The notes under the pieces are model-generated. The model was given only the letters and a program-made list of their open reading frames with translations. It searched no databases and was not told where the DNA came from. DNA of 64,000 bases from Mantamonas sphyraenae STR306 (taxonomy: Eukaryota > Protista > CRuMs). Positions within the stretch are counted from its first letter, which is position 1; the number at the start of each line of letters is the position of its first letter. The position numbers and the translations under genes are program-made. This document shows, in pieces, positions 1-64,000 of this stretch. The DNA is taken from contig JAPMXV010000016.1 in assembly GCA_026936335.1 (NCBI GenBank), positions 1-64,000 of the forward strand, in the 5' to 3' direction.

Positions 1-196
1 CTAACCCTAACCCTAACCCTAACCCTAACCCTAACCCTAACCCTAACCCTAACCCTAACCCTAACCCTAACCCTAACCCTAACCCTAACCCTAACCCTAA
101 CCCTAACCCTAACCCTAACCCTAACCCTAACCCTAACCCTAACCCTAACCCTAACCTAACCCTAACCCTAACCCTAACCCTAATCCTAACCCTAAC
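1..196 (-). repeat. Telomeric repeat array (CCCTAA)n = (TTAGGG)n on the minus strand; left chromosome end
   Basis: Perfect CCCTAA hexamers from base 1. Degenerate units (CCTAA near 151-160, TCCTAA near 184) at the centromere-proximal edge. Confidence 0.99.
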
Positions 197-468
197 TCAT
201 ATGTATGCCTCTGTCCTGGTTGATTAGAGTTCGGTCTATGTTATGTGAGTTGTGCTTGTGTCTGCTGGCGGTGTGGCTGAGTTGGGTGGTGACATGGGGT
301 TGTGGGCAAAGGGTGGGAGTGGAAATGTTGCTGGTGAGTGGCCGTCGTCCTTCCACGCCGTGCAGTCAGCACTGCCCTTCCGCCTTCAACCAAATTATCA
401 CCAACACCCACGACACCCTCCACCAGTCCAACACAATCCACATACACTCCAGTATCACTACCACCACC

Positions 469-3400
469 ATGGACAAAGACTACTCAAGCTCTCCGAAGCA
501 ACAACACACACCCAACATCTACCCAGCGTGCGTTCTGCCTTCCACTCCGTTTTCTGACTGCCCGCTTCTCCCACTTCTTTGCCTCCTCCATGCCTCCGTC
601 GCTACCCTGCACTCCTCCCCTGCATCTCCACTTCCCCATCACCTTCGTGGCTGCCTTCTCCGCTCTTCTACGAACCCCTCTCCCCTGTCACTGCCCTCCC
701 CTCTGCCAGTTTCCCCGTCTGCCAATCTCCTCCGTTTTCCCTCTTTGCTCGTTCCTGCCTCCCTTCACCCCCGCTTCTGCCCTGACGGCGTCCCTTCCGC
801 CTTCCGCTCACCGTACGCACCCCGCCCTGCCCCTCCCGTCTCCCCACAGCTATGCGTACATGGTCCCTCCCATGGCTGCCCAGCCATTTCCGAACATGCT
901 GACCGTCTCTGGCGTACAAAACCCGTACCAGCACCCACAACCACCGATCATCTGGGCCCCTGTCAACACCCACCCCCAGCAGCTCCACGCATACGCTCAT
1001 CAGGGCCACCCATACTACGCCTACCCTCCTCCGCCGCCTCCTCAGCCGCGACAAACCGCCCAGATGCACCTCGCTCAGCCTCCGTCGTACCCTCCGCCTG
1101 CTCAAACCACCACAAACCACAATCGCGTCCCTAAACGCATCAGCCCTGCCTTTGTCGGCATCACACCGACCACATCCACCACCACATCGTCGTCCTCCTC
1201 CCACCAGGGCACACGGCAGACTGGTGACAGCGACGACGACGACGCAGACCAGGACACACACACACATGACACCGGCGACGTGGAGGACCTTATGTTCCTG
1301 AACTTTGGCCACCGTGAACCACGAACAACATCCAGCAACACAGAGTGGTTGACCAGCTCATGGATGGAGGCGTACGATGAAGACGGCGAGGCAAACGACT
1401 CAACCCAGCAGCACGAGGACGACGAGTTGGAAACTCAGGGCGCACTCAGCCTTGCAGACACTGGTGATGCCATGAATGAGGAGTACATGCCACAAGACGA
1501 CAGCGACGATGACGCAGACGACTTGGAGCAGGACGACACGGACGAATGGCAGCCGAGACGCACAAGCAGCAGCCGCACACAACGTCGCAGAAGCCACACC
1601 AGCCGCCGTACTGGTCCACAAAAGAAGAACGGCAGCGGACAGCGCAGGCGCAGGGTCACGGCTGGCAGTGGCACAGAGACAGGAACGTCGAGCACACGGG
1701 CAAGGATGGCCAAGAACGGAGACACCGGCGCACGGAGGAACGCAGGCGTGGACAAGACGAACAAGTTGCCAGATGGTGTTGTGCGCAAAGGGTGGACAGC
1801 GGGACACAGCGACGAGCGCAGCTGCAGCAACAAGAAGGAGCACACGGCACTGCTGAAGCACATGCACACCCTGGCCAACGATCATCCTATCGACGACATC
1901 CCAGACCTCATGACACTGCAGGCGCGTGTGGCCGTCTGCCATGGCACCCTGTTGACGCTGGTCCGACAGATCCTGCTCGCTCTGGGCAACATTCCCGTTT
2001 CCCAAGGCGACATGGCCTTCTTGCTCACCCTTCTCGGTCACGACATTGATCAACAGGAATGCAGCCATGCCATCCTCCACGCTGGGCTGGCCATGGGTGT
2101 GACAAAGTCTGGTTTGAAGGTGTGCTGGCTGGAGGAGCCACACGACCATGGCGACCCCAACTACGCCCTCCTCCACCTCCTCATGACAGAGATGGACACT
2201 CTCGGCGACAGGACCCATCCCACCAGCTGGAAGGAGCACGAGGAGACCCAACTGTGGCTGCAGAAAGCACGACGCCCTGCTGACAACGACAGCGACCCAC
2301 ACTGGACACAATGCGACTACGACCACCACCTCACCACCACCGAACTGGCGAAGTGGCATCCTGTGTCTGTGCGCAGTGGCTGGAGCAAGACCGGAGACGA
2401 GCGAGGCAGCTGCACAGCGCGGGAGTTCCAGACGCTGCTGGCACACATGAAGGCACTCGCAGCCAAGCACCCTCACCACCAGCACGCACACGAGAACCAG
2501 GCACTGCGTGAGCTGATCAACAGCGGCAACCTGCAGTCCCTGGTCCGACACATCATCCTGGCGCTGGGCAACGTTGGCGTGCCGCCTGTCGACCTGGCCT
2601 TCTTTGTCCGCCTCCTCAGGCCACACCTCACCTACCAACTAGTTGCCAGTGCCCTCAGCGTCACCCTCACCCGAGGTGTCACCTCCCTCTCCCTCAAGAT
2701 CGCTTGGCTCGAGAAGCCCAAACCCAGCGACGCCACACTGCACACCCTCCTCCACACCCTCATCGACCGCATCACACCCCACATCACCACCAGACCCACC
2801 ACCACACACGCCGTAAACGCCCTCCGGATCCATAAGCTTGTTCTGCCCGAGCCCACAGAGGAGGAGATGCTGGTCATGGAGGATGGACTGCCAGATGGCG
2901 TTGTGCGCAGTGGCTGGTCAACATGGCGCAAGAGCGAGCGCAGCCACAGCAACAAGAAGGAGCACACGGCCCTGCTGAACCACATGCACACCCTGGCCAA
3001 CGAGCATCCCATCGACGACATCCCAGACCTCATGACCCTCCAGGCGCGTGTTGTGGTCTGCCATGGCACCCTGACCACGCTCGTCCGACAGATTCAGCTC
3101 GCTCTGGGCAACATTCCTCTCTCCCAGGGCGACATGGCCTTCTGCCTCACCCTTCTCGGCCGAGACGTGGATCAAAACGCGTGCAGACATGCCATCCGTC
3201 ACGCTGGTCTGGCCATGGGTGTGACAAAAGCTGGGTTGAAGGTGTGCTGGCTGGAGGAGCCACACGACCACGGCGACCCCAACTACGCCCTCCTCCACCT
3301 CATTTTGACAGAGATGGACACTTTCGACGACAGGCCCCATCCTACCACCTGGAAGGAGCACGAGCAGACCCAGCTGTGGCTGCAGGAAGCACGACGCCCT

Positions 3401-4039
3401 GCTGACAACGACAGCGACCCACACTGGACACAATGCGACTACGACCACCACCTCACCACCACCCAGGTGGATAAGTGGCATCCCGAGTCTGTACGCAGTG
3501 GCTGGAGCAGGGGAATTCCCAGCGACGAGCGTGGCAGCTGCACGGCGCGGGAGTTCCACGTGCTGCTGGCACACATGAAGGCACGCGCAGCCAAACACCC
3601 TCACCATCACCACGCAAACGAGAACCATGCACTGCGTGAGCTGATCAACAATGGCGACCTGCTGTCCCTGCTGCGACACATCATCCTGGCGCTGGGCAAC
3701 GTTGGCGTGCCGCCTGTCGACATGGCCTTCTTTGTCCGTCTCCTCAGGCCACAACTCACCTACCAGCAGGTCTCCCTTTCTATCAGCAATACCCTTACCC
3801 GTGGCGTCACCTCCCTCTCCCTCAAGATCGCCTGGCTCGACAAGCCCAAACCCAGCGACGCCACACTGCTCACCCTCCTCCACACCCTCATCGACCGCAT
3901 CACACCCCACATCACCACCCGCCCCACCACCTTCGCACTCGTCAATGCCTACCCCATCCCCTCCTTCACCCTCCCCAAGCGCAAAGACCCTTTCTCCTCG
4001 TCGTCCTCCTCCTCCTCCAAACGCCAACGCCTCGAATGA
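469..4039 (+). CDS. Subtelomeric modular nuclear protein, copy 1 (~1,082 aa); join(469..527,850..4039); P/Q-rich, acidic and basic N-region, four related helical (wHTH-like) domains A-B-A-B, C-terminal bipartite NLS
   Basis: ccaccATGG start. GTGCGT donor at 528 and CCCCACAG acceptor at 849 restore frame. Internal 1,122-bp (374-aa) duplication at 1766 and 2888. Ends KRKDPFSSSSSSSSKRQRLE. Confidence 0.85.
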
Positions 4040-4344
4040 ACCACCCTTTCATTCTCACACCCTCCTCACTCATTCCCCTCCCCATCCACTCCACCACCCT
4101 CTCCATCACCTCATCCGGGAGTGTCACCCACCCTTCCGACCCTCCCTCCTCCACATACGCCTCCTTCCCACCACACCCAAACATCGCCTCCCCCTCTTCC
4201 CCATTCATCACCAACCCCGTCTCTTTAGCCTCGTCCCCCTGTGCACCCCACCCATCCACCTTCAACCAAAATATCACCAACACCCACAACTCCCTCCACC
4301 AGTCCAACACAATCCACATAATCTCCAGCACCACCACCGCCACC

Positions 4345-7300
4345 ATGGACAACGACTACTCAAGCACTCCGAAGCAACAACACACACCCAACACCTACCC
4401 AGCGTGCGTTGTGCCTTCCACTCCGTTTTCTGACTGCCCGCTTCTCCCGCTTCTATGCCTCCTCCATGCCTCTGTCGCTTCCCTGCACACTTCCCCTGCA
4501 TCTCCACTTGCCCATCACCACCGCCGCTGCCTTCTCCGCTCTTCTGCGTTCCCCTCTCCCCTGTCACTGCCCTCCCCGTTGCCAGTTTCTGCGTCTGCCA
4601 ATCGCCTCCGTTTTCCCTCTTTGCTCGTTCCAGCCTCCCTTCAACCTGCTTCTGCCCTGACGGCGTCATTTCCGCCTTCCGCTTACCGTTCACACCCCGC
4701 CCTGCCCCTCCCCTTCTCCCCCACAGCTACGCGTACATGGTCCCTCCCATGGCTGCCCAGCCGTTTCCGAACGTGCTGCCCGTCACTGGCGTACAAAACC
4801 CGTACCAGCACCCACAACCACCCATCATCTGGGTCCCTGTCAACACCCACCCCCAGCAGCACCCCGCATATGCTCATCAGGGCCACCCATACTACGCCTA
4901 CCCTCCTCCGCCGCCTCCTCAGCCGCGACAAACCGCCCAGGTGCACTTCGCTCAGCCTCCGTTGCACCCTCCGCCTGCTCAAACCACCACAAACCACAAC
5001 CGCGTCCCCAAACGCGTCAGCCCTGCCTTTGTCGGCATCACACGGACCACATCCACCACCACATCGTCGTCCTCCTCCCACCAGGCCACACGGCAGACTG
5101 GAGACAGCGACGACGACGACGCAGACCAGGACACACACACACATGACACTGGCGACGTGGAGGACCTGATGTTCCTGAACTTTGGCCACCGTGAACCACT
5201 GTCAACCTCCAGCAACTCAGAGTGGATGACCTGCTCATGGATGGAGGCGTACGAAGAAGACGGCGAGGCAAAGGACTCAACCCAGCAGCACGTGGACGAC
5301 GAGTTGGAAACTCAGGGCCCACTCTTCTTTGCAGAGACTGGTGATGTCATGGATGAGGAGTACATGCCGCATGATGACAGCGACGACGACGCAGACGACA
5401 AAGAGCAGGAGGACGCGGACGAATGGCAGCCGAGACACACAAGTAGAGGCCACAGACGACGACGCAGAAGCCACATCAGCCGCCGTGCTGTTCCACAGAA
5501 GATGAACGGAAGCGGACAGCGCAGGCTCAGAGTCACGGCTGGCAGTGGCACAGAGACAGGAACGTCGAGCACACGGGCAAGAAGTGCCAAGAACGGAGAC
5601 AACGGCGCACGGAGGAAAGCAGGCGTGAACAAGACGAATAATTTGCCAGATGGCGTTGTGCGCAAAGGGTGGAGCAAGTCAGGGAGGAGCGAGCGCAGCC
5701 ACAGCAACAAGAGGGAGCACACGGCACTGCTGAAGCTCATGCGCACTCTGGCCAACGAGCATCCTATCGAAGACATTCCCGACCTCATGACCCTGCAGGC
5801 GCGTGTTGTGGTCTGCCATTGCTCCCTGAGCACGCTGGTCCGACATATCCTGCTCGCTCTGGGCAACATTCCCCTCTCCCAGGGGGACATGGCCTTCTGC
5901 CTCACCCTCCTCGGCCGTAGAGTGGATCAACAGGCGTGCAGCCATTCCATCATCAACGCTGGTCTGGCCATGGGTGTGACAAAGGCTGGGTTGAAGGTGT
6001 GCTGGCTGGAGGAGCCACACGACCACGGCGACCCCAACTACGCCCTCCTCCACCTGCTCATGACAGAGATGGCTTCTCTTGGCAACAGGACCCATCCCAC
6101 CACCTGGAAGGAGCACGAGCAGACCCAGCTGTGGCTGCAGGAAGCACGACGCCCTGCTGACAACGACAGCGACCCACACTGGACACAATGCGACTACGAC
6201 CACCACCTCACCACCAACAAGGTGGACAAGTGGCATCCTGTGTCTGTGCGCAGTGGCTGGAGCAAAGCCAACAGCGACGAGCGTGGCAGCTGCACGGCGC
6301 GGGAGTTCCACACGCTGCTGGCACACATGAACGCACGCGCAGCCAAGCACCCTCGCCATCAGCACGCCCACGAGCAACATGCACTGCGTGAGCTGATCAA
6401 CAACGGCAGCATGCATTCCCTGGTGCGACACATCATCCTGGCGCTGGGCAATGTTGGCGTGCCGCCTGTCGACCTGGCCTTCTTTGTCCGCCTCCTCAGG
6501 CCACATCTCACCTACAAGCAGTCGCAACCTGCCATCGGCAACACACTCGCCCGTGGCGTTACCTCCCTCTCCCTCAAGATCGCCTGGCTCGACAAACCCA
6601 ATCCCAGCGACGCCACTCTGCACACCCTCCTCCACACCCTCATCGACCGCATCACACCCCACATCACAACCCGCCCCACCACAGTCGACGCCGTCAACAC
6701 CCTCGACATCCCAGAGCTCGTTCTGACCAAGCGTACAACGGAGGAGATGATGGCCGTGGAGGAGGGACTGCCAGATGGCGTTGTGCGCAGTGGCTGGACA
6801 AACTGGCGCAAGAGCGAGCGCAGCCACAGCAACAAGAAGGAGCACACGGCATTGCTGAAGCACATGCACACCCTGGCCAACGAGCATCCCATCGACAACA
6901 TCCCCGACCTTATGACACTGCAGGCGCGTGTCGTGGTCTGCCATGGCACCCTGAGCACGCTGGTCCGACAGATTCAGCTCGCTCTGGGCAACATTCCCCT
7001 CTCCCAGGGCGACATGGCCCTCTGCCTCACCCTTCTCGGCCATGATGTGGATCAACAGACGTGCAGCCTTGCCATCCACGACGCTGGTCTGGCCATGGGT
7101 GTGACAAAGTCTGGTTTGAAGGTGTGCTGGCTGGAGGAGCCACACGACCATGGCGACCCCAACTACGCCCTCCTCCACCTCCTCATGACAGAGATGGACA
7201 CTCTCGGCGACAGATCCCATCCCACCACCAGGAAGGAGCACGAGCAGACCCAGCTGTGGCTGCAGGAAGCACGACGCCCTGCTGACAACGACAGCGACCC

Positions 7301-7931
7301 ACACTGGACACAATGCGACTACGACCACCACCTCACCACCACCAATGTGGAAGAGTGGCATCCAGAGTCTGTGCGCAGTAACTGGAACAATGCCAACCAC
7401 GACGAGCGTGGTAGCTGCACGGCGCGGGAGTTCCAGACACTGCTGGCACACATGAAGGCACGCGCAGCCCAGCACCCTCTCCATCAGCACACAAACGAGC
7501 ACCAGGCACTGTGTGAGCTGATTAACAACGGTAGCCAGTGGTCCCTGCTGCGACACATCATCCTGGCACTGGGCAACGTTGCCGTGCCGCCTGTCGACCT
7601 GGCCTTCTTTGCCCGCCTCCTTAGACCACACCTCACCTACCATCAGGTACTATGTGCCACCAGCAACACCCTTACCCGCGGCGTCACCTCCCTCTCCCTC
7701 AAGATCGCCTGGCTCGACACACCCAAACCCAGCGACGCCACACTGCACACCCTGCTCCACACCCTCATCGACCGCATCACACCCTACATCACCACCCGGC
7801 CCACCACCACACACGCCGTAAACGCCTACGCCATCCCCCCTCTCACCCTCCCCAAGCGCAAAGACCCACCCTCTTCCTCCTCCTGGTCATCCTCCTCCAA
7901 ACGCCAACGCGCCACCAAGCCTGCACGATGA
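4345..7931 (+). CDS. Subtelomeric modular nuclear protein, copy 2 (~1,087 aa); join(4345..4403,4727..7931)
   Basis: Same start context, intron position and phase as copy 1. Internal duplication at 5643 and 6768. C-terminal KRK...KRQR. Confidence 0.85.
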
Positions 7932-8029
7932 TCCTGCAGTGGAACCCAACGGCGTCGATGAACTTTGTCCCACACCCATCCCATCACTAGTGGAGAACGG
8001 CATCCGGTGAGCCTGAAGCATCAATATAT

Positions 8030-8576
8030 TCAATATTCCAGCTCCGAGTCCAGACTGGGGTCGTCCAAACCGCTGCTGGTCTCATCCTCCTCGCCACTTT
8101 CCGGGTGCGAATCTGCAATGTTGAACTTGGCGCCCTCGTCCTTGCCTTCCTCACCCTGCTCGGTCTGTTCGTCGTCCTTTGCACCTTCCTCTCTCTGGTC
8201 CTCCAGTTCAACGACTTTTTCCGTGGTGCCAGCTTCAGAATCATCGTCAGAGAGCACCAAAGGCTCCACGATGTCGTCGATTTCCGACACGTCTCCGGCT
8301 ACCGACACCATGGCTGTGGCCCGATCCTCCCCAGCCTCCCCAGCCTCCCCAGCACTTGTCTGCGTAGTAAGAGCGGGATTTCCCTCGGCATTCTCTGTGG
8401 GAAAGTGTACTTGGGGGTGTCAGCGTCTGGTGTGTCACCCCCAGAATTTTCCCCTCTGGGCCGTTTTGCAGCCGTTGGTGGCCGATTTCCTTCCGTGATG
8501 ACGTACCATCGGTTGCCATGACGAGCATGGCGACACACGCGAGTACGAGTACAGTGATCTTCCACGATGTGCTCAT
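8030..8576 (-). CDS. Small secreted highly acidic protein (~144 aa); complement(join(8030..8394,8507..8576))
   Basis: Signal peptide MSTSWKITVLVLACVAMLVMA. Phase-1 GTACGT donor at 8506. GCTGAC branch and TTTCCCACAG acceptor at 8395 join it to the D/E-rich frame ending DPSLDSELEY. Confidence 0.75.
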
Positions 8577-8707
8577 TGCCCTTTGGGTGTTGCTGTGGAA
8601 CTTCCTTTTCGATGGCGCCCCGGGCGGTCCGCGACAGGGCATGCATCGAAAGTTCATCGAAACTCCTCCCGAAGGCAAACACCCCGCGCGCGGATTTCGA
8701 TTCGAAT
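8577..8707. promoter_or_regulatory. Putative bidirectional promoter between the two secreted-protein genes
   Basis: 131 bp between divergent ATGs (8576 minus, 8708 plus). Inferred from geometry only. Confidence 0.5.
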
Positions 8708-11700
8708 ATGTCAGGTTTCAAGCCAAGCAACACGCTTGTCTTCCCTGCCCTACTTTTACTCTGTCTCTTGTGTGTACCAACAGTGACCCATGCTCGTCTC
8801 AATGGTACGTGCGCACGGAACGAGCAGCCGTGCATTTTCGTGTGGCGCTGAAAAAGAAAGTGCAAACGTGACAAGGCGACACGTCGGTGGACACAACATG
8901 GTCCTTCACACCTCACCGAATGATTTGATGGCCCAGGGCGTCCCCTGACGAATCAACTGTCCCCATCCATGTGTGTAGCGGTCCCAAACGCGCGTTCCAG
9001 ACTGACATTCCTCCTGCGCATTCCGCGATTTTGCATCGTCGCTCTCCAGTTGACCAGCAGGCGTCTGAAATTCTCAACTCATTCCAAAACCTATACGATG
9101 CCAAGACGCAAACCATGTCTTTGGCTTCGAAAGCCCTGCAACAGCTTGGCCCGATAGGACCCCTCTTTGCGGCCCTGAAAGGTGAGCAGCTCTCGAAGGT
9201 GCCACCTCCCGTCGCGGGGCCACAGGATCTTCGCGTTTCTGGACAGCTCCAAGTGTCTGGGGTCCCTCTAACGGTTTCCTTGATTGTACACGCGGCCAGC
9301 GATGGCACATCGTACGTCGAGCTGACCGTCACAGGTACCGATGCTGGAAAGGCGCTCTCAACACTGCTTCCCGTGCTGCTTCGCACCCAGCTGTCTGCAC
9401 TGGACTTTTCGGTGTTGGATACTCCTCTGCACTTGAAGGTCTCTTCAAAGTCGGGGATCGAGCTGCAAGGACTGCAGCTCAAGCATCTGCTTCAATTGCT
9501 GCATGGCTCAAAGGTGAATCTGCCCCCTGATTTGTCCTCGTTCACCCTGCCGTCTCTGAAATCGCCGTTATCCGGTATTCAGAGCAACCGCTCAGTAGCT
9601 TTCAAGGGAAGTATCTCCCCAAAGAAACTGAATCTGGGCCCAATCACCGTGAGCAAAGTCGCTCTGGACTTTGCGCTCGATCGTGTCAACAGCGAAGCCT
9701 CTCGCATGGATGTTCAACTCATCGGAGCAGCGACCTTTGGCGCTGTTCAAGTGAACAACTTCAATGCTCACTTGGTGGCCAGCAAAGAAGCCGTCAAGTT
9801 GGAAGGCTCAACAAATGTCGTTGCCGCTGGCATCGACATGCAGGCTTTGGTGAAGGGCAAGTTTTCCAAAACGTCCCCCACACAGATTTCGATTGCCTCT
9901 ACGGTCCCCAGCGGTGCGGCACGTGTAGGCAATGCCGTTTCCATCAACATCGAACAATTGAGCGTCGAGGTTGTCATCGGTGCAGCAAACGCCTCGTCGT
10001 TTTCGATTGCGGGCACTGCCCATCTCAAGGTGGACAACCCTCAAATCTCGGTGCCTGTGCAGGTGTCCAGCTCGGTGGGAGCCAAGGCCTCGGCCCTGGC
10101 CTTCCACGCTTCCAACGACAACGGACTGATTGTCTACGGCGGCGTCAAGATGACGCAACTGTCCTGCTCCGTGTGGACGACCACAGGCACAGAGTCAAAG
10201 AAGCGCGTGGACATCGAACTGGCTGGTGGCATGGTCAACGGCGACGCGAGCTTTGGCGTGCCGCGTGTGGCGTTCAAACTGAGCAACACAGGCTCGGACG
10301 GCAAGCTGGTTGTCAGCGGCGAGGCAGACGTGACTCTGCTGGGCCGCAAGCTGAAGGCTGGCCTGACGTACACGGACAAGACGCTGACCGCACGCGTGAG
10401 TGGCCACGAAACGCCACTCGTGGCGGTGGGCGAGACGCAAGTGTCGCTTGGTGACCTGGAGGTGGTTATCATGACGCAGAGCAAAGCAGTGAGCGTCAAG
10501 GGCGGCGTTGTGTTGACGCTGGCTGGCCTGGACAAGAAGGTGCCTCTTGGGCTCAGCCTGGATGGTGCGACGGGCAAGCTGAAGCTGAGCCGATCGGATT
10601 CTGCAGGCGTGGTGTCGTACATGGGTGTGTCTGTGACGAGTGTTGGAGTGGATGTGGAGGTGACCAAGGCCAAGGTGTCGACGCTAAAGGTGCATCTGGG
10701 TGGCAAAGCGACGCTGGGCGTGGTCGCGCTTACGGACGTGCAGCTCGTCGTGGACATCGCCAGTGGCGCACCGCTTTCGATTGCGGGCACTGCCCATCTC
10801 AAGGTGGACAACCCTCAAATCTCGTTGCCTGTGCAGGTGTCCAGCTCGATGGGAGCCAAGGCCTCGGCCCTGGCCTTCCACGCTTCCAACGACAACGGAC
10901 TGATTGTCTACGGCGGCGTCAAGATGACGCAACTGTCCTGCTCCGTGTGGACGACCACAGGCACAGAGTCAAAGAAGCGCGTGGACATCGAACTGGCTGG
11001 TGGCATGGTCAACGGCGACGCGAGCTTTGGCGTGCCGCGTGTGGCGTTCAAACTGAGCAACACAGGCTCGGACGGCAAGCTGGTTGTGAGCGGCGAGGCA
11101 GACGTGACTCTGCTGGGCCGCAAGCTGAAGGCTGGCCTGACGTACACGGACAAGACGCTGACTGCACGTGTGAGTGGCCACGAAACGCCACTCGTGGCGG
11201 TGGGCGAGACGCAAGTGTCGCTTGGTGACCTGGAGGTGGTTATCATGACGCAGAGCAAAGCAGTGAGCGTCAAGGGCGGCGTTGTGTTGACGCTGGCTGG
11301 CCTGGACAAGAAGGTGCCTCTTGGGCTCAGCCTGGACGGTGCGACGGGCAAGCTGAAGCTGAGCCGATCGGATTCTGCAGGCGTGGTGTCGTACATGGGT
11401 GTGTCTGTGACGAGTGTTGGAGTGGATGTGGAGGTGACCAAGGCCAAGGTGTCGACGCTAAAGGTGCATCTGGGTGGCAAAGCGACGCTGGGCGTGGTCG
11501 CGCTTACGGACGTGCAGCTCGTCGTGGACATCGCCAGTGGCGCACCGCTTTCGATTGCGGGCACTGCCCATCTCAAGGTGGACAACCCTCAAATCTCGTT
11601 GCCTGTGCAGGTGTCCAGCTCGGTGGGAGCCAAGGCCTCGGCCCTGGCCTTCCACGCTTCCAACGACAACGGACTGATTGTCTACGGCGGCGTCAAGATG

Positions 11701-14700
11701 ACGCAACTGTCCTGCTCCGTGTGGACGACCACAGGCACAGAGTCAAAGAAGCGCGTGGACATCGAACTGGCTGGTGGCATGGTCAACGGCGACGCGAGCT
11801 TTGGCGTGCCGCGTGTGGCGTTCAAACTGAGCAACACAGGCTCGGACGGCAAGCTGGTTGTGAGCGGCGAGGCAGACGTGACTCTGCTGGGCCGCAAGCT
11901 GAAGGCTGGCCTGACGTACACGGACAAGACGCTGACTGCACGTGTGAGTGGCCACGAAACGCCACTCGTGGCGGTGGGCGAGACGCAAGTGTCGCTTGGT
12001 GACCTGGAGGTGGTTATCATGACGCAGAGCAAAGCAGTGAGCGTCAAGGGCGGCGTTGTGTTGACGCTGGCTGGCCTGGACAAGAAGGTGCCTCTTGGGC
12101 TCAACCTGGACGGTGCGACGGGCAAGCTGAAGCTGAGCCGATCGGATTCTGCAGGCGTGGTGTCGTACATGGGTGTGTCTGTGACGAGTGTTGGAGTGGA
12201 TGTGGAGGTGACCAAGGCCAAGGTGTCGACGCTAAAGGTGCATCTGGGTGGCAAAGCGACGCTGGGCGTGGTCGCGCTTACGGACGTGCAGCTCGTCGTG
12301 GACATCGCCAGTGGCGCACCGCTTTCGATTGCGGGCACTGCCCATCTCAAGGTGGACAACCCTCAAATCTCGTTGCCTGTGCAGGTGTCCAGCTCGGTGG
12401 GAGCCAAGGCCTCGGCCCTGGCCTTCCACGCTTCCAACGACAACGGACTGATTGTCTACGGCGGCGTCAAGATGACGCAACTGTCCTGCTCCGTGTGGAC
12501 GACCACAGGCACAGAGTCAAAGAAGCGCGTGGACATCGAACTGGCTGGTGGCATGGTCAACGGCGACGCGAGCTTTGGCGTGCCGCGTGTGGCGTTCAAA
12601 CTGAGCAACACAGGCTCGGACGGCAAGCTGGTTGTGAGCGGCGAGGCAGACGTGACTCTGCTGGGCCGCAAGCTGAAGGCTGGCCTGACGTACACGGACA
12701 AGACGCTGACCGCACGCGTGAGTGGCCACGAAACGCCACTCGTGGCGGTGGGCGAGACGCAAGTGTCGCTTGGTGACCTGGAGGTGGTTATCATGACGCA
12801 GAGCAAAGCAGTGAGCGTCAAGGGCGGCGTTGTGTTGACGCTGGCTGGCCTGGACAAGAAGGTGCCTCTTGGGCTCAGCCTGGATGGTGCGACGGGCAAG
12901 CTGAAGCTAAGCCGATCGGATTCTGCAGGCGTGGTGTCGTACATGGGTGTGTCTGTGACGAGTGTGGGAGTGGATGTGGAGGTGACCAAGGCCAAGGTGT
13001 CGACGCTAAAGGTGCATCTGGGTGGCAAAGCGACGCTGGGCGTGGTCGCGCTTACGGACGTGCAGCTCGTCGTGGACATCGCCAGTGGCGCAAAGACTGT
13101 TTCTGTGTCCGGATCGGCGACGTTTGACTTTGCCAGCAAGGTCTCCGGCCAGGCTGCCATTGCCCTGGCTCGATCTCGCGGTGCACAGTCACTGATCGTC
13201 ACCGTCAATCGCATGCAGACTCGGAAGCTGGCCACCCTCCCTGGTGTGGGAAGCCTCGACCTGAATTCTCTTCTCTTCACGCACACACGCTCCTCCACCG
13301 GGAAGCCTGTGTGGTCTATCTCCGGTGAGGCCGCTCTCTCGCTCGACTTTGTCCCGGAGCCCCTTCAACTTGCCGTTTCCATGGACACTGCCTCCAAGTC
13401 CGTCACCCTTGTTGCCAACAAGGACAGCGGCTCCGTTAAGCTTCGCTCAGCCTATGTCACCCTTGGCACGACCTCTCTGGACGCGCGTCTGTCCCTCGCC
13501 TTCCCCATCAAGGACAACATTGCCTTTGACGCGCTTGATCTTCAGGTCACCGCGTCAAAGCAACACACCGTGGCCAAGGGCTCCTGCAAGCTCGCTTTGT
13601 TTGGAAGCGCAATCTCTGCTTCGGTGGCCATCAGCCAATCCCATCGTGGTGGCCAAAAGATGTCCGAGATCCATCTCAGCGCGGGTGCCCCAACCTCGTC
13701 CTCCGCCTCTCGTCCCTTGATTTCACTTGATGGCGTCGCTTCCGTCTCTGTGCACAAGCTTGCTGCCGTCGTCCGTCGCCAGACTGCCAAGACATCGTTC
13801 GAGCTCTCTGGTGAAGTCGGTGCAAAGGTCGACATTCTTGGCGACAAGCAGTTTGTCCTTGGCATGGCGTACAACTCTTCCTCGCGCAAGATCGTGTTCC
13901 CCTGTGTCACCTCTCGTGGCAACAACTGTCCCTCGCTTCCTGCAAACATCTTTGCATCCCTGAAACACGACAAGCTGCCCACAATTTCGTCCGCCATCCA
14001 ACACTTTTCCCTGGACAAGGCCACCGGTCTCACTCTCCATGGTGTGCTCCAGGTTCAAGACGTGCAACCTCCACTCGACAAGTTGCTCAACCTCAAACTG
14101 ACCTTTGCTGGCTCTGTTTCGGCAAAGGGTCTCTCGTTGACCCTCACAGCCGAACACCCGGAAATCGTCGTGGACATTCCAGACATTCCGCTTCCGGCAG
14201 GCAAGGCAATCCCGCTTGGCCGCACGGCAATCCGCTTCGAAAGGGGCCACATGCAGCTCGATCGCAAGGGCGTCTCCTTCTCCCTGCGTGCCTCTGTCGG
14301 CTTGCCCGCACGCCTCAACTACGTGTTTACCGTTGACCGCAGCGACGGACGATCGTCCACCGACTTTCGATCCTGCTGCAATCCCAACGCAAAATGGTGC
14401 TCACCGCGCACACAGACCACGTGCACCCCAAAGTTCAACCCCATTCAAACCTACGACGGCTCTGCAGACAGTCTCGTCGGCCTCGAGATCGGCTTCAGCA
14501 TTCAGGATGGCCTCTTTGGCAAGCTCTTCAGCACACCATTCACGTTTCTCAAACTCGTCACCGTCGACGACATCCCCTGGTTTGACCTCAATCTTCCCGG
14601 CGTCGGACAGGTTATGTTTCAGTCGCCCGACTTTGCTTTTGACGTCAAGTCCATGATGTTCAAGGCCAAAGGCTCGATTCGCATGCGCAACCTCAGGCTT

Positions 14701-17700
14701 CCGCTGTGGCCGATCAAAAAGGTCCTTGAAGCCACCGGAGGCGACGCCATGGCGAAACCCTTGCCAGATTCGGTCTCTCTTATGTCCTTTGACCTGAACA
14801 AGGGTGGTGAATTTGGCAAGAACCTGATTGATGTCCTAACTGCTGTCTCGCCTGCAAAGATCCCGCCTGCGCTCGTTGATCTCATCGGCTTGTCCTTCCG
14901 TGTCGTCGACACCTCCAAGCTTCCTGACGCCATGCGTGACTACCTGCGCGTCGAGGTTCCCCAGGACACCGCCTTTGACATCGCCATCGGCATGGACTCG
15001 TCCCTTGTCTTTGATCTCAAGTTTGCAGAGAACCCATTGCGCGTCCTCATCCCAACGGGCCCTGGCGTGATTACAGGTATCACCTTGAGCCACATTGGCC
15101 TCGGCGAAGTCCTCTTTGGCCAAGCTCTGCTTTCCAAGACCACGTTCTCCATCACCATGTTCAATCTCGCCGAGATAGCCTTGAGCTGGGTGTTGCCCAA
15201 GCCCAGTCTCACCGGAGACCGCTGCAAAAAGGCGTTTCCCCCCGTCAAATGCCTGGGCTTTGCCAACACAAAGGTCGAGCAGACCATTTCCATGGACGAC
15301 CTCTGGATCTTTTGGTTCTACCAGGCCGGTGTGCCTATTCCTGTGCCTGCGTTCCACAATCACCTGTTGTTCAAGTACCACAACATCCTAGGGGCACACT
15401 TTGAGACCGGCACGGAACTTCCCTTGCCTGCCGCAAACGTCGGAGGCCTGTTCAAGCTCGCCCCGGACATGCTTTCCTTTTTCACCGACAAGAAGGCACG
15501 CATGCCCGAAAAGCTCCCAGATGGACTCTCGCTGCGCTTTTCCGTGCGCAACACTCGTCTCGAGCTGCCCCAGTTTCTGGGAAGCTACCGGCTGGGAAGC
15601 AAGCCAAGCGAAAAGCATCTGTTCAGTGTGTCGGCCTGGGACGTGTTTGCAAAAGCTGCCAACGCCGTCAAGCACGTCAGTGTGAGCGGCTTGGTGTCTT
15701 TAGTGCCCCTCAAGTTCCGCAGCGGCACCTTGTCCATGCGTGTGCTCGACTGGCAGCTTGCAAAGGCCTCCTTTGCACTTGTCAACGTGGCCGAATGGAC
15801 GAAACTGGTCAAGGCCAAGTCCTCGTCCTCAGACTTTTTGCGTGAGCTTCATAGCTTACCAAAAGACCAACGCCACGAATTGCTGGCCATCATTCCTTCA
15901 AACCGCAAGGTGTCCAAGAAGGCCAGCGATTGGTCCTTTGTCACCGTCATCCTCGGTAAGCTGGACATTCCCAACGTCATGTCGCTGCGCACCCAACTGG
16001 CAGTCGGTGCCGTTCCCTCAGACGGCATTGAGGCGGGTCTCGGTTTGCGCATGGACGCACAGTTCTTGCAGGCGTTTGAGCTCATGATCAAGGGCTACAC
16101 CAAGGTGCGCCTGGTCAAGGGTCAGCCCGTCCTCTTCAAGCTTCACGGAGGCATCCGCGTTGCGATGAATGGCGATGATGTTGTCACTGGAACCGCGTAC
16201 CTCGATTCCACAACGGGCATTGGTGTGGACGCATCCATCCGCTTGTTTGATCTGCGCAAGCACGGCTTCTCCATTCGAGGCCGCGTGCGCGGAGAAATCT
16301 CCAAGAAGAGGTTTGCCTTGGAGGGTAGCACGCGCGTGGCTGTACGCGGCTTTCCGCTGGCGCAAGCGCTGATCCAGGGCAACTTTGCCATGACACACGA
16401 GTCTCTGTCGTTGAAGGGTACGTTCATGGGCAAGAAGGCCGACTTTGACGTCCACGTCAAGAAAGGCTTGCGCGCAGACATGTCTGCGTTTGGTATCAAG
16501 AACGTCCTCTACTTTGCCGGCCGCAGCAAATACGGTGGGCCCATGGTACGCGTGGGACGCCCCGGCCTTGAGCTGAGTGTCCACGCCACCGTCCTCCAAG
16601 TCACAGGCAAAGCCGACATGAAGATCACCAATCAAGGTTCTTTTGTCAAGCTCGAGGGCAACGTGATGGGCAACGACATGCTGCAGGCCAGTCTGCACCT
16701 GGAAACGCCCCAGCAGATCTACAACCCCGTTGGCGCAAGGGTGTTGGCTACAGCCAAGTTTGGCAACGGCAAGGTGCTCAAAATGTTCAAGACGATCTAC
16801 GATGCCGCACGCAAGGTGGCACAGGTGGCCGCAGGAGCAGCGCGTACTGCGCTGGAGGCAGCAAAGTTCAGCTATGAAGCCTTCAAGAAGGGTGTCCAAG
16901 CTGCCTACGACGCTGCAAAGGCCGCTCTCAAGGTGGCCAAGAGTGGATTGGACACGTTCGCAGGCGTCATGCGTGGCATGGGACTCTACAATGGCGGCGG
17001 CAGCGGCAGCGGCGGCCCCAAAAAGATTTCCAAGGCCGAGCTGGACAAGCTCATGAAGGCCCGCGGCTTGCGCGACGACCAAGGTCCCAACAGCGTTTAC
17101 GGCGAGGATGTTGTCCACAACAACGTGCATGGTTGTGAACTGTGGCGATATCACACTCGGAACGGTGACGAGTCGCAATGCCCCAGCGCGGAGGAGCTGC
17201 ACGACATGGGATACGGCATGTCACCCGCAGAAGCCGCTCGCCATGTGCGCGACGCAGACGAATTGCCCTGGTTGCGAAAACACCTGGCCAACATCGACGC
17301 ACATGTTCGCGCCATCGACGCGCTGGAAACCGAGCAAGTCGAACGCATGCTCGCCAAACTGGACGTGCGACGCAAGGCTGTGGCGCATCTCATTCACGTT
17401 GGCAAAGAGCGTGGCGAAGTGGGCCCCATCATGCAGTGGCTTCACGATCAGCAACAGATGATCAACGCTGGATCCCTTGCTGACGCCGAGGACGTCGACT
17501 TTGCTTCTGATACGTCACTGCTTGACCCCAGCAGCGAAGACGACACCATCAACAGTGACATCGACGACAACGGCTCGGATGACGAAGAAGTGCAGGAAGC
17601 CCATGCGAACCCTACCCAATGGATTTCGGAGGACGACGAAATCGTGGAAGAGCAAGAGATTGACCTTGAGGACGATGACGAACTGTTCGGCCGCAGACGC

Positions 17701-19638
17701 AGACGCAGGCGAAGGCGCCGCCGCCGCCGCCGAGGGTTCTGGGGACGCGTAAGCCGTGGCATCAGCAAAACGGCACGATCGGTGGGCCGTGGCATCAGCC
17801 GAGCTGCAAAGTCCGTGGGACGTGCCGTTCGAACTGTGGTGAGTGCTCTCAACCCGAAAGAGATCCTGAAGCGAGCAAAGAAGAAGCTGAAGGAGGGCAG
17901 CACAGCGATTGGCAATTTCATCAAAATCCTCAAGCCTGTCAAGTGGGCTTGGGATGCTCTGAAGAAGTTTGTCAAGGTGCTGATCGACGGCATGGAAAAG
18001 GGCGTGTCCCTGGCGCAAAAAGGCGTGGACGAAATCAAGCACAGCATCGATGCATTCCGACGCAAGGCAGGCATCGAGGAGTTGACCGAGAAGGTGGAAG
18101 GTCTTGTCAAGTTCATGGAGGACTTCCCACGCCTGGAAATCCGTACACTCGAGTTTGAGGCGTCCATGAACCGCATCCTGGACGCGGCTGTGGCGTTTCG
18201 CTTTGCACTGGATCTGGTCACTGACAACAAGGGCAGAGAAACCTACCAGCAGGAGTTCAAGGTGCGCATGAATTCGCTGGCTTCTGACCTCGTGCAGCTG
18301 ATGCACACTGCGTTTGACGACATCAAGGACTTTGTCATGGGCAACGGCAACGCTGTACGCAAGCGCAAGCAAGAGGGCGAACGTTGCTCAAACAACTTGG
18401 ATTGCTTTTCATTTGTGTGTGCTCGCCGCCAAGGCTTGCACCGCGTGTGTGTGAGCAAGGCAGGCATGGAAGCTGGCGAGTACTGCGACGTGAGCGCTCC
18501 TCGATGCGCACATGGCCTAGCGTGCGCACCTGACGCAGCAAACAACAAGCGAGCTCGCTGCGTGCTTCCCGCGTACTCTGAGTGCTCAGAGGGCAATCAG
18601 TGCTCGTCGGGCAAGTGCTCTACCTTGCTCAAGTTGTGTGTGCCAAAGACGGGCTTTGCGCTCGGCGAAGCTTGCGACAGCAGTGTCGAGTGTGCTTCAG
18701 GTCTTGAATGTTTCAAGAGGAGCGCAGGCGCGAATTCCATGACATGTCAGGCTCCCACCAAGCGTCAAGCAAACGCCCTCACAGACGGCGACCGCATCCG
18801 CTTGCGACTTGCAACTACGACGAGCGTACTCAAGGTGAAGGCCAAGGGCACCATCTTGAGCGCAGGCACTGCCCAAGACAGCACTGCAGACGAGCGTACC
18901 TGGTTCAGAGTCGTGGGTGTGGACGCAAAGCACGTCTGCCTGCAGCAAGCAAACGGCAAGTATGTGGGCGTCGTGGGCAGCGACGCCGTTCGCGCAGATG
19001 TGCTTGAATGTCCCACCAATCCGCGGGCACAGTGGGCGTGGCGATCAGTTGGCACGACCTTGGTCATGCTCAAAAACCGTGCGACCCAGGGCATCCTTGG
19101 TGTGTCGACGCAAGATCCAACCATAGTCCATGGCAGCGCGACGCAGACCAAACGCATGCTGTTTGCGGTTCTCCGTGCTCATCGTGATCTGCGTGGAGGT
19201 GACCGTGTTGCGTTGCAATTCTCGGTTGGGACAACGTCGCGCTGGTTGGCTCCTGCGAATGATCGCCTGACCCTGAGCTCCAAGTCGCACACCTTTGCCG
19301 TAGTCGAAACCTCTTCTGGGGAGCTGGCCTTCAAGGACGACACGGGACACTATGTGCGGTTCGAACCGTCCGGTAAGGTGTTGCTGCGTGGAGGAACAGA
19401 GATCAAGAGGAGCGCGCTCTTCAATGTGCTCCCTGTGGGTGAGGACGAGTCTGCGGTGCAGCTCGTTGCAGCCGACAGCAAGGAGACCATTGGAACGACC
19501 AAGGACAACAAGGTGGGTGCAGTGGACAGTGCCACCGCCCCTGCAGTGCACGTTTTCCGACGCACCACAAGCGATGCAGCACAGGTCCAGGCCGCCGAAC
19601 GCACCTGTGGAACGCAGGGCAAATGTCCAGGGTGGTGA
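8708..19638 (+). CDS. Giant secreted protein (~3,561 aa); join(8708..8804,9050..19638); signal peptide, long beta-strand region with 4x258-aa repeats, helical region with acidic/Arg14/amphipathic cassette, Cys-rich repeats, C-terminal beta-trefoil (fascin/ricin-B-like) region
   Basis: Signal peptide MSGFKPSNTLVFPALLLLCLLCVPTVTHA. GTACGT donor at 8805. ACTGAC branch (9001) and CTCTCCAG acceptor (9049) give the correct phase into the 10.6-kb open frame. Confidence 0.85.
10001..13092 (+). repeat. Coding tandem repeat, 4 near-identical copies of 774 bp (258 aa)
   Basis: Unit TTTCGATTGCGGGCACTGCC starts at 10001, 10775, 11549 and 12323. Only scattered single-base differences. Confidence 0.97.
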
Positions 19639-19739
19639 AAAGTACCGAGATTCTTGTATTGGGGAAGGCTGGAAAAGCGCGCGAGCGTGTGTGCGTGTGT
19701 GCGTCACGTCACGCAAACTCCGCAAACTCCAATCAAAAC

Positions 19740-20458
19740 TCACCCGAGCACACTTTTCAGCTCCTCCTCCAACCCTGCATCCACCGCATAATCCATCACA
19801 CTCCTCCCCCATTTATCCTGCGCCTCCACGTCAGCACCAGCATCCACCAACGCCTTCAAGTGCACCGCGTTCTTTTGCTCCAGCGAGTACATCAGCGCCG
19901 TCTTGCTCCACTTGTCCGCTGCGTTGACGTCCGCGCCAGCCTCCAAAAGCGACGTCACCACACCTGCTTCCTCCGAGATGACCCCTGCGTGAAGCGCAGT
20001 CTCCTCCATGTTTGCCTTGACGCCCACGTCCGCGCCGTTGGCCAGCAGCGCATCCACGCTTTCTTTCCACCCGGCGCTCGCCGCCACATGCAGCGCCGTC
20101 TGCCCTGCGCAGTCCGCCAGCCCCAACGTGGCTCCCCCCGCCAGCAGCGCCTTCACACACCCAGCGTTTGACGCGCACATCAGCGCGGTGCGCTCCATCC
20201 CGTTTTGCTTGTCTGCCGTTGCTCCTGCTTCCAACAGCTTCGTCACCACCTCCTCATACCCAGTCTGGGCCGCACTCATCAACGCCGTCCGATCAAACTT
20301 GTCCACCGCATCCAGATCTGCCTCCGCTCCTGCCAGCTCCGCCACCTTGTCTGCCCATCCCTCAACGATCGCTTGTCTCTGCTCCCACCCGTGTCAGCCT
20401 TCCCTCTTGCCGCCCTTCCCTACCCACCAACCCATCAACCCACCAATTCCTCGCTCAT
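19740..20458 (-). CDS. Ankyrin-repeat protein (~217 aa); complement(join(19740..20378,20444..20458))
   Basis: Repeated D..G/.TAL..AA..G....V..LL..GADVN motifs. Micro-exon MSEEL with GTGGGT donor and GCTGAC..CAG acceptor gives MSEELRQAIVEG. Confidence 0.85.
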
Positions 20459-20516
20459 CTCCTGGTTCCCTGTCAGAAAAAGGTTTGAATTGCCTCCAAC
20501 CCCGCACCAAAACCAA

Positions 20517-22337
20517 TCACCTGCTTCTCCGCCTCACCCTCAACCCCTTCCTCACATCCGTCCCACTGCTCGTTCGCATCACACTCTTCCTCCTCTTCCC
20601 ACCCAGCTTTGTGAACCAGCGCCTACCCTTCCCCTTGGCCGTCTTTCCTCCTTCCTCCTCCTCCTCCTCCCCTTCCTCCCCGTCCCCGTCCCCGGCAATC
20701 TCCTCCTTTTTCCCCTCCACGTACGCCCGATTTGCCGCCGTTAGACGCCCAGGCATCTTTTCCGCCAGCGACACAAGGTTGTCCAGCAGCGCAACCACCT
20801 CCTCGGGCTCCAGCGCGTTGATCACCGTCATCTTTTCCACAAAGTCCACCGCTTCTCTGAACGAGCACCCAAAGTTCAACATGTTGTACCCAAACGACCC
20901 CAACTGCCCAAACGCAATGTTCTTTTCCATGAACGACCGGTTCGCCAGCGACTCTTCATCCAGCTCCTTCCACCGCTGCTGCTCCAGCCCGGATTTCTGC
21001 CGCTCCTTGTTCATCGACAGGAAGAACGTTTCGTTCCAGAAGCGTGTGTTGTGGAAAATCTCCAGCCCGTTCACCTGCGTCTGCACAAACTCGTTCTCCC
21101 CGTCTTCCTCCCGCTGCCGATAAAACGTGATTGCCATGTGCATCGTCCGCATCGCCGTCAGATAGTCCTCCTCCCGGTCGCTTGCGCTCAACGCCACCCG
21201 AAACACCTTTGCCAGCCCAAAGAAGCTCCTGCTCGACACTTCCATCTCCTCTGACCGGTGCTCGTCCAGCATGTCTGCCAGTTCCCGACGAAACTCGGCG
21301 CTTTGGTTGCACAGATGCAGAAACGGCCCAATCTCCTCATCCTCAATGTTCCCTTCCTCCTCGTCCCCGTCTCCAAACAGCAGCTCCATGCACGCCGCCG
21401 CTTTCACCACCGCCGTGTCTGCATCCAAGTCCAACGCCTCGTCCCGCTCCGCCTGCAAAATCGCCAGCTCGTCCACGCTCAAATCCACGCGTGGGCCCGC
21501 CTCACCCTCGTCTTCCTCCAGAGCGTCTTTCTCAAACTGCAGGCTCGCCATCGACCCTTCCTCCAGTCCGTGAATCCTCCCCATCTTTTCCACAAACCCG
21601 TTCACCGTGTCCACCTCCACCCCATACCCCACCATCGTCAGCCCAAACTGGCCCAGTTGTGCAAAAGCCACGTTCTTTTCCAGTTCCATGATCTGTGCCT
21701 TTTCCTCCGCCTCCAGGTCGCTCCACCCCGGCGCATTCAGTCCGTTTCGCGTCCGTTCCTCCTCCATTTTGTCTGCCAACCCCACGTGTCAGCCTCTCTG
21801 CGTCCCTCGACTTTCCCCATTCTCTCCCGCTTCCCACCTCCTCCTCGCCCCCCCTCCCTTCCACCCCTCCCCGTGCAACAACTCACTAAAGAAACTCTCC
21901 AGCCAAAAGCTTTCGCTCCGCAGCAGCTCGTGCGCACGCAGCCGCTCCTGCACATAAACTCTCCGCTGCCTCTTTGCACACGTCATAAACACGCTCGTGC
22001 CTGTCAGCAGCAAATGATATGCACTCGTGTACGTTTTCGCCGACCCACTTGCGTGGACATGCTCCAAACTCTCCCTGTACATCGCCACCACCGTCTCAAA
22101 CAGCTCCCCGTCCACCTCTACTCCTCCGCCCCGTCTCGACTCAATCTCCTCTGCAAAGCGCAAGCGAAACACGTCATTCAACGCAAGCAGTTCCCTGCAC
22201 TCCTCCGCCACTTCTGCAAATCCGTCCCCGCGGCCTTCCAGCACGCGCCCTGCACACCTTTCTGCATACTCCAGTAGCCCGTCCACCGTCCACCCAACCG
22301 GTGGTGCCCGCGGTGCCCCTCCCCCATCGCTCGACAT
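20517..22337 (-). CDS. Protein with two tandem SBF1/SBF2 (MADD/myotubularin-associated)-like domains (~568 aa); complement(join(20517..21772,21887..22337))
   Basis: Twice-repeated FW..xFF....ER....W..L....EKN(V/I)AF.QLG.FG..M..(Y/F)G motif. GTGAGT donor at 21886 and GCTGAC..GGCAG acceptor at 21773. The 3' end is somewhat uncertain. Confidence 0.7.
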
Positions 22338-22487
22338 GTTCCTTCCACGATCAAAGAATGGACCTGGTTTTCTGCTGCCTCCATTCGGGTTGCAAACACC
22401 CCCAAACACCCCCCCCCCGCACAACCGTACCACCATCCGCACCTCTGGTCACACACCCTCCCCCCCCTCCCCCCCAAACACCCCCCT

Positions 22488-24662
22488 TCAACCCGCTGCA
22501 GCCTCCAACACAACCCCAAGCTCCTCCTCCACCTTGCGCCACGCACTCACCGTCTCTCGCAACACCCCACTCACCTGCTCGGCGTCCTCCAGCTCCAGTG
22601 CCGCCCGACACCGCCTTCCCAATGCCTCCAGCTCACGCAACCCCAAACTCCCGCTCACTTTCGCCATCCACGCCTGTGCACTGCACAGCTGCACAACCTT
22701 GTTGTGCTCCCCGCTTCTCATCGCCCCTTGCAGTTCCTCATACAGCCACTTTCTCCCTTCCCGCAGCGACATCCGAAGGAAATCAGCGAAAAAGTGCGGA
22801 TCCGCCTCGTCGTCGCACGTTTGCATCAGCTCCACCCGTCGCCTGCTCACGTGTGCCTCTCGCACCGTGTGCAAACGCAACTCTCCACCCCGTGCCGCCT
22901 CAATCGCCTCGAGACCCTCATCGCTCACACGGTCACACCAAAGCACTCGCAGCTCCCGCAAGCTCTCCTGCTCGCTCCACACCACGGCGCTCGCGTCGCT
23001 GATCCCCACGCACCCGTACACAAGCAGCCATTCTAGCTCCTTGCATCTGCCCAATGCAGCCACCCCCGCGTCTCCAACACGAGTGCACCCGTACAAGTCC
23101 ACACGCCTCAGTCCCGCACACTCTTCAGCCAACATACGCACCCCGGCGTCCGTGATCCCTTCCCCATGTCCAAACCGCCCCAGTCGGATCTCTTCCAGAC
23201 CAGCGCATCCGCTCGCCAGATACGCCAGCCCTTCGTCCGTGATCCCGTGCCCCGCTCGCGTCAAGTCGATCGACCGCAACTGCTTGCATCCATGCGCAAG
23301 GTACGACAGACCCCTGTCCGTCACCTTTGGCGCATACGCCACGCTCACTGCCTGCAGCTCTTTGCACTTGCTCAGCTGGTGCAGCGAAGCATCCGTCAGA
23401 TGCGACTCGGTTTCGAATCCTCGCGACCCACCAAAGCATCCACCCATGTCTACGCTTTCCAGCTCGCTGCACAGACCCACAAACACGCCCACATGCTTGT
23501 CCTGCAGCCCCCGCACTCTCGACAGGTCCAGATCCCGCACCCGATTTCCTTCCCCTCCCTGTAGCCCACACACCTCCAGCGCATCCCCGCACATCTCCAC
23601 CACATCCAGTGCCGCTTCGTGCAGCCTCAGCTCCGTCATGCTCTCCCGGCACGCGCTCAGCAAGCCCCAAACTCCACGCGTCGACACTCCCGTCGCCACT
23701 GCTCTGCTCAGCTCCACAACCTCCATCGCCTCATCCCCAACTGCCATCAGCAGTCTATCACACAGCCTATCTGTTGCCACTGCCCGTTCCAGCACTGCTT
23801 CCTTGACCCACAGGGGCGTCCCTCGCAGCTCCGCTCCGCTCACCATCCCGTGTGCCCTCGACGCCTGAAACACAACCTCGTCCACACACAGCGCTTGAAG
23901 AGACCGCACCTCTTCCACCACCTTTCTCCTCCCCGCCCCGAGTGCCTCCTCGAACCTTTTCACAAGCTGCACTTCCAAGCTCGCCGCCACGTCTGCAATC
24001 CACCGTGGCTCCTCCACAACCTCCACAACCTCCACAACCTCCACAACCTCCTCCTTGACCCTGCTCCGCCTCCTTCCTGCCCCCACCGCCGTCACCGGAC
24101 GCCTCCGTTGCGACAACGGCCGTTTCCCCACCTCCACCTCCACACCGTATCCACCCACTCCTTCTTCATGCCTCCTCATCCTCCCACTCTGTGCCGTCTG
24201 CGGACGTACAACACGCCGCTCCTCCGCCTTCCATCGCCGTTCCTGTCTCCTCTCCCGCCGCATGACTTGCGCGCTTGCCGGCCGTTGCGGACGCACCCCG
24301 GAAAACACAACCAGCTCGCTCGGCAACGCATCTACGCTCCGCCTCCATCCACTCCCGATCGCGCTCATGGGTCGCTGCTGTACTCTCTCCACCCTCCTCC
24401 CAGTCACCATCCCCATCACCCCTTCTACCCGCTCTCCGCGCAAGCACATCTGCTTCTTCCTCCCGCCTCCCTCTCTCTCATCGTCCTCCATCTTGCCCCC
24501 CCTCCCAACCACCACTCCCTCCAATTCTCCTCTACTTCCCCTACGCCTTCCACCTTTCTTTCCCTTGCCCAATGGCGGCTTCGCCACGCCCCGCCTCCCC
24601 TTTCCCTTTCTGCTCTTTTTCACCCCGCCGTCACTGCTCCCACTCACTCCCCCTCTGCTCAT
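22488..24662 (-). CDS. Cysteine-containing LRR (FBXL/AMN1-type) protein with basic disordered N-terminus and C-terminal HPt-like domain lacking the His (~724 aa; alternative start 24686)
   Basis: Repeats C..L..(I/V).L......(I/V)TD.GL..LA. N-terminal RPxS/TA motifs. C-terminal helical segment DDEADPHFF...SGSLG... Confidence 0.75.
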
Positions 24663-24752
24663 CCCTGTGCCCACGACTGCAAACATCCTCCCGCTCCTAT
24701 GCCTTGCCCCCCACTGCGCTCCTGCCCACCCAAACCAAAAAACCATCCACGC

Positions 24753-25906
24753 ATGTCCTCCTCCTCGGCAAACTCGGACCTCGACCGCCAAATTGAGCAG
24801 CTCATGCGCTGCGAGTACCTCAAAGAGTCCGAGGTCAAGGCCCTGTGCCAAAAGGCTCGAGAGATCCTGATGGAGGAATCCAACGTCCAGCGCGTCGACG
24901 CACCCGTCACCGTACGTCCACTGGCCCGTCGGCCCGCTTTCCCCCTTCATACACTCATCCAATGTCCACTCTCCGCCCTCCGCTCGTTCCCTCATCCCTC
25001 ACACCTCTCTTTCCCTCCCCTTCCACGCTTCGCATGCGCAGATCTGCGGCGACATCCATGGCCAGTTTTATGACCTGCGCGAGCTCCTCAAGGTTGGCGG
25101 TCAGTGCCCGGATACAAACTATCTCTTTATGGGCGACTTTGTCGACCGCGGCTTCTTCTCCGTCGAGACCTTCCTTCTCCTCCTCGCCCTCAAGGTGCGT
25201 TTGGGCTTTTTTGGGGCATTCCGCGCCCTTTCTTCACGCAACCCGTCCTAACCCGCCCTTTCCTCCTTTCCCACAGGTCCGCTACCCCGACCGCATTACC
25301 CTCATCCGTGGCAACCACGAGTCTCGCCAAATCACACAGGTCTACGGCTTCTACGACGAGTGCCTCCGCAAGTACGGCTCCGTCAACGTCTGGCGCTACT
25401 GCACCGACATCTTTGACTATCTCAGCCTCTCAGCCCTCATCGAAGACAAGTTCTTCTGTGTCCACGGCGGGCTCTCCCCCAGCATCCACACCCTCGACCA
25501 GATCCGCACCATCGACCGCAAGCAGGAGGTGCCCCACGACGGCGCCATGTGCGATCTTCTCTGGTCCGACCCGGACGAGGGCGTCTCCTCCCAAGGCTGG
25601 GGAATGTCTCCACGCGGCGCAGGCTTCCTCTTTGGCGGCACTGTCGTCGACGAGTTTCTCCACAAGAATGCCCTCACCAAGATTGCTCGCGCCCATCAGC
25701 TCGTCATGGAAGGGTACAAGCCCATGTTCGATGACAAGCTCTACACCGTCTGGTCCGCCCCCAACTACTGCTACCGCTGCGGCAACGTCGCTTCCATCCT
25801 CGAGCTTGACGAGAACCTCGCCACCACATTCAAGGTCTTTGAGGCTGCACCCCAAAACGAGCGCGGCAAGCCCGTCCGCAAGCAGGCCCCCGAGTACTTT
25901 CTCTGA
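24753..25906 (+). CDS. PPP4C: Ser/Thr protein phosphatase 4 catalytic subunit (313 aa); join(24753..24911,25042..25194,25277..25906)
   Basis: [57 protein letters not shown] and a C-terminal YFL. Canonical introns. Confidence 0.95.
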
Positions 25907-25953
25907 TCGCGCCCACACAACCTGCCTGTACATACATTTTCCTTACACTCCTC

Positions 25954-27243
25954 CTACCTCTTCCCTCCATGCATCGCTTGCTCGTACGCCACCTGCTGCG
26001 AAATGCTCGCAATAATCTTTAGCGCCTCCTCCTCCGCCGCCTCCTCTTGCTGCGCCGCCGACCTCATGTCAAACAAGTCCATCCCAAACAGCCCGCCTCC
26101 ACTCCCTCCTCCTCCTCCTCCTCCTCCTGCCCCTCCCCCGCCACCAAGCCGCGTCGACAGTGCTCCGTCGTCCTCTTCTTCGTCCGACTCTCCAAAGAAC
26201 GCGTCATCCAGCACACTCGCGTACCCACCTGGTTTCTTCACCTCCTCATCCTCTTCCTCCACCTCCTCCTCTTCCTCCTCATCCTCCCGCTCAACCTCAT
26301 CCTCACCCACACCGTTCTGCCTCTCTTCCTTTCCCCCCTCCCTCTTCTTCCCACCCCCCATCCCTCCCAACATCGCCTCGCTGAAACGCACACTCGTTGT
26401 CGGCCTAATGCCTGCTCCTCCGCCTGCCCCCGCTGTCCCACTCCCGTGCACAAAGCTCGTTGTTGCGCTCCCGAATTCATACCCGGTCTGCTTCCCATAC
26501 CGCTTGGCAGGCGCTATCTCCTGCTCACTTGCACTCCCCGAGAACATTTCCTTCAGCTTTAGGCTCGTTCCGCTAAACAACTGCTTGCCCTTGCCCTCCT
26601 TCCGCGACCAAAAGTCCTGGTCCAGCGATTTCCGCTCCACCTCTTCCGCGCTCCCACGCGGCGACATGCTCCCACGCGGTCCGTTCAGCTCCTCTTCCAT
26701 CGACCTGCTGCTTGTCGATCGGCCTGTATCCTCCTCCGTCTCCACAGCCTCGCTTTCCATCCCTTGCCCGTCCTCAGACCTGGGCCCCTCTCGCTTCCCA
26801 AACAACTTGAGAGCCCCCACACTCTGCAGACGTCCAAGTTTGCCCAGCAACCGCTCCTGTGCACGCGCCACCTTGTTCCCCTCTGGTTCTTCGTCATCCA
26901 ACCCTCCTCCCATCTGCCCCGCTCCTGTGTCCTCCCCCTCCGTCCCGCCTCCCGACCACTCCTCCCCCTCCAGCTCTCGCCGACGAGCATGCCGCGCCAA
27001 AAACAGCTGTGCAATCCTCTCTTGTGTTTCTTCCACTCCCATGTCTCCGTCTCCTCCTTCTCTTCCGCCCGTCTCCTCTCTCCCGCCGCCCTCTTTCTCG
27101 TCGCTCCCAACTTGCAACGCCACCCCTTCCCAGCCCCCGTCCTGGCCCATTTCCTCCTCCATCGCCCTCCTCCGCGCTTCCCGCCGCTCCTGAAGCCGTA
27201 CCAGCCGCGCCTGCAGCTCTGCGTCTGCCTCCTCTGCGTCCAT
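25954..27243 (-). CDS. Hypothetical low-complexity E/G-rich, probably disordered protein (~429 aa)
   Basis: Open frame from MDAEEADAELQARL fills the gap between PP4C and the next gene. Coiled-coil-like N-terminus, acidic and poly-Gly tracts, no recognised domain. Confidence 0.6.
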   Translation of the reverse strand: MDAEEADAELQARLVRLQERREARRRAMEEEMGQDGGWEGVALQVGSDEKEGGGREETGGREGGDGDMGVEETQERIAQLFLARHARRRELEGEEWSGGGTEGEDTGAGQMGGGLDDEEPEGNKVARAQERLLGKLGRLQSVGALKLFGKREGPRSEDGQGMESEAVETEEDTGRSTSSRSMEEELNGPRGSMSPRGSAEEVERKSLDQDFWSRKEGKGKQLFSGTSLKLKEMFSGSASEQEIAPAKRYGKQTGYEFGSATTSFVHGSGTAGAGGGAGIRPTTSVRFSEAMLGGMGGGKKREGGKEERQNGVGEDEVEREDEEEEEEVEEEDEEVKKPGGYASVLDDAFFGESDEEEDDGALSTRLGGGGGAGGGGGGGGSGGGLFGMDLFDMRSAAQQEEAAEEEALKIIASISQQVAYEQAMHGGKR

Positions 27244-27299
27244 GCCTTTGCCTGCCACTGCGCGTGCGCGTCTGCCCTTCCACCCCAACCACCACAACA

Positions 27300-30200
27300 A
27301 TGTCCCTCAACCCCGACATCGACGACCTGCTCGTCTGTGATTTTGAGTGTCCCTACGACGTCTTTGTCGAGGACAAGTACGAGTGCACATCCAACCCCGA
27401 TGGCATCATCTGTGCCGCTTACGCTGAAAACCTCCTCCTCTGGGATGTTCTCGAGCCCAAGATCCGTTCCTTTCGCCTCTTGCAGCCCCAGCACACCCAG
27501 TACGAGTACAGCTACGGCTCTGCAGACATCCGCGCCGCCTTTTCCCAATTCCTCGGTACGTTGACTGCCTCTTGGCCCACCTCCCTTGCCCAGTTCTTCC
27601 CCCCCCCCCGCCCTAACCCTCTCCCCTCCCTTCCCACACTGCCCAGGCCGCTTCACAACGCGCGTCATCCAGCCCAACCAGCTCATTGTTGCTTCTGGAT
27701 GCAGTGCAGTCCTCGACATTCTCGTGCACACCCTCTGCTGCCCAGACGAGGGCATTCTCGTTCCCACTCCGTGTTACCACAATTTCGAGCGTGCCTTTTC
27801 CTACCGCAACCAGACCCGTTTTCTCTCGGTTCCCACCATCGACCTCGATCCCGCAGCCCTCCAGGCTTCCCTCGATGAGCACAAGGCCACGGGTGTCACT
27901 GTCAAGGTTCGTTCCCCGTCTCCCCATCGCCCCCCACTTTCTCTCCGCACAGCCCGCGAGTTTTCCCGTTTTCCCGATCTCGTAAACACGCAAAAAAAAA
28001 GCCCCGTCCGTTTTTCCGGCTCACACCCGTCCACTGTACACTCCTCCCCAGGCCTTCCTTCTCACCACACCCCACTCTCCTACCGGCCGTGTCTACACTC
28101 GTTCCGAGCTCGAGGATGCCGTTCAGTTCTGTATGGACAATGGCCTCCACCTCATCGCAGACGAGACATACCTCCCTCACGTCTTCCAAAGCGACCGCTC
28201 CGAGCGTGCCCCGAGCGTCCTTGACCTCATTGGAGACGACGAGCAGCGCCAGCAGCGTGTCCACGTCATCACCTCCCTCAGCAAGCTCGGCATGGCCGGC
28301 TTCAAGGTCGGCACCCTGTTTTCCGCAAACGACGTCGTCATCCAGGCCTGCCGCAAGCTCTCCTGGTTCTGCCAAGTCTCCACCGACACCCAATTCCTCG
28401 TCACCCAGATCCTCAACGATGTCCCCTTTACCGATCGCCTCATTGCCATCAACAAGGACCGCTTGCGCGACGCCTACGCAAACGCCGTCCAGCACCTCCA
28501 GCAGCAGGGCATCCCCTACGTCGAGGCTGGCTGTGGCCTCACTGTCCTCCTCGACTTTCGCCATGCCATCGGCGACGATGAAGGACAGTGCTCCACGGAG
28601 GAAAAGCTCTTCAACCTCCTCCTCCACGACGCAAAGGTCCTCCTCACAAAGGGCACCGACATGCGCTGCGCACAGCCGGGCTTCTTCCGCCTCACCTTTG
28701 CCAACGACATGATCATGGTTACCGAGGCCATCCGCCGTCTCGGCGCCTACATGCGCACCCACCATCCCGCCGTACGCGCCGCCAGCGCCGCTCTACGCCT
28801 TCAAAAGATCTGGGCCCGCTCCGACCTCATCTTTGGTATGCTCACCGACGACGGCATTATGCAGAAGCCCATCGACCTGCGCCACCCCTTTATCTTCTAC
28901 CTCGGCCACCTTCCTGCCTTTGCCTGGAACCAGATCAAGGCTGTCACAGGTGCAGACACCTGGAACGAAGAGTTTGACACCTTGTTTGAGCGCGGCATCG
29001 ACCCGGACGTCGAGACGGGCAAGGTCCACAAGCATAGCTGCGACCGCAAGCGCACAGAGTGGCCCTCCGTCGACCAGATCCTCGCCTACCGCGACCAGGT
29101 CCGCACGGCCATCGTTGCCCAGCTCACCGGCATCTACGACGACCAGCAAGACTCCATGAAGTTCAACGGCCGCGTAGTCGAGCTCGCCATGGAGCACGAG
29201 CTCATGCACCAGGAAACCCTCCTCTACATGTTCCACCAGCTCGACCGCAAGTACATGACCCGTCCCGACGGCGCCTCCACCAGCATGCGCCTCGCCACAG
29301 ACATCCCTGTCGTCCGCAACCCCTACGTCCAGATCTCCGCCGGTCCGGTCTCCATGGGTGTCAACGAGGACGAGATCAAGTGGGGCTGGGACAACGAGTT
29401 TCCACGCCAGAAGGACGCCTGGGTCGACACCTTTGTCCTGCAAAAGTACCCCGTCACCAACGGCGACTACCTTGCCTTTGTCAACTCTGGCGGCTACGCC
29501 AACCGCAGCCTCTGGACCGACTCCGACTGGGAGTGGAAAGAAGGTAACTTGAGTGGTTGCACAGCATCCCCTTGCACACCCTTGCACTCCCTTGCACTCC
29601 CTTACCACCCCCCAACTCACACACCCCCGCCCGCAGAATGGAACATCACACACCCAATCTTCTGGTCCTACAACTCAGAGTCCTCAAAATGGGTCGTTTC
29701 CTCCATGTTCGACGTCATGCCCCTGAGCGACGTCCTCGACTGGCCTGTGACCGTCTCCCAGGCTGAAGCCAGCGCCTACTGTCGCTGGGTGAACGGCAGG
29801 CTGCCCACCGAAGAGGAATGGGTCCGTGCTGCCTACTCGACGCGCAACTCGGACAACCGCTCACGCAAGTACCCCTGGGGCAACGAGGAACCCACCCAGG
29901 CCCACGGCAACTTTCATTTCGGCACCTGGTCCCCGACCCCGGTCAACGCACACCCGCGCGGCGCGTCCGCCTGGGGCATCCACGATCTCCTTGGCAACGG
30001 CTGGGAGTGGACAAGTTCCAAGTTCAACGGCTTCCCGGGCTTCAAGGCAAACATCGAGACCTACCAGGGCTACTCCCAGGACTTTTTCGACGACAAGCAC
30101 TTTGTCATGCGCGGCGCCTCTTGGGCCACAGACGCACAGCTTATGCGCCCCTCCTTCCGCAACTGGTACCAGGGCCACTACCCCTACGTATTTAGCAAGT

Positions 30201-31384
30201 TCCGCGTCGCACGCGACTCTGGCCTTGCTGTGTCCCTCGATTCCGGCGCCTCATCCTCATCCTCCTCGTCCAGCCCATCCTCTCGTCCCGCCCGCACAGG
30301 CTCCGTCGGTTCCCTCGGCTCCGTCGACGACGAAGCTGCCCTCGCTGCTCAGATGCCTCTCGCAAAGGTCGACAACAACGCCACCCTCTGCCTCCTTTCC
30401 GACGGCAGCCTCTCCGGACTCGACGAGCAGTTTGCCGTCGATGTTCTCAGCGGCCTCAGTGGCCTCGAGAAGCGTGTGCCCAGCGTCTACTTCTACGACG
30501 ACGTCGGCTCCGAGCTCTTTGCCGCCATCACAGACCTCGAAGAGTACTACCCGACTCGTTGCGAGGCCGAGATCCTCGAGACCCACCGCAGCTCCCTCGC
30601 CGCCCTCCTCAACGAGACTGGCAAGAACCTCAACCTTGTTGAACTCGGCGCAGGCGACGGCAAAAAGACTGCCATCCTCCTCAAGTATCTGGTCCAGAGC
30701 AAGGTCGACGTCACCTACGTGCCCATCGACATCTCCCAGGGCGCCCTCCACTCTCTTCAGGGCAAGATGCGCAGCCAGTTTGCAGAGCAAGACCTCCGCA
30801 TCGTCAGCCTCGTGGCAGACAACATCGACGGTCTCCGCTGGGTCTCCCAACACAGTGACGACACCCAGCAGAGCGTCGTCATGTTCCTCGGCTCCAGCAT
30901 CGGCAACTACGACGAGGCTGGCGCAATCGTCTTTCTCCAGAGCCTTTGGCACGCCATGCAGCACAACGACTACCTCCTCATTGGCTTTGACCTCAAGAAG
31001 GATGTCAAGACCCTCGTCGCAGCCTACAACGATTCCCAGGGCGTCACCACAGAGTTCAACATGAACCTCCTCGACCGCATGAACCAAACCCTCAGTGCAG
31101 ACTTTGATCGCGACAGCTTCATCCACTGCGGCAACTACAACCCGCGCAGCGGCGCCATGGAAAGCTGGCTCATCTCCACAAAGCCCCAGGAAGTCTATCT
31201 CGGCAAGCTCAAGAAGCGAGTTCGCTTTGCCGAGTGGGAGGGTATGCGCACAGAGTACTCCTTCAAGTACACACGTGCCGACATTGCCATGCTTGCCGAG
31301 GCCAGTGGCTTCACCGTCGTCGACAACTTTGAAGACTCCAACGGCTGGTTTGTCGACTCCCTCTGGCGTGTCGTCAAGGAGTAG
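27300..31384 (+). CDS. Trifunctional ergothioneine-biosynthesis candidate (~1,251 aa): ACC-synthase-like PLP enzyme + Egt1/EgtB sulfoxide synthase (DinB_2 + FGE-like) + EgtD histidine N-alpha-trimethyltransferase; join(27300..27555,27647..27906,28052..29543,29637..31384)
   Basis: PLP domain: NPDGII..AENLL, LVPTPCY, TPHSPTG, IADETY, SLSKLG, GFFRLTFA. Sulfoxide synthase: KPIDLRHPFIFYLGH, FERGIDPDV, EHELMHQETLLYM, GWDNE, GNGWEWT, YQGYSQDFFD, FRNWY. EgtD: YFYDDVGSELF, EYYPTR, LVELGAGDGKKT, FLGSSIGN, AYND..GVT, RTEYSFKY. Confidence 0.9.
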
Positions 31385-31514
31385 TCTGTCAGACCAAAGC
31401 CCCTTGCAATCCTAGCATCCTTGCATCCCCTGAACTCTCATTGCCAATGAAGACGACCTTTGGACCCCGCCCCCCGCCAACTCCCCCAAACCGAACCGAC
31501 CCCCGACCACACAC

Positions 31515-32594
31515 ATGACCTCCATTGTCAAGGCCTCGTCTGCCAACACACAGCTGGAGTCCTATCTCACCAACTCGGAAGACCTCGTCTCCTCCTCCTC
31601 CTCCTCCTCCACCAGCGAGGCTTCTGGCGCAAAGACCCACGCCTTCCAGCCCTACGAGAACAACGGCGGGTAGGTCGTCATGCCTTGACCCTCGCTCCCC
31701 TCACACCCACCCAACCTCACACCCACCACCCTCCCTCTTACCCATTCTCCAAACCCACCCTGCCTCTCTGTCCTCCCTTCCGCCCGGCCCCTGCTCCCAC
31801 AGCACCTGCGTCGCCATCGCTGGAGCCGACTTTGTTGTCCTCGCTGCAGACACACGCATGAGCTCAGGCTACTCCATTGTGTCCCGCACAGTGTCCAAGA
31901 CCACCAAGCTGTACGTCTGCACACCCTCTTTCAGCAGCCCACCTCCTTCACGCCCTGCCAAGTCCCCGTTCCATTCCTCCCGACTTTCCGGCCCGAGAAT
32001 ATCCCCTCTTTCCGCCCCCCACCGCGCTCACCCGTCCTTCTCCCCACCCCCGCCACCCCTCCTTTATTTCCCCGCCCACTCTCTTCCAGCACCGACAAGT
32101 GTGTCATCGGCACCTCGGGCATGCAGTCCGACACCTGCACTCTGCACAAGACCCTCACCGCACGCGCCGTCATGTATCGCCACGATCACAAAAAGACCAT
32201 GACCACCACGGCCATTGCCCAACTCCTCGGAAACACCCTCTACTACCGGCGGTTCTTCCCCTACTACACATTCAACATCCTTGCCGGCCTTGACGAAGAA
32301 GGCAAGGGTGCTGTCTACTCCTACGACGCCGTTGGCTCCTTCCAGCGCGTCGGCTTCAACTGCTCCGGCACAGGCCAGAACCTCATCCAGCCCCTCCTCG
32401 ACAACCAGCTCGGCCAGCAGCACCAGCGAATCAAGCGCGAAGAGCCCCTCTCTCTCGAAGAGACCGTCGACCTCATCAAGGACTGCTTCTCCACCGCCTG
32501 CGAGCGCGACATTTACACCGGCGACACCGTCGAGATTTACACCATCAGTGCCAACGGCCTTGACATGGAAGAGTTTGAGTTGAAGATGGACTAA
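31515..32594 (+). CDS. PSMB1: 20S proteasome subunit beta type-1 (beta6/Pre7), ~255 aa; join(31515..31669,31803..31910,32090..32594)
   Basis: FQPYENNGGTCVAIAGADF..AADTR, LYYRRFFPYY, LAGLDEEGKGAVYSYD.VGS, ERDIYTGD. Confidence 0.93.
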
Positions 32595-32664
32595 CCACGC
32601 AAGCAAGCAATGCAATGAACAGCTGCGCCACCCAACCCCCTCCCTCCCCCAACACAACTTCCCC

Positions 32665-35600
32665 ATGTCCACTCGAGGAACCACAGGCCCGCTAAGACGC
32701 CAAGGAACCACAAACTCCTTGCCTGCTGGTGCCGGTCGATCCACAGGTGGCCCGTCTCGACGTACCGCCGGCCCGGCAGGTCCTGTCCGACGATTGAAAG
32801 ACACCCAAAAATCCGCCAGCTCCGCCTCCCTCCCGACCCGCGGCACACGCTCCACAGGAGGCCCCTCTGCCTCTCCCAGCATCACTCGTTCATCCACGCG
32901 CACCCCTGCCTCCCGCGCATCCCCTGCTCGAGGTTCTCCAACCCCCGGCCGCGCCCGCCAATTTCCAACGGCCGGCACGCCCAAAGCCACAACCGGCCAG
33001 CGCCTCGCAGGCACCCCCTCCGCCTCCAAACGCTTTGCCACTGCCTCCTCCTCATCCTCTTCCACAGCCTCTCCACGCACCCCGTCCTCCTCTGCACGCT
33101 CCTCATCTCCATTCCGCTACCCCAAGGGCACTCCCAGCCAGCCTCGTCAACCAGCAAAACGCGCCGCCCGCGGTCCCTGGACCCCATCGGGCAACCAACG
33201 CATGACCGTCGACGGCATGCCCACCGCAGAACAGCATCTCCATCGCTGGGAGGCTCTCCTCCGCACCTACCAGATGATTCCCGTGCCCATTTCACCACGC
33301 CCTCGTCACGCAGACCGCTCTCTGCCCATGGCCCTCCAGCTCGAAAGCTTCCACAACCTCGTCATCCCGCAGTACATCCTCGACCGCTTCAACCACAAAA
33401 AGGCAAAGATCGAGTTTTACATCCAGGCTTCCCTCTACCACACCGCCAGCAAGCAGTTTTTCGGACGCACCTTTACCGGCACCCCGTACCAGGGCTCCGG
33501 CGCTGTCAAGATGAGCGGCAACGTCTGCTCGGGCTTCATTCGCGAGGACCTCTACTTCCACTCCCGCATCGACCAGGACCCAAACGTCCTCCTCATTCTC
33601 GAACTCGTCGCAGACTGCCAGATCGTCGACCCCAACAACACCGTCCGTGACGCAGACGGCTCCACACGCTCTGCCCCACTCATCATCTCAGAGACCTACG
33701 GCCTCGGTTGGACCTTCCTCCAAGCCTTTAAGGATCCCACAAATCTCCGCGACATCACCGATGGCACCCGCCAAAAAGAGGCTCCTCTCCTCTCCGGCAC
33801 CCCGCGCGTCCTCCTCTTTCTCGACTCTGTCAACGAGCGCACCTTTGACAACCGCACCGCAGGCGCCTTCATCCAGTACCGACTCATGACCATGAGCCCG
33901 CTCCAGGACACCATGCATCTCATGGCCGAGAACGAGTTTCTCTCCAACCACACCCGCCGCCTCCCAGGCGTCCTCCCCACCGTCTCCTTCCGCCACGACT
34001 ACCACTCCCAGTCGGGCAAGATCATCCAGCGCAAGGGCTTCAAAATTGACCTCTCCCAACCCTCCCTCAAGTCAAACTTTGACCTCAGCATCGTCGATCT
34101 CCACGTCCAGGTCCACCCCGACTACGACGCCCAGTTCCTCGACATCATCAACACCATGCGCCTCAAGGAGCAGGATCGCACATCTGAAGACGACAAGCGC
34201 CTCCCCGTCATCCTGAAACGCCGCATGAGCGTCGGCGTACACAATGGCCACACCTACACACACCCTCCCAGCGAGGTCTTTCTCAAGCACCTCGACACAG
34301 GTCTCGTCTTTGAGGGCACCTTTGACCTCCACCACTACGTCTTTGATCCCCTCTTTGCCATCGTCTTTCAGCTCGACTACATCGTCGAGGTCCCGCTCAA
34401 CCCGCCCCAGCGCGGCAACGTCTCCTCCTCCATCATGCCCACCACCCAGGAGCGCGTCTACACCATTGGCTACGCCCCTGTCATCCCTCTCGACCAAGAC
34501 CAGTTCAACGACAAGGTCTTTGAGGTCGAAATGCGCACTGGCGCCTTCCGCTCCGTCGACAACCACTTTGTCTACCACGGTGCCCTCGGCCAGGACTTTC
34601 CCGTCCTCATGCAGTGTGCCCTCAAGGCTCCAAAGGTCCTCCGCAAAATGTCCCTCCTTGACCAGCCCGAAGACCAGGCGCGCATGCTCGAACAGCTTCG
34701 CCAAGAAGCCGAACAGGAGGAACTCGAGGAGCAGGAACGCCTGCGCCAACAACAGCAGGCCGAGGAAGACGCACGCCGTCGTCGACAGGCCGAAGACGAC
34801 GAACGTCGCAGGAGGGAGGCCGCCGCTCGTCAAACCGCTCCACGCACTCCCAAGCGAGGACCTCCCCCGCGTGTCACTCGCGCTTCAGGCTCCCCATTGC
34901 CACGCGACACACGAGACGACGTCGACGACGACGAACGCGCCCTTCGCGCCTCAAAGTCCAGGGGCTACCCGGAAGACCACACCGTCAATCTCCGCTCCTC
35001 TCTCAAGCCAGGCGGCCTTGTCTCTCTCGATCGCCGCACCATGGCCTTCTTCGAAAGCGCAGGCTTCCCGCAGCCAACAGACATCTACGGCAAGCGGCCC
35101 GTCGAGATCGGCACCGCAGAGATGTACCCGGGCCAGTATGCAAACTACACGGGCAAGCTCCAAGACTCCTACGACTTTGATCTCGAAGAGAGCGACTCGC
35201 TGCAGGGCAACCATGTCGTCTTTCAGTTCCTCGCCCTCAGCACAGCCGACGCTGCCCAGATCCCCGTCGATCTCTCCCACATCTACTTTACCTTTAATTT
35301 TTACCACTTTCCCATCGTCATCACACCCCGTCTCTACATCGAAGACGTCGAAGGCGATCAAGACAACCCGCGCCTCCTCACCATTGTCGATGCCCAGGGC
35401 CGCCGTCGCAAGAGCAGCGGCGTCGAGTGCCGCTTCAACATCGACCCTAGCATCTTCCGCGCCAACGAAAGCCGATACCTCTGCGAGTATCTGCACGACA
35501 AGCCTCTGTACATCGATGTCTGGGACGGCGACACCCTGTTACCCATCGGCACCTGTGCCGTCGACCTGCGCTACCTCTTGCGCCAGCAGCGCCCCGCCGT

Positions 35601-37755
35601 CCAGGTTACCCAGGAGTACGACATCTTTGACATGCAAAGTGTCGATGCCCTCTCCTCCATCAGCCCTGAGGAGCGCCAGGACAACTTCCGCGGCAAAATC
35701 CTGATGCGCATGGTCAACATCGGCAAAATCGTCGAAGGCATGCGAGGAGGCGACGGTACATGGGCCACCTCCTCATTGGTCGAGTATCAGCCCCGTTCCA
35801 ACCAACCCCGTTCCCTCATCATTCGCAAGATGAACGTCGGAGAAAACGAGCTTCGCGACGCCTTCCGCCTCGACCAGACCAACGACTCCCTTTTCGCCAT
35901 GATGTCCGAGCAGAACAAACGCCGTCGCCAGCGCATGGATGCCGTCCTCCAACGCCGCCGCCTCCGCGACACCTCCGCCATGGCCGACGAACTGCGCATT
36001 CGCCAGCGCGAACTCGGCTACTGCCAGCATGTGCGCAAGAGCCGCAAGCAGGAAACCATCCGAAACTACCTCAAGAGTCTCTACACATGCACACACACCC
36101 TCTGGGCCTCTTTTGGCCAGGCCCACTTTATCGAGTTTGAACTGCGCAACCCGTACGCCGAGCAGCACACATTCCAGATCCTCTTTGACGACGCAGAGCT
36201 CCGTCTCATCGACGATCCCCAGGAGTGGCGCCACCTCCAGCTCGTCAACAACAGCACCACACCCAAGGCGCCCACCGAGCCGTACTTTCTCCGCCGCAGC
36301 GACGGCAACTACGCCGTCCTCCTCGAGCCCTTCCAGAACGTGTACATTCCTTTCGTCTTTCAGAGCTTTGCCCACGGCCTGTTTGCAGACACTGCCAAGT
36401 ACAGCAGCAACAGCAGCAACACTGACGACGCCAAAGACGATCTCGGCAGTTTCCAGCCCCTCCACTCCATGCGTTTCACCACGGGCGCCCTTACTGCCGG
36501 TCCCGGCAACGACGACCAAAAGGAAAACACATCGTCTGCCTCCTCCTCTGCCTCGTCCTCATCAGCCTCCACCTCCAGCTCCACAGCACGACTCACGCTC
36601 CATCGCGGAGCGGAGGCTTCGAAACCGTCCTCGCTGCACAAACCAATCCGCGAACGCAACATCGAAGTCATGGTGCTCAGCAGCACCCAAAGTGCAGATC
36701 CCGTGGCCATGATGGACCTCAACATCAAGGCCATGCCCTTTGTCGTCCACCAGACCTTCCATTTCCACGAAGGCGAGGGTGACTTTCTGCGCAAGCGCAT
36801 CCGTATCGACGACCATCGCTTCCGTACAACCATGGACGACCAGGGCCGCGTGGGCACCCGCTGGTACCACAAGTACTCGCCCGAGCTCGTGTTTGACGAA
36901 AACGACTACAAGCACGTATGGTGCAGCAATCCGGACGTCGTCGTAAGCGCAGACACCGTCGACGACTCACGCGCTTCTACACGTGCCCGCAAGCAGGTTC
37001 CACGCACACGTGACGCAGAACCGCAGACCATCGACATCAAGTTCCGCTGTCCCCAGTCGCCACGCATCTCTCGCTTCTACCTCGTCCTCTTTGACGACCC
37101 ATACCAGAGCTCCCTCTGCGAGGTTTGGGAGTTCAACGTGTGGTCTCTCAAGCGTCTCGATGTCTCCACCATGGCGGGCGAATCCGTGTCCTCCTCCCTG
37201 GTCGTGCGCAGTGACCGAAACCGCGCCGTCCGCTGCTTCAGCTCCAGACCCGACGAGGTCCGCTTCCCGGACGCAGCCGTCTCCCTCGTCAAGGACCAGT
37301 TGCGTCCCATTGAGTTTGACTTTCTCACCTTCCGTCCGGGTACGCGCGAAATCCTGGCGCACGTGGTGGAATCTCAGACCTTCCACCTCGTCAGCACCTG
37401 GATGATCAGCGTCACCGTGCGCGAGCCCATTGTCAAGAACGAGTACAACGTCGACGTCCGCCGTAACAAGAAGGACAAGCCTGAGAAGCGCAAGATCGAG
37501 TACTCCAACTCCTACGAATCCGACCGCACCTTTGTCCTTCACACAGACCGGCCCGACATTGTCATGCTGCCCGAGCCCCGTGTGGACATCCCTGCCATGA
37601 GCAAGGGCTACCTTGTCGTCTGGCTTCAGGCCAGTGCCATGCGCACCCGCAAGGAGGACGTGCTCATCTTTGTCAACGACGAGGACGAAAAGACTGAAGA
37701 GTGCCTCCGCATGCGCGTCAACCTTGTCACGGCCCCCAAGCAGCAGCGCAAATGA
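32665..37755 (+). CDS. NPHP4: Nephrocystin-4-like ciliary transition-zone protein (1,696 aa)
   Basis: C2-like segments (QFFGRT, LYFHS, VGVHNG, FQFLA, FTFNFYHFP, IDVWDGDTLLPIG..DLRYLLRQ) followed by Ig-like ASH repeats (FGQAHFIEFELRNPY, YSNSYESDRTF). Confidence 0.88.
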   Translation: MSTRGTTGPLRRQGTTNSLPAGAGRSTGGPSRRTAGPAGPVRRLKDTQKSASSASLPTRGTRSTGGPSASPSITRSSTRTPASRASPARGSPTPGRARQFPTAGTPKATTGQRLAGTPSASKRFATASSSSSSTASPRTPSSSARSSSPFRYPKGTPSQPRQPAKRAARGPWTPSGNQRMTVDGMPTAEQHLHRWEALLRTYQMIPVPISPRPRHADRSLPMALQLESFHNLVIPQYILDRFNHKKAKIEFYIQASLYHTASKQFFGRTFTGTPYQGSGAVKMSGNVCSGFIREDLYFHSRIDQDPNVLLILELVADCQIVDPNNTVRDADGSTRSAPLIISETYGLGWTFLQAFKDPTNLRDITDGTRQKEAPLLSGTPRVLLFLDSVNERTFDNRTAGAFIQYRLMTMSPLQDTMHLMAENEFLSNHTRRLPGVLPTVSFRHDYHSQSGKIIQRKGFKIDLSQPSLKSNFDLSIVDLHVQVHPDYDAQFLDIINTMRLKEQDRTSEDDKRLPVILKRRMSVGVHNGHTYTHPPSEVFLKHLDTGLVFEGTFDLHHYVFDPLFAIVFQLDYIVEVPLNPPQRGNVSSSIMPTTQERVYTIGYAPVIPLDQDQFNDKVFEVEMRTGAFRSVDNHFVYHGALGQDFPVLMQCALKAPKVLRKMSLLDQPEDQARMLEQLRQEAEQEELEEQERLRQQQQAEEDARRRRQAEDDERRRREAAARQTAPRTPKRGPPPRVTRASGSPLPRDTRDDVDDDERALRASKSRGYPEDHTVNLRSSLKPGGLVSLDRRTMAFFESAGFPQPTDIYGKRPVEIGTAEMYPGQYANYTGKLQDSYDFDLEESDSLQGNHVVFQFLALSTADAAQIPVDLSHIYFTFNFYHFPIVITPRLYIEDVEGDQDNPRLLTIVDAQGRRRKSSGVECRFNIDPSIFRANESRYLCEYLHDKPLYIDVWDGDTLLPIGTCAVDLRYLLRQQRPAVQVTQEYDIFDMQSVDALSSISPEERQDNFRGKILMRMVNIGKIVEGMRGGDGTWATSSLVEYQPRSNQPRSLIIRKMNVGENELRDAFRLDQTNDSLFAMMSEQNKRRRQRMDAVLQRRRLRDTSAMADELRIRQRELGYCQHVRKSRKQETIRNYLKSLYTCTHTLWASFGQAHFIEFELRNPYAEQHTFQILFDDAELRLIDDPQEWRHLQLVNNSTTPKAPTEPYFLRRSDGNYAVLLEPFQNVYIPFVFQSFAHGLFADTAKYSSNSSNTDDAKDDLGSFQPLHSMRFTTGALTAGPGNDDQKENTSSASSSASSSSASTSSSTARLTLHRGAEASKPSSLHKPIRERNIEVMVLSSTQSADPVAMMDLNIKAMPFVVHQTFHFHEGEGDFLRKRIRIDDHRFRTTMDDQGRVGTRWYHKYSPELVFDENDYKHVWCSNPDVVVSADTVDDSRASTRARKQVPRTRDAEPQTIDIKFRCPQSPRISRFYLVLFDDPYQSSLCEVWEFNVWSLKRLDVSTMAGESVSSSLVVRSDRNRAVRCFSSRPDEVRFPDAAVSLVKDQLRPIEFDFLTFRPGTREILAHVVESQTFHLVSTWMISVTVREPIVKNEYNVDVRRNKKDKPEKRKIEYSNSYESDRTFVLHTDRPDIVMLPEPRVDIPAMSKGYLVVWLQASAMRTRKEDVLIFVNDEDEKTEECLRMRVNLVTAPKQQRK

Positions 37756-37803
37756 ACAATTGACCATGACCACATGTGTGCAGTCACAAACAGGAATCCA
37801 TTC

Positions 37804-39524
37804 TCACCTACCTCGCCCCTCTCGCACCATCCGGTCGGCTCGTCGGGCTGCGTACGCCGTTTTCTGAGCCTGCTCCTGCAGCCACACCTCCACCAGCGAG
37901 AAAACAACCACAAGTACCACCAACGCCACAATGGAGCCGGTAGACACCACACATACGCGTTGTACCGGGTCCAGTGTCTGGAAAAAGAACGGCGAGCAGT
38001 CTGGATCTTCGCACACGTTCAGCGGTCCGTACCACTGTTGCGCCCCCACACAAGAGGGTTTCCCTGGGCAGCGCCCACGTTGGGTGGGCGGCTTGAACAC
38101 GGGCGACTGAGACATGCCCACGCGTCGGCTGCGAAAATCCACGGCTGTGTACAGCGACTCCAGCGCCTGCACGCCAATGATAATCAGCGAGTACGCGCTG
38201 GCTGGGCCTTCTGTGGAGAGTCTACGCACGGCAAACACGTGTTCCACCTCCACAAGGTCGCTGTCGCTGCGTTTCGCGCTCATCAGCAACCGCGACATGG
38301 GCACCTCCAGCGACCGTCCCTGCTCGCTCATGCGAAAGTACAACGATGGCAGTGACTCCACGTCCAGTGGGCTCATGTGACACGTCAGCATGTCTGTCGA
38401 TCCCTGCGCAGAGCATTTGTGCGGCATCCACGCAACCACCATGTCAAAGAATTGGCCCGGCAGCGACAATGCCCGCGAGCCCGTGTCCAACAGAGCGTTC
38501 CAGTGCGAGCTGTAGTTGGAAAACAGGTTCACGCTGCACATCGACAGGTGGAAGATGGGAAACACGTGGTAGAACGGCACCGGCACGGTCTGAGTTTCGC
38601 TCCACTCCACTGCCCACGAATTGCCTCCCAGCTCCAGCGAACCATTCCTCGCCTCTTGGTCCAGGTAAAACGCAAACATGGGCCGCGAGCCATTGTGTTG
38701 CAGCACCGTCGGCAGGAACGCCTTGCCGCCAAACGCAATCGACGGATACCCAAGCCCCAGCGTCCCGTCCGTGTCGTTCCAGTATCCAGACGACTGTTCG
38801 TCCAGACCAAAGCACGCTAGGTGCTCCATCCAGCGTGTCGAGATTTGCACACGCGTCGTCGCCTCTTCACAATACGACCGCGCCGTGATCCCGTCCAGAA
38901 TGAGGGTCAGCACTCGCTTGATCGTCGGCTCTGTGGCCGCATGCGTGTTAGCCGTCTTCCACAACGCACTCCTCGGGCACGCTACATCTCGCGCAATCTG
39001 TTCCATCACCTCCATTACCCCCACCGCAGCTTACTCAATGGGTCTCGCGTCACATTGAAGCAGTTTGGGTGTTGGAAGCTGCTCTTTGCACAATGGGTCT
39101 GCAGAAACACCATCACGTCCGCCGAGCCAGAGTCCATAATAAGATATTGCTTTTGTCGTGTTTCCCCCATGTACACCGGCACCAGTGCGTGGTGCGTTTC
39201 CGTCAACTGCGAAACGCACCCGAATCAGTTCCCAACGCTCCTTTCTTCCTCTTCCCCCTCTTCCCCCTCTTCCCCCTCTTCCTCCTCCCACACACACCCT
39301 CAACAAACCTTGAGCTCCACCTTGCTTGTGGGATCCATAAACGGCGGTTCGGTCTTGTCCACAGAGATCGGACCGTCGGCGTCGTTGTCTGCAAAGCTCA
39401 CGTTGCTGTGCTTCGCCCACGTGCCTTGCACACACACACACACAGCAATCATCGCAGCGACAACGGCAATCACCCTATTGGCTCCCAACGAGCCAACCCG
39501 CCTCCTACGGCTGCCTATGTCCAT
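37804..39524 (-). CDS. Membrane-anchored pepsin-like (A1) aspartic protease (~504 aa); complement(join(37804..38930,39035..39206,39309..39524))
   Basis: N-terminal signal peptide. Catalytic motifs LIMDSGS and ALLDTGS, plus DGTLGLG and IIIG. Cys-rich segment then C-terminal TM helix. Start could instead be 39452. Confidence 0.8.
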
Positions 39525-39527
39525 CTT

Positions 39528-41420
39528 TCAACGCCAAAATTTAATCGCCTTGTCGCCGCCACCGCTCACCATCATCCTGTCCTTCACAGCCAGGGCGTGA
39601 ATAAAACCTTTGTGGCCTTCGTGCGACGCCACGGCGCTGAACGATTCCAGGTCCCACACCTTGACCGTCTGGTCGAAACTGCCCGAGAACAGATACTGTT
39701 CGTGCGCAGCAAGCTCCCACACCTCCCACCGATGCCCCGAAAACACCTTGACCAGCTTGTTGTCGTTTCTTGGGTCGTAGATGCGCACGCGTGTGTTTTG
39801 GCTGCTGGTGCAGATGTATCCGTGGCACAGAGTCACCGAAAGCACTTTGTGTGACTCGTCAATCCTGCTCAGGCACTCGCCTGTTTCCACATCCCAAACA
39901 CGCACAGTACAGTCGTCCGATCCACTAAGCAGCACCTGCCTCCCGTCGATGTTGCATGCGTGCACGCACCATACCGCTCCCTCGTGTCCCTCAAAGGTTC
40001 GTTCCAGCTCCCATGTCGTGCTGTTCCACATCTTGATCAGCCGGTCTCCCGAGCCTGAGAACACATGCGTTCCATTGTTGCTCAGTGTGTAGATGCGTCC
40101 TTCGTGTGCCTCCAGCGTCTTTACGCACTTGTACCCTCCCTCCAAGTCCCACACTCGCAGGGTCTTGTCCGAGCTCCCGCTCACCAGCGTCGATCCCGTC
40201 ACCGTCAGCGCCCACACCGTGTACAGATGGCCTCGAAGCGACTTGAGTTTCTCAAACGTGTCTGTGCTCCACACATAGATGACACAGTCGTGCGACCCGC
40301 TGAACAGAAGCCCGTCCCCGAGACACAGCGCCGTCACACTGTACGCGTGCTTCGTCACCGTTTGCACGTTCTGTATGTTGACCACATCCCATGTCTGCTT
40401 CCCGTCCTCGTCTCTGTCCTCCTCCTCAGCAACCACGTCTTCCTGCTCCGGCTGCACTCGCTCCAACCGTGTCCCGTGTCAGTGCGTGTCCCGGCGTTGA
40501 CCACTCTCCACACCACACTCCCCCATCTCTCCCTTCCTACCTGAACATCCACTTCCAGCGTTGCTGTACCCTCGAATGTGCCCACATCGTCACTAGAGCT
40601 GCCCACCGCTCCAGCAGAACCAGCACCTGCACTCTGACTGCTGGCCTGCACAACTGCGCCGCTGGCCAACCGGGCTTCCAGCAAAGCTATCTTGTCACCT
40701 TGTTCCTTCACGGTCGCCGTCAGTCCTGCAATGGCTTCTTGTGTCTCCTTGATGTATTCACGCATCAGGTTGAACGGACACACAGCCACATGCATGGCCA
40801 CCTCCGAGCGAATTCCTGTTGCGAGTCCATTTCGGCGTGCGTCAGCTCGTCCGATTGCCTTCACATCCTCCTCCCCCTCCCCCCCACCGCGCCCACCTCG
40901 CCCACCTACCCACAAAACGGCAGCCCATGCTCTTGTGGATGCACTCGGAGGGCGAAAAATGGCAGCCGTTCTCGTGAACCTTGCGTGCGCCAAGTTCCAC
41001 CACCGCCGAACACCCTTTGGCGCGGTACTTGCAAAAGATCAGCAGTTCGTCGCGCAGGTTGGCAACCACAAGATTGCGGTGCATCTGGCTCCAGCTGCTG
41101 ATTTCCGTGCGACACAGCGGACACTCGGCGTTCGCACTGAGCGCCTGGTAGATGCACAGCCGACAAAAGGTGTGGTGGCATCCTGCGCTGATCACGGGAT
41201 CCTTGTACACGTCCTGACAGATTGGACACACCATCGACTTGGGCGGCGCATGCACAAACTCCACCGTCTCCCCTTCTTCCTCGTTCAGCGTCTCCAGCGA
41301 CGGCATCTGGCTCAGAAACTCCAGTTGGCGGTCATCAAGCACTGGATACCGCCCACCGTCGGCCCCCTGTCCCTCAGGCACCTCTTGCGACTGGTAGCTG
41401 TTCCATCCTGTGGCACTCAT
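39528..41420 (-). CDS. TRAF7-like E3 ligase: RING + TRAF-type zinc fingers + coiled coil + WD40 (~569 aa); complement(join(39528..~40451,40541..40815,40910..41420))
   Basis: C3HC4 RING CPICQ..GCHHTFC..C..CPLCR. C.Y..KGC...H...C zinc fingers. About seven GH..V..L...LFSGS.D..(I/V).VWD repeats. Confidence 0.85.
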
Positions 41421-41482
41421 GCTCTCGTCAACGTTTCGCTCTGTGCGTTTGTGCATCCACCCCAACCACAACCACAACACAC

Positions 41483-42925
41483 ATGTCCAAGCGCAGCGGA
41501 GCCACCTACGTTCAGGACGCTGAAAAGATTGTCGGCAGTGGCGGCTTCTTTGACTCGTTCAAGAGCAATGACCGCTACAGCGACGCCGGAGAGCTCTACA
41601 TCAAGGCCGGCCGCGCCTACAAGCTGGAAAAGAACTGTATGTGACGTGCCGTCTGGCCTGTGCACACCGTTGCTACCCATTCCCGAGCCGTGTGACCCAT
41701 CCTGGCTCCATATCGATCGTTGCGCACGTCGTTCCCCCTGTTTTCCACCGGAAATTCACACTGACCCTCTCGCCTCTTGGCCAATTCTCTCGACAATCTG
41801 CGCCCCCTCACTCCACCGATGCGCACAGACGCCGACGCGGGCAAGGCCTATTACGAAGCTGCAGAGTGCTTCCTCAAGCTCAAGGATCAGGAGACCCACG
41901 AGGCTGCCAGCAACTTTGTCGAGGCTGCCAACGCGTACAAGAAGACCAGCGTCGTCGGTGCGTTCCCAGCCGTTTCCCAAATCCCTACCCTGCGCTAGCC
42001 TTGCACCCACATGCAGCCCTACCGTGTCCAAACATGCGTTGTCCATCTCACTCACCCCGTTTCCCATCCCGCTCTACCCTCACCATGGCCCTGTGCCTCG
42101 ACACGCTCTTCACTGCAAATGCTATCGCGCTTCCATCAACCGGGCCTCTCCCCACACAGACGCCATCACCTGCCTCGAACGTGCGGTTGAGCTCTACGAA
42201 GAAGACAACTTTAACCAAGCCGGCAAGTATCAGATGGACCTTGCTGCCCTCTACGAAGAAGAAGGAAACGTCGAGGAGGCCATGAACGCCTACGAAAAGG
42301 CCATTACTTTCCTCGAGGCCGGCAACCAGAGTGTGTACGTTCCACTGTGCGACCCCGACCACCCCTTTCCCCCCTCCCACCCACCCTTGTCCGCCCGGCA
42401 TTCCTCCTCGACCTTCCCCACGCCACCGACTCACCCCACCCCCTCCCCCGCACGCTCAAACCCCACCCGCTGCCTTCCTTCCATCCCAACCAAAACCCTT
42501 GCAGCAAGGCAAACCAGGCCCTCATCAAGGTTGCCTTCTTCAAGGCCGACCGCGGGGAGTTTGTGGAGGCTGCCCAGACCTTTGTCCAGGTGGCCACCGA
42601 GTACCTGGCCCACCAGAACTTGCGCTACAACGCGCCCAAGCAACTTTTCCACGCTGGTATCTGCTACCTTGCCAACGGCGACATTGTCACTGCCGAAAAG
42701 GCCTACGATGACTTTTGCGGCGAGGACTCGTCCTTTGCCACCTCCCGCGAGGGCAAGCTCTTCCACAGCCTCATTGAGGACTACAAGAACAACGACGTCA
42801 CTGCCTACGCCACTCACCTCACCGAGTACGACGGTATCACCAAGCTGTCAGACTGGGAAGCCTCTGTGCTCCTCAAGGTGCGTCAGAGCCTCGAGAAGGA
42901 GGGCGGCGAAGTCGATTTCACGTGA
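41483..42925 (+). CDS. NAPA: alpha-soluble NSF attachment protein (alpha-SNAP/Sec17), ~292 aa; join(41483..41636,41829..41957,42160..42334,42505..42925)
   Basis: AGELYIKAG.AYKL.K, EAASNFVEAANAYKK, AGICYLA, D.SF.TSREGK, EYD.ITKL..W, acidic C-terminus EVDFT. Confidence 0.9.
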
Positions 42926-43077
42926 GCTGCTTGTGAAAAAAATCTCTGTCCATTGTCTTTCGTCATGCACCTGTCTTCTCCTTCATCCTGCTTCCTCCTG
43001 TGTCGTGAGCCGTGCGAGCAGAACCACTTTCCCCGGAGCCTGCCCACACCGCGTCCCACACCCATGTTCCTGCTGCC

Positions 43078-44037
43078 TCACAGCAGTGTGCAGGCACAAT
43101 CACTGCCCGTCGTGCTATGCCACGGGTTCGGGTTGTTGGCGTAGTCCCACGACGGAAGCAGCGGATCGGCCGTCTCGTTCACAAACTTGATCAGACTGCA
43201 CCAGCCATCGGCAGCCCCATGCATATCACACCCCAGTGTCCCACGTCGTCGATATGTGTGTCCGCGTGTGTGTCACGTCGTGTTCAAGCGCACCCGTGCG
43301 TGTGTCCCGTAGGCACAGAAAACCCTTCGTGTGTCAGCCATGCGCGCATCCTGGATTTCAGCCTTCACCAACTCGCTCCACCGCTTTTCACAACCAACTG
43401 CTCTCTCCTGCACTTCCGATCCCTCTATACACATCTCACACGCCTGTGCGACGACTCTCTTGTCCAATCCTCTCCTCTATGCTCCTGCACACTACACACA
43501 CAAGCTCCCTTGCGCCTCGGCTTCGTCCCAAGAGGGAAAAAACGCCAAACGCGGCGGCTGCTGTGCTTCTCGCGCTCTGCCCTGCACTATCTGCACCTGC
43601 CCTCGCCCACATGCACACCCTACATCTCAACATCCAACGACGCCCTCCACACACGCACGCACACACACATCACCACACTCTCCGCACCAGCGTTCACCCT
43701 ACACATTCCCACTCGCCGCTTTCGCCTCCCGCCCTTTCCCACTTCCGACCCCTCACACCTGCGTACACACGTTCAACCTACGTGTCACATGCGTCCGACA
43801 CCTTCGAGATGTTCTTTGTCGCCTCCAGCTCGTCTGCCAGCCTCTCGTTCTCGCCCAGGATACGCTGCAGCGTCACTTCACTCACTGCAGAGAAAATCAA
43901 TCGTCGTGTCAGCGAACCCAGGTTCCCAAAATCACCCCTGTTCTCCCTGTCCACCTCCGCCACCGTCCATGCCACTTCACCCCCCAACCCCCCCTCGGCC
44001 CTTCCGGCCTCTCACTGCTTCTCACGCAAAACCCACT
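43078..44037 (-). CDS. Heterotrimeric G-protein gamma subunit (73 aa); complement(join(43078..43195,43782..43884,44037)); start codon split A|TG by intron 1
   Basis: Spliced product MSEVTLQRILGENERLADELEATKNISKVSDACDTLIKFVNETADPLLPSWDYANNPNPWHSTTGSDCACTLL has the GGL motifs KVS.AC, DPLL and NPW and a CaaX box (CTLL). Not reported as a whole in the ORF track. Confidence 0.9.
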
Positions 44038-44108
44038 TGCTTCTTGTTTGCACTGACCCGACAAGCGCCCAGCCGGTGCCAACCTGACCCCCAGCCCCCC
44101 CCTCGGCC

Positions 44109-47100
44109 ATGTCCAGCAGCAGCAGCTACGCAGCTGACGACCATACAGCAGAGGGTGCTCAGACCATCGTTGTTCAGGAGCTCGTCGAACGCATCCGTTT
44201 GTCGGTATGTGTCACACACGCACACCCAGAACGTTCATTTCCCCTCTTCGGCAAGAATAATCTCCCCGTGCTCACATTCCCTGCCCATGACCCGCTGGGC
44301 TCCCACCTCCCACCTCTCTCCGTAACCGTTCCCGTCCCAGCTGCCTCTCTTTCGCCTCGAGCGCCTCGACACCCTTGCTGTCGAACAGGCCCGCTTCAAC
44401 GAGGCCACCACCACACAGACCTTTGTCGACTCCTCGCGCTATATGATTGAGACATGCGCAAAGGCTCTCATCCCTCTCCTCACAGACATTACCAAGGTAT
44501 GCTCCCGACCCCCCGTCTCGCTGCCCGTCCTTCCCGCTTCCTTGCCCACACCCTGCACAACTCTCCTCCAACTTTTTGTGCTGACGACACCCTCTCGTTG
44601 CCGCCCCGCAGCTTCTCCACTCTCCCACCCTCAACCTCTTCACCGACGTCTCCCTGGCCAACAATAACGTCGAGAGCATGCAGACCAGCCAGATCCTCGT
44701 CCTCCATCTCCTCTCAGACTCCATCCAAGCTGCAACCAAGCTCGTTCGTTTCCCCTCTTCCAATCCGATCCCCAGCCACAACCCCGTCACCACACACTCC
44801 GCTCACACGCTCCTCTCCCCCATGTCCCCACGCCTGTATTTCCGTTTCCACACCCACAGCAATCCACGGAGCTGCGCAACCATCGCCTTTCCGTCCGTAT
44901 GGAGCGTCTCACTCAAAACATGGTCAGTTTTTCACCGGCCCTTTTTCACTCCAAACCCGTCCTTGGCCCCTGCCGCTCACACACACACGCCTCACACACA
45001 ACACCGCCCACAGGAGTACCTCCAGGACAACACCTTCCAAGGCCTGACCCACGTCCTCTTTGCCCTCATCACAAAGCCTCCCCAGACCGGCCTCGACACA
45101 GCCAACCTCGTCGCTGCCGCAGGCTCCGTCCTCAACGCCCTTTCCGTCTCCCTCTTTGATCCCATCCTCACAAAGATCAGCCAGATGTTTGCCGCCAAAA
45201 ACACAAAGGATGACGACCACGAGTCTCACGTCATGGCCCTCATCAACTTTCTCAACATGGACCGCACCCGCCTCTCCAAGGTCATGTCCACCCTCGCCAT
45301 GCTTGCCCCCAAGTTCAAAAAGAACGCCCAGAGCACCTTTGGCGCAGTCATTCGCGATGCCATCCTCCGCTGGATCCAGGGCAACCCCTACGACTTTGCC
45401 GCCTTCCTCGAGGACGGCCAAACCCTGAAAAACTCCCACACCAACGTCCTCTTTGACATGGTCGACAGCTGGGCTGACAACAACAAGCGCAAGAACCTCT
45501 TCTGGCCCGTGCAAACCATGCTCCTCCTCCTCTCCCCAGACATCCTCAACTCCTACAACAGCAACAGCGACAACCAGTGCACAAAGTTCATTGCCGCCCT
45601 CGTCAAGGCCGTCAACAAGACAAAGAGCCTCGAACACGTCGCCTGCGCCTGTCTCACAGACCTCATCCGCGCTGCCACCTATGTCCAGGAGAAGGACGGC
45701 TCCGTCCTCCACACCCTCGTCGCAGAGTTTACCGAGCTCCTTACCGCAAAGCTCTTCGACCCCAAGAAACTCTTTGCCAACTCGGACGGCCATTTTGACG
45801 CACAACTCCTCACCACCTTTCTCGTCGCCCAGTTCAACCTCGATCCCAGGGGCACCGTCACAAACCTGTTCCCATCCCTCCTCCGCGACGGCATGCCCTC
45901 TCACTACAAAATGGTCATTGTCCAGGCCCTCCTCAGCATCTCAGAGAGCGGCCAGATCCTCAGCTGGTACCCCAGTGTCCAGATGGCCTTCTCCATGGCC
46001 CCGCAGCTCCGCGCCCTCTTTCAGGACTTTGCCTCCAAGTACGTCTCCGAATCCTCCTCCTCCTCCTCAAAGACAAAGGAGAAGGGCAAGGCTGCAGAGG
46101 CTCGTGACGTCGACTTCCGTACCATGGCTGCCCTTCTCCAACTCTTCTACAACCAATTCCAAACCGCCCTCGTCACCTACCACGTCGACTCTTCCCAGAT
46201 CATCCAGGATGCACAGGCCGTCATTGCTGGATGCTGCAGGCTCATCCTAGGCTACGAGACGCACGACGTCAGCCGCTGGGCTCTCGCCGCCCTCCAGGAA
46301 CTCCACAAGCCCCAAAACATCGCCCAGTGGTGCCCTGGCAACAAATTTCCCGCCTTTTGGCAGGTCTCGGACGCTGTCAACGACGTCTGCGCAGACATGC
46401 TCCTCGCCACCGATCAGGATCACCACCTCAACCTCCTCATCGAGGCCGTCATCGACATCCAGCGCAGGCGGAACGAGTTTGTCGCCCTCTATGCAAACGA
46501 CGAGGAAGCTCCCTACCCTCCCTCCTCCTCCTCCTCTCGCGCAGGCGTAGGTCGCCTCGAGGTTGCCATCCTCACTCTCGTCCGTTCGGGCTCTCCTCAG
46601 CTTTGCTCAAAGGCCGCCACCCTCGCCGGCCTCCTTTGCGACGAAGTCGAGCTGTTTTCCTCCTACTCCCTTCCGTCCGGCGAGCCCATCAACACCCTCG
46701 GTGACAACATCGACAGCTACCGCAAGCTCTCCCAGACCGGCGTCCTCGTCACTGGCCGCGCTGCACAACACAAAACCATCCGCACCCTCCTCCGCCAAAT
46801 CACGAGCGAAACAGAGGGCAACATCCGCGCCTGGTACCACCTCTACGAGCTCTGGGCCCCCACCACCACAAACATCCTCGACCTCCACCATCCAGACTAC
46901 ACCGGAAAGGCATCCTCCTCCTCAAAGAAGAAGGAAACCATCCAGGAGGAGATCCAGGCCCTCGAGGTGGCAATCACAGAGCACAAGAGCGAGTGGCACA
47001 ACACCACAGGACTCCTTGCTGCCCTCGCAGGTGTCGTTGCAGACCGCTCCCGTGCTTCCACTTCCAGCCGCTCCTCCCGCGACCTCCCGCGCTCTTCCAC

Positions 47101-50100
47101 CTCCAGTGCCTCGGATGACGTCGACATCGATGCGTTTATCACCCTTCTCTTCAGTCTCATCACCTGCGACCACGTATTTATCCGCGAGGCCGTCATGGGC
47201 ATGGCCGCCACCTCCCTCTCACCCGTCGCATACCCAAACCTCTTTGCCTACCTCCAGGCGGGCGCCAAGCGCTTCTTTGGCACCTCGGGCGAACTCAACG
47301 ACACCAGCGACAACGCAGTCCTCTTTGTCGAGCAGAGCATCTCCATGATCAAGGTCATCCTGGACCAGCCCCTCGCCTCCAGCGACGACCTCGCAAGCGC
47401 AGACTTTGAGAGCCTCGTGTCCACCCTCATCCAGTTTGTCTCCCAGATGCCCGCCGCAGACGCAACCACCCTGCGCATCAAGATCAAGACCTGCGCCATG
47501 GTCGAGGTTCTCATGCACCAACGCGACAACATTGCCTTCCGCCAAGAGACCTCCTTCCGCTGCAACCTCATCGACTTTCTCATGGACTGGACCACAGGCT
47601 CACAGGACAGCACACGCAAGACCGCCGCCGGCTCCTCCGCTGGCTCCGCATCCTCCGACTCTGCAGGCTCCTCCGACTCATCATCCTCCTCTTCCTCCTC
47701 CTCCTCTGGCAGCACCGCAGACATGAACCGCGACCTCGCCCTCGCCGCCGTCAAGTCCATGCGCTCCCTCCTCCAGGACCTCACCCTGCGAGGCAACGGC
47801 GACGTAGGCGACGACGACGCAGACGGCGGCACCTCGCGCGTCTTTGGCTACTTTGCCTTTCTCACCAAACTGCTCGAACGATGCCGCAAGAAGAAGCTCG
47901 TCAAGTTGGGCGAGCTCACCATCGACGCCCTCGGCGAAACCCTGCACGCAAACGTCGACTCTGGCCTCGAGTATTTTGTCTCCATGGGCTACATCCAAGA
48001 CATGGAAACACGCGCTGCCTTCATCACCGTGCTCACAAACATCCTCAAGCAGGGCACCGAGTTTGACTCGCTCGCCAAGCTCAGCACCGAGGAAAAGTAC
48101 CAGCGCATGACAAAGGTCCTCATGAGCGCGGACGACAACCTCGCCATCGCCATGGAGCTCGGCAACACCGTGCAAATCACAGAGGCCGACGCAGTCGCCA
48201 AGCTGCTTGTCTCATTGTTCTCCGCCGAGGGCGAGGTGCTCACCCTCTTCCAGGCTGCCATCGACCGCGAGGTCGCCCTGACCCTCAGCGAAGCCACCCT
48301 CTTTCGACGCAACAGCTTTGCCAGCAAGATGCTGACGGCCTACAGCAAGCTTGCCGGACGAGACTATCTGAAAAAGATGCTCGGCGGTCTCATTGTCAGC
48401 AGCATCAGCACCCCCGTGTCCATGGAGGTCGACCCGGAGAAGCTCAACGAGACAGAAGTGCTGGCCGACAATGTGGCCAACCTTAAGGATGCCTGCCAGC
48501 GCTTCCTGGACACCATCATGGGCTCCCTCGAGTTCTGCCCTCCCATTTTCCGCCAGATCTGCCACCACCTCGCCGTGGTCGTCGGTGAAAAATATCCAGA
48601 CAGCAAGTACATCTCCATTGGAGGCTTTTTCTTTCTGCGCTTCATCTGCCCGGCCATTGTGGCTCCCGATGGCTTTGGCATTGTGGACGCAACCGAGGGC
48701 CCGGGACGCGAGGTGCGCCGCTCGTTTGTCCTGATCACCAAGGCGCTGCAGTCGCTGTCCAACGGCACCGAGTTCAAGGAGGACTACATGCAGCCCCTCG
48801 ACTCGTTCCTGAAAGCCAACCAAACCAGCATCATCGAGTTTTTCGACCGCCTCTCCTCCGTGGACGGCCTGCCCGACGCAGCGCCTCCCGAACTGCCCGA
48901 CTTTGGCGAGGAGGAGTACGAGAGCCTGCACAGGCATTTGGCGGAGAACAAGGACAAGATGGGGCGTGCCTTTTTCCAGAATCAACAAAAGGCGGAGTAC
49001 GCCAAGCTGGACACGCTGATGCAGCTGCTGGGTCCGGCACCGGAACGGCGTTCCAAGCAAAAGCACGAACAGACGCTGGTGAGCATGTCTGCTGACAACA
49101 AGGGCAAGAGCAAAAAGGGCAATCGCATGTACGAAGAGTTTATGCGCCGTTGCAAGGACCAGGACGTCAGCGCCATCAAGGAATCCGGGGTGTACATTGA
49201 AAAGGGCAAGAGTGTCAAGGGCTATCCCGTGTTCTACTACGTGGCACGCAAGGCTCACTTTGACTCGAGGCTCGACCCAGAGGCGCTGTTTGTGCACATC
49301 TTCAAGTCGACGCAGGTGGCGCTGCAGAAGCCCATCGACATTGTTTTGGACCTCACCTTTTTCGACGCACGCTGCATCCCTGACGACTCGTACCTGAACC
49401 GCCTGCGCAAGATCATCCCGCAGACGGCTGTGAAAAACATCAACGCCATCTATGTGCTGAACTGCAACAACCCGGCCAAGAAGTTTTTCAAGGCCAGTCA
49501 GAAGCACATGCCAAGCAAGATCATCAAGAAGCTGGTGTTTGTGTCGCCTGCCTCGGCCATCTTTGAGTACATCCGGGAAGCGGAGCATGGCCTGCAGAAA
49601 CAGACCCTGAACCTGGACACAGACGTCAAGACGGTGTACTCGCCGGCGTTCAAGATCACACAGTACCAGACCAAGGAGTGCACGGTGCGCGTGGGCACCA
49701 ACTACCTGCAGGTGAACGTGACCAAGGACTCGATCCTGGGCCGCAGCGCGTTTGTCAACGACGTGGTTCCGTTTGAACACCTGCTGGACATCTGGCCCAA
49801 CCCGAGCGCAGACAATGAGTTTTTCATCAAGTTTAACGAGTGGTCGGGCACGCGCGTGATGCAACTGCGCAGCAGGGACATGGAACAGATCCTGCGCGTC
49901 GTGGACACCGCACGCACACGCGTGCAACAGCAGCTCCAGCAGGGCTCGCTGTCCAAGAACGTGCGCTCATTCCGCCCCGAGGACGTGCCGGGCACCTTGC
50001 TCAACATGGCGCTGCTCAATCTGGCGGCAACCGAAGACACGCTGCGCAACTCGGCGTACAACCTGTTGACCGCCCTGTGCCAGCACTTTGACTTCCAGCT

Positions 50101-52393
50101 CCAGCTCCAGCTGCTCGAGGCGCAGGGGTTGTGCCTGCCTCGCAACGCCACACACCTTGTGACCTCCATTTCCAGCAAGCTGGCGCAGGTGGAGCAGCAC
50201 CTGACGCTCGAGTTGCTTCGCGAATGCTTGCAAAATTTTGGCGGCGCCTCGCTGTCGATCAAGCACAACTGCCTGTCGTACATGCGGCCGTGGATCCCTA
50301 ACCTCAACCAGTTTGTGGAGATGAAGAGCGACGAGGAGCGGTTGGGCGACGACAGTGTGAACGACGATGAGAGCGGCAGCGGGAAAGGTAGCAGTAGCAG
50401 CAGTAGCAGCGCGTCCGACGCCAAGAAGAAGCAACGCATGAGCGTTGCATCGGGTGCTGCCGTCGACTCGGACAAGTACGAACAGGTCGAGGCGCTGATT
50501 GCCTCGATGGTGGAGATGACGGAGCGGGAAAAGCAGATCTACCCAGCTGTGCTGGACAAGATTTGGAGCAGCGTGGGAGCCGAGGGGCCACTGTGCCGCG
50601 CAGCGATGGGCAAATTGATCAAGATGGCCATCAAGTCGGGCGTGGGGTCCAACCTGTGCGAGGTCATCACCGAGATCACGGTGTCGCTGGCGGTGCAGAA
50701 CTCGCAGCTTGTCAGCGGATGCATCATTGAGCACGCCATCGAGGCACTGGAGGGCACGAGCCTGCGAGCGGCAGTGACGCTGGCACGGCACAAGAACTGG
50801 CCGCAGTTGGAGGTGCTGTCACGCTTCATGCTCATGCTCTCGTTCGAAAACCTGATTTACCTGCAGGACTTTCTGCCCGAAATCTTCCATCTGATCATCA
50901 TGTGCTTTGCCACGGGCACGTCTCTGATCCGTGCGCAGCTGTACTCCATGTTGATTAACATCATCCACTCGCTGTGCACCATTGTCTCGCTGGACGACCG
51001 CCAACAATCGATTCTCCGCAACATCCTGGACGAAGTCACAACGCAAAAGTTCCAAGTGCTCTTCCTGGGCTCGGGTCTGAAGCACACGTCACCGTTTATG
51101 GACGCGTCGCAGGTGAAGGAGATGAAAGGCGTCAACACCGCGCACTCGACGGTGGTGGCTTTGTCCGAGACACTGGCTCAGGTGATTCGCTGCTGCTGGT
51201 CGGACAAGAACAACTTTGCAGCCCGCTGGCAAGCCAAGTGGGTGTCGCTGACCTACAAGGCGGCTTTTACGCCGAATGTGGCTGTGCAGCCGCGTGCTGT
51301 GGTTGCTTTGGGAGTGATTGCGCAGTATCCTGTGTCGGACGAGCTCTGTGGCAGCCTGTTGCGCATGATCAGCGACCTGCTTGTGGACGGCATGTCACGA
51401 TTGGTCAACTACAAGCTGCTTGTGGCGTGCATCATGTCGCTGACGCACATGGTGCCGCAGCTGCCTGTCGACTCGCAGGTGCTGCGAAAGGTGTTTTGGG
51501 TTGCCGTGAGCTTGATCCAGTTGTGTGATGAGCAACTGTACCTGCATGCAGTCGAGCTTCTGCACGCACTCGTTTCCACGCTCGACGGCTATCAGGCGTT
51601 CAAGTCACACTCGATGGAGTCGTTTTTCATGTGGTCTCGCTCGCAGGGCCTGAGTGGCGCCATCAAGAAGATGGAGCAGGTGAGCGGTCTCAGCTTCAAG
51701 GTGAGCTTCTCGTTTGCGATGGCGGGCTCACTGATGAAGGGCATCCGGGACGCCAAGACCAAGCGAAGCACCATGAGCCTGCTGAACACCTTGCTGGACG
51801 TGGTGACGCGCGAGGGCGTCAAGTCGGATGCCCTTGGCTACTTGACGGCGCTTGCGCCTGCCTGCTCGCAAGCAGAGCTCACGCGCCTGCGCCAACAGGT
51901 GGCGACAGACACAGAAGGCGAAGAGAGCGGACCAAACCAGTTCCTCTTCAGCCGCAAGCTGATGAAGACGGACGCCCACGCGCTGCTGGTGCTCACGGGG
52001 TTGCTTTCTGCTCTTTCGCAGAGCGAGTACGATAGCGAACTGACCACTGTGTACAGTCTGATGAGCGACGGCGCAGAGAGTGTGCCGACTGTGTTTGGCC
52101 TGCTGCTGGACGGCGTCGCCGAAAAGCTGGCCAACAGCGTGTCGGGAACACGCAACGAAGAGCTGCTGGAAGTGTCGTTGATCCTCACCAAGACCATCCT
52201 CTCGATCAACGTGAAGAACCAGCCCGACGAGAGCTACGAAAACTTTTTGGAGCAGCTGAGTTTCCAGGGTCTGCCGTCGGGTGGAGGCACCTTTGGCAGC
52301 TTGAGCCAAGACGAACGTTTGGTGTTGGTCACAGCAGTTACGAGTATGGTGGATGCGATTGCTGGTGTGCCTGAGGAAGCCGAGGCAAAGTGA
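44109..52393 (+). CDS. NF1: Neurofibromin (RasGAP + Sec14-PH + HEAT-like), ~2,608 aa; join(44109..44204,44341..44496,44612..44743,44860..44922,45014..52393)
   Basis: Arginine finger TLFRRNSFASK, FFFLRFICPAIV.P, Sec14-like G.PVFYYVAR, NF1 signature RPEDVPGTLLNMALLNL, C-terminal SF..SFSFA. The 5' small exons are less certain. Confidence 0.93.
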
Positions 52394-52422
52394 TTTCTGA
52401 AGGCCCAAAAAACACCCTTGTT

Positions 52423-54105
52423 TCAATCATTATTAACACCGTTTTCTGTGCGACGCCCCATGTGCGTGAGAATATGCCGGGTAACCAGCGTGGCACACAC
52501 GTCCCAGTATGCCGGCTGCTTCTTGACAAACGACCAGCCGTTGACGTCGCAAACCAGCGAGCGCCCCTCGTTGGTGCGCAAAACGTCAAATCCGCACACA
52601 AACTGGCCAAAAATGCTGTACAGGGCTGGGAGTAGTTTGTGCTCGGCTTCGTGCACGTCCACCTGCGTGCGCTTCTCCTTGCCGTTTTCGTCACGCTGTA
52701 CGACGCCGTCCACCGCAGGCGACTTTCGCGCCTCGGCAAATGCATAATGCGGGCCCACTGCGTACATCTTGACGTCCTGTGAGTTCTGTGTGTCGTAGAA
52801 GCGTTCGTAGATGTAGGGTCCATCTGTGCGCACACCCATGGGTTTGCCATCGTTGAGCATGGCGCTGGAACGGTCCTTGGTCTTGCGAAACAGCTCACGG
52901 CAGCCACCACCCTGCGAGGCAGGATAGTAAATGCGGATCTGGTGGTCCTCTGCGTCGATTGGTTTCTCTACAAAGGGTCTGTAGAGGCGCTTGCCGTCGT
53001 ATTCGATGTAGTCGTCGTGCTGCACGAGCATGTCTGGCTCATACGCCACCAGATGCTCGGGCACGGGGATGTTCATGCGCTGCAGCATGCTGTAGACAAA
53101 CGGTCGGTCCCACAGCCACTGTTGCCTTTCGAGATCGTTCAGGCACAGCATGCCCTGCTCCGCGTACAGGCGGTAGTATGCCATTGCCTTTTCCAGGGGA
53201 AAGCCCGAGCTGAAGAAGCTGATGAGCACATGGCACACGGGCCAGTCTTCCACCTCGCTGTCCAGAATGGTCGCCTCGTCAAAGACGACCACGTCAAAGT
53301 GGCCTGTCGCCTCCAACCTGTGCAGAATCTCTCGCATTGCCTCTGACTTTGCCTTTTTGGCCATGACGGCCACACCGATCACAATGGGCTCGCCAGGAAC
53401 CACATTGTTCCACTGATCGGCGACATCATCGGCGTTGCTGCTGCTGTTGCTGCTGCTGCCGCCGCTGCTGCTCGAGGACGAGGCTGCTGCTTCTTGGTGC
53501 ACATTGTGCACGACTGTGTCCACCACAGAGTCCAGCGCTTCGTGTTCCGCAATCACAGACGCATGTTTGGATGAACGCGTGTCTGCTGCTTCTTCGTCCT
53601 TGCCGCTCTGTGCCGCGTGCAGATTCGCAAGCGTCACCTGCGCGTTGTGCGCCGCTGTGTCCCCGCCTGCGTACGCCTGCATCTTTGCCTCCATGGAATT
53701 TGCATGCTCTTTGTCCTCCATCCGTTTGTGCAACTCCTGTTGCAGCCGCGCAGGCTCATCCAGGTCCCGTTCCACCTGTGGGCGGAGCGGTTGTGCGCGT
53801 CGCTCGGCGTGTCGCTCCAGAGCGTCGCGCATGTCCTGCGACGCGTCCAGGGACATGTCCAACTCGCGTGCCACGTTGCGTTGCCCCTTGTTTGTCATGC
53901 GATGGCGTGACGGCGACGCACGGCGACTGCCTGCTGTGCTGGCCGGCGTGGAGTGGGCGCGCACGGGGCCGGCGAGGTCGTCGTCCTCTGCGCTGGCGTC
54001 GTCGGCGCTACTGCGACGGTAATACCACCAGGCAGCGCCGACAGCAACGGCTGTGGCGGCAGCAGCCGTGAGGACATGGGACCAGTTTGTGGCCGGGCGC
54101 GACAT
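52423..54105 (-). CDS. VIP1: PPIP5K/Vip1-type inositol pyrophosphate kinase, ATP-grasp kinase domain only, with N-terminal TM anchor (~560 aa)
   Basis: IGVAVMAKK, WPVCHVLISFFSSGFPLEKA, PFVEKP..AEDH..IYYP..GGG..LFRK, DVKMY.VG, EARKSP.VDG.V.RD.NGKE, CGFDVLR, CDVNGWSFVK. Start MSRPATNWSHVLTAAAATAVAVGAAWWYYRR. Confidence 0.88.
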   Translation of the reverse strand: MSRPATNWSHVLTAAAATAVAVGAAWWYYRRSSADDASAEDDDLAGPVRAHSTPASTAGSRRASPSRHRMTNKGQRNVARELDMSLDASQDMRDALERHAERRAQPLRPQVERDLDEPARLQQELHKRMEDKEHANSMEAKMQAYAGGDTAAHNAQVTLANLHAAQSGKDEEAADTRSSKHASVIAEHEALDSVVDTVVHNVHQEAAASSSSSSGGSSSNSSSNADDVADQWNNVVPGEPIVIGVAVMAKKAKSEAMREILHRLEATGHFDVVVFDEATILDSEVEDWPVCHVLISFFSSGFPLEKAMAYYRLYAEQGMLCLNDLERQQWLWDRPFVYSMLQRMNIPVPEHLVAYEPDMLVQHDDYIEYDGKRLYRPFVEKPIDAEDHQIRIYYPASQGGGCRELFRKTKDRSSAMLNDGKPMGVRTDGPYIYERFYDTQNSQDVKMYAVGPHYAFAEARKSPAVDGVVQRDENGKEKRTQVDVHEAEHKLLPALYSIFGQFVCGFDVLRTNEGRSLVCDVNGWSFVKKQPAYWDVCATLVTRHILTHMGRRTENGVNND

Positions 54106-54136
54106 GGATGCCAACACAAAGAAAGAGTTGGGGCTG

Positions 54137-55629
54137 ATGTCGCGGTTTGGACGCAGCGGCACGAGCAGCAGCAGCAGCCGGTTTGGACGCAAGAAGGATG
54201 AGGACAAGGAGGCAGACAAAGAGGACAAAGAAGACAAGCCGACGTCGCGTGGACGATCGTTTGGCAGCCGCAAGAGCAAGGATGAAGGCGGTGACGACGA
54301 CGGCAAGAAGAGCGGAAGCAGCAGGTTGGGCAGCAGCAGCCGAAGCACAGGCAGCAGCAGCAGCGGACGCAAGTTTGGGGCACGCAAGGACAAGGACAAG
54401 GACGACGAGGGTGACAAAGACAAAGACAAAGACAAAGACAAAGACAGCAAGGATGAGAAGGAGGCAGACAAGGACGGGGACAAGGAAAAGAAGAGCAGCA
54501 GCAGCAGCGGCAGCCGTCTGGGATCACGCAAGTTTGGCGCTCGCAAAGACAAGGACGGAGAAAAGGACAAGGACGGGGACAAGGACAAGGACGAAGGCAA
54601 AGACAAGGACAAGGACAAGGACGAAGGCAAGGACAAGAAAAAGTCCTGGTCGTCGTCTGGCAGCAGCTCGAGCAAGAGCAAGATCGGATCTTCGTCCCGA
54701 ACAGGCAGCACACGCAACACTGAGGACGACAAGAAGCGCAAAGAGCACGGTAAGTGGTTTTTGGTTGGGTGGGTGCGTGCGTGTGTGTGTGCGTGTGTGT
54801 GTGTGTGTGCGTTGTACACGACCACATGGACGCCCGCAGGGGTTCGGCACAGCGGTGCATGTTTTTGGCGCCATGGCCAAGGCGAGCAGCAGGCCAGAGC
54901 ACGAAGCAGGATGGCCGAATCGAGTGCCTGGCGCAGTGGCTGTCTGCGCTTGCATACCTGCGGGAGGAACCGCGTGTGGTTGTGTCCGGCGGCGGTGTGT
55001 ATTTGATGCCCTGTGGCTGTGTGTGGTGGGTGAGACACTGACCCGGACTGGCCGCCGCAGAAATCCCCCGCGCTTTCAAGTCCAAGACGTTGGAACACGT
55101 CATGAATGAATATAACAAGGAGCTGGAGTCGATGTTGATCAGCTATGGACAGCAGGCATCGACGGCAGGACGATGGGAGATGTCGCTGCTGGAAAACGAC
55201 AACAAAGTGATCGAGCTGTGCAGCAAGCTGGAACAGGTGCAGGGTTTGCAGGAAGACCTGGACCGCACTCTGGTGGACATTGTGTCGTCGCAGGAGGAGC
55301 TGAACAAGTCGTTGGATGAGCTGGGCCGTGACGTCAACGAGCTGTTTGAGGAACACAAGCGCTCCGCCAAACCGGCCGACCAGGAGCGAGCCGAGACGTA
55401 TGCAACGGCAGAGAGCATCAACCGAGAGCTGATGGAAATGAGCAACGACCTCAACGAGATGATCGCCCAGATGAACCAGGGTCAGGACGAAAACGCAGAG
55501 AACCCCATCAACCAGATCAACCAGGTGCTCAACGCACACCTGGACACGTTGCAGTGGATCGAGCAGACCAGCAACCAGCTCGAGGTGCAGCTCGAGGATC
55601 TCAGCGAGGTTGCCAAGCACGCAAAATGA
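54137..55629 (+). CDS. NUP62: Nup62/Nsp1-like nucleoporin (~393 aa) with K/D-rich N-terminus carrying 5 FG motifs; join(54137..54749,55061..55629); alternative start 54104
   Basis: C-terminal Nsp1_C-like coiled coil: KTLE.(V)MN.Y..EL, W...L.EN..K, ADQERA.TY..AE, P..QI..VLNAHLD.LQWIE. GTAAGT donor at 54750 and ACTGAC..CAG acceptor at 55060 are in phase. Confidence 0.8.
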
Positions 55630-55696
55630 GAACACACAGTTTCAATGTTCTTTCTCAAACACACCTCGACACACACGCACACAGTGGGTTCGTTGA

Positions 55697-57284
55697 TCAC
55701 TTGCCACGTACTGTCTCGTTGACTCCACTCTGTTGTTGCCCTGCGTCGTCGACATCTTCATCGTCGGCAAGCACGTGTGTGTTCTCCCAATCGTTCAAGA
55801 TGGCCTGTGCCATGTCGTTGCCCTTTTCCGCTGCCAGTTGGTACAGCTGCCGTGCCTGGCGGTGGTCTTTGGGCACCCCACGTCCCTCTTTGAGCATGTT
55901 GGCCAGGTTGACTTGGGCCCAGGTGAAACCTTGGTCTGCCGCCTTGCGCCACCACAACTGCGCCGCCTCAAAGTCCTGCTCGACACCCTTGCCCAGAAAG
56001 TACTGATTACCCACGTTGAACTGTGCACGTGGCATCCCCTGCTCTGCCGCCTTCAGGTGCCAGTGAAACCCCTGTTCGAAATCCTGGCGCACGCCCTGGC
56101 CCTTGCACAACCTCGTGGCCAGACTGAACTGTGCATACGGGTCGCCACGTTCGGCGCCTTGCTTGTACCATGCCACTGCCTTGTGGTCACTCTTGGCCAC
56201 GCCGTCGCCATTTGCGTACATGTTGGCCACGTTGAAGAACGCCGGTGTCACACCGTTGCGTGCTGCAAGCGAGTACAGCGTAAACGCCTCTTCCACATCC
56301 ATCTCCACTCCTTTTCCTGTGTAAAACGCGTGTCCCAGTGCAAACTGTGCGTACGGGTGACCTCGTCGTGCCAGCCTCGCAAAAATTCGCACTGCCCGGT
56401 GCTGGTCTGCCTCCACGTGCAAACCTTGGTGCAGCAACACCCCGTACGTGTACGCCCCCTCTGTGTTTCCGTCTTCCATGGCCTTGCGGAACAGCTCCAC
56501 CGCTCGCTTCTCGTCCTTCTCCACCCCGTCGCCAAGCAGCAGTGCGCGAGCCAGCTGGTTCACCTCCTTATGGCTCACTGTGTGTCATGGAGTGGTTTGC
56601 CCACCGATGTCAGTCTCCACGCGCTAAAGTGGCCTCTTCTTCAAGCAATCACACACAGGCCGCTCTCGTTCCATGCATGCACGTACACGACTCCAACGAG
56701 GCCCCGGGTGGTCGAGCGAGTCCCTCGGCTCCATGCTTGTTATATCGCTCTCTGATCGCTTCGTGCAGCACTGAATTGTTGCCCTGCGTCGGCCGCATCA
56801 TGCGACTCATCATCTCGCTGGACAGCACGGGCGCACTGCCCTCGGCGTTCAGCTGCTTCTGCAGATGTTCCGCACTTGCGTTGCCCAGCTGGTTCTGCTC
56901 GTGTATCTCCATTCCTGACGTGTGCATGTGCGTGGACACAGATCCACTTCTGTGTTGGCCTGACGCGTCATCCATGTCGTCGTCAAAGCCTGTGTAGTAT
57001 TGTCCCACGCGCTCCGAGTCCTGGTTGCCGTCGCCCCCACGTCCCGCCCCGCCACTGCTCATGTACCGATGGACCACACCCCACGATGTGCTCTCTGTCC
57101 TTGGCACCACTATGGCACTCGATTGTGCACTCCTCATTGCCTGGGGACGAGCCTGGCTTGTGATCAGCCTGCGTGTCGGATTTCGGACAACGGACCGCAG
57201 GCCACCCTTCACAGCCGTCTCGCACGCGCTCACAAGCACGCCACGCAACAAGTGCGCGGAAGCAAGTCGACGTCTCAAGAACAT
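55697..57284 (-). CDS. Sel1-repeat protein with predicted mitochondrial presequence (~492 aa); complement(join(55697..56577,56687..57284))
   Basis: About seven A...LG..Y..G.GV..D...A..W...AA..G repeats. Arg/Leu/Ser-rich N-terminus MFLRRRLASAHLLRG. Confidence 0.85.
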
Positions 57285-57324
57285 AATGATCGGTGAATCG
57301 GTGTGTATGTGCACTTCTTCGCTC

Positions 57325-60300
57325 TCACAGGCTGGTCTGGAGGGCGCGTGCAAACTGCGCTCGCTCGATCAGCGTTTGCAACACCGTCAGCTGCCTCGCC
57401 TCCTCTGCCAGCTCACCACACATGCTGCGACAGTGATCAAACACACCCGCACACAGAGTTCGCACCTTGAGCACCATCTCGTTAGGCATGCCAAGCCCAA
57501 GCCCTCCCTGCGGCCTGTCGCTTGTGTCCAAACCATCCGCAGAGCGCGACTCCAGCGCCGTTTCCAGTGCGCGTGCAATGCGTGCCAGCACAAGCACGTC
57601 CTCCTGCACCGTGCATGCGTTCACCTGAGCCTCCAGCGCATCCACCTGCCTGCTCACCTCCTCCCACGCCCCACTCACCGCTGTTTGGAACTGCGCCACC
57701 TTTGGATCCACCGTCGGGGCCGGTGCACTTGAGGAGGAGCCACCGCCACCGCCACTCTCCAGTCCCAGCGACGGGATGGTTGCTCCTGCGTTGCCCAGAC
57801 CCAGGCCAAGGCGAGGGGATCCCAATTGGCCTCCTCCACCGCCCGACCCCAGTCCCAGAGACGGCGACGAGGCACCTGCTGCCATGGAGGTTGTGGCTGC
57901 AGGCATGGGACCAGACTGCACATACGTCTGCAATCGCTTCTGCAACACATTCAGCTTCCGTGCTTCGCCCATCAGTTCGCTCAAATCCACAATGCTCTCA
58001 AGGGCCGACTGCACCGTTTCCAGCCGCTCCCGCGTGTCCAACATCAGCTTCTCACACGCCATCTTCAACGCTCCCACTTGGCCGTTGTCCGGGCTCGAGT
58101 ACCCGTTCATGTTGCGCGTGTACTCGTTGACAACCGGCAGAGCCTCGCTCGACGGACACTCCATCAGCTCCTTCAACTCCTTGCTCAACTTTGTGATCTC
58201 CACCGCCTCGTCCAGGTACTGTGTGTTCTCCAGCAGCCGGTGAACCGTGTCCAACGCAACCAAACTCTCCTGCGCCGCACTCACGCACGCAGCACGCACT
58301 CGCGCCAGTTTTTCGCTCTCCTGGTTTTGCGCCGCACTCTCTGCCGCATCCTTGGTACTGTGGTAGTGTTCCGCCACGCTTTGCAGCTTCTTCAGCTGCA
58401 ACACCGCAGGCACTGCTTCTTCCTTCACGTACGCCGCCTCCAGCACACTGCGGAAGCGGAACAGTGCCTCCATCTGTGTGGCCATCAACGGCGTGATGGC
58501 CTGTTTCAGCGTCGCCAGCTGCTCTTCTGTCCCCTGACCCGCTCCCTGCCCAAACTTGGGATCTCCCAGCCCCAGCTCACCAAACGCCGTGTCGCTCTCG
58601 CTCTCCAGCGCCTTTTGCATCCCTCGGATGGCCCACACCAGCGGCAGAGCCACGTCCACTCGTGTGCAACGCCGCACCTCCAGGTGAAAGTACTCTACAC
58701 TACGCTCCACCTCGTCCGACATCTGCAGACCCAATGACACCAGCTGCTCCACCTTGGGATCACGCTCCACCGGCGGCGGCGTGATGTCTGCACGGCCCCC
58801 ACCAAGCGCTTCCAGCGACACGCGCACCATCTTGTATGACAGCGTCAGGTCGTCCAGCGACTCTGCGGTTGCACACAGTGTTTCGCAGCTGTCCATGTAG
58901 CCAGCCAGGTGCGCATGCACCTTTTCTGCTGCTGCTCGCAGTGCCTTCATCTGGCTCATCGCCTGCTCGCCCGGAATGCTCACCTGCTCGGTCACCACGG
59001 GAGGCAGGCCCAGCTTGCCAAAATCCGACGGCGCCGCGGCAATGCTCATGGATGGGTCGTGTGCCACTGCGTCCATCCACCTCTCAGTGGTGTTCAACAG
59101 CCTGCAGATGTACATGGTCTGTTCCATCGACAGCGTCGTCAGCAGCGATTTGAGCAACTTCTGGTAGCCTTCACGCACTTGAGCACACTGCAACGCCAGC
59201 TTCTTCTTCACTCCCGTGTTGATGTGTCGCCGCTTGCGTGTGCGCTTCTCCTCCACCTCCTGCTCATGCTTGGCACGCAGCTCATCCTGGTTCTCCCGGA
59301 TCGTCTTGTCCACTCGTTTCCAGCGCGATTGCAGTGCGCGCAGCTGCGTCAGCTTCTCCTGCAGCTGAGTTTGGTACTCTTGCAGCAGCTGCTGGTTAAT
59401 CATCACCGACATGCGCGCGGGAGGAACCGGTGTCGGCTCGTCCTCTTCCGTCACTGCCTCCTCCTCCTCCACTTCTTCTTCCTCCGCCACGGTCGTTCCC
59501 ACAATTGCCTCTTGCTGCACCGTGGCAGCTGGTGCGTCTTGCGAAGGTCGTCTGGTTTCGCTCGCCAACAGCATGGCCAGCGGATCGTCGTCCTCCACCA
59601 CACTTTTGCGTTGCATGGGGCTGCCCGATCCAGACTCCTCTCCTCCGGCTCGCCCTGCTTCGTCCAGCATGCGAAAGTACATGTCTGCGTCTCCCATGAT
59701 GCTCAGCCGGTTGGACATGTCACTTTCGTCTTCCGCAGTCTCATTGCTCCCGTCGTCTTGTGCTTCAGCAGGCGCGTTTGCCTCTGCCTCTGCGCTTCCA
59801 CCGCCTCCACCTCGTGTGTTGTCAAACAGCATCTCCACATTATCGATGAGCACGCGGCACAGCTCCTTGCGCAGCTCCGTGACTGCGTAATCGCCCGAGT
59901 TGGTAGCGCCAAGGTCCAACAAGGCTGTGCCCCACACATTCGCCACATGTTCCACTTGCATGCGGTTGCTGCGTGTGCACTCAATCACAGCTGCAAAGAA
60001 TCGCACCACTGCGCCCATCACTGCCACGTAGCCGGGTTTTACCTCCGTTTGCAGGTGCTTGCTCAGCAGGAACGCCTTGTCCTCGTCCGAATCCGTCTCG
60101 TGCATCCTCAGCACAGCATACTCGTCCTCCTTGCCCAAAAGAGGCACAGGCGCAGCCTTGAAGTATGCCTTGACCACGTTCGCCAGCACGTGCGGGTCAG
60201 CGCCGTCCAGAGACGGTTCTTCTCCACCGTCAAACGCCGTCCGGATCTTCTTCACTGCGTCCTTGTCCGCACTCAGACGGAACAGTCCACGTGTCGTTAG

Positions 60301-60964
60301 GCCTGTGTGAAAGGGTGTGTGCGTGTCAGCGTCGCTGTTCCCTCCTCGTCGCGTGTTTGCCGAAAACACCAGAGGGGAAATTTTTGCGGTGGCCATCTTC
60401 AGCCCAGCCCGCCCTTCAAGCAAGGGCCACCGTGCGGCGGTGGCGCTGTTTGGCAAGAGAACGTTCATCCTCTGCGCATGTGTCGTCATGCCCACGATGA
60501 CTCACCTCGTGCACGGAGTTCGCTGAAGCAGGCCGTGAGCACAGGCGGTGCCGTGGTCGCCTGTGGATCGTAAGGCACCCCGAAGTACATGCCCTTTGGC
60601 GTGCTCGCTTTCCCTGAAGAGCCGTTGCTGCCACTGCCGCTGCTGCTGCTGCTGCTGCTCGTACTGCTCGTGCTGCTCGTGGTCGACGTTGAAGCGCCTG
60701 CTTTGCGCTCGTACGACGCAGAGGAGATGCTTTCCATTTTCTTGCCTCCCCCAATAGGCACGGTGTTCATGCCCTTACCAGGCGCATCCGAGGTCAGCAC
60801 TGGACCACCGATTTCAGGTTCCTTCTTCTTCTTGCGACGAAACAACTTCCTGTGCAAGCGGGAAGGAGAGGATGGAAACGCAGGTCGCGCGGCAGAGTGA
60901 GCATGGTGTGCACAAGATTGACATCCGTTGCAAAAAGGGGAGAGGACGGCGGAATACTGTACAT
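57325..60964 (-). CDS. RhoGAP with N-terminal basic/CRIB-like segment, coiled coil and C-terminal helical repeats (~1,107 aa); complement(join(57325..60302,60506..60849,60963..60964))
   Basis: YFGVP..PPVL..C..EL..RGLTTRGLFRLS (arginine finger), DPHVLANVVKAYF..P.PLL, NRM...VA.VWG. First exon AT|G inferred (GTACAG donor), less certain. Confidence 0.85.
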
Positions 60965-60983
60965 CGTGTGGCCTGCGTGTGTG

Positions 60984-62879
60984 TCACTTTTCTTGGTCGG
61001 TCTTGCGCAGCGAAGCTCTCCACTGCTCGACGGAGAATACCTCGTGCCATCCAAGGGCCGAGGCAGGACGCAGACGCAGAAAGTGCAGCCAGTTGCCAAC
61101 AAACCCCAGTTGGAAGGGCAGATGAAGACGCACGCCGCGCTCCGTCTGCTCCTGCATGTAGGCGTATCGGTGGCGGTTGCGCCATTCGTTGATCGTCACG
61201 CCGCGCGATACTTTGAGAAACACGTCCCAGACCATAAAGAACGCAGCAATGGATAGAAAGGATAGAGCCAAGACCCAGAGCACAAGGTCCGGATTGCGAG
61301 CTACAAACATGCCAAACTGGGACTGGCCAAAGTAACGCACAGGCGGCAGTGCGACGGCACGGGCGATGAGCACATGCACCAGCAGCACCCAGGCGATAAA
61401 CACATCCACAGCTTCGATGGCCAGAAAGAGGAAGAAGTAGCGATGGTTGTTGGCGCCGATACAGGCGTTGAGATAGGGGCAATGGTGATCGAAGCAAGCC
61501 ACGCACCGATTGCATACCGAGCAATGCTTGGAACGCATGGGACGCACAATGCGGCAGGTGTTGCACTTTCCCATACCCTTCCCCATTCCTGGACGCCATG
61601 CACTGTCTCCTGCGTCCAGGTAGCCCGGATCCGTAGTCACTGTCAGCACATACATGGTCATGGTGAGCACAAACGTCACGGCGAGTCCACACGATAATAT
61701 CATGGGTGCTTCTTCGGTTTTGTGCAGATAGAACGCAAACCCGAGCGAGTGCAAGCCCACAAACATGATCAGGTAAAGAATGGCCGCCAGCCGAGTGTTG
61801 CCAGAGATGCCGCTGGACCACCAACGCCCCACCCTGCGTGCACACGTATCCTTTTGGGCATCTCCCAGCACTTCAGCCAGCTTTGTGTGTCCACACTGCC
61901 GTGCGAGCTCCTCGGGCGTCTTGTCAAACCGATCTGGACGGCACAGATCCGCAACATTCTCTCCTGAACGCCACGCCATGTCCACAAGCTCACGTACGCA
62001 GCGTCTGCTTCCACTCATGGCGGCCAGGTGGAGGCAGGTGCGCCCGTTGGCGTCCTGGGCATCGACGGTTGCGCCGTGCCGCAGCAACAGCTGCAAACAG
62101 GACACTTGCGCCATTTCCAGCTGTCTGGTCTGCACCTGTGTTTTGCTTGTGTCCTCTTCAGACAACTCTGCGGTGACACCCGCCTGGCTGAGAGTAGACG
62201 GGGGCGCGGAAACACCCTTGTGCAGCTGCAGAGCACAGATAATGTGCACGGGAGCCAAACCTTGATTGTTGGCCACGTCCACACTGGCGCCAAGCTCCAG
62301 CAACATCTGCACCAGATCCTCGTGTGCTCTGCGAAGGGCAAGGTGCAACGGTGTGTTGCCGTCCTTGTCCCTCTCGTCCAACATCTGCATGTGCTCCATG
62401 CTCAGGTGGGGCACCAGAGCAAGAGCTTGTTCCTTGCTCCCATGCAGCGCCAGAGTGTGCATCAGCGAGAAGGAGCGCTTGTCGCGATGGAACACGGCGC
62501 GGTGCACCTCCGAGTCGTCCAGCTGCGCCAGTTCCCGGCACGCGCCACGCAGCATGAGAGCATTGCCGTACACCACCATGCACTGCAACACAGACATCTC
62601 TGGCCACGTGCTTGCGTGTTCAACCAACCGCACCGGGTTCTCCTCCAACAGCCTTTGGACCGTGGCCACGTTGGCCTGCATCACAGCCTGCACCAGCTCG
62701 CTTTCCTCGCCTTCCCAGCTTTCTGCAAGCCCACCCCCGTATCCACCCCCATTGCTTCTGCTGTGTTGTTGTATGTGCCGCACCGTCGCCCCATGGCCGA
62801 TCCAGTGCGTCGTTGTCGACGTGTTTGTAACAGGAGCGGTGTCGAAAGACGTTGCCGTGGGCGGATGCTTTGCCATCAT
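60984..62879 (-). CDS. Ankyrin-repeat DHHC palmitoyltransferase (AKR1/ZDHHC17-like), 631 aa
   Basis: Ankyrin repeats ([19 protein letters not shown]), TM helices, DPG motif, C..C...RP.RSKHC..C.RCV..FDHHCP....CIG..NHRYF, T.NE. Confidence 0.92.
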
Positions 62880-63060
62880 GTTGGTGATGTGTGGGATACT
62901 TGAATGCCGACTTTCACTCCTTCAATCCAACAGCGCACACTTGCACCCCCACCCTGGCCTTCTTTGGTCCCGACCACGCTCGCTTGCACAGCTCACGTCG
63001 TTCCTCAGTTCCTCACCCAATCCAATCCCAATACCATCCATGCAGCCATTCCTTTTTCAT

Positions 63061-63764
63061 TTACTCCTTATCCTCCTTGTTCTCCTCGCCCTGGATGTCC
63101 GACGTCCACAGCGTCAGGTTGTCGCGCAGCAGCTGCATGATCAGAGTCGAGTCCTTGTACGACTCCTCAGACAGCGTGTCAAGCTCCGCAATCGCGTCAT
63201 CAAACGCCTGCTTGGCCAGCTGGCAAGCACGGTCGGGGCTGTTCAGGATCTCGTAGTAGAACACAGAAAAGTTCAGCGCCAGACCCAGGCGGATCGGGTG
63301 CGTCGGCGGCAGCTCAGTCATAGCGATGTCGCTTGCGGCCTTGTATGCCACCAGCGAGTTCTCGGCTGCCTCCTTGCGTGCACCACCCGTGGCAAACTCG
63401 GCCAGGTAGCGGTGGTAGTCGCCCTTCCTGCTCCCAACGTCCACACAAACACACACACACACGCATACACACACACACAGGTGTGGCAACAAGGTGTACA
63501 CAGATTCCTCACCGGTGTCAGCGACCGTTGCCAGCCCCCAATTCCATCACCCCAGTTTCCAAACACAACCCTCACCCGCCGCACAACTCACATCTTGAAG
63601 TAGAACACCTTGCTCTCCCCAGACGTGGCGCTCTTGATCAGATGGTCGTCCAGCACGCTCAGGATGTCTGTGCAGATGTTGGTCAGCTCAGCCTCGATCT
63701 TCTGGCGGTAGGCCTTGATGCGGGCCACGTGGTTCTCGTTGCCCTTGTTCTCCTCCTTCTGCTC
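63061..63764 (-). CDS. 14-3-3 protein, 5'-partial; complement(join(63061..63427,63592..63764)); upstream exon(s) lie beyond the window
   Basis: [90 protein letters not shown]. Confidence 0.97.
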
Positions 63765-64000
63765 CTGCGCTCGGAAGAACGATTTTTTCAGCCCGCCCAA
63801 AACACAACGCGCCGTGCGTGCCCACGCCATTGTGTGCGTGCGTGTGTATTTGTACGCGTGTACACACATGTCCATGTGTCCGTGTACACCGTGTGTGCAT
63901 GGTCCCGTGGTGTGTTGTGTCCCGTGTGTGTGTGCATGGTCCCGTTTTGTGTCAGCTGCTCGCTCCCACATTTCCCCTCTCGCCCCACCCCGCTTCCGTC

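What the first reader, a model, noticed from the sequence alone, without database searches (positions are those of the whole stretch)
27300..31384. One-gene ergothioneine pathway: PLP enzyme + sulfoxide synthase + EgtD in a single polypeptide
Seen: one spliced frame with no stop between three intact domains. They are an ACC-synthase-like fold-type-I PLP domain (~27300-28760), an Egt1/EgtB non-heme-iron sulfoxide synthase (~28790-30220; His triad from LGH and EHELMH, Tyr in YQGYSQDFFD) and an EgtD trimethyltransferase (~30380-31384), with a Ser-rich linker before EgtD. Established: the cysteine-using fungal route needs three activities. Fungal Egt1 is EgtD-then-EgtB, and its C-S lyase (Egt2/EgtE, class-V type) is a separate protein. 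The KPIDLRHPFIFY / FERGIDPDV / MHQETLLYM motifs are Egt1-like rather than OvoA-like. Inference: the N-terminal domain is the C-S lyase, so His + SAM + Cys + O2 could give ergothioneine from one chain. The domain order (lyase-EgtB-EgtD) is reversed relative to fungi, and I do not recognise it as described.
Basis: partly seen in the sequence, partly recalled or inferred. Interest (0 to 1): 0.92.

Follow-up and report, generated by a model that had tools for sequence, protein, structure and literature searches.

The report
Protist three-in-one ergothioneine enzyme
A single protist gene joins the two known enzymes that build the antioxidant ergothioneine to a third, ACC-synthase-like enzyme that probably does the last step; the same fusion occurs in many unrelated protists, and I found no paper describing it.

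Summary
Real. A four-exon gene (1,251 aa, 27300-31384) in a genome matching Mantamonas sphyraenae joins an ACC-synthase-like PLP domain, an Egt1-type sulfoxide synthase and EgtD. Both junctions lie inside exons. It is not a one-off: 14 further sequence groups share the PLP-EgtB(-EgtD) order, among them Chromosphaera, Plasmodiophora, Mesostigma and two amoebozoan transcripts. A permuted EgtD-PLP-EgtB form sits on giant-virus-like contigs. The sulfoxide synthase carries the fungal Egt1 motif with the hercynine-binding Asn-Trp pair, so ergothioneine rather than ovothiol. The EgtD histidine site is intact. The lyase role is inferred: the catalytic Lys/Asp/Arg are nearly invariant, the ACS-defining Gln is absent, and ACS-like proteins are documented Cβ-S lyases. 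Against it, this copy has Ser for a PLP-binding Asn, and the genome holds a separate Egt2-like gene. No RNA run was listed and no activity is shown. Ten paper searches found no description. The hydrozoan OvoB-OvoA chain is a precedent for ovothiol, with the same order but different parts. This scan noted it only on this DNA. Verdict: new variant of a known pathway.

The parts
27300..27555 (+). Exon 1: start of the ACS-like PLP domain (AYAEN and YEYSYG motifs)
   Evidence: family profile match E 8e-21
27556..27646 (+). Intron 1 (91 nt, GT-AG)
27647..27906 (+). Exon 2: PLP domain middle (SGC loop; PLP-stacking Tyr codon at 27775)
27907..28051 (+). Intron 2 (145 nt, GT-AG)
28052..28762 (+). Exon 3, first part: PLP domain C-half. 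Ser in place of Asn217 (28076), Asp (28160), Tyr (28169), Schiff-base Lys (28283), Lys in place of Arg293 (28304), carboxylate Arg (28688)
28763..28798 (+). Short PLP-to-sulfoxide-synthase junction inside exon 3; similar length in most homologues
28799..29543 (+). Sulfoxide synthase, DinB-like domain and start of the FGE-like domain; iron His at 28907, 29195, 29207
29544..29636 (+). Intron 3 (93 nt, in frame, stop-free)
29637..30217 (+). Exon 4, first part: FGE-like domain; catalytic Tyr at 30062, hercynine-binding Asn-Trp at 30161-30166
30218..30420 (+). Ser-rich, poorly conserved linker (shorter in M. plastica)
30421..31384 (+). EgtD histidine N-alpha-trimethyltransferase domain to the stop; SAM loop at 30641, Glu282 equivalent at 31253
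   Evidence: (TIGR03438 299.7 bits, cut-off 290.9)

Best explanation
A trifunctional ergothioneine synthase of a widespread protist family. The C-terminal EgtD domain trimethylates histidine with 3 SAM to hercynine (well supported by sequence). The central non-heme-iron domain (3 His, catalytic Tyr, Egt1-type substrate site) couples hercynine C2 with free cysteine and O2 to hercynylcysteine sulfoxide (well supported by motif identity with fungal Egt1). The N-terminal ACS-like PLP domain then cleaves the Cβ-S bond by β-elimination, releasing pyruvate, ammonia and ergothioneine sulfenic acid, which a cellular thiol reduces to ergothioneine (inferred). The PLP domain is probably dimeric like other fold-type-I enzymes (established knowledge, not tested). 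The model suggests a compact lyase-synthase unit with EgtD on a flexible tether.
For: One frame, junctions inside exons. Same order in 14 further groups at 70% identity, including transcript-derived Rhizamoeba (PLP-EgtB junction), Flabellula (both junctions) and M. plastica (EgtB-EgtD junction). Sulfoxide-synthase 16-site motif identical to the commonest motif of EgtD-first (fungal-type) Egt1 proteins, 53 of 112, with Asn-Trp; published OvoA has (Y/F)-Ala there (PMC11030361). 72 of 80 bacterial loci of the same subfamily have egtD beside them. EgtD residues intact (PMC8593015). PLP family profile: ACS best at E 2e-87, next family E 9e-41; Foldseek TM 0.85 to ACS. Among 20 homologues, Asp245 is kept in all 20, Lys285 in 18 of 19 aligned, Arg419 in all 17 aligned, and Gln98 in none. 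ACS and non-seed-plant ACS-like proteins are Cβ-S lyases; Q98 is dispensable and D245 is required (PMC8580319). The PLP domain stays directly before the synthase even when EgtD moves to the N-terminus. A full-length homologue model has mean pLDDT 89, a 3-residue helix-to-helix junction at high confidence and a low-confidence synthase-EgtD linker.
Against: Asn217 is Ser in this copy, and N217A kills both AtACS7 activities (PMC8580319). Tyr248 is often Phe/Leu in homologues, and the PLP domain is the least conserved of the three (30 of 361 columns at 90% or more, against 97 of 433 and 60 of 306). The domain has decayed in Flabellula (no Lys) and is absent from close relatives (Pyxidicula transcript, one Plasmodiophora paralogue, Rotaria). 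The genome has an Egt2/LCD-like gene. Non-specific lyases and even free PLP can do this step (PMC4493562, PMC13674229). The documented ACS-like lyase substrate is cystine, not this sulfoxide. No RNA run was listed for this DNA.
Confidence: 0.68

Rival explanations
1. EgtB and EgtD work as in Egt1, but the PLP domain of this copy is weak or dead, or serves as a dimerisation module. The free Egt2/LCD-like enzyme (G000:C8) or another lyase finishes the pathway.
For: Asn217 to Ser. Decay in Flabellula and apparent losses in relatives. Egt2-like gene present, with Egt2 structures among its top PDB hits at E 2e-15.
Against: Lys, Asp, Tyr160, Tyr248 and Arg are all kept here. Ser at this site recurs in two other homologues. 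The Arg-to-Lys change also occurs in the genome's free ACS-like paralogue, which keeps Asn217, Asp245, Tyr248 and Lys285. Egt2-like genes are kept by plants that lack EGT1 (PMC13358676), so their presence says little.
Confidence: 0.14
2. The PLP domain is active but on another substrate that serves the pathway or changes its product: freeing cysteine from cystine or cystathionine, removing the cysteine sulfinate side product, or transaminating a histidine derivative.
For: The only published substrate of ACS-like lyases is cystine (PMC8580319). Class I PLP enzymes are promiscuous, and aminotransferases are the next-best hits.
Against: The one missing step of the cysteine route is a PLP β-elimination. 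The same lyase-synthase adjacency arose with OvoB in hydrozoans (PMC8433421). Cystine cleavage consumes a sulfur donor rather than supplying one.
Confidence: 0.12
3. The product is not ergothioneine (ovothiol-type C5 product, unmethylated 2-thiohistidine or selenoneine).
For: The domain scores slightly higher on the OvoA model (257 bits) than on EgtB (226). Regioselectivity has switched repeatedly in this family (PMC11030361, PMC13674229).
Against: An annotated fungal Egt1 shows the same ranking (140 against 117 bits). The Asn-Trp hercynine pair and a fused EgtD are present. The SenA motif differs.
Confidence: 0.04
4. Artefact: adjacent genes or a mis-assembly read as one frame.
For: No RNA for this species could be laid on it.
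Against: Junctions lie inside exons with no intron signal. Same order in transcripts and in intronless genes of other species.
Confidence: 0.02

Closest known systems
Fungal Egt1 + Egt2 (Neurospora crassa, Schizosaccharomyces pombe; also non-flowering plants, PMC13358676)
   Same: EgtD and a cysteine-type sulfoxide synthase in one chain; identical active-site motif; related sequence (31-35% identity).
   Different: Egt1 is EgtD-then-EgtB with no lyase, and Egt2 is a separate class-V enzyme. Here the order is PLP-EgtB-EgtD, the PLP domain is class I/II ACS-like, and the synthase falls outside the fungal clade.
Hydrozoan OvoB-OvoA fusion (PMC8433421)
   Same: PLP lyase, sulfoxide synthase and methyltransferase on one chain, in the same order.
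   Different: It makes ovothiol, with an OvoA-type synthase, a ring N-methyltransferase and an OvoB-type lyase. Here the parts are an Egt1-type synthase, EgtD and an ACS-like domain; OvoB (5Z0Q) is not among the 60 best PDB hits. Most likely an independent, convergent fusion (inference).
Plant ACC synthases and ACS-like Cβ-S lyases (AtACS7, PpACL1; PMC8580319)
   Same: Closest sequence and fold; Asp245, Lys285, Arg419 and Tyr160 kept.
   Different: No Gln98; Tyr100 equivalent lost; one-residue deletion after the Lys; Asn217 is Ser in this copy; fused to a sulfoxide synthase.
Cyanobacterial EgtB-IV (PDB 8VIH/8VIG)
   Same: Best solved-structure match (E 3e-55); R-x-Y-H, Asp, catalytic Tyr and Asn-Trp motif.
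   Different: Stand-alone bacterial enzyme. The window protein is closer to Egt1-like and Acidobacteria/Myxococcota-type sequences.

Membership tests
EgtD histidine N-alpha-methyltransferase | TIGR03438 above its curated cut-off | tested here: met
   299.7 bits against 290.9
EgtD histidine N-alpha-methyltransferase | SAM loop and histidine-site residues (Tyr39, Phe47, Tyr56, Asn166, Tyr206, Thr213, Glu282, Ser284) | tested here: met
   All present (residues from PMC8593015). Met252 is Ser, as in 46 of 48 stand-alone homologues.
Egt1-type (type III) sulfoxide synthase domain | 3-His iron site and catalytic Tyr | tested here: met
Egt1-type (type III) sulfoxide synthase domain | Hercynine-binding Asn plus aromatic residue; no gamma-glutamyl Asp | tested here: met
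   Asn-Trp-Tyr-Gln, identical to the fungal Egt1 rows. Positions mapped by alignment to 8VIH/4X8B and PMC11030361.
Egt1-type (type III) sulfoxide synthase domain | C2 sulfoxidation of hercynine with cysteine in vitro | not testable with these tools
   needs assay
Fungal/plant Egt1 protein | Methyltransferase N-terminal to the FGE-sulfatase domain, no PLP domain | tested here: not met
   Order is PLP-EgtB-EgtD; outside the fungal clade
OvoA | (Tyr/Phe)-Ala histidine-binding pair; TIGR04344 cut-off; OvoA-type C-terminal methyltransferase | tested here: not met
   Asn-Trp instead; 257 against 400 bits; C-terminal domain is EgtD
Genuine ACC synthase | Gln equivalent to AtACS7 Q98 | tested here: not met
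   Glu here, and Gln in no family member
ACS-like Cβ-S lyase | ACS-like sequence and fold with Lys285, Asp245, Arg419 and a stacking Tyr | tested here: met
ACS-like Cβ-S lyase | Asn217 (required in AtACS7) | tested here: not met
   Ser in this copy; Asn in 9 of the 13 PLP-first homologue rows aligned at that site
ACS-like Cβ-S lyase | Measured β-lyase activity | not testable with these tools
   needs assay
Egt2/EgtE (class V C-S lyases) | Aminotran_5 / TIGR04343 membership | tested here: not met
   Only Aminotran_1_2 matches; this locus is absent from the PF00266 and TIGR04343 genome searches
Hydrozoan OvoB-OvoA fusion | OvoB-like lyase and OvoA-type synthase | tested here: not met
   The hydrozoan sequence itself was not compared.

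The most novel reading that the evidence does not exclude
An old, undescribed family of single-chain ergothioneine synthases spread over at least four eukaryote supergroups, with a permuted form carried by marine giant viruses. In it an ACC-synthase-like domain acts as a dedicated hercynylcysteine-sulfoxide lyase: a third lyase lineage for thiohistidine synthesis, a defined physiological substrate for a non-plant ACS-like enzyme, and a one-gene ergothioneine cassette.
Probability: 0.5. Interest if true: 0.75.

Novelty: new variant of a known kind. Interest (0 to 1): 0.62.

Why it matters
The reviews read here describe ergothioneine synthesis in bacteria, fungi and, lately, non-flowering plants. 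This family would add CRuMs, amoebozoans, an ichthyosporean, a rhizarian and Mesostigma, with an architecture that an 'EgtD-first' search criterion misses. It offers a natural single-gene version of what engineers build as artificial fusions (PMC13547098). It would give ACS-like proteins outside seed plants a concrete job as sulfoxide lyases, which bears on the proposal that ACC synthase arose from a Cβ-S lyase (PMC8580319). It makes the 'unidentified lyase' question (PMC5790434) directly testable with one Lys mutant. The chemistry itself is known.

Tried and rejected
RNA evidence: no run was listed. The word-index search with the PLP C-half among long proteins missed all fusions, and the profile search missed plant ACS, so blanks from that tool were given no weight. 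Its four close 'stand-alone' hits, where checked, were intron-split pieces of the same fusion. A GTDB scan with the PLP alignment could not run. The OvoA-over-EgtB HMM ranking was rejected as evidence for ovothiol because fungal Egt1 ranks the same way. The idea that the genome has no other lyase was tested and failed. The idea that the Gly/Ala/Lys changes in the phosphate site show decay was weakened by the free paralogue. IMG/VR gave no relative of the permuted form, and the AAAATTGA counts are at about the level expected by chance for 25% GC, so viral origin is unproven. The trees do not resolve one origin of the fusion. The EgtB-IV structure paper was not held; Gerdol 2019 and the Seebeck type I-V papers were not read. 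As the operators asked, the joined spliced protein was not built, searched or folded: exons were searched by reference, the genomic frame 28052-31381 was used as it reads (31 intron codons included, masked as X in the tree), and structure models are of database homologues (P0259, P0157).
Full report
Source and gene model. The assembly has 25,061,354 bases in 78 contigs, matching the Mantamonas sphyraenae assembly (25.06 Mb, 78 contigs; PMC10492846). The identification rests on that match and on a 59%-identical M. plastica homologue. The gene has four exons (27300-27555, 27647-27906, 28052-29543, 29637-31384) with GT-AG introns, consistent phases and 1,251 codons. From 28052 the genomic frame is open to the stop, so both domain junctions lie inside exons; no further intron-like stretch was found there. 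Intron 3 is in frame and stop-free, and is confirmed by an exact 31-residue gap against a transcript-derived homologue. Pfam gives Aminotran_1_2, DinB_2, FGE-sulfatase and Methyltransf_33 in that order. It holds the genome's only EgtD domain and only sulfoxide synthase match. The joined spliced protein was not built or searched; searches used exons or the genomic frame by reference.

The fusion is a family. Exhaustive and word-index searches returned the same order in Chromosphaera perkinsii, Plasmodiophora brassicae (CEO98147.1), Mesostigma viride, Rhizamoeba saxonica (PLP and synthase; partial transcript), Flabellula baltica and many unnamed contigs, those checked mostly with eukaryotic neighbours. 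At 70% identity these make 14 groups besides this gene. Apparently partial or stand-alone hits, where checked, were intron-split pieces of the same three-domain gene. The PLP-to-synthase junction aligns almost without gap to the Rhizamoeba transcript, and the synthase-EgtD junction is in the M. plastica transcript. In the synthase tree this gene sits in a 97% SH-aLRT clade with Chromosphaera, three amoebozoans and uncultured eukaryotes, apart from fungal and plant Egt1. This fits an old origin, but other fusions branch elsewhere and neither tree shows or excludes a single origin. Some relatives lack the PLP domain (Pyxidicula, a tandem Plasmodiophora paralogue, Rotaria). A second arrangement, EgtD-PLP-EgtB, forms one fully supported clade in both trees; its PLP domain is divergent but related.

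Sulfoxide synthase. The best structure match is EgtB-IV (E 3e-55), then EgtB-I and OvoA. HMM ranks do not discriminate, since an annotated fungal Egt1 also scores higher on the OvoA model. Sixteen active-site positions, placed by alignment to the solved structures and guided by the composite motifs of PMC11030361, are identical to the commonest pattern among 112 EgtD-first proteins: three His, the catalytic Tyr and the Asn-Trp pair that marks hercynine-accepting, C2-selective enzymes, where OvoA has (Tyr/Phe)-Ala. The position that is Asp in gamma-glutamylcysteine-using EgtB-I is Tyr, as in fungal Egt1, which points to free cysteine (inference). Of 80 bacterial loci of this subfamily, 72 have egtD alongside and none has an ACS-like gene; one has a weak class-I hit. 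The PLP domain therefore seems to have been added in eukaryotes.

EgtD. TIGR03438 is passed (299.7 against 290.9 bits), and the SAM loop and histidine-site residues listed in PMC8593015 are kept.

PLP domain. A profile of 13 fused domains matches ACC synthases at E 2e-87, with the next family at 9e-41. A model of one homologue (pLDDT 86) has ACS as its top 14 Foldseek hits, TM about 0.85. It is not class V like Egt2/EgtE, and OvoB is not among the best hits. In AtACS7 numbering, Asp245 is kept in all 20 homologues, Lys285 in 18 of 19 and Arg419 in all 17 that align there, and Gln98 in none. PMC8580319 shows that ACS and several ACS-like proteins are Cβ-S lyases on cystine, that Gln98 is needed only for ACC synthesis and that Asp245 is needed for the lyase: the pattern expected of a lyase that is not an ACC synthase. 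The same paper shows N217A kills activity, and this copy has Ser there. The domain is also the least conserved of the three and has decayed in Flabellula. Changes in the phosphate site are shared with a free ACS-like paralogue in the same genome and so need not mean decay. The genome also encodes an Egt2/LCD-like enzyme, so the fused domain is not the only candidate, although such genes persist in plants without EGT1.

Architecture. A model of a 1,173-aa homologue folds all three domains (mean pLDDT 89, pTM 0.75). The last PLP helix joins the first synthase helix through three residues at high confidence, while the link to EgtD is of low confidence. With the permuted form, where EgtD moves but PLP stays before the synthase, this suggests that lyase and synthase are the coupled pair (inference).

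Mechanism. His plus 3 SAM gives hercynine; hercynine plus Cys plus O2 gives the sulfoxide; PLP β-elimination gives pyruvate, ammonia and the sulfenic acid, which a thiol reduces to ergothioneine as for EgtE (PMC4493562). Steps one and two follow from motif identity with characterised enzymes; step three is inferred. I put the whole at 0.68, a weak or dead PLP domain in this copy at 0.14, another PLP role at 0.12, another product at 0.04 and artefact at 0.02. No RNA run was listed.

Novelty. Ten searches of the held library found no account of this architecture or of ergothioneine synthesis in these protists (among others), and the reviews searched mention only two-enzyme fungal and multi-gene bacterial routes; most subscription papers are not covered. 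The principle has a precedent: hydrozoan OvoB-OvoA, called the only reported single chain with all three activities for ovothiol (PMC8433421). This is best filed as a new variant of a known pathway: known chemistry, new architecture, a probably new lyase lineage and a wide, unreported distribution. Interest 0.62.

Noticed in passing
L122:10001-13429, L124:8237-11551, L022:2409-5801 (P0127 = VVU95286.1, P0110, P0206; also P0202): Permuted EgtD-PLP-EgtB fusion on gene-dense, intronless, ORFan-rich marine contigs (25% GC in L122 and L124, 40% in L022) beside RFC small subunit, NAD ligase, PEPCK, U-box, ankyrin and kinesin genes. They look like giant-virus contigs, but no hallmark gene was checked and IMG/VR gave no relative.
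   Followed up: partly
L121:1213-2526 (G000:C8): Egt2/L-cysteine-desulfhydrase-like class V gene, 437 aa; Egt2 structures among its top PDB hits.
   Followed up: partly
L014:1429-2820, minus strand (G000:C26): Stand-alone ACS-like gene with Asn217, Asp245, Tyr248 and Lys285 intact; a natural control for the fused domain.
   Followed up: partly
P0007 and P0163 (Plasmodiophora PBRA_006259 and PBRA_006261): Near-neighbour sister paralogues, one with and one without the PLP domain.
   Followed up: partly
P0012, P0177, P0182 (Rotaria): Bdelloid rotifer proteins with EgtB-then-EgtD order and an intact ergothioneine-type motif: possible ergothioneine synthesis in an animal, or transfer or contamination.
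   Followed up: no
window 25954-27299: A minus-strand, Glu/Gly-rich ORF with no Pfam match starts head to head; its likely ATG at 27243 leaves only about 56 bp to the fusion's ATG.
   Followed up: no
L029-L108: Egt1-like stand-alone sulfoxide synthases next to egtD are common in Acidobacteriota and other soil and sediment bacteria; the 'fungal' type III motif is not confined to fungi.
   Followed up: partly
window 8971-19638: 3,555-codon ORF with no Pfam match.
   Followed up: no
window 24845-25906, 31515-32594, 44678-52393, 52423-55635: Ordinary eukaryotic neighbours: PPP-family phosphatase, proteasome beta subunit, neurofibromin-like RasGAP, PPIP5K. No pathway clustering around the fusion.
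   Followed up: no
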